Source of the DNA: an uncultured Methanosarcinales archaeon
GTDB lineage: Archaea; Nanobdellota; Nanobdellia; Woesearchaeales; UBA12501
DNA: 64,000 nucleotides
Direction: 5' to 3'
Assembly: GCA_964397315.1 (NCBI GenBank)
Contig: CAYNHV010000002.1
Coordinates: 23,167 to 87,166 of the forward strand
A program made the position numbers and the translations under genes. Positions 1 to 64,000 of the stretch are shown piece after piece (within the stretch, counting starts at the first letter, position 1; the number at the start of each line of letters is the position of its first letter). The notes beneath the pieces were generated by a model. That model did no database searches, had not been told where the DNA came from, and worked only from the letters and a program-made list of their open reading frames with translations.

Positions 1-263
1 GTCAAGGCCTGAGAGGTCTCCTGAGATGCTTGTCTCTGAAAGATCAGCTCCTTTTAGTTCAGGGCCCTCAAACTGCACCTTCCTGATGCTCTCCTCAACT
101 TCACTTTCGCTCCCCTCACTTCTCCTTCCTGATGAGCCCTGCCTGGGCATGAGAACAATCCTGTTGATCTTGCCTTCGCTCCCCATTTCAATCTCTATGC
201 TGCCCTCTAATCTGCCCTTTCTCAAGCTTTCAACAAGTTCTCTTAATGAATCCTTACCTGCCA
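1..263 (-). CDS. Partial CDS, 5' end only (runs off the window); repeat-rich protein, possibly pentapeptide-repeat-like
   Basis: Manual reverse-strand translation from ATG at 263..261 gives MAGKDSLRELVESLRKGRLEGSIEIEMGSEGKINRIVLMPRQGSS...GADLSETSISGDLSGLD with no stop before position 1. A GGAG sits ~12 nt upstream. The overlapping plus-strand ORF 26..319 is low complexity. Confidence 0.3.
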
Positions 264-430
264 TGTTCTTCCTTTTACTCCTGTATCCTCCTCATTTAAA
301 AATATTTTTAAAAGCTTAAACCTCCTTCAGCAAGCCCGTATATGGAGCAAACAAAAAATTATTATAAGCCAGGCTCATACAGCCGCAAAATTGCGGGCAG
401 GACAATATCCGTTGTCCTGCAGGGGGTGAT

Positions 431-991
431 ATGGTGAGGATGTTGATTCTTGCTGCAGTGACCGCTTTTGTGGTTGCGCTTGCAGGGTGCGCAGGCGAAA
501 GCGCATCTCCTGACATTCCCGCGCCAGAAGGAGATTATGGAGGTGGAAGCATGGAGATATCAAGCAGCTCTTTTCAGGACAGCGGAGACATACCTGCTGA
601 GCACACCTGCGACGGGGAGGATGTTTCTCCTGAGCTGAGCATAAGCGGAGTGCCTGAAGGCTCAAAGAGCCTGGCTCTGGTGATGGAGGATCCTGACGCT
701 CCAACAGGGAATTTCGTGCATTGGCTTGCATGGAACATCCCTCCTGAAACAAAGACAATAAACAGGGGAGAAGAGCCTGAAGGCTCTCAGGGAACCAATG
801 ACTTCGGCAATGCAGGCTATGGCGGGCCCCGCCCTCCCTCAGGAACCCACAGGTATTATTTCAGGCTTTACGCCCTAGACACAACACTTGATGTTGAGCA
901 GGGAGCTTCAAAGGACGAGCTTGAGAGCGCAATAGAAGGCCATGTGATAGACAAGGCAGAGCTGATGGGCAGGTACAGCAGGCAGGCATGA
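431..991 (+). CDS. PEBP/YbhB-YbcL family (Raf-kinase-inhibitor-like) lipoprotein
   Basis: Signal peptide with lipobox (LAGCAG). PEBP motifs DPDAP...HW and GYGGPRPPSGTHRYYFRLYALD are present. Confidence 0.8.
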   Translation: MVRMLILAAVTAFVVALAGCAGESASPDIPAPEGDYGGGSMEISSSSFQDSGDIPAEHTCDGEDVSPELSISGVPEGSKSLALVMEDPDAPTGNFVHWLAWNIPPETKTINRGEEPEGSQGTNDFGNAGYGGPRPPSGTHRYYFRLYALDTTLDVEQGASKDELESAIEGHVIDKAELMGRYSRQA

Positions 992-1024
992 GAACATAAA
1001 TGCTTTAAGCCTGGTCAATGCAGT

Positions 1025-2017
1025 TCATTCTGCAAGAGAGGAGTATATCCTTTTTATCTCATCTGCGCTCTCCGCCCTCATGAGCTTCTGCCTCATCTGC
1101 CTCGCTCCCTTAAGCCCTTTTGTGAACCACATTGCGTGCTGCCTTATTTCAGTGAATGCCCTGCCTTTCTCATGCATCTCATAATAATCAAGCATCCTCA
1201 GGAAAGCCCTTATCCTCTCACCTGCCTCTGGCTCAGGAATGTTCCTGCCTTTCTCAAGAAGATGTTTTGCTCTTCTGAAGATAAATGGGTTGCCTATGGC
1301 TCCCCTCCCTATCATCACAGCATCACATCCCGTGCTCTCAAGCATTGATTTCGCGTTTCCAGGAGCGAAAATGTCGCCGTTGCCGATTACAGGCACAGAA
1401 GCATTTTCTTTTGCCTTCCTTATCTCGCTCCAGTCCGCCTTTCCTGAGTACTTCTGCTTTTTTGTTCTCGCGTGTATTGCTATTGCGCTGACACCCAGGT
1501 CCTCCAGGATTCTCACAATCTCAAGGGTTTTTACAGAGCCCTCATCCCATCCGGTCCTTATCTTTGCTGTCACGGGCCTGTTGGTTGCCGAGAGGACAGG
1601 GGACACAGCCTTTTCTATCTGCTCAGGGTGCTTAACAAAAAAAGCCCCTGCCTTCAGCGCAAGCGCGTCCTTCTCAGGGCATCCCAGGTTTATGTCTATT
1701 ACATCAGCGCGCTCCTCAATCAGGCCTGCAGCCTCTGCCATGAGCCTCTTGTCAGAGCCGAGCAGCTGGACGCTTATGGGCCTTTCCTTGTCAAGAAAGC
1801 ATGTCCTCTCTATTATCTTCTCAGGATTAGCTGTAAGCTGGTTTGCCACAAGCATGGGTGTTGAGACCATTCCCGCACCCTCATCTCTGCACAAAAGCCT
1901 GAATGCAGCGCAGTTCACTCCTGCCATTGGAGCCAGGATAAGAGGGGATTCCAGCTTTACACTGCCTACGCTGAAGCTTTTCATGCCTTTCATCAGGACA
2001 AAATAAGACGCTGCCAA
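1025..2017 (-). CDS. dus: tRNA-dihydrouridine synthase (Dus family, TIM-barrel flavoenzyme)
   Basis: LILAPMAGV near the N-terminus, catalytic-cysteine region INLGCP, and Dus-like length (330 aa). Confidence 0.8.
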   Translation of the reverse strand: MAASYFVLMKGMKSFSVGSVKLESPLILAPMAGVNCAAFRLLCRDEGAGMVSTPMLVANQLTANPEKIIERTCFLDKERPISVQLLGSDKRLMAEAAGLIEERADVIDINLGCPEKDALALKAGAFFVKHPEQIEKAVSPVLSATNRPVTAKIRTGWDEGSVKTLEIVRILEDLGVSAIAIHARTKKQKYSGKADWSEIRKAKENASVPVIGNGDIFAPGNAKSMLESTGCDAVMIGRGAIGNPFIFRRAKHLLEKGRNIPEPEAGERIRAFLRMLDYYEMHEKGRAFTEIRQHAMWFTKGLKGARQMRQKLMRAESADEIKRIYSSLAE

Positions 2018-2039
2018 TATAAAATTTGCGGATTGAGTA

Positions 2040-2750
2040 GTGTATTATTGTTGATTTGAGGTGGTGATTTTTATTATAATATTTTCAGGTGATTCCCGGC
2101 CTCTGGAGGATGATGTTTTTATGCTTATAACTCATGGTACTTCCTTTTGGAAGAATGTGTTCCTGCTGGCTTTTCATGGTAATTCCCACCCTTGGGTAGA
2201 CGATATTTTTATGATTATGATTCCTGGTACTTCCCTCCCTTTAGGTGAGGGGGTGTTTGATTCAATTTTTCCTGATACTTCCCTCCCTTACTGCAAAACC
2301 ACCCAGCAGGTTATCTGATTCTGTCTCCGCACAACTACACTCTCCTGCCTCTAATAAGCCCACCCAATCATATGCTTAAAGCGCTCTGTGGAGTTGGTGC
2401 GCTAAGCATATGTGAGGGGGGAGGCGGGAGGGCTTTATCCAGATGTAACTGCGATTGAGGCGGTGGTTAAGCCTGGAGGAACAGAGATTGCAGAAAAAGC
2501 ATTTACAAAAATCCCTGAACAGGGAGGCGGTAAACTCTGGAAAAATTACCAGCTTTACATTAAACTTATGGCATATTGACCAAACACTATCTGAAGGGGC
2601 AAACTCTGGGGGAACACCTCTTACAAGATGGTTATCTTCAAGATTTTTTAAACAGGGCAGCGGCAAACCCCTGAAGAATGCCATTTATGGAACAATAAGT
2701 CCAACAGAGTCTCATTCTGCGGCTTTGTTCTCAGAAAAATTTTTATAGGA
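2040..2750 (+). repeat. Modular intergenic repeat element, copy A
   Basis: About four degenerate units of the tandem ~30–45 bp repeat (tttttatgattatgattcctggtacttccc-like). These are followed by the conserved core aataagcccacccaatcatatgcttaaagcgctctgtggagttggtgcgctaagcatatgtgaggggg (hairpin arms 2369..2412), then the tgtaactgcg...ggcggtgg...agcctggagg module and an aaacagggcagcggcaaacc module. Same family as copies at 11.7, 17.6, 37.7, 43.2, 46.6 and 51.4 kb. Confidence 0.8.
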
Positions 2751-2795
2751 TGCTTATTAAGGACATTTAAAAAATCATTAAGGGCATTAAAAAAG

Positions 2796-3977
2796 GTGTA
2801 TGCGATGAATCTTATACTGTTCCTGGCCGTAGTGTTCCTCATAACATTCATAGTGGGCCGCCTTCTTGAGAGGATAAGAATCCCCTGGATATTCTCTGCC
2901 CTTCTGATAGGGTTAGTGATGGCTGTCTACAATCCTGTAAAGGACGTGACATCCTCATCATCATTTCTCCTGCTTGCGGAGCTGGGCATGTATTTTCTCC
3001 TGTTCATAATAGGCTTTGAGATAGACTTCAAGGAGATAAGAAAGAGAAAGAGTTTCATCGTAAGGACAACCCTGGGAGTCATATTCGCTGAGGCTTTGCT
3101 GGGAACATTGTTCGTGCACTACGTGTTCGGCATGTCATGGATAATATCAGTCCTTGTGGCCCTCTCCTTCGCTACAGTGGGCGAGGCTGTGCTCCTTCCC
3201 ATCCTTGACGAGTTCAGGCTCACCAAGACAAGCCTGGGCCAGACAATAATAGGCATAGGTGTTCTTGACGACATTATTGAGGTCATAACAGTGATAGCGC
3301 TCAGCGTCATAGTGGGGACATCAATAGGCCACAGCAAGACACAGATATCCTTAACTCTAGGTGTGCTGGTTTTGCTTTTCGGGCTTGCATACCTCCTGAC
3401 CCTGGGCAAGGACAAGGCAGCTAAGATTCACTTCAAGGGAATAGCGTCATTCTTCCTCTTTGTGATATTCTTCATCTTCCTTTTCATAGGAATAGGCCTG
3501 CTTGCAGAGGCAGCTGCCCTGGGCGCTCTCCTGGCGGGAATAGCGCTAAAGAACTTCATACCTGAGAAGAGGCTTAAGATTGTTGATTCAGAGATAAGGA
3601 CCATGGCTTACGGCTTTTTCGCGCCCATATTCTTCCTGTGGGTGGGGCTGGACACTGACGTGATATACCTGCTGAAATATCCCCTTCTTGTTGTGGCTGT
3701 CATTGCAATAGCCAATAGCACAAAGATAATAACAAGCTATGTCATGGGAAGGAATGTCCTTGGCCCAAAAAAATCCCTCCTTCTAGGCATAAGCCTCACA
3801 GTCAAGTTCAGCACCAGTATAGTGATAATAAAGCTTCTTTTTGAGAGGGGCCTCATACCTCTCACCCTTTACTCTGTTCTTGTGGGCACCACCATACTCT
3901 TCAAGTTCATAGTGCCTTTCCTCCTCTCAACCCTCATCAAGAGGTGGAACATAACCCCCACAGGCAGGAAGCAATAG
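2796..3977 (+). CDS. Cation:proton antiporter (CPA family, Na+/H+ or K+/H+ exchanger)
   Basis: Polytopic membrane protein of about 12 TM segments with a composition typical of the Na_H_Exchanger family. Confidence 0.75.
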   Translation: MYAMNLILFLAVVFLITFIVGRLLERIRIPWIFSALLIGLVMAVYNPVKDVTSSSSFLLLAELGMYFLLFIIGFEIDFKEIRKRKSFIVRTTLGVIFAEALLGTLFVHYVFGMSWIISVLVALSFATVGEAVLLPILDEFRLTKTSLGQTIIGIGVLDDIIEVITVIALSVIVGTSIGHSKTQISLTLGVLVLLFGLAYLLTLGKDKAAKIHFKGIASFFLFVIFFIFLFIGIGLLAEAAALGALLAGIALKNFIPEKRLKIVDSEIRTMAYGFFAPIFFLWVGLDTDVIYLLKYPLLVVAVIAIANSTKIITSYVMGRNVLGPKKSLLLGISLTVKFSTSIVIIKLLFERGLIPLTLYSVLVGTTILFKFIVPFLLSTLIKRWNITPTGRKQ

Positions 3978-4041
3978 CATTCATACATCCCTGAGATGAT
4001 ATTCCAGAGAAAATATCCTAAGATAGAAACACACTAAAGGA

Positions 4042-4329
4042 TTATTCTTCCTTTATTTTTATGGCATTCTCAGGGCACTGGCTGTCGCAGGCATTGCATC
4101 CTATGCAGGCATTGGGCTTCTTGACAATAGCCTTGCCGCCCTCTATTGAGAACACGTCCATCGGGCATACGCTCGCGCATGCGCCGCAGCCGTTGCACTT
4201 CTCATTCACCACAGGATAGGGTTTTTTGCTCTCTTTTTCCTCAGCCACTTGGGTCACTTCCCTCTGACTTTTCTCTGCTTTTGCTTTTCTGGCTGCTGCC
4301 TTCTTCTGCTTTACTGCCCTGCTTTTCAT
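4042..4329 (-). CDS. 2[4Fe-4S] ferredoxin-domain protein; start uncertain
   Basis: Two CxxCxxCxxxCP motifs (CNGCGACASVCP and CIGCNACDSQCP). The Lys-rich N-terminus overlaps the 3' tail of the S3Ae gene in another frame, so the true start is probably downstream (GTG/TTG near VVNEK). Confidence 0.6.
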   Translation of the reverse strand: MKSRAVKQKKAAARKAKAEKSQREVTQVAEEKESKKPYPVVNEKCNGCGACASVCPMDVFSIEGGKAIVKKPNACIGCNACDSQCPENAIKIKEE

Positions 4330-5083
4330 GGCCTGTCTTTTTTCCAGAATCAGAATTATCCTTTTTAATCTCCTTTCCCTTCCCTGCTTCAGCCTTTGGC
4401 TCTTCCTTTTTTGTCTCTTTGCTCTCTTCCGGCTCTTCTTTTTTCTCCTGAGCCTTTCCTTCCTCTGCGGGGATTTCTTCTTTTTCCGCAGGCTTCACCC
4501 CGCCCCCTTCAAAAGACAGGATTCTTATCTCGCATATTTTTATTGGATAAATCTTCTTGAGCGCGTCCTTGAGGCTCTTCTGCAGCCTGTTATGCATCAC
4601 TTCCTGCACAAGAATGTCTCTTTTTGTGTTTTTTATCCTGTTTTTGAGGAATTCCATTGTTTTCTTTCTCAGCGCTGTTGCTGCAGAACCCTTCACATGG
4701 CCGGATGTTATGAGAAGCGGCTTTATTCTTGCCTTTTTGCTGTCAGCTGTCGTGCAGATGAAGGAGCAGTCAATCCTCTCCTTGCCTCTCCTGACAAATC
4801 TCTTTATTGAGGATGGGTTTATCTCAAAGCTTTTTACGCTGGTGTAGGCTGTCTCCCCCATAACCCGGTCTATCTCAAACACCACGTTCATGTTCTGCTT
4901 TTTCATGTCCCTGGTGAGGTGCATGAGGTTTGAGGAGATTGTCCTTCCTGCGACTATGGCAGGGTCCAGGGATGGTGTTTCTCCCACCACCTGCTCATTG
5001 AATATCTTGGGAGCCAGCACCCTGTACCATCTCTTCCTCTTCCAGGTATCCACAACCTGCCCTTTTGGCTTTGCTTTTGCCAT
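4241..5083 (-). CDS. rps3ae: 30S ribosomal protein S3Ae (eS1) with a long Lys/Glu-rich C-terminal tail
   Basis: N-terminus MAKAKPKGQVVDTWKRKRWYRVLAPKIFNE is the S3Ae signature. The core is ~205 aa, followed by ~75 aa of K/E-rich low-complexity sequence. Confidence 0.85.
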   Translation of the reverse strand: MAKAKPKGQVVDTWKRKRWYRVLAPKIFNEQVVGETPSLDPAIVAGRTISSNLMHLTRDMKKQNMNVVFEIDRVMGETAYTSVKSFEINPSSIKRFVRRGKERIDCSFICTTADSKKARIKPLLITSGHVKGSAATALRKKTMEFLKNRIKNTKRDILVQEVMHNRLQKSLKDALKKIYPIKICEIRILSFEGGGVKPAEKEEIPAEEGKAQEKKEEPEESKETKKEEPKAEAGKGKEIKKDNSDSGKKTGHEKQGSKAEEGSSQKSKSREKSEGSDPSG

Positions 5084-5155
5084 TAGAGATATACGGGAAA
5101 AGCAGCCATTTATAAATATTTCGGGATTTCGCCTCTTCAGGAGACAACAGCCCTT

Positions 5156-7940
<2,785 letters not shown>

Positions 7941-8368
7941 TTATCCTGCTTCTTGTTGAAACCCTGTATTGCTTAAATATCGCCTCTAGAAGCTCTCTAG
8001 GAGGTGTCTTGCTGGAAAGAAAGAAGACTGTTTTGTTTATAAATTTTTTGCTTGTGGAGTGGTTCCAGAGAGGCTGAGGAGCTAGAATTTGATGGTCTCA
8101 GGGTTTTTTGAATTCTGGACCAGATGTTTTTACTTGAGTCAGAATATTCAACTTTATCGTAATACTTCCGAAAAAAAATCATTTTCTTGTCCTTCTTTCA
8201 ATCTTTCAGAAAATTCTCTGTTTTAGTTGAAAGATTTTCAGATATGCCGAAAAAACTCATTTAAAAGTCAAACACCTATTAAGCACAGATACAAAGAACC
8301 TGAGAGAGGTTCTATCTGACTATACATGCCGTGATTAAGGTTAGCGGCAGCTACATAAAGGTGGAAAA

Positions 8369-9715
8369 ATGAAAGACCTCATACTCGTAAACAGCCCAAA
8401 CCAGTTTTTTACAACAGACTCAATGGGAAACGAGCTTAATACTGACAAGACTTATTCTGTCGGGCTTGGTTATGTTTCCGCATCCCTCAAGAAGGAAGGG
8501 TTTGATGTAGGGTTTGTGGATGGTAACTTTCAAAGGACTCCTGTTGAGAGTATTGCAGGGGAGATTTCCGCTCAGAAGCCAGCTGCAGTTGGCATGAATG
8601 TCACTCTGCCAAATTTGAGTGTCGTGCTTGACACCGCCAGAAAAATCAAAGAATCCTACAATCCTCTTATAATTGTTGGAGGTCCTGGCGCCACACTAAT
8701 ACACGACAAGATAATAAAAGACGACAGTATAGACATTGTAGCCAGAAATGAGGGGGAGGAGACAACACCAAAACTGCTTTCAGGAGCTGACCTTCAGGAT
8801 ATTCCGGGAATAACATACAAAAGAAACGGCTCAGTCATAGCAAATCCTAAGTCTGAACCCATTAAGGACCTTGATTCGCTTTCATTTCCTGATACTGATG
8901 TAATCCCTCAGGAGATAAAGGAACTGGGCATAGTGTCCATGTTTACCACCAGAGGCTGTTCAAACCGCTGCACTTACTGCTCCACTCCAGAAATATGGGA
9001 TAGAAAGATAAGGTTCAGAAGCGCTGAAGGCATAGTTGACGAGATCAATAATTATAGAGAGCATTTTAATCTCAAAGAGGTGCATTTTCTTGATGACACT
9101 TTCACAGTAAGCAGAAAGAGGCTTTATTCCTTCCTGGATGCTTATGTTCAAGCAGGGCTTAATAAGGAAATAGGGTGGAGATGCCTTTCAAGGGTTAACA
9201 CTGTGGATGAGGATACCCTAGATTATATGAAAGAAGCAGGATGCAACCATATAAGTTATGGCATAGAATCTGCAAACGAAGAGGTACTGAAAGACATTAA
9301 GAAAAACATATCTCCTGAGCAGGCAAAACAAGTCTGCGAGATGACCAGCAGACTGGGCATAAAAACGAAAGCTTTTTTTATGATAGGGTTTCCGGGAGAG
9401 ACAGAAAAAGAGATAAACCAGACTCTTGATTTCGCCGCTAATCTTGATGTTGACAGGATAGCTATCAACGTCGTGAAGGCTTACCCTGGCACAGCCCTCT
9501 ACAATGAAGTGAACCAGGCCTTTCCTGAGGGCTACTCATCAGATTTTAGATGCAACAGCAGCGCATGGGAGGCAGGGGACAAGGTAGGTGAATGCATGAA
9601 GAAGTACGCCTCAATACCAGAAATATCATGCAATCCTCATTTCACACCTCAGGAGCTTATGGGGTTCGCTGAGGAGGGTTACAGGAGGTTTTTAGAAAAC
9701 AGGGGTGAGATATAA
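8369..9715 (+). CDS. B12-binding-domain radical SAM protein (class B rSAM)
   Basis: N-terminal cobalamin-binding Rossmann domain followed by the radical SAM motif CSNRCTYCS (CxxxCxxC); 448 aa. Confidence 0.8.
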   Translation: MKDLILVNSPNQFFTTDSMGNELNTDKTYSVGLGYVSASLKKEGFDVGFVDGNFQRTPVESIAGEISAQKPAAVGMNVTLPNLSVVLDTARKIKESYNPLIIVGGPGATLIHDKIIKDDSIDIVARNEGEETTPKLLSGADLQDIPGITYKRNGSVIANPKSEPIKDLDSLSFPDTDVIPQEIKELGIVSMFTTRGCSNRCTYCSTPEIWDRKIRFRSAEGIVDEINNYREHFNLKEVHFLDDTFTVSRKRLYSFLDAYVQAGLNKEIGWRCLSRVNTVDEDTLDYMKEAGCNHISYGIESANEEVLKDIKKNISPEQAKQVCEMTSRLGIKTKAFFMIGFPGETEKEINQTLDFAANLDVDRIAINVVKAYPGTALYNEVNQAFPEGYSSDFRCNSSAWEAGDKVGECMKKYASIPEISCNPHFTPQELMGFAEEGYRRFLENRGEI

Positions 9716-10089
9716 TGAAAGTGTTTGTAGCAGTGAAATTTGACAAAGAAGGGGGAGAGGACAGGATAAGCACAATCAAGAGCTGCTTGAAAGAGAGAGG
9801 GCAAGAGCCTTCTTTTTTTGTTGAGAAAGGGGAATACACAAACAAGAAAGAGATGATGAAAGATGTTGTTGAGGAGATTAAAAACAGCGAAGCCCTTCTG
9901 GCGGACATATCTGAAGGGGCGGTTGGGGTGAGTATTGAAGCAGGGATAGCTTACGCGCTGGGAAAGCCGGTTTATGTGGTGCACAAGGAGGGCTCCAGAA
10001 TATCTTCAACAATGAGGGGCATCAGCAGAAATATTCTTGAATACAAAGATGCAAGAGATATACCTCTTGTGCTTGAAACAGGGGTTTAG
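9715..10089 (+). CDS. Nucleoside 2-deoxyribosyltransferase-like small Rossmann protein
   Basis: 124 aa. GxxxEAGxAxALGKPV pattern typical of the NDT-like superfamily. ATG overlaps the rSAM stop (ATAATGA), so the two are translationally coupled. Confidence 0.45.
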   Translation: MKVFVAVKFDKEGGEDRISTIKSCLKERGQEPSFFVEKGEYTNKKEMMKDVVEEIKNSEALLADISEGAVGVSIEAGIAYALGKPVYVVHKEGSRISSTMRGISRNILEYKDARDIPLVLETGV

Positions 10090-10146
10090 CAAGGATCTTG
10101 CCTGGAGAAGCGAAGAAAACAAGAGCATAAGAAAATGAGAGCATAA

Positions 10147-11250
10147 TCAACTCTTGCCCTGGCCGAACCTGCTTATGACTATCTGCCCATTCTTCACTTT
10201 AAGGGAAACCTCATGCCTCTCGCTCAGGCCTGACACGTCTGTAACAACCTCGGGCAGGAGTATCCTGTTACCCCTGAAGTCCAGGTTTGTGAGAATCTCC
10301 CTCACCTGCTTGTCATTCCCCTCTATGCCAAGCTCTTTCATCACGCTTGAAGTGCCGTATACCTTCTCCACTTTCTTTCTTGCGCTCGCGCTCTCATAAA
10401 GCCATTTTGCAATCTTGCCAGCCACGTCCACCTTTGTGGCCTTTGTTATCCCCTGAAGCCCTGGGCTGAGGTTCAGCTCAATGACAAGAGGCCCCCTCGC
10501 GCTCTCCAGCATGTCAACACCGCAGACGCCCGCGCCGAGCGCTTCTGCAGCCCTCACCGCTATCTTCTTTGAGTGGTTGTCCATCTCATAGACCTCTCCT
10601 GCCCCTCCCGCGTGTATGTTGGACCTTTTCTCTCCTTCAACCGCCTTTCTCTTCATTGCAGCCACGACCTTGTTGCCCACTACAAGGGCTCTAGTGTCAA
10701 CCCCTCCTGTCTCCACATACTCCTGGATTATGAAGGGCTGTTTGAGTGTTGAAAGCGCGTCAAGAAGGGAGGACGCTGAAGAGTATGAGTCCGCGAACAT
10801 CACCCCCTTTCCCTGGGTGCCCTTGGGAAATTTTATGACAATAGGATAGTTGACTTTCTCAAATATTGCTTTTGCAGCCTCAACAGTCGGCGCAAGATAA
10901 GTTGTGGGTGTGGGAACATTGTGCTGCTGGAGCCTTAGCTGCGTGAGCAGCTTGTCCTGTCCTATGGAGAATGCAGAAGGGCTTATGGGCATGAATGCCT
11001 TTTTTGAGAGCGAAGAGCTTATTGACCTGAGTATTTCAGTGTACCTATGGGAGCCCTTGGCGTACACGCAGTCGTAATCGTCAATGGGCTTGTCCCTGCA
11101 GAGCACGCTTATTCCCTCCTTGCCCAGATCAACCTCAACCTCCTTGAGCTGTATCTCGTCAACCTTGCTGAAGTATTTTCTCATGGCTTCAGCTATCCAC
11201 TTTGAAGATACGCTTCCCAGGCTTATTACTGCCCCCCTCATAATATTCAC
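10147..11250 (-). CDS. RimK-family ATP-grasp ligase (alpha-L-glutamate ligase-like) with an ~80-aa C-terminal extension
   Basis: ATP-grasp core similar to RimK/LysX/CofF. Paired with a retropepsin-like protease gene located immediately upstream in the transcription direction. Confidence 0.7.
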   Translation of the reverse strand: MNIMRGAVISLGSVSSKWIAEAMRKYFSKVDEIQLKEVEVDLGKEGISVLCRDKPIDDYDCVYAKGSHRYTEILRSISSSLSKKAFMPISPSAFSIGQDKLLTQLRLQQHNVPTPTTYLAPTVEAAKAIFEKVNYPIVIKFPKGTQGKGVMFADSYSSASSLLDALSTLKQPFIIQEYVETGGVDTRALVVGNKVVAAMKRKAVEGEKRSNIHAGGAGEVYEMDNHSKKIAVRAAEALGAGVCGVDMLESARGPLVIELNLSPGLQGITKATKVDVAGKIAKWLYESASARKKVEKVYGTSSVMKELGIEGNDKQVREILTNLDFRGNRILLPEVVTDVSGLSERHEVSLKVKNGQIVISRFGQGKS

Positions 11251-11253
11251 AAT

Positions 11254-11634
11254 CTAATCTTCCTTTGTAGGGTCCACAAGGAACTTGTTCTCCTTGAGAA
11301 TGTTCTGCCCTATCAGAATACTGTATTTCATGTGGCTCCTGTCAGCAAGGGTGAACTCAGAACTTATCTTCTTGTTTGATATCTCAATCTCTGTCCTCAC
11401 CATGGGCCTCAGAGCATTGCCTGACGCTGATTTTATCATCGCGGCCTTCAGCACAGGCCCCAGCCTGAGGTCTGCCGCAAGCTTTACATCAATAGAGCTT
11501 TTTGTAGCTCCAGTGTCTATCCTCGCAGTCACTTCCCTCTTTCCCTTTGGGCCGTGCACTATTATCCTCTCATTCAGCCCAACAACTGTCCTGTTCTTGT
11601 ACTGCACTACTATATCCCTTTTTGCAAGAGCCAT
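11254..11634 (-). CDS. RimK-associated retropepsin-like aspartic protease (Zn_protease/DUF785-like)
   Basis: IDTGAT (D-T/S-G-A) active-site motif; 126 aa; 4-nt spacing to the ATP-grasp gene. Confidence 0.65.
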   Translation of the reverse strand: MALAKRDIVVQYKNRTVVGLNERIIVHGPKGKREVTARIDTGATKSSIDVKLAADLRLGPVLKAAMIKSASGNALRPMVRTEIEISNKKISSEFTLADRSHMKYSILIGQNILKENKFLVDPTKED

Positions 11635-11699
11635 GAGAGCGCTTAAATCGCTGTTGGTTTATAAAATTAACTGTATGGAAAAGCTTATGGAGAGTATAA

Positions 11700-12110
11700 A
11701 GACAATCTCATGAGTGAGGATTATGAAAGGATAATGCTGCCCAGAGCATTATTTAAAGCTTATAATACCTCCTAAGATTGTCACTGCCCTGTTTATGAGC
11801 TTTAAGAATGATGCTAATTGTAAGAATGGAAATTCATCCAGATGTTGCCATCCACCCCCTTCAACAGCTTGAGCGCACCAACCACAGAAAGCACTTTAAG
11901 CATATCATCGGGCGGGCTTATCTATGGCAGGGGAGTGGAGTTGTGCGGAGACAGAAGGTGTGAACCTGCTCTCTGGTTGTGCAGAAGGGGCGGGATGTAC
12001 CAGGAATCATAACCATAAACAAACCACTCCAAGGGCGGGAGGACTCCGGAGTTAATAAGAATAGAATATCGTCTCCTCATCTTATATTATCTCCCCGCCT
12101 TTAATCCGCA
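11700..12110 (-). repeat. Modular intergenic repeat element, copy G (minus orientation)
   Basis: Reverse complement of 11882..11920 reads ataagcccgcccgatgatatgcttaaagtgctttctgtggttggtgcgctcaagctgttgaagggg. The reverse strand also carries ttatgattcctggtacatcccgcccc, ccgcacaactcc and aaacagggcagtgacaatc modules. Lies upstream of the minus-strand protease/RimK operon. Confidence 0.75.
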
Positions 12111-12143
12111 ACATTTATTAAATAATTTATCACCCTGTTTCCC

Positions 12144-12485
12144 ATGAGATGGGTACTCAGGTCCAAGATACACAAAGCCACAGTAACAAGGGCTGAGGTT
12201 GATTATGTGGGCAGCATAACAATAGACAGCAGCCTGATGGAAAAGGCAGGGATTATTGAAGGGGAGAAGGTTCTTGTTGTTGACAACACAAACGGAGCAA
12301 GGCTGGAGACATACGCAATGTCAGGCGAGAGGGGGAGCGGAGAGGTTGGGATAAACGGCGCTGCAGCACATCTTGTCAGGAAAGGCGATGAGATCATAAT
12401 AATGGGGTTTGAGCTTGCGGAAGGCCCTGTTGAGCAGAAGAAGATTCTTGTTGACAGCAGCAACAATTTTGTCAGGTTTCTTTAG
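12144..12485 (+). CDS. panD: Aspartate 1-decarboxylase (pyruvoyl-dependent)
   Basis: [22 protein letters not shown] (Gly-Ser self-cleavage site), [12 protein letters not shown] and GAAAHL match the PanD family. Length 113 aa. Confidence 0.8.
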
Positions 12486-12518
12486 GCATTATTCTTTGGT
12501 CACTCACGCAACATACAT

Positions 12519-14156
12519 TCACACCTGATCAAACAGTTTTAAAGCCCTTTCCCCCAGGGTAAGCAGGAATGACGCGAGTTTGGGCCCTCTCTCCCTCTTC
12601 AGCAGAACAAGGTATGCTGCCCTGAAAAAGTCTTTTACAGGCAGGCCAAGCTCCTCGCATATCTTGTAGAATTCACTGTGCAGCTCCTCTTCTGTGTGCC
12701 TGCTGCTTCTCACCTTTTCCGCAGCAGCCTTGAGGGCCTTTTTCTGCTTGTCACTGAGTTGGCTTTTTGTCTTATCATCCACTTCAGTCTGGAGCTCAAA
12801 CCTTGCTTCAGGAGGGGCGTGTTTCTTCAGCCAATTGTTGGCTTTCTCCAGCCTTTCAATTATCCTGTCCTTCTTGCCCTCCTCCCAATGGCCTGTCTTC
12901 TTCAGGGCATTGATCATGTCCTCCTGCCTCTCAAACAGCTGCGATACCAGGACAGCGTGGCTGAACCTCATCTTCAGTGGATCTTTAACCTCCCTGCCGT
13001 GGCTTATGTCAAAGAGCCTTCTGGTGTGCTCCTCTCTCCTGACATTATCCTCTTTTTTCTTTCCTGCAAAAAGCTCAGCAAGATGGTCGTACTCATCGTA
13101 AAGCTTCGGAAGGTCTGTCCATGAGAAGCTTCTTGTCTTCATCAGCCTCTTGTTGTAGAACAGCTTCAGGAGCTCTGGTGTCGCGACCTCAAGCCACTCT
13201 CTGGGGTAGATGACATTCCCTTCAGAGGCTGACATCTTCTTTCCCTCAACCATGAGGTGCTCGTAGAATATTGGCACTGGAAAGGGAAAGCCAAGGACCT
13301 TCTCGCATATCTCCGCATTCACCCAGAACGCGGAGTTGGGAACCTGGTATTCCTTTCCGGCTCCCTCTGAAACAACCTTCCACAGGTCCCACTGGGCAGC
13401 CCACTCTGACTTCCACATGAGCTTGCCCGCGTCCTTCAGAGGATCTGCTATGCCCTCATGGCCGCATCCCTTTGCTGTTGTCTTCTCAAACTTGTAATCC
13501 CCGCAGGTGTAATGCACCCTGCCGTCCTCAAGCTTTGATATTTTTGGAGTGGCTATCTTTCCGCAGTTCCCGCATATTGGGGTGAAGGGGCTCCATCCCT
13601 CAGGCAGTTCAGAGTCGCGGTACTTCCTCAGTATTGACTTGACCTCCTCTGCTTTCTGCATTATCTTTCTTATCTGCTCCCTGAAGCTGCCCTTCCTGTA
13701 TTCCTCCCTCATTGAGAACTTGTCCATCTTAACGTCAACAAACTCGTCTATAACCTTAAGGTACTCCTCGCGGTGGTGCTCTGCATAGCTTTTGTGGCAT
13801 CCCTCAGGGTCGGGTATGTCAGTCACGGGCATTCCGATGTAACTCTCGTACTCTTTAGGCATGCCCTCTGGAACCTTCCTTAAAGGATCCATGTCCTCTG
13901 ACACCCATATCAGCCTTGACTTAACTCCTGCATCCAGGAGGGCCTTATGCACAGAAGCTGAGCGTATAGTGTCAGAAAGCCTTCCTATGTGGAGCACCCC
14001 TGACAGTGAGGCAGATGTCTTTACAGTGAAGAGCGCTTTCCCTGGCAGAGCGCTGCTGAACCTGTCAATCGCCTCCTTGGCGATCTGGTCTGCCCAGAAG
14101 AGGGCTGAATCTCCTTTTTGGTCTTTCCTCTGGTCTTTTGCCTTGCTTTTGGCCAT
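12519..14156 (-). CDS. lysK: Lysyl-tRNA synthetase, class I (archaeal type)
   Basis: HIGH-like motif (GVLHIGRLSD), KMSAS (KMSKS variant) and a Cys-rich Zn-binding insertion (CGNCGK...YTCGDYKF...CGHEG). 545 aa. Confidence 0.8.
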   Translation of the reverse strand: MAKSKAKDQRKDQKGDSALFWADQIAKEAIDRFSSALPGKALFTVKTSASLSGVLHIGRLSDTIRSASVHKALLDAGVKSRLIWVSEDMDPLRKVPEGMPKEYESYIGMPVTDIPDPEGCHKSYAEHHREEYLKVIDEFVDVKMDKFSMREEYRKGSFREQIRKIMQKAEEVKSILRKYRDSELPEGWSPFTPICGNCGKIATPKISKLEDGRVHYTCGDYKFEKTTAKGCGHEGIADPLKDAGKLMWKSEWAAQWDLWKVVSEGAGKEYQVPNSAFWVNAEICEKVLGFPFPVPIFYEHLMVEGKKMSASEGNVIYPREWLEVATPELLKLFYNKRLMKTRSFSWTDLPKLYDEYDHLAELFAGKKKEDNVRREEHTRRLFDISHGREVKDPLKMRFSHAVLVSQLFERQEDMINALKKTGHWEEGKKDRIIERLEKANNWLKKHAPPEARFELQTEVDDKTKSQLSDKQKKALKAAAEKVRSSRHTEEELHSEFYKICEELGLPVKDFFRAAYLVLLKRERGPKLASFLLTLGERALKLFDQV

Positions 14157-14200
14157 TAAATCAAAAAAGAAACGGGTGTTTTTAAAGGTTTTTGTGGGGT

Positions 14201-15388
14201 TCAGAACTTCATCCCTTTTATCCTCTCTGCTGCTTTCCTACAGTCATCAAGAGATGCCACAAGAGAGAGCCTTACATAATTTCTGCCTGGATTCACACCA
14301 TCTGCCTCTTTTGATATCCATTCTCCCGGCGTAACCACAACTGCAATTTCAGGCTCAAGAAGCTTTTTTGCGAACTCTACTGAGGTCATTCCCTCAGGAG
14401 TCTTCTGCCAGATGTAGATCGTGCCTTCAGGCTCGCACCTCTCCAGCCCGGCCTTCTCAAACGCGTCAACAAGGATGTCCCTCTTCTTCCTGTAATCCTC
14501 GCGGAATGATTCAACATGGCTCTCGTCAGAGAGGGCTGCTATTGCGGCATCCTGTATGAATGTGGGTGTTCCTGAATCAATGTTTGTCTTCAGCTTCTTG
14601 AACACAGAAACAAGCTTCTCATCACCGCAAACCCAGCCCACGCGGTAGCAGGTCATGTTGCTCCTCTTTGAAAGGCTCTGGAAAACCGCAACGCCTTTCT
14701 TCGCAACCTCAAGTATTGACATCGGCTTTTTGCCATAATAGTTCTCTGTGTAGGGCTCGTCAGAGCAGATGAGTATGTTGTTCCTGTCAGCCCACTCAAC
14801 AAGCTTCTCATAGAACTCTTTTGTGGCGAGCTTTGCTGTGGGATTGTTCGGGTAATTAACCCATATTATCCTGGCCTTCTCCGCAATCTCAGGAGGTATT
14901 GAGTCAATGTCTGGCAGGAAGTTGTTCTCAGGAAGGAGATTCATGTAATATGTTTTCCCTCCTGCAAACATGGTGCCTCTTGAGTAAGGCGGATAGCCCG
15001 GATTGGGAACAAGGACATAATCGCCTGGCTCAAGGAATGCATTGGGAAAGTTGAACACAGCCTCTTTTGAGCCTATTGTTGAGCATATCTCCTTGTCAGG
15101 GTCAAGCTCTACACTGAATCTTTTCTTCATCCACTCTGCTATTTTTTCCCTGTACTCCGCCTCCCCCTCATAGCTGGGGTATCCTGCTGATTTTCTCTTA
15201 TCAACTGCTTTTTTGCAGGCATCCCTTATCACCTCTGGAGTGGGATCCTGAGGGTCTCCAACTCCCAGGTCTATAGGCTCTATGCCCTTTTCCTTCAGAT
15301 CCTTAACTTTCTTGTCCACTTCTGCAAAAGCATAGCCTCCAAGAGCTCTTATCTTCTCATTAGGTGCTGCTTCCTTAATTCCAGCCAT
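14201..15388 (-). CDS. dapL: PLP-dependent class I aminotransferase, probable LL-diaminopimelate aminotransferase
   Basis: Aminotransferase class I/II fold (395 aa), co-oriented and adjacent to dapF/lysA in the DAP cluster. Assignment to DapL is by context. Confidence 0.6.
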   Translation of the reverse strand: MAGIKEAAPNEKIRALGGYAFAEVDKKVKDLKEKGIEPIDLGVGDPQDPTPEVIRDACKKAVDKRKSAGYPSYEGEAEYREKIAEWMKKRFSVELDPDKEICSTIGSKEAVFNFPNAFLEPGDYVLVPNPGYPPYSRGTMFAGGKTYYMNLLPENNFLPDIDSIPPEIAEKARIIWVNYPNNPTAKLATKEFYEKLVEWADRNNILICSDEPYTENYYGKKPMSILEVAKKGVAVFQSLSKRSNMTCYRVGWVCGDEKLVSVFKKLKTNIDSGTPTFIQDAAIAALSDESHVESFREDYRKKRDILVDAFEKAGLERCEPEGTIYIWQKTPEGMTSVEFAKKLLEPEIAVVVTPGEWISKEADGVNPGRNYVRLSLVASLDDCRKAAERIKGMKF

Positions 15389-15429
15389 GTTATCATAACC
15401 TCCTAAAATTCATTTTATCATTCTATCAT

Positions 15430-16200
15430 TCATTTGATGTACTCTGCATTGCCTGTCATCATTATATGCCCTGACGAGCTGTCCCAGTTTATGACAAGAT
15501 CTCCCCCCCTGAGATGGACTGTGATGTCAGTGTTCCTGCCTGCCTCTCCTGCTGTGACTGCGGCTGCTACAGCAGCGCATGCCCCTGTACCGCAGGCCAT
15601 TGTCTCTCCTGCCCCGCGCTCCCAGACTCTTATGTTAAGCTCTTTATCATTAACAACCTCCACGAACTCAACATTGGTCCTGTCAGGAAACATCTCATGC
15701 TTTTCTATCTCAGGGCCTATGCCAAGCACAAGCTGGTCTGTTATGCTGTCAGTGAATATCACACAGTGGGGGTTTCCCATGGACACCTCTGTGATCTCAA
15801 GGCTATAACCTCCTGCGCTTATGGTCTCTCCTGTCCTGCCTAAGACCGGCTTTCCCATGTCCACCTTAACCATGTTCTCTGACACCATTTCAGGCACTAT
15901 TATTCCCGCCTTTGTCTCCACATTGAAGCTTTTCTTTTTTGTCATGCTCCTGTCATGGACATATCTTGCAAAGCATCTTATGCCATTGCCGCACATCTCA
16001 GCCTCTGAGCCGTCAGGGTTGAATATTCTCATCCTGAAGTCAGCTTCAGCTTTCTCAGAGAACATCACAAGAATCATGCCGTCAACATTCTCTTCCCTGC
16101 AGAGCTCAACAGCGGTTATGGCGGGATTTCTGAGCTCCTCTTCTGTCGCGTCTATTATGATGAACCTGTTCTGAGTGCCGTGCATCCTTGTGTATTCCAT
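15430..16200 (-). CDS. dapF: Diaminopimelate epimerase
   Basis: Catalytic-cysteine motifs GNGIRCFARYV and ACGTGACA. 256 aa. Confidence 0.85.
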   Translation of the reverse strand: MEYTRMHGTQNRFIIIDATEEELRNPAITAVELCREENVDGMILVMFSEKAEADFRMRIFNPDGSEAEMCGNGIRCFARYVHDRSMTKKKSFNVETKAGIIVPEMVSENMVKVDMGKPVLGRTGETISAGGYSLEITEVSMGNPHCVIFTDSITDQLVLGIGPEIEKHEMFPDRTNVEFVEVVNDKELNIRVWERGAGETMACGTGACAAVAAAVTAGEAGRNTDITVHLRGGDLVINWDSSSGHIMMTGNAEYIK

Positions 16201-16204
16201 GCTA

Positions 16205-17485
16205 TCAGTCCTGCACTGCAGTGGCCATCATGTCATCAAATGTCTCTCTTCTTCTTATCATCCTGGCCTTCCCGCTGCTCACCATGACCTCCGCCGGCCT
16301 TGGCCTGGTGTTGTAGTTTGATGACATTGAGTAGCCGTACGCCCCTGCATTAAGTATGGCCAGTATGTCACCTTCTTCCACTCTTGTTATCTCCCTGTCC
16401 TCAATGCCCTCCTCTGACTGGGTGAATACGTCGCCTGACTCGCAGATGTTGCCTGCAACAACAATCTTCTCCTTCTCTCCCTCAACCCTTGATGCGTTGA
16501 TTATGGAGTGGTAGCTGCCGTACATTGCCGGCCTTATGAGGTGGTTGAATCCTGAGTCAGTGCCCACAAAGACATGATTGGGTGTCTCTTTCCTGTTGCT
16601 GGCTGTGGCAAGAAGATATCCTGCTTCTGCGACAATGTACCTGCCGGGCTCTATTGCCATGTCAGGCTCGCTCCCATAGCTGTCGCAGAACTCCCTGAAA
16701 AGCCCTGATATCTCCTTCCCGAATTTCTGGATGTCAATCTGCTTCTCCTCAGGCCTGTAGGGAACCCCTATCCCCCCTCCAAAGTCAATGAATTCAAGGC
16801 CCTCAAACTGGCCTGCGGTTTTCAGGAGCATTCTCATTGCTTTCTTGAATGTCTCAGTGTCAAGTATTCCTGATCCTATGTGGGTGTGTATTCCCCTTAT
16901 CCTGAGGCCGCGCTTTTCTGCTGCTGACTTTATCTCATTTACCATGTCATGGTAGATTCCGAACTTTGAGTCAGGCCCGCCTGTTATGCAGTGGGAGTGA
17001 TGGCCTGCTCCCACGTCAGGGTTTATTCTTACTGAGATGTCCGCGCCGCTGTTGAGCCTGCCGTACCTCTCCATTTGCGAGAGCGAGCCTATGTTCACCA
17101 TGATGCTGTTGTCAATGCAGTGCTTCATGTCCTCGTCTGTAGCATTGTTTCCTGTGTAGAGTATCCTTTCAGGAGGGAAGCCGCACCTGAGCGCCACGTC
17201 AACCTCTCCTGGAGAGACTGCATCAACGTAAGCTCCCCTGTCAAGAAGCAGCTTCATTACCGCAGGGTTGGTGTTCGCCTTGCACGCGTAGTATATCCTT
17301 TTCCTGGGCCATGTTATTGCCCTGTCAAGATCGTCATATCTCTGCTTTATTATCCTCTCATCATAAGCGTAGATGGGGCTTCCGAACTCCCTTACAAGAT
17401 CCTCTGCGCTCGCTCCGCCTATGAGCAGCTTGTTGTTTTTTGTTTCCATGATGTCACCCTCATTAAGGCTGTTCCTTGCCTGCAT
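16205..17485 (-). CDS. lysA: Diaminopimelate decarboxylase (start may be an internal Met)
   Basis: Orn/DAP/Arg decarboxylase family II; PLP-lysine region YYACKAN; EPGRY and CESGD motifs. Confidence 0.9.
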   Translation of the reverse strand: MQARNSLNEGDIMETKNNKLLIGGASAEDLVREFGSPIYAYDERIIKQRYDDLDRAITWPRKRIYYACKANTNPAVMKLLLDRGAYVDAVSPGEVDVALRCGFPPERILYTGNNATDEDMKHCIDNSIMVNIGSLSQMERYGRLNSGADISVRINPDVGAGHHSHCITGGPDSKFGIYHDMVNEIKSAAEKRGLRIRGIHTHIGSGILDTETFKKAMRMLLKTAGQFEGLEFIDFGGGIGVPYRPEEKQIDIQKFGKEISGLFREFCDSYGSEPDMAIEPGRYIVAEAGYLLATASNRKETPNHVFVGTDSGFNHLIRPAMYGSYHSIINASRVEGEKEKIVVAGNICESGDVFTQSEEGIEDREITRVEEGDILAILNAGAYGYSMSSNYNTRPRPAEVMVSSGKARMIRRRETFDDMMATAVQD

Positions 17486-17569
17486 TTAAATAATTTTCCG
17501 GCTATAAGGGGATAATGCTCTGGCAGTTTTTCTCCAGCCGCTCCAACCATTAAAGAGATGTATTTTTGT

Positions 17570-17925
17570 TGAATCCTCATGGTAATCCATGTCCTTTTAG
17601 TGAGGAAATGTTTAAGTTAGTAATTCCTGGTGCTCCCCTGAGGGATAATAGATTTATGATAATAACTCCTGGTACTTCCCACCCTTACTGCAGAACCAGA
17701 CAGCGGGCTTACTGCTTCTGAAACAGCACAACTTCGCTCTTCTCTTTCCAATAAGCCCGCCCCTTAATTTGCTTGGGTGCGCTCTGGCTGGGGTTTGTGC
17801 TCTCAGGCTGTGTATGGGGGCGGGGAGGCGAGCGAAGCAGTTGTAACTCTGAACATGGCGGCGGCAATGTCAGGAAGATCTGTTATCCCTGGCTTAACCT
17901 GTCTCTTGTGAGCCCTGGCAAACTC
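17570..17925 (+). repeat. Modular intergenic repeat element, copy B (more diverged)
   Basis: Modules present: ataataactcctggtacttcccacccttactgcagaacc...cacaacttcgctcttctctttccaataagcccgcc...gggggcgggg...tgtaactctgaacatggcggcggcaatgtcaggaag. The catatgctta stem is degraded. Lies between the lysA start and the asd stop. Confidence 0.7.
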
Positions 17926-18950
17926 TATTTATCCTTGTTCTTTCTTATTATAAATTCTGCTATCTGCACTGCATTCAGCGCAGCTCCCTTTAGCAGCTGG
18001 TCTCCTGAGACAAAGAACTCAACGCTGTTCTTTCCCAGCACTATGTTGTTCCTTATCCTTCCAACCTCAACATCGCTTTTTTTAGTGGATGTGAGAGGCA
18101 TTGGATATATGCTGCCGGAGGGATCATCCCTTACTTCAACTCCTTCTGTATCCTCAAGCAGCTCCCTGAGCTTTCCTGTGTCAACAGGCTTCTCTGTTTC
18201 CGCAATTATGCTCTCTGAGTGGGCCCTCATGGTGGGTATCCTCACTGCAGTGCATGATATGGGAAGTGAGGGGGTGTTGAATATCTTTCTTGTCTCCCAC
18301 ACCACCTTCATCTCCTCTTTTGTGTAATCATTGTCCTGGAAAGAGTCTATGTGGGGTATGACATTGAATGCTATTGGGTGCTGGAATACCTCATGGCCCG
18401 GCTCTTTTCCCTCAAGCCAGTTCCTTGTCTCTTTCTCAAGCTCTTCCATCCCCCCGTTGCCAGCTCCGCTTGCTGCCTGGTAGGTGGATACAAAAACTTT
18501 CTTCAGGCTGAAATTCCTGTGTACGACCCATAGGGGTATTGCAGCTATTGCTGTGGTGCAGTTGGGGTTTGCTATCAGCTTTGAATCGCCTATTGCCTCA
18601 GGGTTTATCTCAGGCACCACAAGAGGGACGTTCTTCTCATATCTGAAAGCTGATGAGTTGTCTATCACAATGCACCCCTGCTCTGCTACCCTGCCTGCGT
18701 TCTCTTTTGACCATGAGCTGCTTATTGCAAAGAACGCTATGTCCAGGTCTGAGTAATCTGCATTTGAGGAGTCCTCCACAACAAGCTCTCCCTGAGGAGT
18801 CTCAATCTTTTTTCCTGCTGACCTTGAGGATGCGAACAGCCTCAGTGAAGAGAAGGGAACCTTCCTCTCAAGAATCACCTTGATGAGCTCCTTTCCCACT
18901 GCCCCTGTTGCTCCGAATATACCTATCCTTGGCCTGCCCATGTCCCTCAT
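17925..18950 (-). CDS. asd: Aspartate-semialdehyde dehydrogenase
   Basis: NAD(P)-binding IGIFGATGAVG; active-site region NPNCTT; 341 aa. Confidence 0.9.
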   Translation of the reverse strand: MRDMGRPRIGIFGATGAVGKELIKVILERKVPFSSLRLFASSRSAGKKIETPQGELVVEDSSNADYSDLDIAFFAISSSWSKENAGRVAEQGCIVIDNSSAFRYEKNVPLVVPEINPEAIGDSKLIANPNCTTAIAAIPLWVVHRNFSLKKVFVSTYQAASGAGNGGMEELEKETRNWLEGKEPGHEVFQHPIAFNVIPHIDSFQDNDYTKEEMKVVWETRKIFNTPSLPISCTAVRIPTMRAHSESIIAETEKPVDTGKLRELLEDTEGVEVRDDPSGSIYPMPLTSTKKSDVEVGRIRNNIVLGKNSVEFFVSGDQLLKGAALNAVQIAEFIIRKNKDK

Positions 18951-18967
18951 TTTCTAGCACCCCTCAA

Positions 18968-19858
18968 TCATGCAAGCTTCATGCCCCTCATGACTTCCTT
19001 CAGCTTCTCAATGTTCTCATCCCTCATTCTGCACAAGGGCAGCCTGTATCCTCCTGCAGGCAGGCCCTTGATGTTCATTGCCTCCTTTATGGGGATTGGA
19101 TTTGTCTCAAGGAAGCACGCCTTGAAGAAGGGCAGCAGCCTGAAGTGCTCCTTTCTTCCCCCCTCCATGTCTCCATTCAGCATTGCGTCACAAAGGCCCG
19201 CCATCTCTGCAGGCATTATGTTTGAGGTCACTGATATAACACCATGGCCTCCGAGGGCCATGAGGGGGAATGTCATTGCATCGTCTCCTGCAAGCACCCT
19301 GAAGCCAGGTATCTGGTGGATAACATCTGTTATCTGGCTTATGCTGCCTGAAGCCTCCTTCACTGCCTTGATGTTGTCAAGGTCCGCAAGCCTTTTCATC
19401 ACTGGAGTCTCTATGTTCTTCCCTGTCCTTCCTGCTATGTTGTATACTATGATGGGTATGCTGACATTGTCATTCACTTCCTTGAAGTGCCTGTATATGC
19501 CCTCTTCAGTGGGCTTGTTGTAGTACGGCGTCACCACAAGGAGCGCGTCTGCTCCGAGCTCTTCTGCCTTTTTTGATTCCTCAACTGTCTTCTCAGTGCT
19601 GTTCGTCCCTGTCCCTGCTATTACAGGCACTTTTCCTTTTGCCTCCTCCACTGATGCCTTTACAAGCTGCTCCTTTTCCTCAGGCTTTAGAGTGGGTGTC
19701 TCTCCTGTTGTTCCAAGCACCACAAGCCCTTTTATGCCGTTCTTCATCTGGTATTTCAGGTTCTCCCTGAAACCCTCATAATCAACTTCCCCGTCTTCTG
19801 TGAAGGGTGTTACCAGGGCTGTCATCACCCCTTCAAGCTTCAGTTCTGCCATAAACAA
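18968..19858 (-). CDS. dapA: 4-hydroxy-tetrahydrodipicolinate synthase
   Basis: DHDPS family: GTTGE, Schiff-base lysine region (IKAVKEASG); 296 aa. Confidence 0.9.
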   Translation of the reverse strand: MFMAELKLEGVMTALVTPFTEDGEVDYEGFRENLKYQMKNGIKGLVVLGTTGETPTLKPEEKEQLVKASVEEAKGKVPVIAGTGTNSTEKTVEESKKAEELGADALLVVTPYYNKPTEEGIYRHFKEVNDNVSIPIIVYNIAGRTGKNIETPVMKRLADLDNIKAVKEASGSISQITDVIHQIPGFRVLAGDDAMTFPLMALGGHGVISVTSNIMPAEMAGLCDAMLNGDMEGGRKEHFRLLPFFKACFLETNPIPIKEAMNIKGLPAGGYRLPLCRMRDENIEKLKEVMRGMKLA

Positions 19859-19905
19859 GCACCTCCGTATGCTTTTTGCTGTGTTTTTTCAGCCTTATTG
19901 CAGGC

Positions 19906-20655
19906 TCATTTTATGATGTCCTTCATCATGTCATTTATGTCAAAAAAGCCCTTCCTGCCTTTTATCCATTCAGCAGCGAGCACTGCTCCGAGAGCGAACC
20001 CTGACCTGTTCCTTGCAGTGTGCTTCAGCTCTATTGTGTCAGCCTGGCTGTCAAATCCCACAATGTGGGTTCCGGGAATGCTTCCGGCTCTTGTGCTGCT
20101 GACGTGCAGCTGCTCCCTGCCTATCCTCTCATGGCACGCTTCTGTGAGCATACTCTTCTTTCTTTTTATGTTCTCAAGCAGGATATTCCCTATTGACTGC
20201 GCTGTGCCGCTGGGGCTGTCCGCCTTCTGGTTGTGGTGGAGCTCGTGGCAGAAAACGTCATAGTCCTCCATACTGTCCATTATCCTTGAGGCGTTCTCCA
20301 CTATCCTGAAGAATATGTTGACTCCGAGGGAGAAGTTTGACGCCCATATCAGCCCCGCGTTGTTTTCCTCAATTATTTTCCTGACCTCATCCTTCCGGTC
20401 ATACCATCCTGTGGTGCCCACGACAATGCTCTTTCCCATTCCTGCCAGCCTTTTGATGTTGTCAATTATCACGTCAGGATGGGTGAACTCAATAGCCACG
20501 TCCACGCCGTCCATTGACTTCTCGTCAATGTCTTTTGCTGTTGCTCCCTCTGCTTTTGGGTCCACTGTTGACTTCACCTCCAGCCCCTTTTCATTGGCTA
20601 TCTTCTCTATCTCCTTCCCCATCTTTCCGTAGCCTATGATTGCTATGTTTGCCAT
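19906..20655 (-). CDS. dapB: 4-hydroxy-tetrahydrodipicolinate reductase
   Basis: N-terminal Rossmann IAIIGYGKMG and DapB C-terminal domain; 249 aa. Confidence 0.9.
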   Translation of the reverse strand: MANIAIIGYGKMGKEIEKIANEKGLEVKSTVDPKAEGATAKDIDEKSMDGVDVAIEFTHPDVIIDNIKRLAGMGKSIVVGTTGWYDRKDEVRKIIEENNAGLIWASNFSLGVNIFFRIVENASRIMDSMEDYDVFCHELHHNQKADSPSGTAQSIGNILLENIKRKKSMLTEACHERIGREQLHVSSTRAGSIPGTHIVGFDSQADTIELKHTARNRSGFALGAVLAAEWIKGRKGFFDINDMMKDIIK

Positions 20656-20664
20656 TATTCCACC

Positions 20665-21069
20665 TCACTGGATTTCCTTCATGACAGGCATTGTCTCTGT
20701 TGATGCAACGCCCCTTATTGACCTTATGCTGTCAACAAGCCTGTTGGTCTCTTCAAGGCTTCTTGTTTTTATGAAGCATATAATGTCTGATTTTCCCGCC
20801 ACCTCAAGCACGCCGGACGCGCCGAGCTTCTTTATCTCCTCAGCTGTCTTCCTTGTGCTGACACTTGTGCTTGTGCTCACCATTATTACTGAAGATGCCT
20901 GGCCCGCAGTGTCAATGGTGAATCTCTTTATGACTCCCTTTTTTACAAGGCTTCTCACCCTGTTTCTTATGGTGCCCTCTGACACGCCGGCCTCTTCTGC
21001 TATCCTCAGAAAGGGAGTTCTGGAGTTCTCCCTGAGCATTCTGATTATCATCTCATCAGTTGATTTCAT
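20665..21069 (-). CDS. Lrp/AsnC-family transcriptional regulator (start taken at the internal Met; ORF extends to 21180)
   Basis: HTH MIIRMLRENSRTPFLRIAEEAGVSEGTIRNRV plus a C-terminal RAM domain. Located between dapB and lysC. Confidence 0.65.
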   Translation of the reverse strand: MKSTDEMIIRMLRENSRTPFLRIAEEAGVSEGTIRNRVRSLVKKGVIKRFTIDTAGQASSVIMVSTSTSVSTRKTAEEIKKLGASGVLEVAGKSDIICFIKTRSLEETNRLVDSIRSIRGVASTETMPVMKEIQ

Positions 21070-21142
21070 GATTATCTCTCCTGCAACACCCACCCCATAC
21101 ATCTTCCAGCTTAAGTGCTGGATTAGGTTATAAGTTTTTCGC

Positions 21143-22504
21143 TCAGCACTCCCTGCATCCGCATCCTTTTCCGGCAGCACAGGGATTTTCCTCTATAAGC
21201 GCCTTGTGAAGGGCCAGGACAGTGTTGTCAGCATCCTCATCCCCGACAATGAAGCTGAGATTTACCTGGGATGCTCCCTGTGATATCATCTCCACCCTGA
21301 TGTCCTCCATGCCGCAAACAGTAAATATTTTTCCCGCCACTCCGGGCAGGTGTTTCATGCCTTTTCCTATGACGCAGATTATCGCCATGTCCTCCTTCAC
21401 CTCAACCTTGCCTATTCTTTCAATCTCCTCAACAGCATGGCTGAGATTTTCCGTATTGTCCACAGTGACTGAGACTGAGACCTCTGAGGTTGATATCATG
21501 TCAATGATAATCCTGTGCCTGTTGAATATCTCAAACACCCTTGCCAGGAAGCCGTGGGCTCCAAGCATTCTTGAGGACACTATTCTCATTATTGTCACAT
21601 TCTTTTTTGAGGAGACTGCCTTGAACACCTCCTGCTTCTCCGGCTTTTTTCTTATGACTGTTCCCTGATGGCCGTGGTTGTGGGTGTTCATCACAACAAC
21701 AGGGATATCCTTCTCCATCGCAGGAAGGAGTGTTTTCGGATGCACAACCTTGGCTCCGAAGTAGGCCAGCTCTGATGCCTCTGCGAATGATATCTCCCTT
21801 ATTGATCTCGCGTTTTCAACAATCTTAGGGTCTGCGCTCATTATTCCGTCAACATCAGTCCATATCTGTATCTCCTCTGCCCCTATCGCAGCTCCCAGCA
21901 CTGAGGCAGTGAGGTCTGACCCTCCCCTTCCAAGGGTGGTGATGTCTCCCCTGCGGTCTTTTGCAATGAATCCTGTCACCACATTGACTATTCCCTTTTC
22001 AGCAAGCAGGGAGTTCTTCTTCAGGCTTTCGTAAGTGCAGCTCTCAATCCCTGCATCAGTGGATCCGGAGTCTGTCCTGAATCCTATGTCATAGGCGGCA
22101 AGGGCCCTTGAGGTTATGCCCTCTTTTGAGAGGAAAGCGGCAACTATCCTGGAGGACATTCTCTCCCCGAATGACTGCACAAGGTCAAGCATCCTCTTGT
22201 TCAGCCCGCTCTCTGAGATCTCTGCAAGCGCTTCCCTGAGTTCCCTGAGCTCGCTGTCCACCAGCCCCTGCTCAAGGCCAAGCTCCCTTATTATTCTGCT
22301 GTGTTTCTCCTCAATTTCTGAGCAGTCCGCCTTTCCCTTTTCAGCCTGCCTGGCCTCGCTTATGAGCATGTCAGTGGTGCCTCCTGTTGCTGACACCACC
22401 ACTATTGGATTCCTGTCAAGCCTGGAGCTTATGATGTCCCTGACATTCTTTATTGATTCTGCGCTGCCTACAGAAGTCCCCCCAAACTTCATGACTATTG
22501 CCAT
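21143..22504 (-). CDS. lysC: Aspartate kinase
   Basis: N-terminal MKFGGTSV; amino-acid kinase fold; two C-terminal ACT domains; 453 aa. Confidence 0.9.
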   Translation of the reverse strand: MAIVMKFGGTSVGSAESIKNVRDIISSRLDRNPIVVVSATGGTTDMLISEARQAEKGKADCSEIEEKHSRIIRELGLEQGLVDSELRELREALAEISESGLNKRMLDLVQSFGERMSSRIVAAFLSKEGITSRALAAYDIGFRTDSGSTDAGIESCTYESLKKNSLLAEKGIVNVVTGFIAKDRRGDITTLGRGGSDLTASVLGAAIGAEEIQIWTDVDGIMSADPKIVENARSIREISFAEASELAYFGAKVVHPKTLLPAMEKDIPVVVMNTHNHGHQGTVIRKKPEKQEVFKAVSSKKNVTIMRIVSSRMLGAHGFLARVFEIFNRHRIIIDMISTSEVSVSVTVDNTENLSHAVEEIERIGKVEVKEDMAIICVIGKGMKHLPGVAGKIFTVCGMEDIRVEMISQGASQVNLSFIVGDEDADNTVLALHKALIEENPCAAGKGCGCREC

Positions 22505-22643
22505 TCAGCCTGAGGAAAGTTGTGATTTTTATAAAGTTAACTGCGTATTTCGCAAGAAAGCAGTCTTTAGTATAGGCTATGGCATATGGCTGTTCTGCCC
22601 TGGTTCCGCAAGATTTTTAATAAGCAACCCATTATTGAGTAAC

Positions 22644-23318
22644 ATGAGGGGGAAAAAACAGCCTGACAATCCCAGGCACGTGGATGTCCTTATTGAGATA
22701 GCGAAGCACGGCCTTGATGAGGAGACACGGCTTTCCACATCCAGAATTGCAGAAGCGACAGGCATGAGCCAGCAGTCCGCCTCAAGGATAATGCAGGAGA
22801 TGGAAAAGAAAGGCTTTCTGAGCAGGAAAGTTTTCATAGACGGACAGCTGATAACAATAACAAGGAAAGGAAAGGAAACATTAAAACAAAGGCATGAGGA
22901 ATTAAGCTCAATATTCTCAGCAAAAAAGATTGAATTGACAGGAAAACTAGTGACAGGCATCGGCCAAGGCGGTTATTTTGTGGGCCTGAAAGGCTACAAG
23001 AAACAGTTCAGCAACAAACTCAATTTCATACCTTACGCAGGAACACTCAACCTTAAAGTGGATAAACAAACTGGCAGAGCAGTAAGGCAGATCTCAAACT
23101 TCCTGCTGATTGAGGGATTCTCCACAAAGAAAAAGACATTTGGCGGTTTAAAATGCTCAAAGGCAAAGCTTGAGATAAAGGGGAAAAATGTTTTAGGGGC
23201 TGTTATACTTCCTTTCAGGACAGTGCATGGTGATGATATTGTTGAGGTAATCGCGCCGGATTTTCTAAGGGAAAAATATAACATGAAGGATGGGGAGGTG
23301 ATGAGGGTTCTGGTTTAG
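22644..23318 (+). CDS. ribK: CTP-dependent riboflavin kinase (archaeal RibK) fused to an N-terminal winged HTH
   Basis: LTGKLVTGIGQGGYFVG...FIPYAGTLNL...GDDIVEVIAP matches the archaeal RibK family. Start set at ATG 22644 (MRGKKQ). The long upstream ORF extension runs antisense to lysC and was discarded. Confidence 0.7.
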   Translation: MRGKKQPDNPRHVDVLIEIAKHGLDEETRLSTSRIAEATGMSQQSASRIMQEMEKKGFLSRKVFIDGQLITITRKGKETLKQRHEELSSIFSAKKIELTGKLVTGIGQGGYFVGLKGYKKQFSNKLNFIPYAGTLNLKVDKQTGRAVRQISNFLLIEGFSTKKKTFGGLKCSKAKLEIKGKNVLGAVILPFRTVHGDDIVEVIAPDFLREKYNMKDGEVMRVLV

Positions 23319-23674
23319 TATCTGACAGGTGCATAATTTATCAGGCTTCTCCAGAATATTCTCATGTCACCTTTTTCAGGAACTTGATTGCGGAATATCT
23401 CATGATTCCTGAAATCCTGCTTCACGTGCTGCTCTAAAGCATCAGCCGGTCCATCACCATACATCTCTCTTATTATGCGGATAAACCATGTATTGTGTAA
23501 TTTTTCAACGTGCCTGTATTTCCTTGCTCCAGTGATATCATCCACATAATTGAATTCTCCGTCAGAATCCCTGCCTTTTATGCCTGCATAACAATCGATG
23601 AGCTCATGGAATGGCCCATACTCCTCTCCAAATGTCCTCATGCTCTGTTCGCAGTGCTCGCCTGTTGTGCTCAT
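23315..23674 (-). CDS. Hypothetical protein (119 aa)
   Basis: ORF only; last gene of a co-oriented cluster. Confidence 0.35.
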   Translation of the reverse strand: MSTTGEHCEQSMRTFGEEYGPFHELIDCYAGIKGRDSDGEFNYVDDITGARKYRHVEKLHNTWFIRIIREMYGDGPADALEQHVKQDFRNHEIFRNQVPEKGDMRIFWRSLINYAPVRY

Positions 23675-23716
23675 TGTATTTGCAGACTGATGTCAATATT
23701 GTGATGCCTCAATAAA

Positions 23717-24475
23717 CTAACGCCATCCAGCATACTCCTCTCCTAATTTTTCGCCTCTGAACACTCTTGTTTCTTTCACAATCTTTTTCTTCCTCTCTCC
23801 CAATCCTGATATTGCCTGGCTTATCTCAAGTGTCTTTGATAAGCTGGAGATTTGTTCCATTATATCCTCAAGCCTTTCCTTCGCCAGCTCTGCAAAAGGA
23901 AAACTTACATAAAAGTACTGTTCCTGCTCAATCTTCTCATACTCCATAACATATATATCATGCCATTCAGACTCATAGCCTTTGCAACCATACTCTGACC
24001 TTTCAGTTGTCTCTGTTCCTACTCTCACCTCTGGTCCAAGCTCAAAAGGCTCTTTGTCTATCACCTCATATTTTGACTCAAGCACCTGAAGCAGATAAGG
24101 TATGCTCGCTTCAGTCTCTGCAATCGATATAAGGCCCTTGTAGACATCACTCTTTAAACCAACCTCACTTTTGATTGCTGAATCGATGTATGGAATCAAA
24201 TCTTCATCAGCATTCCCGCTATTTATCTTTCCGCCCAGCCTGTCAACAACTGTTTCTGGGGTGTCAATACCATATCTCTTATCCTTCCGCAGTATTGTTT
24301 TATGCTTCCTGAAAAGATATTTTACAACATCAACATCACTGCAGTGAGGATCGTCAAGCCTGTCCTCTATGCTTCCCGTCTGTATTCCGAAGAATCTTCC
24401 ATTTCCAAAGAGTTTCTTTTTTGGTTTGATTATGTTTATTGTTGGCATTATTATCCCCCCTAATGTTTCCATCAT
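23717..24475 (-). CDS. Hypothetical protein (252 aa)
   Basis: ORF whose start overlaps the stop of the upstream 289-aa gene by 4 nt. No recognisable motifs. Confidence 0.45.
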   Translation of the reverse strand: MMETLGGIIMPTINIIKPKKKLFGNGRFFGIQTGSIEDRLDDPHCSDVDVVKYLFRKHKTILRKDKRYGIDTPETVVDRLGGKINSGNADEDLIPYIDSAIKSEVGLKSDVYKGLISIAETEASIPYLLQVLESKYEVIDKEPFELGPEVRVGTETTERSEYGCKGYESEWHDIYVMEYEKIEQEQYFYVSFPFAELAKERLEDIMEQISSLSKTLEISQAISGLGERKKKIVKETRVFRGEKLGEEYAGWR

Positions 24476-25341
24476 TTTGCGAAATATTCAGCAATCGCAT
24501 AGACTGCTCCAGATGCTGCTCCTGCAATCGCAAGCCCTGTAAGAGTTGCTTTGATTGGATGCAGTCTTGCCCAAATCTTTATATTAGGATAACCCAGTTC
24601 ATAGCCTGCTCTTTTGATAGCTTCATCAAGAGAGGTTATATCTCGTAAGTTTCCACCATATATCTTTTTCAGATGCTCTTCATCAAGCTTTGTCCCTCGC
24701 ATGAGCTCGTCAACAAGGAACTGGTCGCCTTTCTTCAGATAAATGCTCAAGATCTCTCTTGTCAGATTATCCTCAACTGTCCTGTAAAGCATTTCCATGT
24801 CCTTTGTTGCTTTTTCAACTCTGGGTATGTTCTCTTCTATTGGCTCGTCCTTGAAATCATCGATTGTTACCAATTCGCCTGTGACTCTGTGGTAAGGCTT
24901 CATATTGAAGTCATGGGTCCATACAGGCCCAACATACTCCTCATGCTCTCCGACCTTGACTTTTTTAGTTATAGGCGGCCTCATTTCTGAAGATAATTTT
25001 TCAACCCATGTTTTTAGGTCAGAATAAAGTTCTTCCTTAGGCATTTTCAGGGCTTTTCCTGCAGCATATCTTGCGCTGTACCAATCAGATGAATTATACA
25101 TCTGCTTCAGTTCAGCTTTTGCTTTTTCTCTTGTTTCTATGTCTGGTTTTGTAACATCTGGTGTGCCTTCAATATAAACATCTATTATTGTATCACAAGA
25201 GCCTCCTCTTGTACCTACATGATCTTCTTTCCAGTAACCTTCTGTTCCTTTTTCAACTGAAATAATTGCAGACAAATCTCTTCTCAGAGCTTCAACTGCC
25301 TTCAAATTATTTTCCAAAGTATTCTGGTCTTCTTTCCCCAT
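24472..25341 (-). CDS. Hypothetical protein with a C-terminal TM anchor (289 aa)
   Basis: C-terminal hydrophobic helix LTGLAIAGAASGAVYAIAEYF; overlaps both neighbouring genes. Confidence 0.45.
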   Translation of the reverse strand: MGKEDQNTLENNLKAVEALRRDLSAIISVEKGTEGYWKEDHVGTRGGSCDTIIDVYIEGTPDVTKPDIETREKAKAELKQMYNSSDWYSARYAAGKALKMPKEELYSDLKTWVEKLSSEMRPPITKKVKVGEHEEYVGPVWTHDFNMKPYHRVTGELVTIDDFKDEPIEENIPRVEKATKDMEMLYRTVEDNLTREILSIYLKKGDQFLVDELMRGTKLDEEHLKKIYGGNLRDITSLDEAIKRAGYELGYPNIKIWARLHPIKATLTGLAIAGAASGAVYAIAEYFAK

Positions 25342-25765
25342 CTCTATCCTCTCCGCATCTTTTCAAATGATTCAAAACATAAAGCTCTGGATTCACATGA
25401 TATCTTGCCACTTCCTGCTGTATTATTTCTGTGTCTCTAAAACGCCTGTAAAAGCTTGCCGCAATCTTCTTTGCTCTATGCCCTGAGAAAATCTCATTAA
25501 CAATTGTGCTTGAAGTCCCTTCTTTCAGATCGATCTCATACACTATGACCTGTGAATCTCCATCAATCCCTTCCTTAAAATCTCCGAATTCAACAAGATA
25601 AGACAGCTCTGAATTCCCCCTCAGTGCGTGCGCCATAAGAAACTCCTTTGTCTGGTACACCTGCTCTTTTCCCGTATGCCTCACTGGAACAAACTTGTCC
25701 TCTCTCCCATTATTCTTTTTATCCAGTATTACATCTATTATTTTTTTCAGGTTTTCATCTGTCAT
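25307..25765 (-). CDS. Hypothetical protein (152 aa)
   Basis: First structural gene of the cluster, 12 nt downstream of the Lrp-family gene. Confidence 0.45.
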   Translation of the reverse strand: MTDENLKKIIDVILDKKNNGREDKFVPVRHTGKEQVYQTKEFLMAHALRGNSELSYLVEFGDFKEGIDGDSQVIVYEIDLKEGTSSTIVNEIFSGHRAKKIAASFYRRFRDTEIIQQEVARYHVNPELYVLNHLKRCGEDRDGERRPEYFGK

Positions 25766-25777
25766 TTTAAGACCTCC

Positions 25778-26212
25778 TTAAGGCACAAACATTTCCTTCC
25801 CCTCTGTCTTGAGTATCTGGAATGATGTTATCTCAAGAGGAAACTTCATCTTCAGCTCATCAAGCCATGTGATAAACTCAAAATGATTCCTGCAAACAAC
25901 CTCAACTAAAAAACTGTAATCTGAGTTTGTTGAATATATTGAATTCACTTGCTTCTGTTGCTTCAAAAAATCCAAAAGCATCTTTTTCTTCTCTCTTGCA
26001 ACCTTTAATGCAATCATCTGGTTTGAGTTATAGCCAAGCTTTGCATAATCAAGCAATGAAGATCTTTTCATAACATACTTCTGCTCTATCTTCCTTATCC
26101 TGTCAGCAACAGTTGATATGGGAACTCCAAGCTCTCTTGCAATCGCTGATATGTTCACCCTTTTCCCTTCTCTTAGATGTTTGATTATCTCTTTCTCATT
26201 GATCTTAATCAC
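25778..26212 (-). CDS. Lrp/AsnC-family transcriptional regulator
   Basis: HTH ISAIARELGVPISTVADRIRKIEQ plus a C-terminal RAM-like domain; 144 aa. Confidence 0.6.
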   Translation of the reverse strand: MIKINEKEIIKHLREGKRVNISAIARELGVPISTVADRIRKIEQKYVMKRSSLLDYAKLGYNSNQMIALKVAREKKKMLLDFLKQQKQVNSIYSTNSDYSFLVEVVCRNHFEFITWLDELKMKFPLEITSFQILKTEGKEMFVP

Positions 26213-26217
26213 CTTTT

Positions 26218-27324
26218 TCAGTCCATCTTGTGATAAAAGTCATTGACTTCCTGTTCTGCAGTCTTTCCTATAAAGCCAAAGCCGTCAAGGTCTCTCATGT
26301 CCCAATGAGTGTCCCAGAAGTATATTCCGGCACACCAATCCTGGTTGAAGAACGCTTCCAGCATTGCATTATAGCAGTCTGCCTGCTCCTGCTCATCAAC
26401 ATCTCTTGTAGAAGCCTCCCAAGGCGTTATGTTTGAGCCGTCATAACTCTGATAGCCCACTTCAGTTATCATTATCTGTTTTCCATTCAATTCAGAAAAA
26501 TCCTTGAGCTCCTGAGCCACTCCCTGCACAGCTGTCTCCAACTGCTCAGGTGTTGGATCAAAACTGGATGTCAGTGGAAAATATGCATCAACACCAATAT
26601 AATCCACTTTTTCCCAGAAAGGCACATCCTGATAACTGTCCCAATTTGCTCCATAAACAATCTCTCCTGAATAGACATCTCTTACATTGTCAATTATATC
26701 ATTCCATTCCGGCCTTTGCTCTGTTCCTGAAAGCTCTGTTCCAATAACAAGAACATCAACACCATTTGCCTCTGCAATCTCTGCATAATGCATTATGAAA
26801 TTGTTGTAGTTTTCAAACCATGCTGCCCAGTCTGCCTCATTGTCAAAGCTTATCTGGCCTCTCCATCCTGACAATGGATCCACATGAGGCTTTAGAACAG
26901 TCCTTAATCCTCTTGATTTGACATCCGCAATGACATCCTCAAGGCCTGAATCAAGAGGGGTCTTTGTTGCATCAGAGTATATCTCTGTGGAGGTAGGTGT
27001 TTCCTGGTACCATGTTGTCAATAAGGATATTGATTCAACTCCCAATGAGCATAGCTTATCAAGCGTATTTCCTATATTGCTGTTGAGATAGTCATTGTAC
27101 CACCATGATGTCAGGTTGATGCCTTCATGCATGTTAAGATTCTTTATAGGATCCTCTGGTGGTGGAGGCAGCTCAAGAGGGTCATAATCTTCCTGAGTCT
27201 GGCTTTTGCCTGAATCTGAACCTGCGCTTCCTCCTCCGCAGGCCGGCGCAAATGCAAGATTAAGAGCAAGCGCTCCTGCACAAACATATTTTGATAAATT
27301 CTTTACTTTTTTTGACGAACTCAT
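26218..27324 (-). CDS. Secreted clan GH-A glycoside hydrolase lipoprotein (GH5/GH113-like beta-mannanase fold)
   Basis: Lipobox ...LAFAPACGG. Catalytic acid/base region VIGTELSG (NEP-like) and nucleophile ITEVGYQS. 368 aa. Confidence 0.65.
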   Translation of the reverse strand: MSSSKKVKNLSKYVCAGALALNLAFAPACGGGSAGSDSGKSQTQEDYDPLELPPPPEDPIKNLNMHEGINLTSWWYNDYLNSNIGNTLDKLCSLGVESISLLTTWYQETPTSTEIYSDATKTPLDSGLEDVIADVKSRGLRTVLKPHVDPLSGWRGQISFDNEADWAAWFENYNNFIMHYAEIAEANGVDVLVIGTELSGTEQRPEWNDIIDNVRDVYSGEIVYGANWDSYQDVPFWEKVDYIGVDAYFPLTSSFDPTPEQLETAVQGVAQELKDFSELNGKQIMITEVGYQSYDGSNITPWEASTRDVDEQEQADCYNAMLEAFFNQDWCAGIYFWDTHWDMRDLDGFGFIGKTAEQEVNDFYHKMD

Positions 27325-27339
27325 TTTTTTGCCCCATAT

Positions 27340-28104
27340 TTATTTCTCAAAAACATATCTTATGCCCAAAGATCCAACCCATGTGTTGATTGTTGCATCA
27401 TTGCCGTCAAAATCCAGTTTGTTCATCTCTTTTGCCAGGTTAAAATAGGCAGAAGTATTGTCAGTGAACCTCAGGCCGAGCGAACTGCCAAAGCTTATTC
27501 CTGTGCCGCTTGCATGTGTCTCTCTGCCAGCCTCAAAATGCCCATATCTGTCCCATCCTGTGACGATTGTATATCCGCTGTGAGGAAATCCCACTTCGCC
27601 TCTCAAGGTGATAAAATCAAAGACCTCTCCTTCAATTCCCACAAAAGGCGTGTAGGTGAATGGATCAGGAATCAGTTTTGTATAAGAATAGGATTCGTAA
27701 GGCGAAGGCAATGGCTGAAGCCTAACCTCATAAATTCCTGACCTGTATCCTTCAGGATCTGATGCTGATACAGGGTTGTATCTTGCCTTTACTCCTGCAA
27801 CAAGCTTCAGCATCTCCAGACCAACACTGCCCTCTAATCCCAAAGTCAATGCTGGGCTTCCTACACCATCGATGTCTGCTGTTGCCTCTCCTCTTGATGA
27901 TCCTCCATCCTGGCTGTGTATTGGTGTTGTCTGCGCTTCATCACCCTCAACCGTATAGCTTGCATAGTCAAGCTGCGCTGTGAATCCCACGCCTGCATGC
28001 AGATCAGTCTTTTTCTTGCCTGCTGCAAAAGCAGGTGTCGCTGCAATAATCCCTGCAGCGATTAATGCTGCAATCTTTGATTTCAAGCTCATTTTTACCT
28101 CCAT
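27340..28104 (-). CDS. Secreted protein with beta-barrel-like features
   Basis: N-terminal signal peptide (AALIAAGIIAATPAFAAG). Alternating amphipathic strands and a C-terminus ending ...GIRYVFEK (aromatic near the end). Confidence 0.45.
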   Translation of the reverse strand: MEVKMSLKSKIAALIAAGIIAATPAFAAGKKKTDLHAGVGFTAQLDYASYTVEGDEAQTTPIHSQDGGSSRGEATADIDGVGSPALTLGLEGSVGLEMLKLVAGVKARYNPVSASDPEGYRSGIYEVRLQPLPSPYESYSYTKLIPDPFTYTPFVGIEGEVFDFITLRGEVGFPHSGYTIVTGWDRYGHFEAGRETHASGTGISFGSSLGLRFTDNTSAYFNLAKEMNKLDFDGNDATINTWVGSLGIRYVFEK

Positions 28105-28147
28105 AACTCATGCTATCTCAATCAAGTATTAAGCCATATTTTACAGA

Positions 28148-28681
28148 CTAAAACTCATGCTTTACATAACTGCACAGTTCATAACCCATCTCACTGAGTT
28201 TTCCCCTGACATTGAACAATGTTGATTCCACTGGAACAACAATGCCTCTAACAGAGTTTCCTGCCCCCACAAGAGAGTCTACGCAGTTCATTATTGTCCC
28301 TCCTGTCCTAATCTCGTCATCCGTAAGCAGAACCCTGCTGTTTTTTGGAAGATTGTAGATGTAGATGTCTGGATTTGCACTGTGCTCTTCAACAAAATGT
28401 ATCTTGTTCTCAATGTCAAGATTTGCTTTATATGCAACACGCAGCGGCAAACCAGTAATTATTGAAACAGAAAGCCCAGGTATTATTCCTCCGGAATCAA
28501 GGCCGATAACATAATCAACATCAGAACAGTCAATATTCCCTATCAGCCTGTTCATCATCTCAAACAACTCTGTTGGATAAATAGGCTCCAATAATCCGTC
28601 AACAGGAGAGGTTATCATAAACTTCCTCTGCCCGTTATAATTGAAGCGCCTTACTTTTTGGATGGTTGCATCAAGCGTCAT
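28148..28681 (-). CDS. Type I phosphoribosyltransferase (adenine/orotate PRTase-like)
   Basis: PRPP-binding motif VLLTDDEIRTGGTIM; 177 aa. Confidence 0.7.
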   Translation of the reverse strand: MTLDATIQKVRRFNYNGQRKFMITSPVDGLLEPIYPTELFEMMNRLIGNIDCSDVDYVIGLDSGGIIPGLSVSIITGLPLRVAYKANLDIENKIHFVEEHSANPDIYIYNLPKNSRVLLTDDEIRTGGTIMNCVDSLVGAGNSVRGIVVPVESTLFNVRGKLSEMGYELCSYVKHEF

Positions 28682-28747
28682 TTTGTTCTCCGCTAATCTT
28701 ACAACTCATTACGTCAAATTAACATATATATCTATCTGATATAATTG

Positions 28748-28763
28748 ATATATCGATATATCA
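28748..28763. promoter_or_regulatory. Perfect 16-bp palindrome GATATATCGATATATC in a divergent intergenic region
   Basis: The sequence is its own reverse complement. It lies between the divergently transcribed PRTase gene and the TrmB-like regulator gene. Candidate operator. Confidence 0.35.
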
Positions 28764-29000
28764 TTTTTTTAAACTAAAGGGCAGAGCTGAAGCTACAGCT
28801 ATCAAGCATTGGATCTATGAAATCTACCCCAAATATCGCAACTTTTTTCGTGAATTTCACGGATAAAAACCTGTAAAACTCACTTATATACAACTCTCAG
28901 CAGGTAGGGAGTATAAATACATTTCCTACAAAAAAACGTTTAAATGTGTTAAAAAGAAACATTTAAATAGTCCAAAAACAATAGCAATCATAGTGTTGAT

Positions 29001-29924
29001 ATGGTGAGAGGTATGGGGCTTGGCAAGAAGTTTTTCAGCGAACTGAAGACAAGATGCAATCTTGGAGAGAAACAGATAATGATACTCAAATCGCTGGGCA
29101 ATGGTGATATGAGTGCAAAGAGAATATCCTCAAAGACAGGCATCCCATTAGGAAGGTTGTATGAATATCTCAACGAACTTCTTTACGATGGACTTATAGA
29201 AAAAAAAGGTAAGAAGCCATGCGTTTACAGCATAGATTGTATGGAAGAGAAAGTGAGAAATTTCATGAAAAAGAGATTCGACAAGGTTGTCATGGATGAG
29301 AAAAACATACTATCAGCACTGAGCAGGAAAGAGGAGAATGATCACACTGAGATAACTAACTCAAAGGAGGAATTTGTCTACACTCAGCTCAAGATGCTGA
29401 GCGCATGCAAGAAATTATACACCCTCACAAGGCATGAATCCATACCTTTCCTTATATATCCTTCAAACCATCAGAACTTCATGAAGTTCAGGAAGATGAT
29501 AATAAAAGCCAGGCCAACTCTTGCAAGCTCTTCAGAAGGCACGTCAATGATGATAAACAAGGCATATATCGACGCATACAAGAGCGGAAAATCGCTTACA
29601 GCCATAATATCAAAAAAAAGCTTTGATTTCCATTTTGAGCTCGCAAGGGATGAACTAGGCGATAAGTTCATCAATGATCTCCTGGATGATATAAAAAAGA
29701 AGATGAAAGAATATGGCATAAGGATATACCTGCTGGACGAATTTTTTCCCATGCAGATATTCATAAATGATGATACTGTGTATATATCAATAGTGCATAA
29801 AGGCGCCACTTACGGCAACATAATCTACAGCAAAGAAGCGAGCCAGCTGTACACAAATATATATGAAGGCATGCTTGAGAGATGCATGCCTCTTGAGAAA
29901 TACATAAAAAAGATTTCAATGTGA
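29001..29924 (+). CDS. TrmB-like winged-helix transcriptional regulator
   Basis: N-terminal wHTH (IMILKSLGNGDMSAKRISSKTGIPLGRLYEYLNELLYDGLIEKK) plus a C-terminal domain; 307 aa. Confidence 0.5.
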   Translation: MVRGMGLGKKFFSELKTRCNLGEKQIMILKSLGNGDMSAKRISSKTGIPLGRLYEYLNELLYDGLIEKKGKKPCVYSIDCMEEKVRNFMKKRFDKVVMDEKNILSALSRKEENDHTEITNSKEEFVYTQLKMLSACKKLYTLTRHESIPFLIYPSNHQNFMKFRKMIIKARPTLASSSEGTSMMINKAYIDAYKSGKSLTAIISKKSFDFHFELARDELGDKFINDLLDDIKKKMKEYGIRIYLLDEFFPMQIFINDDTVYISIVHKGATYGNIIYSKEASQLYTNIYEGMLERCMPLEKYIKKISM

Positions 29925-29938
29925 CAGAGCATGATTAG

Positions 29939-30403
29939 GTGGGGTGTAGAGAGAGGACAAATATGATAAGATGCATTGCAATGGATATTTATGGAACAGT
30001 TCTCGCTACTGAGGATCCTGAGGATGACTGCCCTCCAAGAAAAGGCTTCTTTGATTTCATGGAGAGATGTAACAGCCTGGATGTAAAGGTAATCTCAGCT
30101 TCTGATGGAGACCTTGACAACCTGAGGCTTGACCTTGGTGAAGTAGGTGTCGATATAAAGATATTTGATGATGTGATTAGGTTAATAGAGAACCCAAAGG
30201 ATTTCAGCAGGATATTGGTAAAGTATGGCATACTGCCTTCTGAGCTTCTTGTGATAGGCGACAACCCTATAAAGGACATGGGGGGTGCGAAAAAGATAGG
30301 CTGCGCATATTTCCAGGTTCCGCAGTATGAATCATACAATGTTGGCTGTGAATTTGATATGGGCAATATAGAGCTCAGATTCCAGCAGGTTGATAGGCAG
30401 TGA
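29939..30403 (+). CDS. Small HAD-like hydrolase (tentative)
   Basis: IAMDIYGTVL N-terminal motif and a C-terminal IGDNPIKDMGGAKKIG (HAD motif IV-like). Confidence 0.35.
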   Translation: MGCRERTNMIRCIAMDIYGTVLATEDPEDDCPPRKGFFDFMERCNSLDVKVISASDGDLDNLRLDLGEVGVDIKIFDDVIRLIENPKDFSRILVKYGILPSELLVIGDNPIKDMGGAKKIGCAYFQVPQYESYNVGCEFDMGNIELRFQQVDRQ

Positions 30404-30474
30404 TATACCAGTATATCTTTTTAGAAATATTTATATATTTCTGATGACTGATTTGCTGATGGGAGTGGAAATAT

Positions 30475-31410
30475 ATGAAACGCAAAGTTATCAAGCAGGG
30501 AAACGGCACTCTGACAATTACTCTTCCTAAAGCGTGGACTGAGAAGGTTGGGTTGACTGGAGAGAGTGAGGTTGAGATACAAGAAAGAAAGAACGGTCTG
30601 ATTGTTGGATTTTCTGACCATAAGAAAAGAACAAAGGAATTTAGAATCAACCTTACAAAAGAAGAGCTCGCTGATGAAAGATACATTGAGGCTCATCTTA
30701 ACAGTCTTTATATCTCAGGGCATGACAAGATAATAATCAATCTTCCAGACAAAAAAGGCATCAATAAGATCCAGCCTATTGTTAAAAGTAATTTTCTTGG
30801 ATATGACATTTCCAGTTCTGATAGCAACAAGTGCATAATTGATAACATATCCAATCCCAGTGGGGAGAAATTTGACACAATCCTTAGAAGGATATTTCTT
30901 ATGACCAAGAGGCTGTTTGAAGACTTTTTTTCTGATGTTGAATCTAGGAAATTCAACAATCTGGAGTTCCACAAGGACCAGGCAAACACCATGAAAGCCT
31001 ATTCAAACTACTGCTTGAGAATAATTTCAAACAGGACTCCGAGCTATAGCTCTGATTTCGCCTTATGGTCTATTGTATTAAGGGCTACCCACATATACCA
31101 AATGTTGATATACTGTTATGTTAGACTCCCACACTACAAGTTTGATATCTCAAAAGAGACACAGAAATTCTTTAATGACATAATAAATTTATTCGACCTT
31201 GTCTATGCGCTCTTTTATGAATATGACATCTCAAAAACAAAGGAGATCCATGATAGGTATTACAACGCAGTATACCCTGCTTTCTATAAGAAGCTTCTGT
31301 CAAAAAAAGGAGGTGAGGCTTTCCTTGTTTTTCATCTTGGTAAAGCAATAAGGCAGATATTATATATAACTCAATTCACAATAGCTTACAACACTAGCCA
31401 AAGTGATTAA
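30475..31410 (+). CDS. AbrB/SpoVT (swapped-hairpin) N-domain fused to a PhoU-like domain
   Basis: MKRKVIKQGNGTLTITLPKAWTEKVGL is the AbrB/MazE-type motif. The helical C-terminal domain resembles archaeal PhoU homologues. Confidence 0.5.
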   Translation: MKRKVIKQGNGTLTITLPKAWTEKVGLTGESEVEIQERKNGLIVGFSDHKKRTKEFRINLTKEELADERYIEAHLNSLYISGHDKIIINLPDKKGINKIQPIVKSNFLGYDISSSDSNKCIIDNISNPSGEKFDTILRRIFLMTKRLFEDFFSDVESRKFNNLEFHKDQANTMKAYSNYCLRIISNRTPSYSSDFALWSIVLRATHIYQMLIYCYVRLPHYKFDISKETQKFFNDIINLFDLVYALFYEYDISKTKEIHDRYYNAVYPAFYKKLLSKKGGEAFLVFHLGKAIRQILYITQFTIAYNTSQSD

Positions 31411-33361
31411 GGAATTCTTCTTCAAGCTCCATTGCACTCTGATATCTTTCTTCTGGCTTAGCCCAACAATTCTGGACAATACCAATTAATTTCTCAGGCA
31501 TTACATTTTCAAGATTCCAACAAAGAAGCTCCCTATGCAGCTTATTAATTTTAAGATTGTACATCTTGAGTTCATACTCATCTCTTTCAGGACCAGGGGT
31601 CATAGGTCTTCTGGTTTTCTCAAGAACAAAAGGATACTTCTCTTTCCACATCCAATAGATTAAACAGCCTAAAGAAAATACATCACAATAAAACCCCCTA
31701 TCTGACCCTTGCTCATGTAATTCTGGGGCACGGATATAAACATGACCTATACTCATAAAAGAATCTTTTAATCCCTCATTGAGCTGTTCCACTGTTTGAC
31801 CTAGACCAAAGTCTCCTAATTTAACAATCAAACCACCCTCTACTTCCTGGTAGAATATGTTGTCTGGCTTTATATCAGAATGTATAACTCCATTTTTATG
31901 AGAGTAAGAGACTGCACTTAAAACCATTCCCAATAAAGCCAATCTATGCTCATCCTGAAAATTAGCGCCATACAAGTTATACATTTGTGTAAGATCCCCA
32001 TCACAATACTCAGACACACCATACTCTTCCCCTGTATTTTGGTCTATGTTTAAGTCAAATAAGCATATGTGAGGGTGCCTCAGATTGAATGGGGACGCAA
32101 GATTATCACGTTCCATTATTGACCGTAAAGTCAATCCTTTATCATCCATAAATGCTTTGATTCTCGTGTTTACACTATACCTGTACACAACAACTTTATT
32201 GCCAAACTTTGTTGCTTCATAAGCCATCTTTGCCCCACCAACACCTAATCTCCTTTTAAATTCAAATGGAGGTATGTTTTGTGAGGCAACATCCCATATC
32301 TCTCCCTCATCACCAATACTGCCTTCATCCAGAAGTCTTGCAATGTTTCTCAGGAATAAATAACCTTCATTCTCAATATAATAATTCCCAACATACCTCC
32401 AAATCAGATAATCTTTATTGAAAGATGAGGAGTTTTCCATTATTTTCTCAGCATAAGGAATATTTTCCTTTACATACTCTTTAAACTCATCAAAATTTAA
32501 ACCAGAGAGGGATTCTCTCTGAATAATGAAATAATCTTTATCCATAATATCCTTCAAGAAACCTGGAAGCTCCTGTATATACCTGAAAGTGTCACCCCAC
32601 TCTTCATTAAAAGCCAAACCAATTTTATCCAATACTTTTCTTCTTTCTAGAGGGTCTTTCTCATTGAATGATGACAATATATCAATATCTCTCATCTTAA
32701 TCATTCCGTTTATTTTATGCATAATCAAGTGATAATACCTCTCAAAGATAACCATATCAAACTCAGGGGCGTGGTCTATTTTGCTATTATAACATTCGCC
32801 TTTTACATTCCTTCGGTCATATGCCCTACCTTTTCCAGGAAAGTCACCTTCTCTTTTAAGGAAATCAAAGTTGAGTGCAGAATGATATTTGATAAACTCC
32901 AATAAAGGATCAGATTCACCATATGCATTACAACTGTAAAGCTTGTTTAAGTCATAATCCAGTAGGAGATCCCACTCTCTCACTTCAAACCTCTCAATTC
33001 TTCTCTCACCCTGAGATGCTTCACTTATCAATTGCTTAAAATCAATTGAATCGGGCCTTTTTCCATCAGGCCTGAACCAGTAATTGTAGAACTCACACAT
33101 ATGATGGATATCCTTGTTGTGCCTTAAAGCAAGATTTAATTCTTGATATATAGGATTTATATTAGAGCTTAAGTCAAAAATTTCTTGAAGTCTTTTCTCA
33201 ATATTCAAAAGTAGTCTGTTAGGATCTTCCTCAAGAAGTTCGTCTAGGGCTATGTCTCTTTCTTTCAAAGCAAGATTATCTTTGGCAGACATATCCCTAT
33301 CTTTAGAGCATTCTGCTCCAATATCATCGTTTTGTGCGGTCTTATCTGTAATTTTTACCAC
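31394..33361 (-). CDS. Ser/Thr protein kinase with a ~380-aa uncharacterised N-terminal region
   Basis: Gly-rich loop LGVGGAKMAYEA, catalytic loop HSDIKPDN, KLGDFGLG (DFG) and RAPE motifs. Start overlaps the NACHT gene stop by 7 nt. Confidence 0.8.
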   Translation of the reverse strand: MVKITDKTAQNDDIGAECSKDRDMSAKDNLALKERDIALDELLEEDPNRLLLNIEKRLQEIFDLSSNINPIYQELNLALRHNKDIHHMCEFYNYWFRPDGKRPDSIDFKQLISEASQGERRIERFEVREWDLLLDYDLNKLYSCNAYGESDPLLEFIKYHSALNFDFLKREGDFPGKGRAYDRRNVKGECYNSKIDHAPEFDMVIFERYYHLIMHKINGMIKMRDIDILSSFNEKDPLERRKVLDKIGLAFNEEWGDTFRYIQELPGFLKDIMDKDYFIIQRESLSGLNFDEFKEYVKENIPYAEKIMENSSSFNKDYLIWRYVGNYYIENEGYLFLRNIARLLDEGSIGDEGEIWDVASQNIPPFEFKRRLGVGGAKMAYEATKFGNKVVVYRYSVNTRIKAFMDDKGLTLRSIMERDNLASPFNLRHPHICLFDLNIDQNTGEEYGVSEYCDGDLTQMYNLYGANFQDEHRLALLGMVLSAVSYSHKNGVIHSDIKPDNIFYQEVEGGLIVKLGDFGLGQTVEQLNEGLKDSFMSIGHVYIRAPELHEQGSDRGFYCDVFSLGCLIYWMWKEKYPFVLEKTRRPMTPGPERDEYELKMYNLKINKLHRELLCWNLENVMPEKLIGIVQNCWAKPEERYQSAMELEEEFLNHFG

Positions 33362-36081
33362 ACCCGATCAGGATCTATTCCATGGTATGTCTTAAAAGCA
33401 ACATGTGCATGAGAGTCGCTTCTGTCTATCATGCATCTAAGCAAGATATCTGAATATGGATTAAATTTAGCTTCCCTAATAAGAAGCTCCCTATGCCTAA
33501 AATCTTTGTCTTTTATTAGATCAATTATCAACTCAACAATCTCTGGTCTATTGCTTTCTCCATGAACACTTTCCATAACCAGTTCCTTTAGTATCTTGGG
33601 CTCATCAATATTTGAATCAATCTGCAAAGACCTAAAATAATGCACTCTATTTGAATTATGAGCTCTTAATATCTCTCTGTCCTCTTCAGAAACAAATTTA
33701 GGGGGCCTCATAATCAGGTTTCTAACACCCATATCAACTCTATATGGGCTATTGCCTCGCATAATATATTCACCTGCAAAATCTAATGCTTCTTTATGCC
33801 CACTCATCATCAATATTGTCTGAAAAGCAATATCTCTATGAGGATCTTTGTCATCCTCAACAATCTCTTTTAATAGTGGAAAATAATTGATAACACCCAA
33901 ATATTCAATCAATATGTCTCTTGCTCTGCTTTTATAGTCCTTCAGATACCCTGCAATGAAATCAAAAGCCTTCTTCTGGCAAGTTCTTCTCTTTTCTACT
34001 GAAAGAAGCAGAATAGATGTAGTTTCATGTGTATCTTTAACCATGGAATCAAAATAATGGGGGTTGTTTTCATCAGTAAATAAATTGATTTTATCATCCA
34101 ACTGTCCATTTAATGCAGCCTCTGCATCTTTATTGCCATAACTGGCCAAAAGCTCAAAAGCCTTCTCTGATACGTAATCACAATAGGGGGACTCTTTATT
34201 AGGCATGATCTTATCCAAAAAAGCAAGAGCTTTATCAGTTCCAAGATTCCATAACATTAAAACAAATTCATCATCAAGTTTAAACTTATTAAAATTTACA
34301 TCATTCATTGAGTGAACTTTATGTTTTTTATGTTTTAAATCAAGATCATCAAGTGACATAATAGGAATAATAGGAGTTAGTTTATCATAGAAAATCTCAG
34401 ATCCATCAGGAAATTTTTGATAATAACCCCACCCTCCTTTATATTCATATAACCTATGGTATTCTTCATTCTCAATAAGAATGCCCACCATTCTCTCAAT
34501 AAGATCTCCTGCATTATCATCTTTAGAAGCTATATTAAGCGCAGCCTGAACCAACCCAGGATGTACATCCCCCTTATCTAATATGGATTCAATAGCTCTT
34601 ATAAATTTCTTTGTATTAACTTCACTCTTTGAATGTCTGACCAATTCTGAAGCAAATGAGAAGTCTATATCATCTTTGTATTCTCCTGCGACAAAATCAC
34701 AAAGATCATTCAATTCTTTTGTATCCAACATTTCTGATAGGAACAATAAAACTTCTTTATGCCTATAAAACTTGAAGTCTTCATCATCATCTAAGTATTT
34801 CTCAAATACTTCCTGAGCAGAAAGGCCATCTTTTTTAAGTCTTCTTGCAAACCATCCTGCACAAAAGTATTCCTGCAAAGTCTTATGCATAAAATTAACT
34901 TCAACATACTCAGAGGCAGTGCTCTTTTTTATAGTTGGATGATGAAAATTCCTTGTCTTTTCCCCTAAGACCCTACATAAACCGCTCTCATCTATTGAAT
35001 TCAAGATTTCATCTAAAGGCCAATCAGAGAACTTTTTCTGCAGTAAAGGCCTTATTGAATGCCCTGTGACCTCTGCAAAAAATTTATCATACACTTTACC
35101 ATGCCAATCCTTTTTAATAACCATTTCCTTCGGCTTTTCCAGAATATAGGCTATCTCTTCCATAACTTCTAATTCATCAGAAAAATCTTTTGGAGAATCA
35201 TCACCATTTCTTTCAGCAATCTTCAAGGCTTCTCTGGCAAGGAATCTTTTATTCACAACAACCTTATATAATAATGCCCTGTTCCCAAAGTCAAATTTCT
35301 TGTAGTCTTTTTTGTCAATATCCATTACAAAACTCAATAGCAATGGATATCTGCAGAAGTCCAGAAGATTCTCGTCCTCCTTTATAAGTTCAAAAAGTTC
35401 TGATCTTCCTTTTGCAACAAGATAGTTTTTTAAATCATCTAATTGAACTGGCTGAACATCATATACCTCAAAATCTGTGAGTTTTGGGGTGTCAATTTCT
35501 GGCCTGCTTGATACAATGAACCTATTATTCTCCAAACCCTTAAGATTGTCCAGTTGCTTAACAAGCCTTAACCTTAATGAACCATCAGTGACCTCATCAA
35601 AACCATCCAAATATATATTAAACTTTCCTGCTCTCAACAAATCTTTTATAGCCCACTTAAAATCACTAAAACCAATTGTTTCTAAAATAAACTTTTCCAG
35701 ACTCTGCCCAGCGTATGACTTTAAATCAATATATATAGAATCTTTATGTCCAAAATAGCTTCTCTTTAGAAAGGTGGTCTTTCCTGTTCCAGCATCCCCT
35801 GACAACCAGATTTTGGACTCAGACTCTGCTATCTCTTCAAGAAGCCTGATTTCCCATTCATATTTTTTCTGCACCTGAATTGGAAGCAGGTGATCATCAA
35901 ATAAAACAGATTCTTCTGCCTGCTTTTTTAAGTCTCTATGTTTTGCATCTGAAAGTAATGAGATAAATTCATTTGCTGGATCAGCAAGCTTATGAAGGAT
36001 TTCATTACAAGGAATCCTAGAATCAAGATTTTCTTCTGTGATATTAAAATCAGCCACCATAATTGCCCCCTCAAACCTCAA
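33355..36081 (-). CDS. STAND-class NTPase (NACHT domain) with a C-terminal helical-repeat region
   Basis: Walker A LSGDAGTGKTTFL, Walker B IYLDGFDEV (hhhhDGxDE) and a C-terminal ~450-aa alpha-repeat region. 908 aa, in an AT-rich region. Confidence 0.8.
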   Translation of the reverse strand: MRFEGAIMVADFNITEENLDSRIPCNEILHKLADPANEFISLLSDAKHRDLKKQAEESVLFDDHLLPIQVQKKYEWEIRLLEEIAESESKIWLSGDAGTGKTTFLKRSYFGHKDSIYIDLKSYAGQSLEKFILETIGFSDFKWAIKDLLRAGKFNIYLDGFDEVTDGSLRLRLVKQLDNLKGLENNRFIVSSRPEIDTPKLTDFEVYDVQPVQLDDLKNYLVAKGRSELFELIKEDENLLDFCRYPLLLSFVMDIDKKDYKKFDFGNRALLYKVVVNKRFLAREALKIAERNGDDSPKDFSDELEVMEEIAYILEKPKEMVIKKDWHGKVYDKFFAEVTGHSIRPLLQKKFSDWPLDEILNSIDESGLCRVLGEKTRNFHHPTIKKSTASEYVEVNFMHKTLQEYFCAGWFARRLKKDGLSAQEVFEKYLDDDEDFKFYRHKEVLLFLSEMLDTKELNDLCDFVAGEYKDDIDFSFASELVRHSKSEVNTKKFIRAIESILDKGDVHPGLVQAALNIASKDDNAGDLIERMVGILIENEEYHRLYEYKGGWGYYQKFPDGSEIFYDKLTPIIPIMSLDDLDLKHKKHKVHSMNDVNFNKFKLDDEFVLMLWNLGTDKALAFLDKIMPNKESPYCDYVSEKAFELLASYGNKDAEAALNGQLDDKINLFTDENNPHYFDSMVKDTHETTSILLLSVEKRRTCQKKAFDFIAGYLKDYKSRARDILIEYLGVINYFPLLKEIVEDDKDPHRDIAFQTILMMSGHKEALDFAGEYIMRGNSPYRVDMGVRNLIMRPPKFVSEEDREILRAHNSNRVHYFRSLQIDSNIDEPKILKELVMESVHGESNRPEIVELIIDLIKDKDFRHRELLIREAKFNPYSDILLRCMIDRSDSHAHVAFKTYHGIDPDRVW

Positions 36082-36211
36082 AATAAAGTAAGGATATCTG
36101 ATTATATAAATCTTTCTATTAATTCACCCTCAAAAAGTAGCAAATAACCCGTCAATCAGAACCAAAAATATCGATAAGAACAGACAAGAACATAGGAAAA
36201 ATCACAATGAC

Positions 36212-36622
36212 TCAATAAGCCTCTAATTCCCCAGTCACCTTGTCTATCCTCCTCTCGCTCTCCGGCCCTATTCCAACGCATGTAACAGTTCCCGATTTCA
36301 CAACAGTCTTTCCAGCATCAGCAATCTCAACAGCAACAAGGTCATTCTCATGCGCAAGTTTCTTGTATCTATTTAACTCATCCAAATCCTTAACCCTGAG
36401 AACAACCTTCATCATGCCAGTGTCTTTCCATTTATTGACGAGCTCCTTCCTGCCTGTTGACTGAGACTCCAGGACTGCAGAGACAGAAGCGTGAGCAGCC
36501 TGAGCAGCCATCTTGCCCTTGGGCAGCTTAAGGTCCTCCCTGACTATTATAGCCTGCTTGTACCTGCTCCTGTCCGCAGCTCCGGCAATGGCTTTCTTTA
36601 TCCTGTTAACAACAGATTTCAT
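36212..36622 (-). CDS. pth2: Peptidyl-tRNA hydrolase, archaeal/eukaryal type
   Basis: KQAIIVREDLKLPKGKMAAQAAHAS...VVLRVKD...VEIADAGKT is the Pth2 signature; 136 aa. Confidence 0.85.
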   Translation of the reverse strand: MKSVVNRIKKAIAGAADRSRYKQAIIVREDLKLPKGKMAAQAAHASVSAVLESQSTGRKELVNKWKDTGMMKVVLRVKDLDELNRYKKLAHENDLVAVEIADAGKTVVKSGTVTCVGIGPESERRIDKVTGELEAY

Positions 36623-37686
36623 CTTTGCTTGTCTCTCCTTGGAAGGTATCTGGGCTCAACAAGGTCAGGTATCCTGTCAATGAACCTCGCGTAATACACG
36701 CTGACCTTGCCGTAATAAAGCCTGTCAATGCTGTATTTCTTTAAATAGTTTTTGACCTTGAAATAACCATTGAGGTACTTGTAATCCTTTGTCAGCCCCC
36801 CATGCTGAGACGTATCTGACAATCCCCTTTTTGCCCTGACTGTTATCCTCCACGCCTTGTCCCTGCTGAAGTGGGTCTTCATCCTGTTGTATACCTCTCT
36901 GAATGAATGGTCCTGGGCAAGGTGGACTGCCACAACCCTTCCTGCGTAAACCCTTAAAGTGCCCTTGCTGAGAACCCCTGCTTTCTCCTCATTCACTGCA
37001 GCAAGGCCCTCCTCTGTCTCAAGATAGCCTGGCAGGCCGGATGCAAACACCCTGTATGGCTGCAGCATGCCGTTCTCATACCTCAAAACATGGGTGCCTA
37101 TCTCATGGGCTATGAGGCGCCTTATGAAATCGTTGGAGAACATCTTGCCCTTCTTGAGCAGCACCCTTCTCTTTGACTGCTGCACAGCAGCATTGGCAGT
37201 CATCAGCTTCTGCCTTACCTCCCAGTTGAAGCCGTAAACCTTCAGGGCCTCCCTGAGCATATCAGCCACTTCCTTGGGGGACAGTTTCGCGGACTTCTTC
37301 TGCCCCTCTCTGTAGCGCAGTATCCTTCTTGCTTTTTTCACCAGAGTCCTGCCGGGCCTGCCGTAAACCTTCAGGGAGCTGGCCTTGAAATCCTCAGAGC
37401 CTACTGAGCCGAGCATGTTAAGGGTTCTCACGTAGCTGTCCCTCTTGTGCCTTAGAATCTGGCCCACATAGCTCCTCTTCATCTTCAGCGAATCAAGCCT
37501 GCTTATTGCAGCATCAATGTTGATCCTGGGAGGGGAATACCTGAATATCGGCTCGTAAGACCTGCTTGAAAAGAATTTCTTTCTCTCCTTCCACTCATTG
37601 ACAGGGTTTACTGCGAGAAAGGATATCCTTCTTCCTATCCTGTACAGCTCCCTGTCAACCTCTTTAAGTATAACCTTCTTTGCCAT
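36619..37686 (-). CDS. DUF1704-family (QEGLA-motif) putative metallopeptidase
   Basis: IAHEIGTHV (HExxH-like) and TEEGLAAV (QEGLA-like) motifs. Start set at the internal Met (MAKKVILKE); the ORF extends to 37758. Overlaps pth2 by 4 nt. Confidence 0.55.
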   Translation of the reverse strand: MAKKVILKEVDRELYRIGRRISFLAVNPVNEWKERKKFFSSRSYEPIFRYSPPRINIDAAISRLDSLKMKRSYVGQILRHKRDSYVRTLNMLGSVGSEDFKASSLKVYGRPGRTLVKKARRILRYREGQKKSAKLSPKEVADMLREALKVYGFNWEVRQKLMTANAAVQQSKRRVLLKKGKMFSNDFIRRLIAHEIGTHVLRYENGMLQPYRVFASGLPGYLETEEGLAAVNEEKAGVLSKGTLRVYAGRVVAVHLAQDHSFREVYNRMKTHFSRDKAWRITVRAKRGLSDTSQHGGLTKDYKYLNGYFKVKNYLKKYSIDRLYYGKVSVYYARFIDRIPDLVEPRYLPRRDKQR

Positions 37687-37739
37687 GCTGATTTTAGTGT
37701 GATAATATGTATTTAAATGTTGCTTTAGGAAGAGGGTTT

Positions 37740-38400
37740 GTTTATGATTATGATTCATGGTGCTTCCCTGGAAATGGAAAAATTATGATTATTATCCCAG
37801 GTGCTTTCCGCTATTTAGAGAATTTGCTTGTGTTTATGATTCCAGATTCCACCCTCCCTTAGGTTTGTTTATTATTATGATTCCTGGTGCTTCCCTGGGA
37901 ATATTGAGTTTATGATTGTTACTCCAGGTGCTTCCCAGAGGGGTAATGGGTTTGCGATTATTATTCCTGGTAATTCCCACCCTCTGGAAGATAATGTTTT
38001 TATGGTTATAATTCATAGTACTTCCCTCCCTTTCTCCAGAACCATCAGGCAGGTTTTTTCCTTCTGGAACAGCACAACTCTCTGCTTCCGCCTCCAATAA
38101 GCCCACCCAATCATATGCTTAAAGCGCTCTGTGTGGGTTGGTGCGCTCAAGCTGTTGAAGGGGGCGGTGGGTGGGTCAAAGCGGCTGTAACTGCGAGTGG
38201 GGGTGGAGGATAAGTCTGGATTAATCACAATATTTAGAGGAGACTCAATTTTGTAGTACTCATACGCTTAAAGCGCGCTTTTTGTGGAATTTCACTGCGC
38301 TCACTCCCACCTGCGCGTGAACTGCGCAATGCCGTTCTGGTGGAGAAATAAGAAGGATTTATTATATTCATAAAACTAAATTCAGAGGGAGTTAACAATA
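37740..38400 (+). repeat. Modular intergenic repeat element, copy C
   Basis: About seven tandem degenerate units (gtttatgattatgattcatggtgcttccctgg...). Core ccaataagcccacccaatcatatgcttaaagcgctctgtgtgggttggtgcgctcaagctgttgaagggggcgg at 38094..38165, then ggctgtaactgcg...ctggattaatc...cgcgtgaactgcgcaatgccgttctggtggagaa. Immediately upstream of corA. Confidence 0.8.
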
Positions 38401-38496
38401 TTATAATTCTCTGTGCGCTGGGAACATGTTATGCCTGTCATGATGTCATGTTCTTACACAACAAGCTTTATAAATAAAGGATAATTTGCCTTCCTC

Positions 38497-39453
38497 ATGA
38501 TAAGGGTCTTTGAAAAAAGGGGTGATAGCGGGCAGCTCAGGGAGATTGAGGTTGACAAGATCTCAATCTCAGGCACAGCATGGATTGACGCTCACAGCCC
38601 CTCAAAGGAGGAGCTTGAGCTCATATCAAAGAAGACCCGCATTCCGCTTTTTGAGCTTTCTGAGTATTCTGACCCTGATGAGAGGCCTCACCTGCATGAC
38701 AAGGAGACCCACTCAAGGATTGTGTTCAGCTTTCCAAGGGAGAAGGGAAACTCTGCAGCCGTGGCTCCTGTGTTCATATTCCTCTTTGGCAGGCAGGGAA
38801 TACTCACGCTTCACAAGAAAGAGATAAGGTGCATGGACAGGATAGTGGATTATGTAAGAGAGCATCATGACATACTCAAGTCATCAAGCTCTTTCCTCCA
38901 TTATTTTCTTGACACGCTCGTGTCAGAATACTTCAAGTTCTTTGACATGATAGAGGAGAGCGTGGACAGGTTAGAGGAGAACATAACCAAGAACTCAGCC
39001 AACAGCTCAGGAACCTCCACCCAGCAGATATTCAGCATAAAGAGGACGCTCATCCTGTTCCACAAGGGGCTGATAGCAAACAGGGATGTCATAGCCACCA
39101 TTGAGAAAGGCTACATAAAGAAAATGACCAAGAGGGAGACAGAGGCATTCAGGGACATATACAATGACCTTGTCCAGCTGATCGATGTCGGAGACACGAA
39201 CAGGGAGATACTCTCAGGAGTCCTGGAGACATACCTTACAACACTGTCAAACAACATGAACAGCATAATGAAGAAGCTGACCGCCTACGCATCCCTCATA
39301 CTTGTTCCAACCCTCATATCAGGCATCTATGGCATGAATTTCAGGTATATGCCTGAGCTTGCATGGAAAACAGGCTATCCGTTTGCACTGGGCCTCATGG
39401 CGCTCTCTATAATAATCATCTACGTTTTTTTCAAAAGAAAGAAGTGGATATAG
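38497..39453 (+). CDS. corA: Magnesium/cobalt transporter CorA
   Basis: GMN signature in YGMNFRYMPEL followed by two C-terminal TM helices; 318 aa. Confidence 0.85.
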   Translation: MIRVFEKRGDSGQLREIEVDKISISGTAWIDAHSPSKEELELISKKTRIPLFELSEYSDPDERPHLHDKETHSRIVFSFPREKGNSAAVAPVFIFLFGRQGILTLHKKEIRCMDRIVDYVREHHDILKSSSSFLHYFLDTLVSEYFKFFDMIEESVDRLEENITKNSANSSGTSTQQIFSIKRTLILFHKGLIANRDVIATIEKGYIKKMTKRETEAFRDIYNDLVQLIDVGDTNREILSGVLETYLTTLSNNMNSIMKKLTAYASLILVPTLISGIYGMNFRYMPELAWKTGYPFALGLMALSIIIIYVFFKRKKWI

Positions 39454-39541
39454 CCTCTGCAGCGGCAAAAATATTTTAAATAGAGGGCGTTTACACAACT
39501 CAAGGACAGTAAAGAAGCAAACAAAAAGGCAGGCGCATAAA

Positions 39542-40588
39542 ATGGCGGATATCTACAGCATAATGCTGGCTCTTGGAATAATCGCTGTTTTTTACATTCT
39601 TGCTGAGCTGGTCAATTACATCATAAAAGGGATAGAGAAGCTGACATCAAAGACTCCTGAGGAGTTCAATGAGTATGTGGTGAGCGAGGTCAAGAGCCCC
39701 ATAAGGCTTGTTTTCATAGTCTTCGGCATATACCTTGCAGTGAGGTACATCAGCATAGAAGGTGCGCTGTGGGGTGTCAGCATAATCCAGGTATTCATCA
39801 TTGCGGGAATACTCATAGGGGCTCATGTCATATCAAGAGGGGCTGCATCATTCATAAGGTGGTACAGGGCAGAGGTTTACGCTAAAAAGCTCAAGAGCAG
39901 GCTGGACGAGACGCTTGTCCCTTTTGTGAAGAGGGCCGTGGCAATAATAGTTTATGCCATAGCGCTCCTCATAATATTCAACAGGCTGGGCATTGAGATA
40001 GGACCTTTCCTCGCAGGGCTCGGAATTGCGGGAATTGCAATAGCGCTTGCCCTGCAGGACACGCTCTCAAACCTTTTTGCAGGAGTGTACATTGCGACTG
40101 ACAGGCCCATAAGCATAGGGGATTATATTGAGCTTGACCTTGGGGAGGGTTACAGGGGTTATGTCAATGAGATAAGCTGGAGAACAACAAGAATCAGGAC
40201 ACTGCCGGGCAATTATATTGTCATACCAAACTCAAGGCTTGTGCAGTCAGTGCTTACGAATTATGACAAGCCGAAGAAGGACATGAGCCTCATATTCACT
40301 GTGGGAGTCTCATACGGCAGTAATCTTGAAAAAGTGGAAAAGGTGACCATTAACACTGCAAAGAAGATAATGAAGAAGATTGAGGGAGGAGTGCCTGACC
40401 ATGAGCCTTTCATAAGATACAAGGAATTCAGCGATTCCTCAATAAACTTCTCTGTGATTATGAGGGTTAAATCCTTTGTTGACCAGTACCTGATAAAGCA
40501 CGAGTTTGTAAAGGAGCTGCACAAGGCATACAGGAAGAATGGCATATCCATACCCTTCCCCCAGAGGGATGTGTGGATGAAGAAGTAA
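39542..40588 (+). CDS. mscS: Small-conductance mechanosensitive channel (MscS family)
   Basis: Three N-terminal TM helices and the MscS beta-domain (GDYIELDLGEGYRGYVNEISWRTTRIRT); 348 aa. Confidence 0.85.
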   Translation: MADIYSIMLALGIIAVFYILAELVNYIIKGIEKLTSKTPEEFNEYVVSEVKSPIRLVFIVFGIYLAVRYISIEGALWGVSIIQVFIIAGILIGAHVISRGAASFIRWYRAEVYAKKLKSRLDETLVPFVKRAVAIIVYAIALLIIFNRLGIEIGPFLAGLGIAGIAIALALQDTLSNLFAGVYIATDRPISIGDYIELDLGEGYRGYVNEISWRTTRIRTLPGNYIVIPNSRLVQSVLTNYDKPKKDMSLIFTVGVSYGSNLEKVEKVTINTAKKIMKKIEGGVPDHEPFIRYKEFSDSSINFSVIMRVKSFVDQYLIKHEFVKELHKAYRKNGISIPFPQRDVWMKK

Positions 40589-40667
40589 AGGATTGCGTCT
40601 CCTGACACTGCTGTCTGCAGCCACTATCCATAAAATCTTTAAATGCTAATCTTCCAAAGGAGGTAAT

Positions 40668-41762
40668 ATGGCATCTTATGAGGAAAAGATAAGGGAGCTT
40701 GAAGAAAGGATAAAAAACACACCCTATAACAAGGCCACCCAGCACGCCATAGGCCTGTACAAGGCCCAGCTCGCAAAGCTCAGGGCTGCCAGGGAGAAGA
40801 GGGCCTCAGGAGGAAAAAAGGGAGAGGGTTATGCTGTTAAGAAGTCAGGGGACGCGACTGTAATAATGGTGGGCTTCCCTTCTGTGGGAAAGTCAACCCT
40901 GCTGAACGCGCTTACGAATGCAGAGTCAAAGGTGGGGCAGTATGAGTTCACAACCCTTGATGTTGTGCCGGGCCTGCTTGAGTACGAGCACGCAAAGATA
41001 CAGCTGCTTGACGTGCCAGGGGTTGTCCACGGCGCGGCCTCAGGAAAGGGCAGGGGGAAGGAGGTGCTTGCAGTGCTGAGAACAGCTGACCTTGCAATGA
41101 TAATTCTTGACATAACCCATCCCGGGCATCTTAAGGTGCTGAAAAAGGAGATAAGGGATGCGGGGCTCAGGATAGGCGAGAAAAAGCCTGATGTCAAGAT
41201 AACAAAGAAGTCAAGAGGGGGCTATGATATTGCATCAACTGTAAAGCTCACAAAGACAGACTTTGAAACAATAAAGGACGTGCTTAAGGAGTTCAGGATA
41301 CACAATGCTGATGTTGTGATAAGAGAGGACATAACAATAGACCAGCTCATTGATGTTATAGAGGGAAACAAGATATACATCCATTCCATAGTTGTGCTGA
41401 ACAAGTGCGACCTTGCAAACAGGAAGAAGCTTGAGGAGCTGAAGAGAACACTGGAGCCTGACATCTGCATCTCTGCGGAGAAAGGCGAAGGTGTTGAGGA
41501 GCTGAAGAGGCTGATCTTCAGGAAGCTTGACTTCATCAGGGTGTACTGCAAGGAAAAGGGAAAGAAGGCTGACCTTGAAGTGCCGCTCATACTGACAAGA
41601 GGCTCCACAATAAGGGAGATGTGCAGGAAGCTGCACAAGGACTTCATACAGAAGTTCAGGTTCGCCAGGGTGTGGGGCAGTTCTGCAAAATTCCCCTGCC
41701 AGAAGTTCAAGCTCAACCACAGGCTTGAGGATAATGACATAGTGGAGCTGCACATCAGCTGA
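40668..41762 (+). CDS. Developmentally-regulated GTP-binding protein homologue (Obg-class GTPase with a TGS domain)
   Basis: G1 GFPSVGKST, G3 DVPG, G4 NKCD, plus a C-terminal TGS domain; 364 aa. Confidence 0.85.
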   Translation: MASYEEKIRELEERIKNTPYNKATQHAIGLYKAQLAKLRAAREKRASGGKKGEGYAVKKSGDATVIMVGFPSVGKSTLLNALTNAESKVGQYEFTTLDVVPGLLEYEHAKIQLLDVPGVVHGAASGKGRGKEVLAVLRTADLAMIILDITHPGHLKVLKKEIRDAGLRIGEKKPDVKITKKSRGGYDIASTVKLTKTDFETIKDVLKEFRIHNADVVIREDITIDQLIDVIEGNKIYIHSIVVLNKCDLANRKKLEELKRTLEPDICISAEKGEGVEELKRLIFRKLDFIRVYCKEKGKKADLEVPLILTRGSTIREMCRKLHKDFIQKFRFARVWGSSAKFPCQKFKLNHRLEDNDIVELHIS

Positions 41763-41915
41763 AAAGAGCGCAAAACTTAAAAAAGGAATGCTTTAGAAGA
41801 CTGTTTTACGGCTCTAGAGGGGCTCATGAGCATTATTAATTAATGCTTCACTACCCCTAAATTAAGCGAAAGGTATATAAATAAGCTCGCTTTCTGGTGG
41901 ATTAAGGGGGTTAAT

Positions 41916-42107
41916 ATGGGACAGCAGGACATTTACGACTTTTTGAAGAAGCATCCTCAGAAGTGGTTCACTTCAAAAGAGCTGAGCCAGAAGCTCGGGA
42001 TTTCTATCGGCTCAGTGACAATGAGCCTTAAAAAGCTCAGGGAGAGCAAGTCTGTAAAGTACAAGACAACAAAGAGAAACATGTTCAAGTACATGTTCAA
42101 GAAGTGA
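41916..42107 (+). CDS. Small winged-helix DNA-binding protein (63 aa)
   Basis: FTSKELSQKLGISIGSVTMSLKKLRESK resembles an HTH. An SD-like GGGGG sits upstream. Confidence 0.4.
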   Translation: MGQQDIYDFLKKHPQKWFTSKELSQKLGISIGSVTMSLKKLRESKSVKYKTTKRNMFKYMFKK

Positions 42108-42157
42108 TTAAGTGATTTTTTCTTGACGCTCCAAAAGTTTTATATGTCAGAAATATA

Positions 42158-42180
42158 CCACTGGTTTATTTAACCAGTGG
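42158..42180. promoter_or_regulatory. Inverted repeat CCACTGGTT-N5-AACCAGTGG
   Basis: Perfect 9-bp arms. A related palindrome lies ~120 bp downstream. Sits between the small wHTH gene and the lipoprotein gene. Confidence 0.35.
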
Positions 42181-42277
42181 ACAAAGTCCACAAAGGCATA
42201 TCCGCAGAGGGTATATTTCTGAGCATGCTCAAAAACCACAGGTCAATAAAGAATGAGAATGAAGCTTTCGCTTCATG

Positions 42278-42306
42278 CCACCGGTCTCTGACCGGTGGTT
42301 TTTGAC
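42278..42306 (+). terminator. Hairpin CCACCGGTC-TCT-GACCGGTGG followed by TTTTT
   Basis: Perfect 9-bp stem and a T5 tract. Could be a terminator for the upstream wHTH gene or an operator related to the 42158 palindrome. Confidence 0.35.
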
Positions 42307-42374
42307 ATAATCGGTTTTCATCTGCTCTCATTCACAGCGCTTCTAAAGCGCCGAAAACAAAGAGGTGAGGCAGC

Positions 42375-43163
42375 ATGAAAAGACTTGTATTGTTCAGTTT
42401 TGTGATGATACTTGTTCTGGCATTCTCTGCAGGATGCGCATCTCCAGAGGATACAGGAGCAGACACCGGAACTGCAGGAGAGGGCGCGGATCAGGGAGCT
42501 TTGGATACAGGAGAGAGCCAGCAGGCTCCGGGCTTTGCCGAGCTTTCCCAGAAAAGCCTTTCAGGGCTCAGGATAACATATGACATTGAATATGATGCAG
42601 GCTTAGGAGATGGCCAGGCAACCTTCACCCAGTACTTTGGCGAAGGAAAGAATATGAGGACAGACTACACAATTGAGCAGGGAGGAGAAGAGACAAAAGC
42701 CAGGGTCTACGAGACAGAGGACGGAACAACAACCTGCATGATGATGTCAGGAGAGTGGAAGTGCTTCACAGCAGATATATCCGAGTACACAGGCAGCACT
42801 CCAGCGCAGGAAAAGGCAGCATCACAGCAGGAGCAGGTGGAAAAGAATCCTCAGGAGTATGACATAAGCTTTGACGGCACAAGGACAATCGTCGGAGAGA
42901 CAGCCTACTGCTTCAGGACAGACCTTGAGGAGCAGGGCAGGACAATGAAGCACTGCTTCCTGAAGAGCGGAGTTCCGGCCTATTTTGAGAGCCAGGGCCC
43001 TGACGAGTCCTATGTTATGGAGGCTGTGAGCATGAGCTCTGACGTGAGCAGCTCTGACTTTGAGTTTCCTGCAGAGCCTGTTGACCTCTCAAGCACGATA
43101 AGCTCTGCAGTCTCAGGAGACGACCTGTCTGACATGCAGGAAAGCCTGCCTGACATGGGCTGA
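42375..43163 (+). CDS. Acidic secreted lipoprotein of unknown function
   Basis: Signal peptide and lipobox LAFSAGCAS; 262 aa; Asp/Glu/Ser/Thr-rich. Confidence 0.5.
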   Translation: MKRLVLFSFVMILVLAFSAGCASPEDTGADTGTAGEGADQGALDTGESQQAPGFAELSQKSLSGLRITYDIEYDAGLGDGQATFTQYFGEGKNMRTDYTIEQGGEETKARVYETEDGTTTCMMMSGEWKCFTADISEYTGSTPAQEKAASQQEQVEKNPQEYDISFDGTRTIVGETAYCFRTDLEEQGRTMKHCFLKSGVPAYFESQGPDESYVMEAVSMSSDVSSSDFEFPAEPVDLSSTISSAVSGDDLSDMQESLPDMG

Positions 43164-43189
43164 ATTGATTTTTTGTTTTTTGCTTTTTT

Positions 43190-43700
43190 CTGTATTTAAG
43201 AGGGTATGCTTATTATTCCTGATACTTCCCTGGGAATCTTGAGTTTATGATTGTTATTTCTGGTACTTCCAGCTATTTAGAGAATTTGCTTGTGCTTATG
43301 ATTCCAGATTCCTCCCACCCTTACTGCAGAACCGCCTCGCAGGTTTTTTCCTTCCAAAACCGCACAACTTTCCTCTTCTGCTTCCAATAAGCCCGCCCAA
43401 TCATATGCTTAAAGCGCTCTGTGGGTTGGTGCTCTGAGCATATGTGAGGGGGATGGAGGGTGGGATTTGTCCATCTGTAACTGTGATAAGGGAGGTGGAG
43501 AACTCTGGATTAATCAAAACACTTAGAAGATGCTCAATTTCGTGGAATTTCGCTGCGCTTAATCCCACCTACGCGTGAACAGAGTAACGCCGTTCCGGTG
43601 GAGAACTCAGGAGGGATCCCCTTTTTACAAGGAGCTAGGTTTGGATTAACCAGAATAATCAATGCAGTCCTGCCAGAATAAGCCCTCACAAATCCAAAAT
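43190..43700 (+). repeat. Modular intergenic repeat element, copy D
   Basis: Tandem units (attattcctgatacttccctggg..., gtttatgattgttatttctggtacttcc...). Core ccaataagcccgcccaatcatatgcttaaagcgctctgtgggttggtgctctgagcatatgtgagggggatgg at 43385..43455, then ctgtaactgtg...ctctggattaatc...cgcgtgaacagagtaacgccgttccggtggagaa (shared with copy C). Upstream of the MoxR gene. Confidence 0.8.
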
Positions 43701-43749
43701 TTTATAAATGATGATTATAGTATCATAGCCAGCCAGAAGAGGGTTTATC

Positions 43750-44700
43750 ATGATTCACGAAAAGATCAAGAAAACAATCCTTGAGAAAGAAGACCCTTTC
43801 ACAGACATAATAGGCCAGGGGGATGTCAAGAACGGCCTGAGGTCAGCACTGCTCACAGGCAGGAATGTGATAATAGTCGGGCCTGCGGGAGTGGGAAAGA
43901 CAACCCTTGCAAAGAACATAGCAAAGCTTCTTCCCTCCAAGAAGGGAGGGATTAATTTTGTGAGGATACAGGGCTCGCCTGACCTTACAGTGGAGGACCT
44001 CATGGGGGATATTGATCCCATAAAAGCTCTAAAGTTCGGGCCCACAAGCAGGGAGGCTTTCACCCCTGGAAAGATATTCAGGGCTGACAAGGGAGTTCTC
44101 TTTTTTGACGAGCTTAACAGGTGCCCTGAGAAGCTGCAGAACGCAATGCTCCAGGCCCTTGAGGAAAGGAATGTCACTCTTGGGGGTTATGATGTTGATT
44201 TTGAGGCTGACTTCATATTTATAGGCACAATGAACCCTGAGGACACCAGCACTGAGAAGATGAGTGACGTCCTGCTTGACAGGTTTGACGTTCTCTACAT
44301 GAGACACCCTGAAAGCCCTGAGACAGAGAGGGAGATAGTTGAGCAGAAGGCAAAAAAGCTTGATGTTAGAGTGCCGGACAGCATAACAGATTTTATAGTG
44401 CTTTTTGTGAGGACAGTGAGGGACAGCAATGATCTTGAGAAGAAGCCGGGAGTGAGGGCCAGCATGGGCCTTTATGAGAGGGCCCAGTCAAACGCAGTGC
44501 TCAAAGGCAAAAAGGAAGCTGATCATGAGGATGTTGAGGAGGCCATAATATCAGTGCTGAGCCACAGGATAAAGCTGAAGCCTTCCATACAATACCTCAA
44601 GTCCCCTGAAGACTTTGTAAAGGAGGAGCTGAAGAGGTTCAGGAAGGAGAAGGCAAAAGGCGGGCGGGAATCCAAAAGCAAACCGGGTGGTGGCCCGTAA
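43750..44700 (+). CDS. MoxR-family AAA+ ATPase
   Basis: Walker A GPAGVGKTT, Walker B LFFDELNR and sensor regions; 316 aa. Confidence 0.85.
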   Translation: MIHEKIKKTILEKEDPFTDIIGQGDVKNGLRSALLTGRNVIIVGPAGVGKTTLAKNIAKLLPSKKGGINFVRIQGSPDLTVEDLMGDIDPIKALKFGPTSREAFTPGKIFRADKGVLFFDELNRCPEKLQNAMLQALEERNVTLGGYDVDFEADFIFIGTMNPEDTSTEKMSDVLLDRFDVLYMRHPESPETEREIVEQKAKKLDVRVPDSITDFIVLFVRTVRDSNDLEKKPGVRASMGLYERAQSNAVLKGKKEADHEDVEEAIISVLSHRIKLKPSIQYLKSPEDFVKEELKRFRKEKAKGGRESKSKPGGGP

Positions 44701-45874
44701 CACACAGCAAAAGACTTCTGAACTTGAGAGCGCTGAGGAGCTCAGGGGAAAGCTCGGCATGCAGAACATGGATGATAAGCTCATGCGCTCTGTGATGGAG
44801 GCTGACAAGAGCGCGATTGACAAGGGAAAGCTTGTTGAGGCGGGCCTTGACATGGGAATAAGCGCTTTCACCCCTGAGCTGATATTTGACCAGATGGCTA
44901 AGGATTACAGGCTTGCTGAGCATCTGTACGGCCAGACGATCATAAGGGAGCTTTTCGGAGAGGAGCCTGACTATATCAGCAAGAACATCCAGATACCAGA
45001 ATACAGGAAGCTGCTGAAGGACAAGCTGAAGACACGGCTCAAGCAGCTCTCTGATGAGGGCATAATTGACAGGGGGTTCAGCATAACAGAGAAGGGCATT
45101 GAGCTGGCGTCTCTTGTGATGTACACTGAGGAGCTGGACAATCTCGTGCCAAAAGGCATTGCAGGGGAGAGGCTGCACAAGAAGAAGTCCCAGTACGGCG
45201 GAAGGGATGAGATAAGGGACTTCACCATGGGTGACAGGTACAGGGATATCGCCCTGAAGAGAAGCCTGAAGACATCCATAAGGAGAGGGCATGAGAAGTT
45301 AAGGCCGGAGGACCTGCGGATATTTGAGAGGCAGAGCAAGGGCAAGTGCTTCATTGTCTATGCTCTTGACGCGTCAGGCTCAATGAGAGGGGAAAAGATC
45401 ACATCATGCAAGAAAGCAGGCATAGCCCTGGCTTACAAGGCTGTGTCAAACAAGGACAGGGTGGGCCTCATAGTTTTTGGCGAGAAGATAAAGGCAAGGG
45501 TTGATCCCACAGGGGATTTCAGCAGGCTGCTGAAGGAGATGGTGAGGATTAGGGCATCAAAAAGGACGGACATTGTGAGGACAATAAGGGAGAGCGTGGA
45601 GATGTTTCCCTCATCTGATGCCACAAAACACCTCATACTATTAAGTGACGCCCTGCCGACCACTGGAAGCAGGCCTGAGAATGAGACTGTGGAGGCTGCG
45701 GGAGTTGCGGCAAACGCGGGCATAACAATATCTGTCGTAGGAATAAACCTGAACAGGAAGGGCGAGGAGCTCGCAAGGAAAATAGCTGATGTGGGAAAGG
45801 GAAAGCTTTATTCTGTGAGGAATCTTGAGAGCATTGACAAGATCATACTTGAGGATTACCATAGTGTGGCATGA
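44687..45874 (+). CDS. VWA-domain protein partnered with MoxR
   Basis: The C-terminal VWA domain begins CFIVYALDASGSMRGEK (MIDAS DxSxS). Start overlaps the MoxR stop. Confidence 0.75.
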   Translation: MVARNTQQKTSELESAEELRGKLGMQNMDDKLMRSVMEADKSAIDKGKLVEAGLDMGISAFTPELIFDQMAKDYRLAEHLYGQTIIRELFGEEPDYISKNIQIPEYRKLLKDKLKTRLKQLSDEGIIDRGFSITEKGIELASLVMYTEELDNLVPKGIAGERLHKKKSQYGGRDEIRDFTMGDRYRDIALKRSLKTSIRRGHEKLRPEDLRIFERQSKGKCFIVYALDASGSMRGEKITSCKKAGIALAYKAVSNKDRVGLIVFGEKIKARVDPTGDFSRLLKEMVRIRASKRTDIVRTIRESVEMFPSSDATKHLILLSDALPTTGSRPENETVEAAGVAANAGITISVVGINLNRKGEELARKIADVGKGKLYSVRNLESIDKIILEDYHSVA

Positions 45875-46403
45875 CCCTGCTGTAGAGCTCTTCAGATATT
45901 ATGTCGATTGACGGCTTGTTTGCTGTGATATAGACCATATCATTCCCATGGCCGATGAATATCCTGCTCCATGGGTCAATCCTTGAACTGTGTATTGAAC
46001 CCATCACAGCCCTTGACTGATCATCTCTTGTGAATCTTGTTTCTGTATTGAGCAGCTCCTCTGCAAAGGGCCTGAAAAGCGAGACAGGGACTATGCTCAG
46101 GCTTTCCTTATGGTATGCCAGGTCAGTTCCATTGCTTCCTGTTATCTTGTTTACTGTTTCCCTGAACAAAAGGCTTGCAGGGTATTCCATTATTATCGCA
46201 TCATCAGGCTGGCAGCCGCAGCTTGTGTTGACATCCTTTATCATCCTTGTGTAAGCTGGAGGAAGCCAGAGCCTTCCTGAACGTACTTTGTGCTTTCCTG
46301 GCTGCATCTCAGGCAGCCTCTCAGCTGCGTAAAGAACAATGTCCCTGAGGCTTTTGCTGCTCATGAGAGAGGTTTTGTTGTCATGATATATAAAATTAAC
46401 CAC
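45843..46403 (-). CDS. Hypothetical protein (186 aa)
   Basis: ORF convergent with the VWA gene and overlapping it by ~30 nt. No recognisable motifs. Confidence 0.35.
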   Translation of the reverse strand: MVNFIYHDNKTSLMSSKSLRDIVLYAAERLPEMQPGKHKVRSGRLWLPPAYTRMIKDVNTSCGCQPDDAIIMEYPASLLFRETVNKITGSNGTDLAYHKESLSIVPVSLFRPFAEELLNTETRFTRDDQSRAVMGSIHSSRIDPWSRIFIGHGNDMVYITANKPSIDIISEELYSRVMPHYGNPQV

Positions 46404-46488
46404 TAAAAGATAGATAACTTTTAGGCAAAAGATTTATATACTTCAAAGACTATAATATATAACATAAAACTTCCAAAGGGGGTGAGTT

Positions 46489-46602
46489 ATGGAAGTCAGA
46501 TGCCTTGAATGCGGGGAAATCGCAAGGCAGATAGGCCATGAGGTCTACTACTGCGACGAGTGCGACAAGATAATACCAGCAGAGAAGGAGATACTTGCAT
46601 GA
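46489..46602 (+). CDS. Small zinc-ribbon protein (37 aa)
   Basis: MEVRCLECGEIARQIGHEVYYCDECDKIIPAEKEILA carries two CxxC pairs. A GGGGGTGAG SD-like sequence lies 6 nt upstream. Not in the supplied ORF track (below its length cutoff). Confidence 0.4.
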   Translation: MEVRCLECGEIARQIGHEVYYCDECDKIIPAEKEILA

Positions 46603-46639
46603 AGTGTTTCCCGCAGCAGGAAAAAGCTTATGTTCTTGC

Positions 46640-47290
46640 AGGCTGTGCTTTAGGTGGTATGATGAGGAGTTTATTATTGTGATTCTAGATTTTCCATCTG
46701 GGTAATAATCTTGTGAATCTTATTCCTGATAATTCCCCAGCTATTTAAAGAATTTGCTTGTGCTTATGATTCCAGATTCCTCCCACCCTTACTGCACAAC
46801 CGCCTCGCAGGTTCACACCTTCTGTTTCTGCACAACTTTCCTCTTCTGCTTCTAATAAGCCCGCCCAATGATATGCTTAAAGTGCTCTGAGTGGGTTGGT
46901 GTGATTAGCATATGCATGGGGGAGGAGATTGCCAAACGAAGTTTGGCAATTCTAATACTGCAAAACAAAGTTTTGCAGGCCTGAAAATACTTTGTATTTT
47001 CAGTAATCCCAGACGCTTGACTAAGCGAAGCTTAGGCAAGTCTTATAATTTCGACTTCAGTCGGAATTATATTTAAGCTTGCGAGTCGGGATTATTTTTA
47101 GGCGGGACAAAGCGGTTGTAACTCTAAAGAGGGCGGTGGTAATGCCTGGAAAAGAATACCTCTTTCGCATTAAGCTTATTGCAGAGCTGAACATAACCTG
47201 AACAGGGTGGAGGTAAACTCTGGAGGAATACCTTTTACAAAAAGTCCATCTCCAAGATTTTCTAAACAGGGCAGAGAACTCCCTTGTGAT
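46640..47290 (+). repeat. Modular intergenic repeat element, copy E
   Basis: Tandem units, then core ctaataagcccgcccaatgatatgcttaaagtgctctgagtgggttggtgtgattagcatatgcatggggg at 46853..46925. Followed by an extra insert holding the hairpin aagcttgcgagtcgggattat (also in copy F), then gttgtaactctaaagagggcggtggtaatgcctggaaaag and aaacagggcagagaactcc. Upstream of the phosphoesterase gene. Confidence 0.8.
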
Positions 47291-47339
47291 TGCTTTTCCC
47301 ATCAAAAGCTTTAAAAACAGCTGTTTTCTCTTGCCCTCC

Positions 47340-47936
47340 ATGAGAGTACTCGCGTTTGTTGACACTCACGGAAGCACAAAGGCCCTGAAGGCAGTGGCTG
47401 ACAAGGCAAAGAAAAAGGATGTTGACATTCTCATATGCGCGGGAGACGTGACAATCTTTGAGCAGGAGCTTGAGAAGATAATAAAGAAGCTGGACAAGCT
47501 CGGCAAGCCCGTGCTGATAATACCCGGCAACCACGAGTCTGAGGAGAGCCTGAGAAAGGCCACGAAAAAGACAAAGAACATGATCTACATCCACAGGGGC
47601 ATGCTGAAGCTCAAGGGATACACTTTCATAGGCTTTGCAGGCGACGGATTCGCGCTTGACGACCCTGAATTTGAGAAGTGGGGCAAGAAAGTGAAGAAGG
47701 AGCTGAAGAAGAAGGAGAAGGTCGTTCTCATAACCCACGCTCCCCCGCACAAGACAAGGCTTGACCTTGTGATGGAAAGCCACTGCGGGAACAAGGCAGT
47801 GAGGAAGTTCATAGAAAAGGTTGACATTGTCCTCGCAATCTCAGGCCACATCCACGAGACAGCAGGAGTAGAGGACAAGGTGAAGAACACCAAGGTGGTC
47901 AACCCCGGCCCTTACGGCAAGGTGTTTGAGATATGA
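47340..47936 (+). CDS. Calcineurin-like metallophosphoesterase
   Basis: MRVLAFVDTHGS, ILICAGDV, IPGNHE, THAPP and ISGHIHE phosphoesterase motifs. The ORF starts at 47286; the likely Met start is 47340. Confidence 0.8.
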   Translation: MRVLAFVDTHGSTKALKAVADKAKKKDVDILICAGDVTIFEQELEKIIKKLDKLGKPVLIIPGNHESEESLRKATKKTKNMIYIHRGMLKLKGYTFIGFAGDGFALDDPEFEKWGKKVKKELKKKEKVVLITHAPPHKTRLDLVMESHCGNKAVRKFIEKVDIVLAISGHIHETAGVEDKVKNTKVVNPGPYGKVFEI

Positions 47937-47945
47937 GTTTATGCC

Positions 47946-48764
47946 TCACAATGTCTGCTCAATCTTTCCGGCATATTCTATTCTCCTGAGCATATGATTC
48001 AAAAACTGTCCCCTGAATTCCTTTGTTCCGGGGCTGAGTGTTGCCTCAAGCAGGTTCACGTAATTTGAGTATTCCTCAGGAAGCTTCGCATCCAGGGCAT
48101 TCATGCACAGGGTGTCAAGATGTAACGCCTTCTTTATCCTTGCTGTTTCCGCGGCGTAATCCCCAAGCGCCTGGTGCCACAATGCCCAGGCGTTCCTGAA
48201 AAAGCTCTCTCTTCCGCTGTCAGTTTCCTCAAACAGGGAGCAGTAGAAATCATTCTCTGCAGCAATGAGATGGGAGGAGACGTAAAGCCTGTTGAGCGCT
48301 TCAAACATATGCACTCCAAACCCCATGACCAGCTCGTCAAATTTTCTTTCCGGAAGCTGGACTTGCTCGTCATAAAGGTATGACCTTGTTATCTCCTGAG
48401 CGAATATGCTGAACATCAGCCTGACGGACTCGGGAGATAAATCCTCATGATCAGCTTCTTCCTCAAAACACCAGAACGCATACTCTCCTATTATCTCTTG
48501 AGACCTCCTTATGCCAGGAGGTATGTCAGCAGCAGATGAAAGCTTGTCCCTGAAGATGCTGAACCTGCTGCTGTTTATCTCAGCAGGCCCGGTCTCCAGG
48601 GCGTAAATGAGCTCCCCTGATAATCTTGAGGGATACCTCTCCTTCTGCTCTTTCTGCGCTTTCCCCAGCTTTTCCCTGAGCAGCTTATGCCTCACCTTAT
48701 GCTCTGCTAGCTTCCTGTTTGTGTCCTCAAGATAGCCGTCAATAACGTCAAAAGCCATTTTCAC
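47946..48764 (-). CDS. Hypothetical protein (272 aa) coupled to taw1
   Basis: Start overlaps the taw1 stop by 4 nt. No recognisable motifs. Confidence 0.4.
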   Translation of the reverse strand: MKMAFDVIDGYLEDTNRKLAEHKVRHKLLREKLGKAQKEQKERYPSRLSGELIYALETGPAEINSSRFSIFRDKLSSAADIPPGIRRSQEIIGEYAFWCFEEEADHEDLSPESVRLMFSIFAQEITRSYLYDEQVQLPERKFDELVMGFGVHMFEALNRLYVSSHLIAAENDFYCSLFEETDSGRESFFRNAWALWHQALGDYAAETARIKKALHLDTLCMNALDAKLPEEYSNYVNLLEATLSPGTKEFRGQFLNHMLRRIEYAGKIEQTL

Positions 48765-49702
48765 TGCGCTCCTCCTTTCAAAAACCTCTCCCTTTTAGAG
48801 CCTTTCTTCATCATCAGCACCACCCTTGACTCAGGCTGCTCGTCAGCAATCCTGTAAGAGCAGCGCTTCTCTATCTCCCTTGCGAACTCAACAACCTCAT
48901 GATGCCTGGGCATGTTCCTTATTGAAAGCTTCAGCCTTGAGTGGCCCACGAACATATAGGCCTTGACCTCAAGAAAGTCAGGCTCTGCTTTTTCTATCAA
49001 TCCTGCGTAATTCTCAGGCTCAGCCATGTTCTTTTCCTTGACAAGGGTTATCCTTATGGCAGTTCTTGTTTTCTTCTTCAGCTTTTTCAGGGCTTCAAGG
49101 GACTTGTTCAGCCTCTCCCAGCCGTCCCTGTTCAGGGGCCTGCACACTTCCCTGTATATTTTTTTATTCGGAGCATCAAGGGAAAGATAAAGCTGAGTTG
49201 GAGGCTCCAGCTTTTCCATCACATCAGGCAGCTGGCCGTTTGTGACAACAAAGCTTGTGCAGCCCCTCCTCTTGAGCTCTCTTATCAGGCTGTTCAGTCT
49301 CGGGTAGTAGAGTGTCTCTCCTGTGAGGGATATGGCGAACTGGTTGGGGTTCATGGCCTCCTCCAGCTTCTTCTTGCTGATCTTTTCATGGCCTCCCATG
49401 CCTGAGAGAAGGAGCCTGTGCTGGGCTATGGAGTTCTCAATAATCTCCTCAGGAGCATCAACAGACTTGAAGGGCTCCTGGTATCTCTTTCTCCAGCAGA
49501 AGATGCAGTCCTGGTCGCAGTAGTTCACTGTAACAGATATCTGGCAGCACCTGTGGGATTCAATGCCGTAAAACCTCTGCTTGTAGCAGTGGCCCCGGCC
49601 TGTAAGGGACTTCTTTGTCCAGGAGCATATCTTGACAGCAGAGTGCTCTCCTGTGAAGCGGTACTGCTGCTTCTCAAGCTCCTTTTTATAGTCAGGGTCC
49701 AT
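48761..49702 (-). CDS. taw1: tRNA 4-demethylwyosine synthase (radical SAM, TYW1/Taw1)
   Basis: Radical SAM CDQDCIFCWR plus the N-terminal second Fe-S cluster cysteines (KICSW...GHCY). 313 aa, archaeal Taw1 length. Confidence 0.8.
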   Translation of the reverse strand: MDPDYKKELEKQQYRFTGEHSAVKICSWTKKSLTGRGHCYKQRFYGIESHRCCQISVTVNYCDQDCIFCWRKRYQEPFKSVDAPEEIIENSIAQHRLLLSGMGGHEKISKKKLEEAMNPNQFAISLTGETLYYPRLNSLIRELKRRGCTSFVVTNGQLPDVMEKLEPPTQLYLSLDAPNKKIYREVCRPLNRDGWERLNKSLEALKKLKKKTRTAIRITLVKEKNMAEPENYAGLIEKAEPDFLEVKAYMFVGHSRLKLSIRNMPRHHEVVEFAREIEKRCSYRIADEQPESRVVLMMKKGSKRERFLKGGAQ

Positions 49703-49779
49703 ATGACACTCCCTTGCAGGGTGATATAAATAACTTACCGCAAACTATATAAATCCATCCTTGGAAAAAGCTTTATAAA

Positions 49780-49932
49780 GCGCCAGTAGTCTAATGGTTA
49801 GGATATGGCCTTGCCACGCGTTAGATTTGCAAGCAAATCCACTGGGTTTGCGCTTAACGCGCAAACAGGCTGTGGTCCGGGTTCAAAAGGGTTTGGGAGA
49901 GATCCCCCTCAATGAAAGTCCCGGCTGGCGCA
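49780..49932 (+). tRNA. tRNA-Gly (anticodon GCC) with two introns
   Basis: Acceptor stem GCGCCAG/CTGGCGC with discriminator A. D-arm GTCT-AATGGTTA-GGAT. Anticodon stem TGGCC/GGCTG with loop TTGCCA. A ~50-nt intron containing two hairpins (gatttgc/gcaaatc and gtttgcgc/gcgcaaac) interrupts the anticodon loop. T-arm CCGGG-TTCAAA...CCCGG carries a second ~30-nt insert. Coordinates are approximate (±2). Confidence 0.55.
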
Positions 49933-49974
49933 TGTTTACTCATCAGATTCCTGAAACAATCACCACTACTCCGC

Positions 49975-50910
49975 TTATTGAAGATGCTTAACCTGCATCT
50001 CCTCGAGTTCAGACTGCAACTTCTTCTCTTTTTCTGCCAGCTCATCAATCCTTGCCATTGCTTCATCATAAGCTTCCCTGTCTCCCTCTCTGGATGATTT
50101 CTCAGCTTTCTGGTTTGCCTCCAGCAGGTTCAGGTATAACCTTATCAGCTCAGCTTTTTTTGATGCTGCCATTCTTAGCTCAGAGAAATTTGTTGATGAG
50201 GGAAAGAATTCAGGATTAGGTATTTTCTGTTCTGCAAGCCTTCCGCATATGCCTACAGTCTCATTTAAGCTGTTCAAGCTGATATTAAGTTGTTCCTCTG
50301 CTTTCTCGTTATACTCCTCAAAGGTTATGTTCTTGCGGGAGGTGTAATCCTGATTCAATCTCTGGAATCTGGAGAATGCCCTGCTGCTTCTTTCGGTCAG
50401 CTCTGTGATGTTCTGCATTGAAGGGATAAAAACCTCATCATAATCCCTGAAAGCAGAGTAATACTCAGAAGAACTATGGTCCACTATGCCTATTGTGTGA
50501 GGTATATTTGTGAAGAACAACAGACCTAAGAGTATTATGACAACAGCATAAGAGGCAGCCCTGATAACAAACAGCTTCTTGTTGTAGGTTGAGAGCCTCC
50601 TGTAGCTCTGAAGGATGATTATTGAGCTGATTATGAGAACGATGATTATTAAAGCGAAACCGCCTACTAAAGCGTAGAGGATGGGAGTGATCTTCATCAT
50701 GCTGAAGTTTCCTGTCTTTGAGCTGATATAGAATCTCAGAAAGAAAAGCACTGCGAGAATCACCACAATTATTGCAACAGAGACTCCGGCGAATATTCTG
50801 GTGTTCCTTATCCTCTTTTTCAGGGTCTCGTCATTGTAGGGCTGGTCCTTAATCTTCTGGTCAAGGTTTGAGAGGTCCGGCGCCCCACCGCCCTGCTCCT
50901 CATCTTCCAT
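49975..50910 (-). CDS. Membrane protein with a C-terminal coiled coil (311 aa)
   Basis: Several TM helices followed by a long coiled-coil region; unknown function. Confidence 0.4.
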   Translation of the reverse strand: MEDEEQGGGAPDLSNLDQKIKDQPYNDETLKKRIRNTRIFAGVSVAIIVVILAVLFFLRFYISSKTGNFSMMKITPILYALVGGFALIIIVLIISSIIILQSYRRLSTYNKKLFVIRAASYAVVIILLGLLFFTNIPHTIGIVDHSSSEYYSAFRDYDEVFIPSMQNITELTERSSRAFSRFQRLNQDYTSRKNITFEEYNEKAEEQLNISLNSLNETVGICGRLAEQKIPNPEFFPSSTNFSELRMAASKKAELIRLYLNLLEANQKAEKSSREGDREAYDEAMARIDELAEKEKKLQSELEEMQVKHLQ

Positions 50911-50988
50911 TGGTCATGAGAAAGCCTGTTTATTATATAAATATTTCTGAGAAAATTTTATAAATAGGGTCTTTTTAAGCGGGAATAA

Positions 50989-51198
50989 GGGCCATTAGCT
51001 TAGTCTGGCAACTGGTTACGCTCAGTTGACACGCAAACGCAAGAGGGGCGTAAAACTGCGTTTTAGCCCCTCGACGAACGTGAGATTTGAGCGTCAGTTG
51101 GGCAATTGGAGCACTGCTCTTATATGACTGTGTTCCGCGCAATGCTGGACACTGCTTGAGCAAAGCAGCGGTCGGGGGTTCAAATCCCCTATGGCCCA
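50989..51198 (+). tRNA. tRNA gene with two large introns (D-loop ~95 nt and anticodon loop ~38 nt); anticodon appears to be UAU (Ile) but is uncertain
   Basis: Acceptor GGGCCAT/ATGGCCC with discriminator A. T-arm GGGGG-TTCAAAT-CCCCT. Anticodon stem CTGCT/AGCAG with loop CTTATA|intron|A. D-stem GCTT/GAGC flanks a ~95-nt insertion. 210 nt minus ~133 nt of introns gives ~77 nt mature. Confidence 0.5.
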
Positions 51199-51290
51199 TT
51201 TTTTATTCGTACCACCGAGCAAAGCGAGTGTGGTACCTGATGGCCGGGTCAAGGAAGAAGACCCTTGGTTCTGAATCCCCTATGGCCCAT
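51183..51290 (+). repeat. att-like direct repeat: the tRNA 3'-end 17-mer AATCCCCTATGGCCCAT occurs twice (51183..51199 and 51274..51290)
   Basis: Exact 17-nt duplication. The second copy is preceded by a degenerate copy of the tRNA 3' half (gagcaaagc...ggttctgaatcccctatggccca). Confidence 0.6.
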
Positions 51291-51399
51291 GGAATAAAGG
51301 CAAAACGCCGATGAAGTCGGCTTTTTGCCTTTTTATATGCCTGATAATCCCGATGAGCTTGCGAGTCGGGATTATCTATGCATTTTATTTCCCATGATA

Positions 51400-51700
51400 T
51401 ATTCCACCTTATATGCATTTGTTTTGGGTGATTCCTCATAGTAATTCCCGCCCTCACTTTACAACCAACAGGCAGGTTCATACCTTCTCCAACTGCACAA
51501 CTCCCTGCTTCTCGCCCCAATAAGCCCGCCCAATGATATGCTTAAAGTGCTCTGAGTGGGTTTGTGCGCTAAGCATATGTGAGGGGGTTGGGTGGCGGGC
51601 GAAGAGGTTTGTATAGCTAAACATGGCGGCGGCAATGCCAGGAGGAATCAGATTTTTATTAGACTAAACTCAGGAGGCATCCCCTTACATTAAATGAGCA
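51400..51700 (+). repeat. Modular intergenic repeat element, copy F
   Basis: Short tandem-unit remnant (tgattcctcatagtaattcccgccc). Core ccccaataagcccgcccaatgatatgcttaaagtgctctgagtgggtttgtgcgctaagcatatgtgagggggttggg at 51519..51590, then gctaaacatggcggcggcaatgccaggagg. Preceded by the hairpin taatcccgatgagcttgcgagtcgggatta. Upstream of the tRNA at 51842. Confidence 0.8.
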
Positions 51701-51841
51701 GTATTTTTAACTCATAAAGAGAGCAGGGCAAAGTAAGAACCCCAGACATTCTAAGAATATTGTAATAAGGCCTCCAATCCTGCCATACGGGCTTTCAAAA
51801 GCAAAATATTTTAAAAGGGGTGTTTAATCCCTACCCCCACT

Positions 51842-51976
51842 GCCCCGGTAGTGTAGAGGTTCCAGAAGGAGGAACCGCACAACCCGGCCAATCATTTCGG
51901 ATTTTCGAGGTCGGAAATCTCCACATGGTTTGGCTGAAAACATCCGAAGACCTGGGTTCGAATCCCGGCCGGGGCG
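51842..51976 (+). tRNA. tRNA, probably Arg (anticodon UCG), with multiple insertions
   Basis: Acceptor GCCCCGG/CCGGGGC with discriminator G. T-arm CTGGG-TTCGAAT-CCCGG. D-stem GTGT/GCAC encloses the hairpin insert ggttccagaaggaggaacc. Anticodon stem CGGAT/ATCCG with loop TTTCGA plus a ~33-nt intron. An extra ~16 nt lies between the D and anticodon arms. Coordinates are approximate. Confidence 0.45.
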
Positions 51977-52040
51977 TATTCCTTCTGGTTATATGCCCTT
52001 ACCTTTATTAAGGAGCTTGAAAACTGAAGAGGTGAGGAGA

Positions 52041-53255
52041 ATGGCTGAGAAGCTTGATATCCACGACTATGATTTACAACTGAAGGGTTGTAAAAAGAGA
52101 ATTGAGGGCGCGGAGCTTTCCGATGCCAACAAGAAGCTTATTCTGGCTTATGAGAGGGCGAGGCAGCTTGATGGGACTGCCATCAGCACGAGGGTGAGGA
52201 CAATGTACTGCCTGCTTGATTTTGCGCTCTTTTTGGGCCGGGATTTGGAAGGGGCTGGCAAGGATGATGTTAAGGAGTTCGTTTATCGTATTGAGAGCAA
52301 GCCCGATTACAGTGTGTGGACTAAATCCAAGTACAGGGGAGTGGTTAAGAAGTTCTTTAAATGGCTCAGGTATGGGGACGAGTATCTGTCCAGGGATGAG
52401 TATCCTGACGAGGTAAGGTGGATTAGGGTTCACGTCAAGAAGAAGGATGAGCCGAAGATTTCCAGGACTGACCTGCTGACAGAGGATGAGATTGAGAAGC
52501 TGATTGAGGCTGCTGACACTCCAAGGGATAAGGCTTTTATAAGCCTGCTCTCTGACTGCGGGGCGAGGATTGGCGAGATAGGCAATCTCAGGATTAAGGA
52601 CGTGTACAGGGATGAGTTCTCATTCCTGGTTCACATTAGGGGCAAGACAGGGGAGAGGGAGGATGCTGTGGTTTACTCAAACCCTTACATTGCCGGCTGG
52701 CTCAACTGCCACCCGATGAAGGATGACAGGGAAGCTCCGTTGTGGGTGAACATGAGAAAGGGCAGGTACCAGTACAGGCAGATGAAGTACAACACCCTGA
52801 GGAGCCTCTGCAGGGAGCTTTTTCAGAAGGCTGGCATAAGGAAGAAGTTTAACCCTCACATTTTCAGGCACAGCAGGGTTACGATAAACATGTCCAGGGG
52901 GATTATGAACGAGGCCCAGGCCAAGGCTTATTTTGGCTGGACTCCTGACAGCAAGATGTTCGCCAGCTACGCGCACCTTGTGAGCAAGGACGCGAATGAC
53001 GCCGTACTTGAGGCTGCGGGCATGAAAACCAAGAGCAAAGAGGGATTGAAGCTGAGGCCAAACACGTGCAAGACGTGCCATTATTCCAACTCTCCCGGGG
53101 CGAACTTCTGCGAGAGATGCGGCAGGCCGCTGAATGCTAAGACCTCGCTCATGTACAGCCAGATGAAGCAGGATGCTTATGAGATTCTGAACAGGCTTAA
53201 GGAAGATCCTGAGTTTATGGAGCTGGCAAAGAGAAAAGTTGAATGTTTAAATTAA
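52041..53255 (+). CDS. int: Tyrosine recombinase/integrase with a C-terminal zinc ribbon
   Basis: Catalytic region HIFRHSRVT...YAHL (R...HxxR...Y). N-terminal SAM-like core-binding domain. C-terminal CKTCHY...CERCGR ribbon. ORF from 51930; Met start ~52041. Confidence 0.85.
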   Translation: MAEKLDIHDYDLQLKGCKKRIEGAELSDANKKLILAYERARQLDGTAISTRVRTMYCLLDFALFLGRDLEGAGKDDVKEFVYRIESKPDYSVWTKSKYRGVVKKFFKWLRYGDEYLSRDEYPDEVRWIRVHVKKKDEPKISRTDLLTEDEIEKLIEAADTPRDKAFISLLSDCGARIGEIGNLRIKDVYRDEFSFLVHIRGKTGEREDAVVYSNPYIAGWLNCHPMKDDREAPLWVNMRKGRYQYRQMKYNTLRSLCRELFQKAGIRKKFNPHIFRHSRVTINMSRGIMNEAQAKAYFGWTPDSKMFASYAHLVSKDANDAVLEAAGMKTKSKEGLKLRPNTCKTCHYSNSPGANFCERCGRPLNAKTSLMYSQMKQDAYEILNRLKEDPEFMELAKRKVECLN

Positions 53256-53257
53256 AT

Positions 53258-53914
53258 TTAAATCTCTTGCCTTATTTCATTTTTGCTTATTTGTGAGATT
53301 CGTTGGATATTCATCAGCATGAAACCTGCATTTCTCATTTTCTTTTCCGTAGGAATGTCTGGTGTTTCATATATTTTCTTGCGTATCTCATTAAATCCTT
53401 TTTTTGTTTCGTTTTTCGCGGTTTCGGCTGATATTCCATCTTCTATAATCCTTCTTATGCCCCTATTGAATTCTTTCGCTTGCGATTTGTAGCTTATATA
53501 CTTTTCAGGTAGAAAATAACATTTATCATTATATCCTAAGCAATATTTAGCGCATTTCTCTACCGCATTTTTACCCAATAGTGTTATTGTCTTACATGCA
53601 ACTAAAATGAGCTTTTTATTCAGAAGTAAATTGATATCTTTTAGGTCGATGATGCTTCTTTTGATTCTTTTTTCCTTGTTCTGCCAGAAAAACATTTGCT
53701 CTTTTGTGCCATGACTGAAGATCATTAAGTAACCATCATTGTTCTTATCTCGCTTAAGAATTTCTTTTAATTTCTTTATTTCATCTACCGATTTTATTTC
53801 GTAAAAGCTGATGCTGTTATTTTCTAGGACGGACTTTATGTGTTTTGCACAAATAGATGCAAATTGTTCACCTAAATCGGCTTCCGAGTTTTGTCTGTGT
53901 ACTAATATATTCAT
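53258..53914 (-). CDS. Hypothetical protein (218 aa), AT-rich
   Basis: ORF only; low GC relative to host genes. Confidence 0.35.
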   Translation of the reverse strand: MNILVHRQNSEADLGEQFASICAKHIKSVLENNSISFYEIKSVDEIKKLKEILKRDKNNDGYLMIFSHGTKEQMFFWQNKEKRIKRSIIDLKDINLLLNKKLILVACKTITLLGKNAVEKCAKYCLGYNDKCYFLPEKYISYKSQAKEFNRGIRRIIEDGISAETAKNETKKGFNEIRKKIYETPDIPTEKKMRNAGFMLMNIQRISQISKNEIRQEI

Positions 53915-55231
53915 TTATTTTGATGATTCTCGCTGTAGAGAGTATAGGTGGTAATCTATAATGCCATACAGATAGGATTGTGCGAATTCTTTTCCTTCTT
54001 CTGTATTATTTTTAACAAGTTCATATATTTTTCTGGGAGTATAGGCTTCGCCTTCGGAGGTGTATACAATTGGCTCATCTGCTTCTGAAGAGTCAATCCA
54101 ATTTTCAACAACCCTCAAAAACATCTGTTTGATGAATTCATTTATAACAGCATTATCTATACTATTATCACTCTCACCGTCTCCTTGTTCGTTTTCCATA
54201 TCGCTTTCTTCTTTAGTAGCATTAATATAAAAATGTTGCGTTTCCTTCGTTTTTCTTTTTAGTTTTTCTTCGGGAACATTTTCAAAAATTGCCTTAGTCT
54301 TCTTCTTTACTTCAATGTCATATTCCGGCTCAGGATACTGATAAAGCACGACATTCTTAATTACCTGGCCACAATATCCCTTGTAAAGGTCATCTTCACA
54401 ATTTCGCAATCCTTTTCCCGTGTCAAACAGATCATAGCAGATATTTGCTTTTATCGGCTGATTTTCTTGCTCATCAATGCCTTCAAATGGTGACCCGTTA
54501 AAACTTTTCTGGTTGTAGCGGATTATCTTTTTATCAGGGAACTTTTCTTTAAAAATGTCTTCAAGACCACGCGGGCCTCTGGGGCCCAGTTCTTTGTTTA
54601 CCAAGCATATGTGAGTGAAGGAATTTCTGTTGTTTCCATTCATTAGATTGGCATAGTACTCAACCAGGCATTCGGCGTCTTCATTTTTATCAGTCCAAAA
54701 ATCAAACCATATAAGGTAATCTTTTAGGTTCCCCTTGGATACTACAAAGGTTTCGTCATGTCTTGGCACCGCCATGTAGAAGGGCATTTTATAGCCTAAG
54801 TCAAACTTTTCCTTTCTTTCTCTTGCGTGAATAAAATAATCTCCGATATATTGGTATAGATTCATGAATTTATTCATCTCGATGGTATACATGGGGTCAT
54901 GTGTGTCGAGGAAAGCATATATATTGGAGGCAAGCTTAGAGAATAAATCCTTGAAGGCTTCAAGCTTGATTGCATATGTCTCCGTTAGCAAACTGCGCAT
55001 TTTGAACAAACATAGGCAAAATGACTCATAATAGTTAAAAATTTCAGATCTTGAAGACAGATATAACATTTTTGCACTGTCCGTGTTCAGTGAGCGGCTG
55101 TGGCCATTCTCAGAACAAAACTCCCAAGTGTCTTTTATGAAATCGTCAAAGGTGTTATTCTCGTAATTGTTGACAAACCACCCAAGAGTTTCGTTTACTT
55201 TAGTTTCAGCACGTTGTTGGTCAAGTATCAT
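53915..55231 (-). CDS. Hypothetical protein (438 aa), AT-rich
   Basis: Stop abuts the start of the downstream gene (53914/53915). No recognisable motifs. Confidence 0.4.
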   Translation of the reverse strand: MILDQQRAETKVNETLGWFVNNYENNTFDDFIKDTWEFCSENGHSRSLNTDSAKMLYLSSRSEIFNYYESFCLCLFKMRSLLTETYAIKLEAFKDLFSKLASNIYAFLDTHDPMYTIEMNKFMNLYQYIGDYFIHARERKEKFDLGYKMPFYMAVPRHDETFVVSKGNLKDYLIWFDFWTDKNEDAECLVEYYANLMNGNNRNSFTHICLVNKELGPRGPRGLEDIFKEKFPDKKIIRYNQKSFNGSPFEGIDEQENQPIKANICYDLFDTGKGLRNCEDDLYKGYCGQVIKNVVLYQYPEPEYDIEVKKKTKAIFENVPEEKLKRKTKETQHFYINATKEESDMENEQGDGESDNSIDNAVINEFIKQMFLRVVENWIDSSEADEPIVYTSEGEAYTPRKIYELVKNNTEEGKEFAQSYLYGIIDYHLYSLQRESSK

Positions 55232-55259
55232 TATGACACCTCCATTCCATAAAATTTAT

Positions 55260-55586
55260 TTATGGAATATCAACCCCATGCTTTCGTAAAAATTTATCGA
55301 GTTGCTCCGGGGTAGAATTGGAAACTTTCTTTTCTAAAAGGTCAAGAGGGACCGAATCGAGTATAGTTCCAATGGAACTAAGGTAGTAGCCGAATCTCTT
55401 GAGTTTATCAATAAGCTTAAGCCTTAATACATCTTCTTCGCTATAAAGATATCTTTGATTGTTATGATGCTTTTTTGGCTTTAAAAGATTCAAATCTTTA
55501 TAACGTTGAATTGTAGGGTCGGAAACACTAGTATCAGCCTTTTCCTTTAGTTGACTTAGGCTTAAATTGTACTCTAACTCTTTCAT
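55260..55586 (-). CDS. MerR-like HTH transcriptional regulator (108 aa)
   Basis: RYLYSEEDVLRLKLIDKLKRFGYYLSSIGTIL resembles the MerR wing/dimerisation helix. Confidence 0.45.
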   Translation of the reverse strand: MKELEYNLSLSQLKEKADTSVSDPTIQRYKDLNLLKPKKHHNNQRYLYSEEDVLRLKLIDKLKRFGYYLSSIGTILDSVPLDLLEKKVSNSTPEQLDKFLRKHGVDIP

Positions 55587-55901
55587 GTTGTTCCTTACCT
55601 ATAAGCTATTAGACCTCATATCTAATCTATTAGATAGCACATTTTGTAGCTAAAGTCAACAACTGAGCCGAGATTTTCTCGTTGGCCCCGACACTACAAA
55701 CAGAAATGTATGTTGTGAATGCCGGTAGTGCCACTCGCAACCGGCTCATTGGATTTCGTACTATATAGCATTGAAATCTCAGGGTTTCAAGTAGAAGCAG
55801 TAGGCACCAGCTTTTGACGTGTCGTGCCTCTTGGCATGTCCCAGCCCATATCCTGTTTTGCCCTTACTTTTATTTAGCTGCTTTTCCATCGTGGAATAAC
55901 T

Positions 55902-56303
55902 ATGGGAGAGGATGATGGCGGTGTTTTTCAGGACATGATCTCCGGGAGGATTAAGGACATCCGGGAGGCCATTGACGAGATTGAGGGGGAGATAAAGCAG
56001 AGGCGGGACATTGATGAGCGGGTTCTGGAGGAGATTAGGGCTGAGATTCTGAAGGTTCGCAATCGCATTCTGGAGGTTGAGCAGTTCACAGGCTCTTCCC
56101 AGTCCGGTGAGCTTCCGGGCGTGGATACTCTGGAGCGGGAGGTTGTGAGCCTGGAGGGTGAGAAGCGCATGGAGTCTGTCTCCTGCTGGAGGGATTTGAC
56201 GAGCCTTCGGAAGGAGCTGAGGCTTTACATGAGGGAGCTGAATGACCTGTTGAGAAAAGCGAAGATGGTGAGGCCGGATGCAGGAAGTGGAGAAGCTGCT
56301 TAA
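55902..56303 (+). CDS. Coiled-coil protein (133 aa) upstream of the ATPase
   Basis: Heptad-rich, Glu/Arg-rich sequence. Overlaps the ATPase gene start by 26 nt. Confidence 0.4.
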   Translation: MGEDDGGVFQDMISGRIKDIREAIDEIEGEIKQRRDIDERVLEEIRAEILKVRNRILEVEQFTGSSQSGELPGVDTLEREVVSLEGEKRMESVSCWRDLTSLRKELRLYMRELNDLLRKAKMVRPDAGSGEAA

Positions 56304-58320
56304 GAAGCTTGAGCCTCAGCTCGGCGGGAGGGCGGATGAGATTTACAGGGTTTACCTGCTGGAGGATTCCAGGGGGCGGAATGAGATTCATCAGTATCTT
56401 ATGACGCTTTACAATCAGAGCCTTTCCACTCCGTTGGATGACAAAGTTGTGCTGGTTCCTCCGCCGGGGGATTTGGCAGGGGGTGAGATGCCCATAGCCA
56501 CGGTGAGGTATGCTGACCGCGACCTGTATGAGTTCTCCCTGAGGAGGGGTGAGCTGCCCATGCATTGCCTTGTGGTGGGTGATACGGGCAGCGGGAAGAC
56601 GAATTCAATCTACGCTCTGATTTCCAATCTTATGCTGCAGAGGATTCCTTTTTTGATTTTTGATTGGAAGCGTGAGTTCAGGAGGATACTCAATTCCGAG
56701 AGCTGCTCTGATGTTCTTGTTTTTACTGCCGGGGGTGAGGCAAGTCCTTTTTACTTCAATCCCAGGATTGCGCCGAAGGGTGTTGATCCTGAGGTTTATC
56801 TCAAGAAGGAAGTGGATAATATCGCCTATGCCTACTTTTTGGGAGAGGGTGTTGGGGAGCTTTTGAGGGAGGTTCTTCATGAGACAAATGAGGATTACGG
56901 CGTTTACTCCGGTGATTTAAAGGAATACCCGAATTACTTTGATGTTCTGCAGAAGCTTGAGGGAAGGAAGCCAAAGGGCAGGGAGCTTTTATGGTATCAG
57001 TCCACTCAGAGGGCGTTGCGCGCCCTTACCTTCGGCAAGTTCGGGAAGGCCATTAACATAAGGCAGGATGTGGATGTTGAGTCCCTGCTGGAGAGGAATG
57101 TGATTATTGAGCTGGACGGGCTTAACAAGGCTGACGGCAAGTATATCATGACCTCATTGCTTTCCAGGATTTACTTTTACAGGCTGGCTCATGCTCACGA
57201 GAATAAGGGCTTGCACGCGATTATTATTGATGAGGCGCATCATTTGTTTTTGAGAAAGCCTTCTTATGCGCAGGGTGAGGAGCACATCACGGATATTCTG
57301 CTGAGGGAAGCCAGAAGCCTGGGGGAGTGTCTTGTCCTGTCTGACCAGTACCCTCACATGCTCACATACACTGCCTTTGGTGTTTATACCAAGATTGTGA
57401 TGAGCCTGGGTAATCGCACTGATATTAACCTTGCAGCGGATATTCTGCTGCTGGGTAAGGATGAGAGGGAGTGGCTTGCCAAGCTGCCAATAGGCTCGGC
57501 AATAGTGAAATTAAAAGCAAGGTATCCTTCTCCTTTTCTGGTTCATTTCCCGCTCATGAAGCTTCCAGAGGAGCCTGTTACTGACGATATTGTGAGGGAG
57601 AGGATGAAGGGGTATTGGGAAGAACAGAAGGTTATTCCGGTTATTCCAGGCCAGCAAGAGGGTTATTCCGGCCCTGTTAAGCCAGAGGGGGTTGTTCCGA
57701 AAGGTGATAAGGGTGGTGCGGAAAGAGCGGAATATCTCCTGCTCCTTGATGTTTTGAGGTTTCCTCTCTCCTCTACTGTTAAGAGGTATGAGAGGCTGGG
57801 CTTTAGCAAGAGGGCGGGCAATGACGCAAGGGGCACTCTTGAGGAGCAGGGGCTTGTGAGGGCTGTTGATGTTCCAACAAAAAAGGCAAGGGTGAGGCTT
57901 CTGGAGCTTACTGACAGGGGCAGGGAGCTTCTAAAGTCCCGGGGTGAGGACATAAGCAATTCCATGAGGTTTGGGAGCGTGGAGCACCTTTACTGGGTTG
58001 CCATACTCGCAAAGGAATCCAGGATAACGATATTTTGCGAGGGCAGGGGTTTTGAGCTTGAGGTTGAGCACGCTATTGGCGGTGGGAAAACTGTTGACCT
58101 TGCGGCAGTAAAGGGGGAGAGGAGGATTGCCTTTGAGGTTGAGACAGGAGCTTCTGATGCTGTATCCAATGTCCGTAAGTGTTTGGAGGCCGGTTTTGAG
58201 AGGGTTTACTGCCTTCCCACATCGCACACTGCAATGAAGAAGATATCGCGGGAGCTGGAAAAGGCCGGGCTTGCAGGGGATAAGAGGGTTAAGCTGAAGC
58301 ACGTGAAAAAAATGTTTTGA
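56278..58320 (+). CDS. HerA/FtsK/VirB4-like P-loop ATPase (AAA_10/DUF87-type), probable DNA translocation or conjugation ATPase
   Basis: Walker A VVGDTGSGKTNS and Walker B IIIDEAHHLF (DEAH). C-terminal wHTH-like region plus a possible PD-(D/E)xK-like region. 680 aa. Confidence 0.6.
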   Translation: MQEVEKLLKKLEPQLGGRADEIYRVYLLEDSRGRNEIHQYLMTLYNQSLSTPLDDKVVLVPPPGDLAGGEMPIATVRYADRDLYEFSLRRGELPMHCLVVGDTGSGKTNSIYALISNLMLQRIPFLIFDWKREFRRILNSESCSDVLVFTAGGEASPFYFNPRIAPKGVDPEVYLKKEVDNIAYAYFLGEGVGELLREVLHETNEDYGVYSGDLKEYPNYFDVLQKLEGRKPKGRELLWYQSTQRALRALTFGKFGKAINIRQDVDVESLLERNVIIELDGLNKADGKYIMTSLLSRIYFYRLAHAHENKGLHAIIIDEAHHLFLRKPSYAQGEEHITDILLREARSLGECLVLSDQYPHMLTYTAFGVYTKIVMSLGNRTDINLAADILLLGKDEREWLAKLPIGSAIVKLKARYPSPFLVHFPLMKLPEEPVTDDIVRERMKGYWEEQKVIPVIPGQQEGYSGPVKPEGVVPKGDKGGAERAEYLLLLDVLRFPLSSTVKRYERLGFSKRAGNDARGTLEEQGLVRAVDVPTKKARVRLLELTDRGRELLKSRGEDISNSMRFGSVEHLYWVAILAKESRITIFCEGRGFELEVEHAIGGGKTVDLAAVKGERRIAFEVETGASDAVSNVRKCLEAGFERVYCLPTSHTAMKKISRELEKAGLAGDKRVKLKHVKKMF

Positions 58321-58444
58321 TGGTGAGAGCATAGCAGCAGGCAATATTTTCAGGGCGCTGGAGCCGCTTCAATACCTGAACATAGGCGGCATATATTCGC
58401 AATACTCGGCAATCCTTGACTTTTTCGTTTTCCTGATACTTTTC

Positions 58445-59503
58445 ATGGGTCTTTCCAGGGCTGCATTCGGGAAGAGGTTTGAGGGCAGTGGCGGGAAGGC
58501 TGTCACCATTGGCGTGGGAGTTTCCCTTGCTCTGGGCTTGTCTGCAGCTGAGGCAAAGTTCGGCTTTAATCTTGGCTCTTTTGGTGTCTTTGCTCTTGGA
58601 ATTATAGTTGTTGCTTTCGGGCTTTTATTTTTCTATTTGCTCTCTGCCCTGGGAGCGCACAAGAGCACGGCTGCTGCTCTGTCATTTCTTATAGCCTATT
58701 CCTTCCTTAATTCCATTTCGGGAAAGCTCACTCTAATGATTCAGAAGAAGTTTCCAATACTGAATCTCCTGTTTTTGGCCTCGCTTGTTTTTGTGATTAT
58801 CAGGGGTGTTTCGTTTCTGGGTGTTGGTTCAAAGCTTAAAACATCTGGGAAGAATATGCTGAGGAAAGGCTCTGAGTATGCCCGCCATATTCCGTTGAGG
58901 GAGGAGAAGCTTGAGAGGAAAACACAGCGCAGGGAAGCAAAGGGTATAAGCAGGGAGAGGAAAACAAGCTCCAGGATGTTGAAACAGCTTCAGGAGATAA
59001 GGGAGCTAATCAAAGAGCATGGCGGAAGCGAGAAGGGCAGAAAGGCCATTGTGGAGCAGATTGAGAGCCTCTCCACAGGCGAGAACAAGCTGGTTCAGAA
59101 GCTCGCGCATTTAAAAGAGCTGGACAAGCAGCTTGAGGAGCTTGATATTCTGGCGGTGCGGAAGCTGAAAGAGGAGCAAAGCGAAGTGCCCGATGAGTTA
59201 AGGGCTGAGATAGAGAAGGAAATCAGGGCTGAGAAGGACAAGCACGGGCTGAGCAGGAAGATGGAGGGGTATGAGAGCCGGATAAAGGCCTCAGTTGACG
59301 GCTTCAACCGGGCAATGCTCTCCTGCATTGAACGCCTCGGAGAGAACCGCATTGCAGAAGCATTGCAGGCCGTGGACGAGGCCATAAGCTGCCAGAAGCG
59401 GATAGAGGGCCTGCTTGCTGAGATGGAAAGGACAGGCCGGATAATGAAGGGCCTGACAAAACGAGAGTACAAGAGCATGAAACGCACTAAAAAAGCTGCG
59501 TGA
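58445..59503 (+). CDS. Membrane protein with a C-terminal coiled coil (352 aa)
   Basis: 4–5 N-terminal TM helices and a Lys/Glu-rich coiled coil. Confidence 0.4.
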   Translation: MGLSRAAFGKRFEGSGGKAVTIGVGVSLALGLSAAEAKFGFNLGSFGVFALGIIVVAFGLLFFYLLSALGAHKSTAAALSFLIAYSFLNSISGKLTLMIQKKFPILNLLFLASLVFVIIRGVSFLGVGSKLKTSGKNMLRKGSEYARHIPLREEKLERKTQRREAKGISRERKTSSRMLKQLQEIRELIKEHGGSEKGRKAIVEQIESLSTGENKLVQKLAHLKELDKQLEELDILAVRKLKEEQSEVPDELRAEIEKEIRAEKDKHGLSRKMEGYESRIKASVDGFNRAMLSCIERLGENRIAEALQAVDEAISCQKRIEGLLAEMERTGRIMKGLTKREYKSMKRTKKAA

Positions 59504-59512
59504 GGTGAAAAA

Positions 59513-59692
59513 ATGGCAGAAGAAGAAAAGAAGTTTGAGGACAAGCCGATACTGGAGAGCCAGTATCGTAAGAGCAAGGACGGAAAATACCTGATACACA
59601 GGGTGACCATCACCACCATAAAGCCGGTGAAGTATCTTGAGAAGGTGCTTGAAGGCTCTACAGGTGATGAAGCCGATGACTTGGAAATCTAA
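59513..59692 (+). CDS. Small hypothetical protein (59 aa)
   Basis: MAEEEKKFEDKPILESQYRKSKDGKYLIHRVTITTIKPVKYLEKVLEGSTGDEADDLEI. GAGGTGA SD 7 nt upstream. Confidence 0.3.
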   Translation: MAEEEKKFEDKPILESQYRKSKDGKYLIHRVTITTIKPVKYLEKVLEGSTGDEADDLEI

Positions 59693-59895
59693 TAAATGGG
59701 CCTGATGTAAAACAATGGTCTTATGCTGTTTTTTTATTTTTTACTTTTTCTTCATATGTATTTACAAACCTCCGATTTTCTAATTTCGTATACGGCACGG
59801 CAACCCCATACATTTTGTTTTCGGCTGAAGCCTGAAAACAAATGAGGGGTTTGCCTCAAAGGCCGTAATTAAAAAATTAACGGAGGTTGAAAAAA

Positions 59896-60069
59896 TGAAT
59901 GAAGTAAAAAACCAAAAACAGAAAAACTTTAGGATAAAAGTTATAACATCAGGCAGGACAGGCCATAAGCTTGTCATAATCGAAGATGAAAGAGACAGAA
60001 ACAGGGTTGACATCTATTCTCTAAGATACTTCGAAGCGATTGTGAAAAGAATTAACAGTTGCTGCTAAT
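59896..60069 (+). CDS. Small hypothetical protein (57 aa)
   Basis: MNEVKNQKQKNFRIKVITSGRTGHKLVIIEDERDRNRVDIYSLRYFEAIVKRINSCC. GGAGG SD upstream. Confidence 0.3.
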
Positions 60070-60135
60070 TTTTTCTTCTTATTCTTTATATTTTTTTTAG
60101 ACGCTATTTCTTCATTATACGAAGGCTTAAAAAAA

Positions 60136-60170
60136 GGGCTGGAGTCTCCCCCAGCCCTTTGCTGTTTTGG
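60136..60170. terminator. GC-rich hairpin GGGCTGG-AGTCTCCC-CCAGCCC flanked by A- and T-tracts, between convergent genes
   Basis: 7-bp perfect stem flanked by AAAAAAA on the 5' side and TTTGCTGTTTT on the 3' side. A bidirectional terminator-like structure. Confidence 0.4.
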
Positions 60171-60185
60171 TTGTTCGGTTGCGGG

Positions 60186-60503
60186 TTAGCTTTCGGCTTG
60201 TTTGCCTTTGCCGTTCAGGTGGATTTTCTGGGCGATGATTTTCAGCCTGCTTCTGTTCCGGCCTTCGTTGTCCTGGAATCTTTCCTGTTTGAGCCTGCCT
60301 TCAACCTGCATGGCCTTTCCCTTGCTGATGTACTGTCCGGCTATGTCCGCCAGTCCGTTGAAGCACGTTATTGGCAGGTAGCTGACGTTGTCGTCGTAGT
60401 TGCAGGCCAGCGTGAAGGTGGCGATTTTCAGGCCTTCCGCTTCCTTGTACTCCGCGTCTTTTGTGGCCCTTCCGCTTACGATTGTTTTGTTGAGGTCTCT
60501 CAT
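60186..60503 (-). CDS. ssb: Single-stranded DNA-binding protein, bacterial OB-fold type
   Basis: LNKTIVSGRATKDAEYKEAEGLKIATFTLACN...GQYISKGKAMQVEGRL...SRLKIIAQKIHL follows the bacterial SSB pattern; 105 aa. Confidence 0.7.
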   Translation of the reverse strand: MRDLNKTIVSGRATKDAEYKEAEGLKIATFTLACNYDDNVSYLPITCFNGLADIAGQYISKGKAMQVEGRLKQERFQDNEGRNRSRLKIIAQKIHLNGKGKQAES

Positions 60504-60671
60504 CTTCTTCTCTCCTTTCCGAGGGTTAGGGGTTTAGTTTGGTATGTTGTAAATATTTTGTGTGGCGAGGGGTTTCTTCCCCCCTCGCCGTTTCGCAGCT
60601 GCTCCACCCGCAGAAGGGGCAGTGGAAGCATCCTCCGGCTGGTATGAGCCTTGCTCCGCAGTCCGGGCATC

Positions 60672-61487
60672 TCATTTCTGGCTCCTTTCCTCCCATCTGC
60701 TCAGGATTTTCCTGCTGGTCTGGTGTATGGCCTCAAGGGATTCCTCAAGGCTGCAGGACTTCTGATAAAGGGCTAAGTATTTCTCCGAGTTCGTCTCCGG
60801 GATTCCGAGAGCCTGGGCGACGACGTAGGCGGTGGCTTCTGCCTCAAGCTCCTTCTGCTCCCTGGTAAGCTTTGGCCTTGTCTCCGGGTTCCAGTGCAGC
60901 AGCTCGTGGGCAAGCTCGTGAATGAGAATTAAAGCTTTCTCAGTGGGGTTCTTGCTGCTCTGGATTTTGATTTTTCCGTTGGTTGAGACTCCCTCGCAGT
61001 TGGCAAGGTCTGCGAATTCAACCTCAATATTCCTCTCCCCGGCCAGTTTGAGGAGCTTTTCCAGTGCCCCGGCGTGGGTGTCATCTATGGGCTTGAATTC
61101 TATCTCCGGCATCTCCTCGCCTTCTGTCTGGCTGATGTCAAAAACGCAAACCGGGAAAAAGAAGGAAACGTCCTTCTCAACCTCAATCTCCTCTCCTGTC
61201 TCCGGGTCAACCTCTGTCTCCTTCTTCTTATAAGTGGATGGGGCAAGTATGCTTATTCCTTTTTCTCCTTTTCTGACCTGCCTTCCCAGCTTCTGCCATG
61301 TCCTGTATCCCGCCACTCTCGTGGCCTGCGGGTTCTGAAAGTGAATCAACAGCGTGTTCCGCCATGAGTAGGAATGAAAATGCGCCATGCAGTCCAGGAC
61401 AGCCCTGAACTCCTCTGAGGACTGAATCTCCCTGATTCCCTCGCTAAGCTTCTTTAACAACGCCTTTGTCTTCTCTCTGCCTTTCAT
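60672..61487 (-). CDS. ardC: ArdC-like antirestriction protein (ssDNA-binding N-domain plus HExxH metalloprotease C-domain)
   Basis: N-terminal domain FHSYSWRNTLLIHFQNPQATRVAGYRTWQKLGRQVRKGEKGISILAP is the ArdC-N/DUF1738 signature. C-terminal LILIHELAHELLHW. ORF extends to 61541; Met start taken at 61487. Confidence 0.75.
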   Translation of the reverse strand: MKGREKTKALLKKLSEGIREIQSSEEFRAVLDCMAHFHSYSWRNTLLIHFQNPQATRVAGYRTWQKLGRQVRKGEKGISILAPSTYKKKETEVDPETGEEIEVEKDVSFFFPVCVFDISQTEGEEMPEIEFKPIDDTHAGALEKLLKLAGERNIEVEFADLANCEGVSTNGKIKIQSSKNPTEKALILIHELAHELLHWNPETRPKLTREQKELEAEATAYVVAQALGIPETNSEKYLALYQKSCSLEESLEAIHQTSRKILSRWEERSQK

Positions 61488-61488
61488 T

Positions 61489-61716
61489 TTATAAATCCTC
61501 CTCTCCGAAATTGAAATGAAGCTGCTCTGAATTAACCTCAACCTTCGACAGCCTCACCCGGCTGCCCTTGACCTCAACCTTGAAACCTGCCAAAAACTGC
61601 ATCCCTGTTTCCTCAACGAATTCCATCACCTCGCTTTCCAAAGCCGGGATGTCCTCGGCCAGCCTCTGCCTGAAATAAAGGCTTCTCAAAACCCTTGCTG
61701 CCTGCTTAACCGTCAT
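61489..61716 (-). CDS. Small hypothetical protein (75 aa) upstream of the ardC-like gene
   Basis: ORF only; stop immediately adjacent to the ardC start. Confidence 0.3.
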   Translation of the reverse strand: MTVKQAARVLRSLYFRQRLAEDIPALESEVMEFVEETGMQFLAGFKVEVKGSRVRLSKVEVNSEQLHFNFGEEDL

Positions 61717-62197
61717 AACTTCCTAACTCCTAAACCCCCACAAAACCATTTTTTTCTTCCCTCTCTTCACCCCGGGACAGAGAGAGGAAGAAAAAACAGA
61801 TATAGGAAGATTCCGGAGCTTCCCGGAATAAAGCCTTAGAAAATCTTATTTTTTCAGGTTGTCAGAGGGTGAGCGGAGCTACGCTCGGGAAGGGGCTGTC
61901 GGTTCTGAAAAAATTAAGTGCAAGGGAAATTTTGAATCGCGAAGAATTTTTTCAGGCAAACACTCCCAGCAGCTCTAAATAACTGAAAAAAGAGGAAAAT
62001 TTCCTGCAGCACAGAAGATTTTCAAGGAATTTTTGGAGGGAAAACGAAGGAATCACAACCGCAAAAAGAAAAAAAGCCCCCAATGGGGGTTTGGGGGGAT
62101 TAAAAGTTCAAATGGATTGACGAATTAGATATTTTTGTTAACTTATGCTAAAAAAGGTAATTTTGGATAAGCTAATTCTTGAAAAGGAGGTTTTTTA

Positions 62198-62455
62198 ATG
62201 AATTTTTTGCATTATGAGATTGATGCTGGACCCGATAATGTAATTGAAGTAACACTTGATAAACAAGCTAATGTTCGTTTACTAGATGGTGATAATTTCC
62301 GTAAGTATAAACGAGGTGGAAAGCATAACTATTATGGAGGTCTTGCAAAAGTTTCCCCTTTTAGAATTTCTCCACCACGTCAAGGCCATTGGCATTTAGT
62401 TATAGACCTCGGAGGATACCCAGGAACGGTCAAAGCATCCGTAAGCGTTATATAG
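62198..62455 (+). CDS. DUF1883-like small protein (85 aa)
   Basis: MNFLHYEIDAGPDNVIEVTLDKQANVRLLDGDNFRKYKRGGKHNYYGGLAKVSPFRISPPRQGHWHLVIDLGGYPGTVKASVSVI matches my recollection of the DUF1883 pattern (NVxLxDxxNFxxYKxG...YxGGxAK...P..GHWHxxxD). SD AAGGAGG 8 nt upstream. Confidence 0.5.
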   Translation: MNFLHYEIDAGPDNVIEVTLDKQANVRLLDGDNFRKYKRGGKHNYYGGLAKVSPFRISPPRQGHWHLVIDLGGYPGTVKASVSVI

Positions 62456-62464
62456 AGGATAAAG

Positions 62465-62863
62465 TTGGATAATCCAGAGGACGTAAGAAAAGAGAAAGAG
62501 TTTCACCCTGCCATAAGGCGTGCTCGTATATCAACTCTTATCATATATGAGATTTCGGACAGTGAGCTTGATACTATTGCACGTGGCTCACCAGCATCCA
62601 TATATTTAAACTTAGCAATATTTTTATTAACTGTTTTTATTTCATTTCTAATTACTCTACTTACAACTCCTCCTAGCCCAAACAGAATGTTTACAGTCTT
62701 TTTGGTAATCGCTGCTATTTCCTTTGTAGGTGGCTTTACACTTTTGTGTTTATGGGTGCATAGATATAGGTCTACAACTAAGATGATAGATACCATCAAG
62801 AATAGACTTCCACCCGAAGGAGTACCTGAAATTATGACAGAAGAAGATGATAATAAGAAATAA
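62465..62863 (+). CDS. Small membrane protein (132 aa, 2 TM)
   Basis: Two hydrophobic helices; starts 10 nt after the DUF1883-like gene. Confidence 0.4.
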   Translation: MDNPEDVRKEKEFHPAIRRARISTLIIYEISDSELDTIARGSPASIYLNLAIFLLTVFISFLITLLTTPPSPNRMFTVFLVIAAISFVGGFTLLCLWVHRYRSTTKMIDTIKNRLPPEGVPEIMTEEDDNKK

Positions 62864-62898
62864 TTGCAGAGCAGATCTGTAGTGAAAGGACCGAAAGA

Positions 62899-63330
62899 AT
62901 GGAAGATGTCGAAAAAGTAAAAGCCTATGTCGAACTTGGTAAGATACAAATGGATCGTTTTAATAAGCGACGCGATATTGAATGGAAAGTTACGATTTTG
63001 ATATGGACAGGAATTTTTGTCCTTACTGGATTTCTGGCCGGCAAAGCTAAAATGGAGTTGGCAGATCTTTTTCTTTATGCTGCAATATGGATCATTTTTT
63101 CTTTTGGCTGGACTCCCGGTCTTTGGATGGCTAATGAAACTGATAAACAATACGCCGAGGTATATCTTAACAGAGTTGAGCTACTAATTGGGCACACGTG
63201 TATAAAAAAGAAGTTTGAAAAACCACGACGTTTTGGATTCCTCCGTAATTGGTCGAGGCTTTCTCAAATCATTGTAACTGGGATTTTGTTGTTTTTTAGC
63301 TGGTGTTTTCTGACAAGAATTCCAGTATGA
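62899..63330 (+). CDS. Small membrane protein (143 aa, 3 TM)
   Basis: Hydrophobic helices; co-oriented with the two preceding genes. Confidence 0.4.
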   Translation: MEDVEKVKAYVELGKIQMDRFNKRRDIEWKVTILIWTGIFVLTGFLAGKAKMELADLFLYAAIWIIFSFGWTPGLWMANETDKQYAEVYLNRVELLIGHTCIKKKFEKPRRFGFLRNWSRLSQIIVTGILLFFSWCFLTRIPV

Positions 63331-63403
63331 TCAAGGCGGGTTTTAGAATAAATCTTGGCTTACACTACTATTGTTTAACTTCTTATTTGTGAGGATAGGA
63401 TGA

Positions 63404-63880
63404 TTATCGTTTTTTGTCGTTCATTTGTTTTGATAATGAAGGTGTCAAAATAAGGGGGGTAGAAGATTTTAGAATTCGAAATTTGAAAAATATATTTATG
63501 CAGCACATTGTTATACCAAATAGATATATGAAAATAAAAATATCAATAATCTTTACTGATAAGGATGATGGTTGAATCGAAAAGGCTGAACAAAAAAGGA
63601 TGTGGAAGAATGAGAAGAACATTAAAGAAATAATAGAGGTGAGAAGCACTTCAATCGAACCGGGTAAACGGTCGGATATGTTCTTTAATTTTAGCATCTC
63701 TTTTGAGGGGCCAAGTGGCTGACGACAATATTTTTCAAACCTATATTGTTCAAAATAGTATTGACTGCATAGATTTATCAAAATGCTCATCAATGACCAT
63801 GACGCAATAAACGCTCCCAAGCCAGTTGCAAAAATAAGGAATGGTAAATTGCCGGGTAATAGCGAGACTGCTTTATCCAT
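63404..63880 (-). CDS. Membrane protein (158 aa)
   Basis: Four predicted TM helices; AT-rich. Confidence 0.35.
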   Translation of the reverse strand: MDKAVSLLPGNLPFLIFATGLGAFIASWSLMSILINLCSQYYFEQYRFEKYCRQPLGPSKEMLKLKNISDRLPGSIEVLLTSIISLMFFSFFHILFCSAFSIQPSSLSVKIIDIFIFIYLFGITMCCINIFFKFRILKSSTPLILTPSLSKQMNDKKR

Positions 63881-64000
63881 AAATAAATCCTTAGCAAGAC
63901 AAATGAATTTACTGGCTATTTACTCTGCTTTCAATTCCATTCGGATAAGGTCGAGCTGGAATATGAAGCTCTTTCAATATTTTCTCGAAATAGCTACGAT

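Follow-up and report, generated by a model that had tools for sequence, protein, structure and literature searches.

A 64-kb window, the whole stretch of DNA analysed here, carries three genuine tRNA genes, tRNA-Gly(GCC), tRNA-Ile(UAU) and tRNA-Glu(UUC), each interrupted by exactly two introns. We consider it very likely, with a probability of about 0.93, that these are functional archaeal genes containing introns of the bulge-helix-bulge (BHB) type, in the genome of a member of the Woesearchaeota (DPANN). The proposal that they are archaeal multi-intron BHB tRNA genes, interrupted at canonical and non-canonical sites, is supported by the splice-site geometry and by orthologues lacking the introns. 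The six introns measure 26–97 nt; one intron per gene occupies the canonical position 37/38, the other the T-loop (59/60) or the D-loop (19/20, 15/16). Coordinates and motifs are collected in Table 1. The gene ends expected from the original prediction proved exact for all three genes, and so, nearly, did the insert lengths in the first two: about 50 and 30 nt had been expected in tRNA-Gly (50 and 31 nt found) and about 95 and 38 nt in tRNA-Ile (97 and 38 nt found).

Table 1. Features of the three-tRNA region, in window coordinates. H, central helix; h and h', flanking helices; a dot within a bulge marks the exon-intron junction.
Feature	Coordinates	Strand	Description	Splice motif	Basis
TATA-box-like element TATATAAA	49746..49753	+	27–34 nt upstream of tRNA-Gly		read from sequence
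tRNA-Gly(GCC) gene	49780..49932	+	exons 49780–49816, 49867–49887, 49919–49932; no CCA encoded		
tRNA-Gly intron 1	49817..49866	+	50 nt, anticodon loop, position 37/38	strict hBHBh'; H UUGC/GCAA; bulges CA·C, AC·A; h=7, h'=7	BHB scan
tRNA-Gly intron 2	49888..49918	+	31 nt, T-loop, position 59/60	relaxed hBH; h = 5-bp T-stem; H UUCA/UGAA; bulges AA·A, AG·U; no adjacent h'	BHB scan
TATA-box-like element TTTTATAAAT	50956..50965	+	24–33 nt upstream of tRNA-Ile		read from sequence
tRNA-Ile(UAU) gene	50989..51198	+	exons 50989–51008, 51106–51124, 51163–51198; T-run after gene		
tRNA-Ile intron 1	51009..51105	+	97 nt, D-loop, position 19/20	strict hBHBh'; H GUCU/GGGC; bulges GG·C, AA·U; h=3, h'=7; long structured interior	BHB scan and intron-less relatives
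tRNA-Ile intron 2	51125..51162	+	38 nt, anticodon loop, position 37/38	h=5; H CUUA/UGAG; bulges UA·U, CA·A; h' displaced (h'=1)	BHB scan
Exact 17-nt duplicate of tRNA-Ile 3' end AATCCCCTATGGCCCAT	51274..51290	+	gene fragment, not a gene		
TATA-box-like element TATTTTAAAA	51807..51816	+	26–35 nt upstream of tRNA-Glu		read from sequence
tRNA-Glu(UUC) gene	51842..51976	+	exons 51842–51856, 51883–51907, 51942–51976		
tRNA-Glu intron 1	51857..51882	+	26 nt, D-loop, position 15/16	relaxed HBh'; H GUGU/GCAC; bulges AG·A, AA·C; h'=6 GGUUCC/GGAACC; no h	BHB scan
tRNA-Glu intron 2	51908..51941	+	34 nt, anticodon loop, position 37/38	strict hBHBh'; H UUUU/GAAA; bulges CG·A, AC·A; h=7, h'=7	BHB scan

As had been anticipated, regular cloverleaves are obtained only after removal of the insertions. 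ARAGORN at default settings detects 0 tRNA genes in the unspliced window, and unspliced tRNA-Ile gives against the Rfam tRNA model only a partial match (51100–51198, 30.6 bits) with a false acceptor stem. After splicing, the products of 72–75 nt are called by the same program, also at default settings, as tRNA-Gly(gcc) (72-mer), tRNA-Ile(tat) (75-mer) and tRNA-Glu(ttc) (75-mer), and excision of the second tRNA-Gly intron restores the T-loop UUCAAAU. The intron mode of ARAGORN forces wrong single-intron models onto two of the genes (Val-CAC on tRNA-Glu, Cys-ACA on tRNA-Ile), and its matches at a lowered threshold, 19511–19730 (dihydrodipicolinate synthase) and 47916–48047, are false hits inside protein genes. 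No further tRNA genes were found in the window; a search based on T-arm and acceptor logic returned only tRNA-Ile, tRNA-Glu and a weak match at 63669–63768.

The junctions were examined for a splice motif in which a 4-bp helix is enclosed by two 3-nt bulges, one on each strand, and is accompanied by a flanking helix of 5 bp or more. This geometry, the presence of which had been proposed as a check of every junction, occurs at 6/6 junctions with 4/4 pairs in each central helix, whereas among arbitrary junction pairs taken from these genes the central helix occurs in only 2.8%, and together with a flanking helix in 0.10%. Three motifs are strict (Gly 37/38, Ile 19/20, Glu 37/38) and three are relaxed (Gly 59/60, hBH; Ile 37/38, h'=1; Glu 15/16, HBh'), the helix directly next to the 5' bulge being absent at Ile 37/38. 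Minimum-free-energy folds of the precursors display the motifs only partly, as is usual for BHB motifs; the fold of the first tRNA-Glu intron recovers H, the 5' bulge and h'. Pairing in the central helix is kept in relatives where the bases differ (e.g. GUCU/GGGC vs. GCCU/AGGC, CUUA/UGAG vs. CUUA/UAAG, UUUU/GAAA vs. UUUU/AAAA). Introns of groups I and II were rejected as an identity for the inserts, which are 26–97 nt long against the hundreds of nucleotides of such ribozymes; no non-tRNA Rfam family, including these, matches region 49500–52300 even at E<=10. Split or permuted tRNA genes were likewise rejected, as the exons of each gene are colinear within 135–210 nt, and the 3' fragment at 51274–51290 is not a split-tRNA piece since it duplicates sequence already present in the full tRNA-Ile gene.

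The locus was compared with syntenic loci from related Woesearchaeota/Nanoarchaeota genomes (L002, L004, L005, L012, L038 and L039); in the more distant relatives (L003, L006–L010, L013–L037) synteny is lost upstream of TYW1, a wyosine-synthesis gene adjoining the three-tRNA cluster, and these loci carry no tRNA information. Because related genomes possess the same genes without one or both introns, five of the six intron boundaries are fixed to the nucleotide: for each of these five there is an exact gap in at least one syntenic orthologue, and every gap in the orthologues coincides with a predicted intron. In L004, tRNA-Gly and tRNA-Glu are intron-less and tRNA-Ile lacks the D-loop intron; L002 lacks the anticodon intron of tRNA-Gly and the D-loop intron of tRNA-Glu; L012 and L038 lack the T-loop intron of tRNA-Gly and the D-loop intron of tRNA-Glu; and L039 lacks both tRNA-Gly introns, the D-loop intron of tRNA-Ile and the anticodon intron of tRNA-Glu. 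The orthologues score 43–61 bits over the full Rfam tRNA model (intron-less tRNA-Gly of L004, 5853–5924, 61.5 bits, and of L039, 512–583, 59.9 bits; intron-less tRNA-Glu of L004, 5114–5188, 56.2 bits; tRNA-Ile orthologues with one intron, 48–54 bits). The anticodon intron of tRNA-Gly is missing as a single clean 50-nt gap in L002, L005, L004 and L039, and L012 and L038 carry a homologous intron of 48–50 nt at its site. The T-loop intron of the same gene, missing in L004, L012, L038 and L039, has counterparts in L002 and L005 at the same site that share its 3' end (UGAAAG) and diverge in the interior. For the D-loop intron of tRNA-Ile the BHB scan permits three registers, of 97, 95 or 93 nt, and the genes of L004 and L039, which are devoid of it (GCTTAG..CTGG·T(T)GGAGC), fix the boundary and thereby exclude the two shorter ones; L002 has a 98-nt copy with 96% identity, and L012 and L038 have at this site a 30-nt intron with homologous ends. 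The anticodon intron of tRNA-Ile, the sole one of the six kept in every relative, is present in 6/6 loci covering the gene, so that its boundary is drawn from the BHB rule and cloverleaf logic only. Its central helix reads CUUA/UAAG in L004 and L012 and CUUA/GAAG, with one mismatch, in L039.

The third gene differs in part from what had been expected. A D-loop insert (26 nt) and an anticodon intron (34 nt) are indeed present, but there is no third insertion: what had been taken for an additional segment separating the D arm from the anticodon arm, CCCGGCCAAUCAU, corresponds in the intron-less orthologues to the true D-loop and 3' D-stem, and the GCAC that had been taken for the 3' D-stem strand is intron sequence, pairing with the exon GUGU in the central helix of the splice motif. 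We regard it as next to inconceivable that the gene encodes instead a tRNA-Val(CAC) having a long extra arm and just one intron, of 43 nt, in the anticodon loop, or that it contains three insertions. ARAGORN -i does report tRNA-Val(cac) at 51841–51977, i(37,43), and GCAC at 51877–51880 is able to pair with GUGU in a D-stem-like manner; the model, however, requires a mismatched D-stem and a 21-nt extra arm, which tRNA-Val does not have, whereas the two-intron tRNA-Glu is called at the default threshold. Moreover, the corresponding genes of L004, L012, L038 and L039 read GTGTAG followed directly by (C/T/A)CCGG(C/T)CAA..CA(T/C), with the anticodon loop UUUUCGA, and thus represent a tRNA-Glu(UUC) in which nothing is inserted between the D arm and the anticodon arm. 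The D-loop intron of tRNA-Glu is missing as a clean gap in L002, L012, L038 and L004, and L039 has in its place a 42-nt intron at 21/22; the anticodon intron is missing in L004 and L039, and at its site L012 and L038 carry a 46-nt intron with H UUUU/AAAA. In the window, the anticodon intron of tRNA-Glu contains 11 bp complementary to the D-arm, followed by CUGA; a C/D-box-guide-like reading was dropped, as the C box is absent and the complementarity is lost in L012.

The anticodon of tRNA-Ile, announced as UAU and rare in archaea, is read as such in the gene: the loop sequence CUUAUAA, with U34, is shared by the window, L002, L004, L012, L038 and L039. Archaeal tRNA-Ile2, with the anticodon CAU, reads AUA after agmatidine modification; this identity, which needs C34, was rejected on the basis of U34 in the window and the five relatives, and the gene is thus of the rare UAU type. 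This anticodon occurs in 2/167 genomes (PMC6000648) and tRNA-Ile(UAU) is also known from ARMAN (PMC3239211). Position 21 of mature tRNA-Ile is G, the usual base being A.

The archaeal origin of the window is supported by its coding content: TYW1, ribosomal protein S3Ae, class I LysRS and PTH2 are encoded. A contig identical to the present one occurs in Logan run SRR7048227. The best matches of the TYW1 protein are Candidatus Woesearchaeota/Nanoarchaeota MAGs, in agreement with the earlier remark that multiple non-canonical tRNA introns characterize few lineages, some DPANN among them; the closest syntenic contig is from Candidatus Woesearchaeota archaeon isolate BLK3-3.bin.38. Each gene is preceded by a TATA-box-like element; the position of that before tRNA-Gly fits an archaeal promoter, and all three elements would be predicted to act as such. 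Over the 47 nt that precede tRNA-Glu, L002 shows 96% identity.

These data also bear on the alternative that the genes are pseudogenes in decay, with insertions that are never excised and with functional copies elsewhere in the genome. Standard tools do fail on them (ARAGORN with 0 genes, Rfam with its one partial match), and tRNA fragments and an integrase gene adjoin them, from which it follows that the region is recombinationally active. Nevertheless, the exons are 100% (tRNA-Ile, L004) or about 97% (tRNA-Gly) identical to their orthologues although identity of the TYW1 protein with those genomes is only 70%, every insertion has exact BHB geometry, the promoter-like TATA boxes are retained, the window holds no other tRNA genes, and the relatives keep the cluster with other intron combinations, always in BHB geometry. 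We therefore judge pseudogenes to be highly improbable.

If the genes are functional, as we favor, their expression can be outlined from established archaeal tRNA processing. Each gene would be transcribed from its own TATA-box promoter, and in the precursor the four exon bases immediately preceding the 5' splice site would pair with the four intron bases that immediately precede the 3' splice site, which leaves two 3-nt bulges, one on each strand. EndA, the splicing endonuclease of archaea, would cut after the second base of each bulge, an RtcB-type ligase would join the exons, and the ends would be trimmed and CCA added, a post-transcriptional addition being expected because none is encoded in the genes. 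Narrow-specificity α4 and α'2 endonucleases require the strict hBHBh' motif with both outer helices. Three junctions having only one flanking helix, the EndA acting here would, to judge from these motifs, be of broad specificity, as described for other DPANN and TACK archaea. Neither EndA nor RtcB was found by Pfam scans among the 60 ORFs of the 64-kb window. The endonuclease of ARMAN-2 is of the ε2 type and that of other DPANN archaea α4 with an L3 loop.

A different view would be that the insertions are scars left in the DNA by mobile elements or recombination, which resemble BHB introns and are removed by another route or tolerated in the mature RNA. Intron content indeed varies between close relatives, 3' and 5' tRNA fragments and the integrase flank the genes, and in L002 a partial homologue of the 97-nt tRNA-Ile intron lies outside any tRNA body, beside a duplicated 5' end of tRNA-Gly. 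A mobile origin is however compatible with removal by EndA, and published work ties the two together (PMC3293823; Fujishima 2010, as far as recounted in PMC4033280). Furthermore, a 31-nt T-loop or a 97-nt D-loop insert is not tolerable in a working tRNA, the exact BHB register at all junctions is what EndA requires, and the inserts resemble no group I/II intron or other Rfam family; scars of this kind are thus a very remote prospect compared with introns spliced from the precursor.

As to the history of these introns, we put forward with considerable reserve that five of them are in rapid flux, fitting recombination with mobile elements, and that the 37/38 intron of tRNA-Ile is kept, fitting a functional requirement; we hold this reading possible but rather unlikely. 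The former part is suggested because five introns vary among genomes with TYW1 proteins 70–80% identical, because L039 has a D-arm intron elsewhere, and because tRNA fragments, an extragenic intron-like copy and an integrase element accompany the genes. The latter is suggested because the intron occurs in every relative and is 97–100% identical (100% in L002; 97% over 32 nt in L004) between genomes in which DNA identity of the neighbouring protein genes is only about 80%. If true, this intron could, for example, serve a modification of U34 that prevents the tRNA from decoding AUG, as with tRNA-Ile(UAU) in eukaryotes. With respect to the integrating element, its far border was sought as a copy of the tRNA-Glu 3' end, none of which lies within the window. 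An exact-pattern search of genome contigs with the tRNA-Ile 3' exon recovered the L002 contig only; a search of metagenome contigs with the 22-nt 3' end gave no match in a collection that lacks the L004 contig, which has the sequence; and viral contigs gave no match to the tRNA-Ile intron core or the att-like 3' end.

Earlier descriptions from DPANN archaea and Thermoproteales cover multi-intron tRNAs, introns at 59/60 and tRNA-Ile(UAU) genes with introns, so that the three genes are a further example of a known phenomenon and the locus does not reveal a new kind of system. ARMAN-2 EndA cleaves a 59/60 relaxed-hBH intron and an intron-bearing tRNA-Ile(UAU) in vitro (Fujishima et al. 2011, PMC3239211), and tRNA gene disruption is increased in DPANN archaea according to a survey including Ca. 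Woesearchaeota RBG_13_36_6 and Pacearchaeota (Kaneta et al. 2018, PMC5829648). The genes of ARMAN-2 (Micrarchaeota) and of this survey resemble those of the window in belonging to the same superphylum, in combining canonical and non-canonical introns, with some multi-intron genes, in the 59/60 T-loop intron with a relaxed hBH motif and in the 37/38 intron of tRNA-Ile(UAU); they differ in the genes and intron sequences concerned, whereas here three adjacent genes all have two introns and the 97-nt intron is unusually long for a D-loop site. According to the summary in PMC4033280 (Sugahara et al. 2008; Fujishima et al. 2010), as many as three BHB introns interrupt one gene in Thermoproteales; many non-canonical sites are used, the motifs are strict or relaxed, intron gain is rapid, and related intron sequences recur at different sites. 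The several introns per gene, the non-canonical positions and the mixture of strict and relaxed motifs are thus shared, whereas Thermoproteales belong to the TACK phylum and have an α2β2 endonuclease with a Crenarchaea-specific loop, and no two introns within our window are similar to each other, the extragenic copy in L002 being the sole paralogous one seen.

A case reported in 2012 (PMC3293823) is alike in that alleles vary in intron number, a tRNA 5' fragment lies upstream of an intron-bearing gene and a recombinase-encoding element is linked to the locus; it concerns one gene in one population, whereas here three genes across several related genomes are involved and the fragments include 3' ends 91–180 nt downstream of the full gene. 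A further parallel comes from eukaryotes, whose splicing endonuclease differs: their tRNA-Ile(UAU), the same isoacceptor, likewise has interruptions in D-arm and anticodon loop, with the anticodon-loop intron retained throughout. The gene of Cyanidioschyzon merolae has three introns, and in eukaryotes the anticodon-loop intron is needed for pseudouridylation of the anticodon (PMC9602550).

With this locus the Woesearchaeota join the short list of archaea using tRNA-Ile(UAU), and the close relatives provide a compact natural series of intron-plus and intron-minus alleles, useful for studying gain and loss of BHB introns and the possible role of integrating elements. All three genes are missed by default tRNA finders, and a genome annotated with these would seem to be without Gly-GCC, Glu-UUC and an AUA decoder, which would distort the estimated completeness and codon capacity of DPANN genomes; Kaneta et al. 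2018 (PMC5829648) remarked that lineages of this kind have incomplete tRNA sets. Fragments similar to the 17-nt duplicate are also observed downstream of tRNA-Ile in L002 and L004.

Between positions 49780 and 51976 of the window (plus strand) lie three stretches, each bounded by a perfectly paired 7-bp acceptor stem, in which the arms of a tRNA are split by extra sequence. Run with its defaults, ARAGORN detects none of them, nor any other tRNA in the 64-kb window, and Rfam returns a single partial tRNA match (30.6 bits, 51100–51198) that uses a false acceptor stem. In single-intron mode ARAGORN forces implausible models onto the second gene (Cys-ACA) and the third (Val-CAC with a 21-nt extra arm), and gives two further matches, both within protein-coding genes.

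The three genes were scanned for the bulge-helix-bulge (BHB) splice motif, requiring that exon bases −5 to −2 of the 5′ splice site pair with intron bases −5 to −2 of the 3′ site (central helix H), that two 3-nt bulges remain, each cut after its second base, and that outer helices h (exon–exon) and h′ (intron–intron) flank the motif. The scan yielded six introns, two per gene, whose removal leaves 72, 75, and 75 nt; default ARAGORN folds the products into regular cloverleaves and names them tRNA-Gly(gcc), tRNA-Ile(tat), and tRNA-Glu(ttc). As a measure of chance, 22,356 arbitrary junction pairs inside the three genes were compared: the central helix is fully paired in 2.8% of them, and 0.10% combine it with a flanking helix of 5 bp or more, versus 6/6 of the real junctions. 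The motif that the original prediction proposed to look for at every junction is present at each. Three of the six motifs are relaxed (Gly 59/60, Glu 15/16, and Ile 37/38).

Features of the tRNA cluster and of the adjoining mobile element (plus strand unless stated)
Feature	Positions	Length	Remarks
TATA-like element, tRNA-Gly	49746–49753		read from sequence; elements about 24–35 nt upstream of their genes
tRNA-Gly(GCC)	49780–49932
Intron, 37/38	49817–49866	50 nt	strict hBHBh′, h=7, h′=7
Intron, 59/60	49888–49918	31 nt	hBH, h = 5-bp T-stem, H UUCA/UGAA, adjacent h′ absent
TATA-like element, tRNA-Ile	50956–50965		read from sequence
tRNA-Ile(UAU)	50989–51198
Intron, 19/20 (D-loop)	51009–51105	97 nt	h=3, h′=7
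Intron, 37/38	51125–51162	38 nt	h=5, h′ displaced
TATA-like element, tRNA-Glu	51807–51816		read from sequence
tRNA-Glu(UUC)	51842–51976
Intron, 15/16 (D-loop)	51857–51882	26 nt	HBh′, H GUGU/GCAC, h′=6, h absent
Intron, 37/38	51908–51941	34 nt	strict hBHBh′, h=7, h′=7
Integrated mobile element	51977–61541, probably beyond		directly 3′ of tRNA-Glu
Tyrosine integrase with zinc ribbon	52041–53255		starts 65 nt past tRNA-Glu
MerR-type regulator	55260–55586		minus; in mobile element
HerA/FtsK-like ATPase	56278–58320		in mobile element
ArdC-N/M78 peptidase protein	60672–61541		minus; in mobile element

The gene adjoining tRNA-Gly encodes TYW1 (wyosine synthesis), and its closest homologues come from metagenome-assembled genomes of Candidatus Woesearchaeota and Nanoarchaeota; the window's own copy lies on an NCBI contig of 114.5 kb. 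Of the lineages first suggested from the introns, "some DPANN" was right. Among contigs encoding TYW1 homologues, six carry all or part of the tRNA cluster upstream of TYW1.

Introns present (+) or absent (−) in the window and six related loci; percentages are TYW1 protein identity to the window
Locus	TYW1	Gly 37/38	Gly 59/60	Ile D-loop	Ile 37/38	Glu D-loop	Glu 37/38
Window		+	+	+ (97 nt)	+	+ (15/16)	+
L002	80%	−	+	+ (98 nt)	+	−	not covered
L038	74%	+	−	+ (30 nt)	+	−	+
L012	73%	+	−	+ (30 nt)	+	−	+
L039	73%	−	−	−	+	+ (21/22, 42 nt)	−
L005	71%	−	+	not covered	not covered	not covered	not covered
L004	70%	−	−	−	+	−	−

Each absence is one clean gap matching a predicted intron, and therefore five of the six boundaries are nucleotide-exact, independently of any structural model; for the Ile D-loop intron, which allows three alternative registers, the orthologues select 51009–51105. 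Central-helix pairing is kept despite base changes in the Ile D-loop (GUCU/GGGC vs. GCCU/AGGC in relatives), the Ile anticodon loop (CUUA/UGAG vs. CUUA/UAAG), and the Glu anticodon loop (UUUU/GAAA vs. UUUU/AAAA). The orthologues match the full Rfam tRNA model (43.6–61.5 bits). The three genes are real, with the coordinates originally predicted and two introns each.

For tRNA-Glu, several insertions had been expected, as is the case, but three had been counted where two are present. The three-insert model read GCAC (51877–51880) as the 3′ D-stem strand, so that CCCGGCCAAUCAU after it seemed to be an additional insertion. GCAC belongs to the intron and forms the central helix with exon GUGU; CCCGGCCAAUCAU is the genuine D-loop and 3′ D-stem. 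Intron-less orthologues run GTGTAG-CCCGG(T/C)CAATCAT without a break, which settles the two-intron structure. A stretch of the Glu anticodon intron (51925–51936) is also complementary to the D-loop/D-stem exon (51884–51895) over 11 bp with one bulge, running on into CUGA at 51934–51937, and the minimum-free-energy fold favours this pairing over the splice motif; as it is not conserved in L012, the complementarity is probably due to chance.

Intron content shifts over short evolutionary distances: two of the window's introns are missing from L002 although the flanking genes are 78.5–82% identical in DNA. In L039 (252–368, minus) the 42-nt D-arm intron of tRNA-Glu has H GGCC/GACC (one mismatch) and h′=9, and the anticodon intron is absent; the insertions at 21/22 there and at 15/16 in the window look like independent events in the same arm. 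The Ile 37/38 intron is the sole one found in every relative covering its gene, with 100% identity to the window in L002 and 97% over 32 nt in L004. Taken as a whole, introns included, the tRNA-Ile gene shares 98% identity with L002 538–748, the introns being nearly as conserved as the exons, far above the flanking membrane-protein (78.5%) and TYW1 (82%) genes. Together, these observations suggest selection on the 37/38 intron or recent gene exchange. In eukaryotic tRNA-Ile(UAU) the intron is required for anticodon pseudouridylation (PMC9602550, PMC11912914); an analogous modification role here would be speculation. The UAU anticodon is indeed as rare in archaea as supposed, occurring in 2 of 167 genomes, Korarchaeum (intron-bearing) and Nanoarchaeum (PMC6000648), and also in ARMAN, where TiaS is lacking (PMC3239211).

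By analogy with established archaeal tRNA processing, each gene would be transcribed separately, the BHB motifs would fold within the precursor, both bulges would be cut by the splicing endonuclease EndA, and the exons would be joined by an RtcB-type ligase before end trimming and CCA addition; none of the three genes encodes CCA. The mechanism is well precedented, and the introns here are presumably excised in this way. Given three relaxed motifs, the organism's endonuclease would have to be of broad specificity. Experiments have demonstrated such breadth for the ARMAN-2 enzyme, with a 59/60 hBH intron and an intron-bearing tRNA-Ile(UAU) as substrates (PMC3239211), and it has been deduced for further DPANN lineages, in which alpha4 enzymes bear an extra loop (PMC5829648). 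Neither an EndA nor an RtcB gene was found in the 64-kb window.

Multiple-intron tRNA genes like those of the window are best known from Thermoproteales, for which intron transposition has been proposed (PMC4033280), and are also recorded in DPANN, with tRNAs predicted by Kaneta et al. (2018) in one Woesearchaeota and one Pacearchaeota genome (PMC5829648). As such genes and tRNA-Ile(UAU) have already been described, those reported here are new genes of a known type rather than a new kind of system; their value lies in tRNA annotation and as comparative material on introns.

In L004, L012, and L038 the tRNA cluster is followed not by the mobile element but by the 16S rRNA gene. A repeat of the tRNA-Glu 3′ end marking the far border was sought and none occurs within the window. 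AATCCCCTATGGCCCAT (51274–51290) is an exact 17-nt copy of the tRNA-Ile 3′ end, beginning 91 nt past the start of the original; L002 (336–358) and L004 (5567–5584) have similar 3′ fragments downstream of their tRNA-Ile, and L004 has another downstream of tRNA-Glu (about 4988–5010). These fragments look like scars of site-specific integration. The integrase element, fragments, and intron flux resemble what has been proposed for Caldiarchaeum, a model in which introns are gained through mobile elements (PMC3293823).

tRNA 5′ fragments also occur upstream of full genes, in L002 (2040–2130) and L012 (about 1960–2040), both on the minus strand. The former comprises GCGCCAGTAG (tRNA-Gly bases 1–10) and, after it, sequence partly homologous to the window's 97-nt Ile D-loop intron (92% match over 25 nt; in one hairpin an A-T pair is replaced by T-A, a compensatory change); the latter duplicates the tRNA-Ile promoter and first 17 nt, followed by unrelated structured sequence. 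Hairpins with stems ending CC(A)GA...GAGTCGG, followed by T-runs, are found at 51215–51233, 51308–51320, and 51349–51370, in L002 (four copies), and in L005 (two copies). In a search of the window plus the six related loci, every match but one (16959–16975 in the window) sits shortly after a tRNA gene or tRNA fragment; the hairpins have no Rfam match and may act as terminators or represent a small repeat element. Elsewhere in the window, the DNA gyrase B gene (5517–7925, minus) contains an intein, with its Intein_splicing domain at residues 451–599.

Follow-up and report, generated by a model that had tools for sequence, protein, structure and literature searches.

The known systems closest to the locus described here are integrated elements of archaea. 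In the dark-matter islands of archaeal genomes, one of the top families is an integrase-associated HerA-like ATPase, arCOG00280 (Makarova et al. 2014, PMC4158269). Cryptic integrated elements (CIE) have been defined as a class, with att cores down to 8 bp (PMC6563490, PMC8371274), and were described in Thaumarchaeota by Krupovic et al. 2019 (PMC6563490). Archaeal integrative conjugative elements are recognized by a VirB4/TrbE plus VirD4/TraG ATPase pair, a VirB6-like membrane protein and pilins (PMC6563490). The region that starts at position 51,842 of the window (the whole 64,000-nucleotide stretch of DNA that was analysed) is probably a plasmid-like integrative element of the cryptic kind, which entered the genome at the 3' end of a tRNA-Glu(UUC) gene. 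The host is a DPANN archaeon, Woesearchaeota/Nanoarchaeia-like. With the Thaumarchaeota CIE and the arCOG00280 islands, the locus shares a multigene, tRNA-adjacent organization, a tyrosine integrase, an integrase-linked HerA-like ATPase, the lack of viral or canonical conjugation signature genes, a content of mostly unknown, fast-evolving genes and possibly a very short att. It differs from them in its DPANN host, which lies outside the scope of those surveys and of the 2021 integrase review (PMC8371274), in the C-terminal Zn ribbon of its integrase, and in its ATPase, which bears a fused winged helix-turn-helix (wHTH) and nuclease-like domain and is accompanied by two dedicated partners.

The presumed integration target, on the attL side, is the tRNA-Glu(UUC) gene (51842..51976, plus strand). 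It is indeed a multi-intron tRNA, as the earlier note had claimed: one intron lies in the D-loop (about 51858-51882) and another in the anticodon loop (about 51907-51941), and ARAGORN applied to the in-silico spliced sequence returned tRNA-Glu(UUC) for each consistent splice. In the alignment, its exons match base for base the tRNA-Glu of two syntenic DPANN relatives (L006 and L007). The introns of these two differ, one gene carrying the anticodon-loop intron only and the other the D-loop intron only. Default-mode ARAGORN found no tRNA in the window, and Rfam at the gathering threshold misses tRNA-Glu, its sole match being the neighbouring tRNA (51100-51198). The identity Val(CAC), obtained in ARAGORN single-intron mode on the unspliced gene, was rejected as an artefact, because this mode permits only one intron. 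Just left of tRNA-Glu, a dispersed repeat is found (51440-51590), where an independent Logan contig breaks. The neighbouring tRNA bears an att-like scar, with copies only about 75 nt apart, which indicates that elements do decay at the tRNA locus.

The integrase gene (52041..53255, plus strand) begins with an ATG at 52041, leaving a gap of 64 nt after the tRNA-Glu 3' end at 51976. This agrees with the earlier claim of a tyrosine integrase with a C-terminal Zn ribbon some 65 nt past the tRNA. The 404-aa product has an N-terminal SAM-like domain, a catalytic domain (Phage_integrase PF00589, 1.9e-17, residues 146-313) and a C-terminal Zn ribbon, with further Pfam matches to Zn_Ribbon_1 (PF13240), DZR (PF12773) and PF13495 and a match to PHROG 1 (integrase) at 1.9e-27. 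Its translation keeps the catalytic pattern R...K...HxxR...W...Y (ARIGE, GKTG, HIFR, GW and SYAH) as well as the CxxC...CxxC pattern of the Zn ribbon. It is an intact classical lambda-type integrase with an unsplit gene, and this intact gene adjoins the tRNA junction, as is the case for class II (classical) archaeal integrases. More than 671 homologues were found, those with a name coming mostly from DPANN MAGs. The same position of an intact int beside the tRNA-proximal junction is found in the class II integrative plasmids of the pNOB8/lambda paradigm, a likeness extended by the ParB and Orc1/Cdc6 genes of related loci. Membership of the pNOB8-type integrase subfamily was nevertheless rejected: its consensus is R...YxxR...Y (PMC8371274), whereas our integrase has HxxR (HIFR). 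Unlike those plasmids, the available sequence also displays neither a VirB4/TrbE plus VirD4/TraG pair nor an att duplication.

Comparison with related genomes, the test that the earlier note had named, gave empty sites. In L006 and L007, TYW1, the first tRNA and tRNA-Glu stand in identical order, and after tRNA-Glu neither integrase nor cargo is present but unrelated host genes (in L006 a MazG-like gene, then the rRNA operon). As the same tRNA pair occurs without integrase or cargo in two syntenic relatives, the region is an insertion, and this insertion next to tRNA-Glu is lineage-specific. An ancient fixed region is not supported.

No repeat of any part of tRNA-Glu or of its 3' flank was detected in 52045-64733, beyond chance 8-9-mers, in agreement with the earlier statement that attR is not in the window. 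This result would also follow if the region were the immobile relic of a single old insertion or of several, a fixed genomic island with its attR gone, and the scar at the neighbouring tRNA and the mosaic composition of the region also fit such decay. However, all genes are intact and free of frameshifts, the catalytic residues of the integrase are kept, and the insertion is missing from relatives whose TYW1 is 73-80% identical, so that it is evolutionarily recent. With the right end simply lying beyond the available sequence, as it probably does, we regard decay as improbable. Mobility itself is only presumed, because the available sequence offers no attR.

A misjoin of a bacterial mobile-element fragment to an archaeal contig, in assembly or binning, might be suspected from the bacterial relatives of the single-stranded DNA-binding protein (SSB), the ArdC-like protein and the ATPase cassette, and from the contig break at the dispersed repeat. 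Yet tRNA-Glu, int and the cassette all lie on a single Logan contig, L003, which covers 51533-58963 at 100% identity. A third relative, L004, comes from a different MAG and is collinear from TYW1 to the first 15 nt of tRNA-Glu, where its contig breaks. The intron-bearing tRNA-Glu is archaeal, and most named members of the integrase family come from DPANN MAGs. The probability of such an artefact is therefore close to nil.

The element carries a module of three plus-strand genes. The first encodes a coiled-coil partner of 133 aa (55902..56303), which overlaps the start of the ATPase gene by 26 nt and is thus the coupled coiled-coil protein noted earlier. In 71 of 90 loci it directly precedes the ATPase. 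It is 54% identical in the related locus L037 and 26% identical (E 3e-10) to the partner in the bacterial locus L028, and matches DUF8104 and SF-assemblin weakly. The second gene (56278..58320) encodes an ATPase with a P-loop domain of the HerA/FtsK clade (about residues 60-450), a MarR-type wHTH (about 480-555) on its C-terminal side and a PD-(D/E)xK-like domain (about 565-680). Its DUF87/HerA match (1.6e-9) is accompanied by a Walker A motif GDTGSGKT and a Walker B motif IIIDEAHH, and GxxGxGKT and DExH are invariant in the family. The C-terminal domain is probably a PD-(D/E)xK nuclease, as suggested by weak Foldseek matches (E about 3e-3) and a conserved acidic motif. The third gene (58445..59503) encodes a membrane protein of 352 aa, with N-terminal transmembrane (TM) helices and a C-terminal coiled coil. 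It has no Pfam family, but hhalign relates it (probability 95%, E 3e-8, 223 columns) to a 359-aa membrane/coiled-coil family adjoining the ATPase in seven other loci, and by this profile match and gene order it is assigned to the ATPase module, which includes such a protein in a subset of loci.

Of the HerA/VirB4-like label given earlier to the ATPase, the HerA part holds. The best Foldseek match is 4d2i (E 3e-15), and HerA, DndH and the defence HerAs all rank above the VirB4 structures. A VirB4 identity was rejected on this ranking and on the lack of a CagE_TrbE_VirB Pfam match.

The cassette was found in at least 300 metagenomic loci. In L037, int (72% identical), partner (54%) and ATPase (72%) are contiguous, and L116 repeats the layout of tRNA, 79 nt, int and ATPase. 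Among the 90 loci, the Zn-ribbon integrase family is found near the cassette in 26 and Orc1/Cdc6 in 24; of the 19 loci whose flanks extend for 4 kb or more on each side, 11 have one or both. The identities of integrase and ATPase show no clear co-variation beyond L037. The ATPase had earlier been listed among the cargo: its presence stands, but, judged from the L037 contiguity and its spread over these loci, the cassette is conserved backbone rather than cargo.

A conserved motif, TGCCCTTACCTTTATTAAG, lies on the plus strand 23-47 nt upstream of the int ATG (51994..52018). It is invariant 5' of int in the window and in L037, L038 and L039, while its flanks diverge. A second copy, TGCCCTTACTTTTATTTAG, is located upstream of the partner/ATPase operon (55859..55883, plus strand), and L037 has TTTGCCCTCAGCTTTAAG at the equivalent position. 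The motif thus precedes int as well as the partner operon, in the window and again in L037, and it is probably the element's own promoter/operator.

The ATPase could alternatively belong to an anti-virus or anti-plasmid defence or exclusion system carried by an integrative island, and not be a transfer or replication motor. A HerA hexamer would then scaffold and activate a nuclease effector fused in cis, and the integrase linkage would reflect the usual siting of defence cargo beside integrases. Foldseek indeed groups the ATPase with the defence ATPases SIR2-HerA, DUF4297-HerA, TdpAB and DndH, and PADLOC gives partial matches of the ATPase to HerA models and mad8 (5e-12) and of the MerR-like protein to mad1 (6e-7). 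In L030/L031, the cassette lies within a defence island, together with type I R-M, AAA_15/21, nSTAND and AbiEii. The core fold and the combination of a hexameric DNA translocase with a nuclease are also those of the end-resection machine NurA-HerA and of SIR2-HerA, DUF4297-HerA and TdpAB, which the fused nuclease-like domain parallels. In our ATPase, however, this domain is in cis behind a wHTH, and NurA, SIR2, DUF4297 and mad2-7 are absent; PADLOC finds no complete system. The partners are a coiled-coil and a membrane protein, and to our knowledge no solved HerA defence complex has a dedicated membrane/coiled-coil partner. The conservation of the cassette and its linkage to one integrase family and to Orc1/Cdc6 far exceed what is usual for variable defence cargo, and its upstream motif is shared with int. 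We consider a defence role possible but rather unlikely.

The combination of ATPase and nuclease also follows the functional logic of a terminase, and Makarova et al. 2014 (PMC4158269) gave integrase-linked HerA-like ATPases the annotation 'possible viral DNA pumping ATPase'. The region could in this case be a provirus, whose FtsK/HerA-type ATPase would serve in genome packaging, with the capsid genes lying outside the window. Weak PHROG matches to the terminase large subunit (3.3e-5) and to phrog_7035 point the same way. The ATPase found here is much larger than the known FtsK/HerA enzymes that package DNA in membrane-containing icosahedral viruses. PHROG detected no viral hallmark gene in the window, capsid, portal and other virion genes are absent from the visible 12.9 kb and from about 90 related loci, and IMG/VR contains no relatives, even with the family alignment as query. 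The neighbours Orc1/Cdc6, ParB and ArdC are plasmid-like. A provirus is thus very improbable.

As claimed earlier, the GC content is mosaic: 0.468-0.477 in the host, 0.502 in int, 0.361 in 53256-55838, 0.496 in 55839-61716 and 0.372 in 61717-64733. The first AT-rich block (53256..55838, 2.6 kb) holds three minus-strand genes, encoding proteins of 218 aa (53258-53914) and 438 aa (53915-55231) and a MerR-family HTH protein of 108 aa (55260-55586; MerR_1 3.4e-12), the MerR-like regulator of the earlier note. Of 1.84 billion, just 24 representatives match the 438-aa protein at E<=1e-3, and none of the three genes recurs near the cassette in related loci. In L037, int is followed by a 66-nt spacer and then the partner gene, and this spacer aligns to 55839-55904 of the window. 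The block is thus a discrete insertion, since the int-partner spacer of L037 lacks it, and the composite nature suggested for the element is confirmed. The second AT-rich block (61717..64000, on to at least 64733) is of uncertain membership. It encodes a DUF1883 protein (62198-62455, plus strand; 1.9e-27), three ORFs rich in TM segments and, on the minus strand, an ORF that continues past the window edge, the latter four matching no family. It bears no att repeat or boundary signal and was not found in any related locus.

Between these blocks, the cassette is followed by two small plus-strand ORFs (59513..60068) of 59 aa (59513-59692) and 57 aa (59895-60068), called on the identical Logan contig L001 and having no Pfam match, and then by minus-strand genes. 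The SSB (60186..60503, 105 aa) is of the bacterial OB-fold type, as read earlier (PF00436 1.5e-20, residues 4-95; PHROG 44); it has no acidic C-terminal tail and ends ...LNGKGKQAES after the OB fold. The ArdC-like protein (60672..61487, 271 aa) combines, again as claimed, the ArdC-N ssDNA-binding domain (ArdcN PF08401 3.5e-15) with an M78/HExxH metalloprotease domain (Peptidase_M78 PF06114 1.1e-6, HELAH motif) and matches PHROG 7245 (anti-restriction). A 75-aa ORF (61489..61716, minus strand, called on L001) lies directly upstream with a 1-nt gap and matches no family in Pfam, PADLOC or PHROG.

Relatives of the SSB (35-38% identical) reside on 1,158 bacterial plasmids, of which 82% are conjugative, and full-length ArdC relatives (36-42% identical) occur on 1,990 plasmids, annotated ArdC-like proteins included. 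These relatives come mostly from conjugative or mobilizable plasmids. The pair resembles the leading-region ssb/ardC genes of bacterial conjugative plasmids, being adjacent, co-oriented, full length and 35-42% identical. It departs from such leading regions in belonging to an element of an archaeon, in having no visible relaxase, oriT or T4SS for company, in the missing acidic tail of its SSB, and in not recurring across the element family. Neither protein is mentioned in the Thaumarchaeota survey (PMC6563490). The earlier description of such genes as unusual for an archaeon holds only in part: another Nanoarchaeota MAG has an annotated ArdC of 46% identity, and a clade at 68-78% occurs on further contigs. 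SSB and ArdC are non-recurrent accessory genes: neither recurs with the cassette, except for ArdC in L028, a bacterial integrative element in which ArdC (35%, E 9e-34), ATPase and partner are linked.

The cargo had been described as typical of conjugative or integrative elements. The empty sites in L006 and L007 bear out the integrative part, but 'conjugative' is not demonstrated, because a VirB4/VirD4 pair, VirB6, pilin and relaxase, and likewise a replication gene, are not recognisable in the visible 12.9 kb. In 51.8-64.7 kb, part of an element that the window cuts short, only a single HerA-clade ATPase is found, and the distant second ATPases of relatives are not recognisably VirB4.

For the cryptic integrative element that we favour, the following mechanism can be proposed. 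Excision and integration by the integrase would take place at a short att core that overlaps with the 3' end of the tRNA. The three-gene module may be the element's own DNA-handling motor: a membrane-tethered hexameric pump would find the element DNA through its wHTH, cut it with the nuclease domain and translocate it, in the service of either transfer or segregation/replication. SSB and ArdC would be accessory 'establishment' genes taken from bacterial conjugative-plasmid gene pools, the former coating incoming or replicating ssDNA and the latter, with an anti-restriction role predicted from its domains, blunting host restriction. Both AT-rich blocks may be later cargo insertions. Judging from relatives, the remainder of the element beyond the window may include Orc1/Cdc6, ParB, ThiF/E2 or a second ATPase.

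Streptomyces TraB is an FtsK-like conjugative dsDNA translocase with a C-terminal wHTH, membrane-associated and found on integrative and plasmid elements. Our ATPase, a lone pump of the FtsK/HerA superfamily whose wHTH is likewise C-terminal, may resemble it in architecture. Plasmids of Streptomyces and Rhodococcus encode DUF87 proteins that tblastn matched weakly (26-29% across the ATPase core). Unlike in TraB, membrane anchoring would here be in trans, and the extra nuclease-like domain has no counterpart there.

The kind of element is fairly ordinary: its backbone is found in other integrative elements of archaea, and its DNA-protection genes are such as conjugative plasmids of bacteria typically carry. 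It is the conserved module that is uncharacterised. As a speculation to which we attach a low probability, this module could be a minimal, relaxase-independent DNA-export machine that moves integrative elements of DPANN, other archaea and some bacteria between cells; SSB and ArdC would then imply that the DNA enters the recipient single-stranded. If true, this would represent a conjugation-like route in ultra-small symbiotic archaea, possibly across the symbiont-host contact.

The host is judged to be a DPANN archaeon from the host genes in the window (archaeal class I LysRS, TYW1, CorA, MscS and others) and from the best genomic matches. For TYW1 (48761-49702, minus strand), identity is 80% with a MAG of Woesearchaeota and 73% with MAGs of Nanoarchaeia and Nanoarchaeota, and nucleotide-level synteny with relatives extends over several kilobases. 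MAG JAWOBY01 carries two TYW1 copies on separate contigs (L004 and L005), 80% and 76% identical to that of the window, which suggests a mixed bin or a duplication.

No tRNA was called in the window by ARAGORN in default mode, and Rfam at the gathering threshold reported only the intron-bearing tRNA at 51100-51198. At 51842-51976, the acceptor halves match, the T-arm is canonical and the anticodon loop reads UUUUCGA, with two interruptions. Once about 25 nt in the D-loop and about 34 nt in the anticodon loop are excised, ARAGORN calls a tRNA-Glu(UUC), whose exons align base for base with the tRNA-Glu of the syntenic DPANN relatives L006 and L007. The multi-intron tRNA described in an earlier note on this DNA is therefore real. 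A valine call, obtained on the unspliced gene in single-intron mode, is a miscall; standard tRNA finders miss or miscall this two-intron gene. The window has both introns, L006 (7659-7780) just the one in the anticodon loop and L007 (251-366) just the one in the D-loop. Such variation among close relatives suggests that introns are gained and lost rapidly in these lineages of DPANN archaea.

In L006 and L007, both tRNAs lie downstream of TYW1 in the same order as in the window, and tRNA-Glu is directly followed by unrelated genes on the opposite strand (in L006, a MazG-like gene and then a 16S-tRNA-23S operon). The closest relative, L004, is collinear with the window until 15 nt inside tRNA-Glu, where its contig ends. 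On this comparative evidence, the region after tRNA-Glu is read as an insertion, and L006 and L007 represent relatives without it. The junction between tRNA and integrase did not arise when the window was assembled, since a Logan contig from a separate assembly (L003) covers 51533-58963 at 100% identity; an artefact of assembly is thus very unlikely.

The gap between the two tRNAs is 3-4 nt in L006 and L007 and about 645 nt in the window and L004. Something was inserted between them (51199-51841) and has since mostly decayed. The final 17 nt of the first tRNA (51183-51199) have an exact second copy 91 nt downstream (51274-51290), with about 24 nt of looser similarity; the copies are about 75 nt apart and resemble an att scar. 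A dispersed repeat of about 130 nt (core AATAAGCCCGCCCAATGATATGCTTAAAGTGCTCTG...GGTTGGTGCGCTAAGCATATGTGAGGGGG) has at least six intergenic copies (51440-51590, 46780-46920, 38020-38150, 43370-43460, 2345-2425 and, reversed, 11870-11990). For five of the six, the next gene or tRNA follows about 250-370 nt downstream in a shared orientation; for the sixth, the distance is about 620 nt. The consensus folds weakly and shows little covariation, and one copy contains a Logan contig break. The repeat could be a promoter or leader element, a MITE or a small RNA.

The right boundary (attR) had been placed outside the window, and no repeat of the tRNA end occurs through 64733. The tRNA-Glu 3' end (...CCCGGCCGGGGCG(TATTCCTTCT)) was searched for as a 20-mer with up to three mismatches, by blastn-short (word size 7), as sliding 11-16-mers with mismatches on both strands and as exact 8-10-mers; for the tRNA or its 3' flank, only chance 8-9-mers were found in 52045-64733. 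A short att core is plausible, since published archaeal cores go down to 8-13 bp (PMC6563490, PMC8371274) and, in L037 (an element with a 72%-identical integrase), only a stretch of about 11 nt upstream of the integrase resembles a tRNA-Glu 3' end. A scan of JGI metagenomes with the ORF crossing the window's right edge gave zero matches, and the 92 related loci included no circular (episomal) contig or complete tRNA-bounded element. In L038 (9900-10000; also L039), a 66%-identical integrase lies beside host EF-1alpha/S10 genes, with an apparent tRNA 3' half (GGGTCGCGGGTTCAAATCCCGCCGGGTCCA, opposite strand) directly upstream; target and orientation differ from those in the window.

The integrase starts at an ATG at 52041, 64 nt past the tRNA, and consists of a SAM-like N-domain, a PF00589 domain (1.9e-17) and a CxxC...CxxC zinc ribbon at the C-terminus, in agreement with the earlier note. 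Its organisation is classical, but the box is HxxR here and YxxR in the pNOB8 type. This zinc-ribbon family is abundant in DPANN genomes. Domain searches also bore out the MerR-family HTH protein (55260-55586, minus strand), the 133-aa coiled-coil partner (55902-56303), which shares 26 nt with the start of a DUF87/HerA ATPase of 680 aa (56278-58320), the 105-aa SSB (60186-60503, minus strand, PF00436) and the 271-aa ArdC-like protein (60672-61487, minus strand) with ArdC-N and M78/HExxH domains. A DUF1883 protein is encoded at 62198-62455.

The GC mosaic noticed earlier is evident in segment values of 0.361-0.502 from the integrase gene to 64733: 0.502 in the integrase gene, 0.361 in 53256-55838, 0.496 in 55839-61716 and 0.372 in 61717-64733, compared with 0.468-0.477 in host regions. 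In L037, the spacer between integrase and partner is only 66 nt long and aligns with window positions 55839-55904. Segment 53256-55838, directly past the integrase stop codon and containing the 218-aa, 438-aa and MerR genes, is thus a discrete AT-rich insertion, in line with the composite element proposed from the base composition. The 438-aa protein is a near orphan (24 representatives at E<=1e-3 among 1.84 billion). The AT-rich blocks are best read as later cargo. A second low-GC island (about 23000-36100, 0.384 versus about 0.47) encodes GH113, PRTase, a TrmB-like regulator, a MazE-domain protein, a 655-aa Ser/Thr kinase and a 908-aa STAND-like NTPase with HEAT repeats, and may be another variable or defence-type island.

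Integrase (72% identity), partner (54%) and ATPase (72%) are contiguous in L037. Close relatives of the ATPase are few, and a family-alignment scan of JGI metagenomes gave at least 300 relatives. All ORFs were clustered in 92 loci, with counts given out of 90. The partner lies directly upstream of the ATPase in 71 of the 90, a zinc-ribbon integrase of the same family occurs in 26 (mostly just downstream) and an Orc1/Cdc6-like protein in 24; ThiF, RadC/JAB, DNA methylase and DUF6573 are sporadic. Seven loci encode a 359-aa membrane/coiled-coil protein, a homologue by hhalign of the 352-aa protein in the window (probability 95%, E 3e-8). The window's layout is found again in L116 (tRNA, 79 nt, integrase, ATPase). 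The SSB, 218-aa, 438-aa, MerR and DUF1883 proteins do not recur beside the partner-ATPase cassette in the 92 loci. ArdC does so only in the bacterial integrative element L028 (35% identity, E 9e-34), adjoining an ATPase with 34-36% identity and a partner with 26%. The best-supported reading of these neighbourhoods is a backbone of zinc-ribbon integrase and three-gene HerA-wHTH-nuclease module, to which SSB and ArdC do not belong. Co-divergence of integrase and ATPase was rejected as an argument for a shared backbone, being true for L037 only; lower identities do not track.

Three elements related through the cassette, L037 (1-9900), L028 (15886-21974) and L033 (91-2621), encode a further DUF87-like ATPase that is very distant (21-25% identity) and accompanied by ThiF/E1-like genes, in L037 also by Prok-E2 and ParB. 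The association with ThiF is thus common to the DPANN-type L037 and the bacterial L028. A VirB4 identity of these second ATPases found no support on testing.

Motif TGCCCTTACCTTTAT is invariant upstream of the integrase in four elements, and is found again upstream of the partner operon in the window and L037. The copies at 51994 and 55859 are at promoter distance from both start codons, which suggests that integrase and module are co-regulated. For the same reason, and because the motif is upstream of the integrase at other sites and of the L037 partner, a reading of the repeat as att sites bounding a 3.9 kb mini-element was rejected.

Full-length homologues of SSB and ArdC are found on bacterial plasmids: ArdC-like genes on 1,990 PLSDB plasmids (36-42% identity) and this SSB type, here without an acidic tail, on 1,158 (35-38% identity, 82% conjugative). 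More than 2,400 proteins belong to the ArdC family, and the clade closest to the window's protein (68-78%) is on short contigs. Named relatives at 45-49% are from Halanaerobiales, a Nanoarchaeota MAG has one annotated at 46%, and a 54%-identical ArdC lies in an unrelated Rad52/PDDEXK/R-M context. The L120 ArdC context was rejected as a guide to the element's remainder, as it is a different kind of element. Both genes are best described, by homology, as promiscuous accessory genes of mobile elements with bacterial affinities. The claim that this cargo is unusual for an archaeon holds in part, given the Nanoarchaeota ArdC; neither gene is confined to this archaeon. The two would be acquired establishment or anti-restriction genes.

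The AlphaFold model of the ATPase (pLDDT 84) best matches Sulfolobus HerA (E 3e-15), followed by DndH-C, TdpAB, the SIR2-HerA and DUF4297-HerA complexes, and VirB4. This ranking indicates a HerA/FtsK-clade ATPase; of the "HerA/VirB4-like" label, the first half is retained and a specific affinity to VirB4 is not. The last 200 residues, modelled alone (pLDDT 92), form two parts. Foldseek matches the C-terminal alpha/beta domain to the nuclease domains of Can2, Cdn1 and AF1548 (E about 3e-3 at a probability of about 1), sub-threshold profiles point to Hjc, Cas4 and AF1548, and E597, D607, E620 and E622 are invariant, with K634 near-invariant. The agreement makes a PD-(D/E)xK nuclease likely but not proven.

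The structural neighbours of the ATPase, together with one defence-island context of the cassette, speak for the main rival reading, in which the module serves defence or exclusion, with HerA and nuclease fused in cis. PADLOC found no complete defence system, only partial matches to mad8, HerA models and mad1. We consider this reading rather improbable. The defence-island loci L030/L031 have the cassette, preceded by an HTH_17 protein, in a typical defence-island setting: a type I R-M system and its AAA_15/21 ATPase lie on one side, an nSTAND NTPase of 1,346 aa and AbiEii on the other. The 2.8 kb "tRNA-Leu" calls there (ARAGORN intron mode) are implausible artefacts.

We moderately favour a cryptic integrative, plasmid-like element, of a class already recognised (PMC6563490). 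From the conservation of the module, its linkage to integrase and Orc1/Cdc6, its membrane partner and the upstream motif that it shares with the integrase, we infer that the module would be the element's own DNA-handling motor. Of the earlier "conjugative or integrative", the first is not established, as no VirB4/VirD4 pair, VirB6, pilin or relaxase is recognisable in the visible part of the element. A provirus is unlikely, as virion genes are absent from the visible part here and from relatives and IMG/VR holds no match: scans with the ATPase, integrase and ArdC singly and with the family alignment returned zero relatives.

HerA-like ATPases linked to integrases (arCOG00280) rank among the most frequent families of archaeal dark-matter islands, with no assigned function (PMC4158269), and the module is probably this "HerA-like helicase". 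DPANN mobile elements are not mentioned in a 2021 review of archaeal integrases (PMC8371274), and the searchable literature yielded no account of such DPANN integrative elements, zinc-ribbon integrases or archaeal ArdC/SSB cargo, which is weak evidence. DPANN mobile elements are barely described, and this locus is a clean example with an empty-site comparison. It links a DPANN-abundant zinc-ribbon integrase family to a widespread uncharacterised HerA-wHTH-nuclease module, and shows that DPANN archaea and bacteria share mobile-element genes, namely ArdC, SSB and the cassette. The module is the part most worth pursuing. If it is a defence system, it would add a cis-fused HerA-nuclease type; should it be a transfer motor, it would be relevant to the spread of archaeal integrative plasmids without recognisable conjugation genes.
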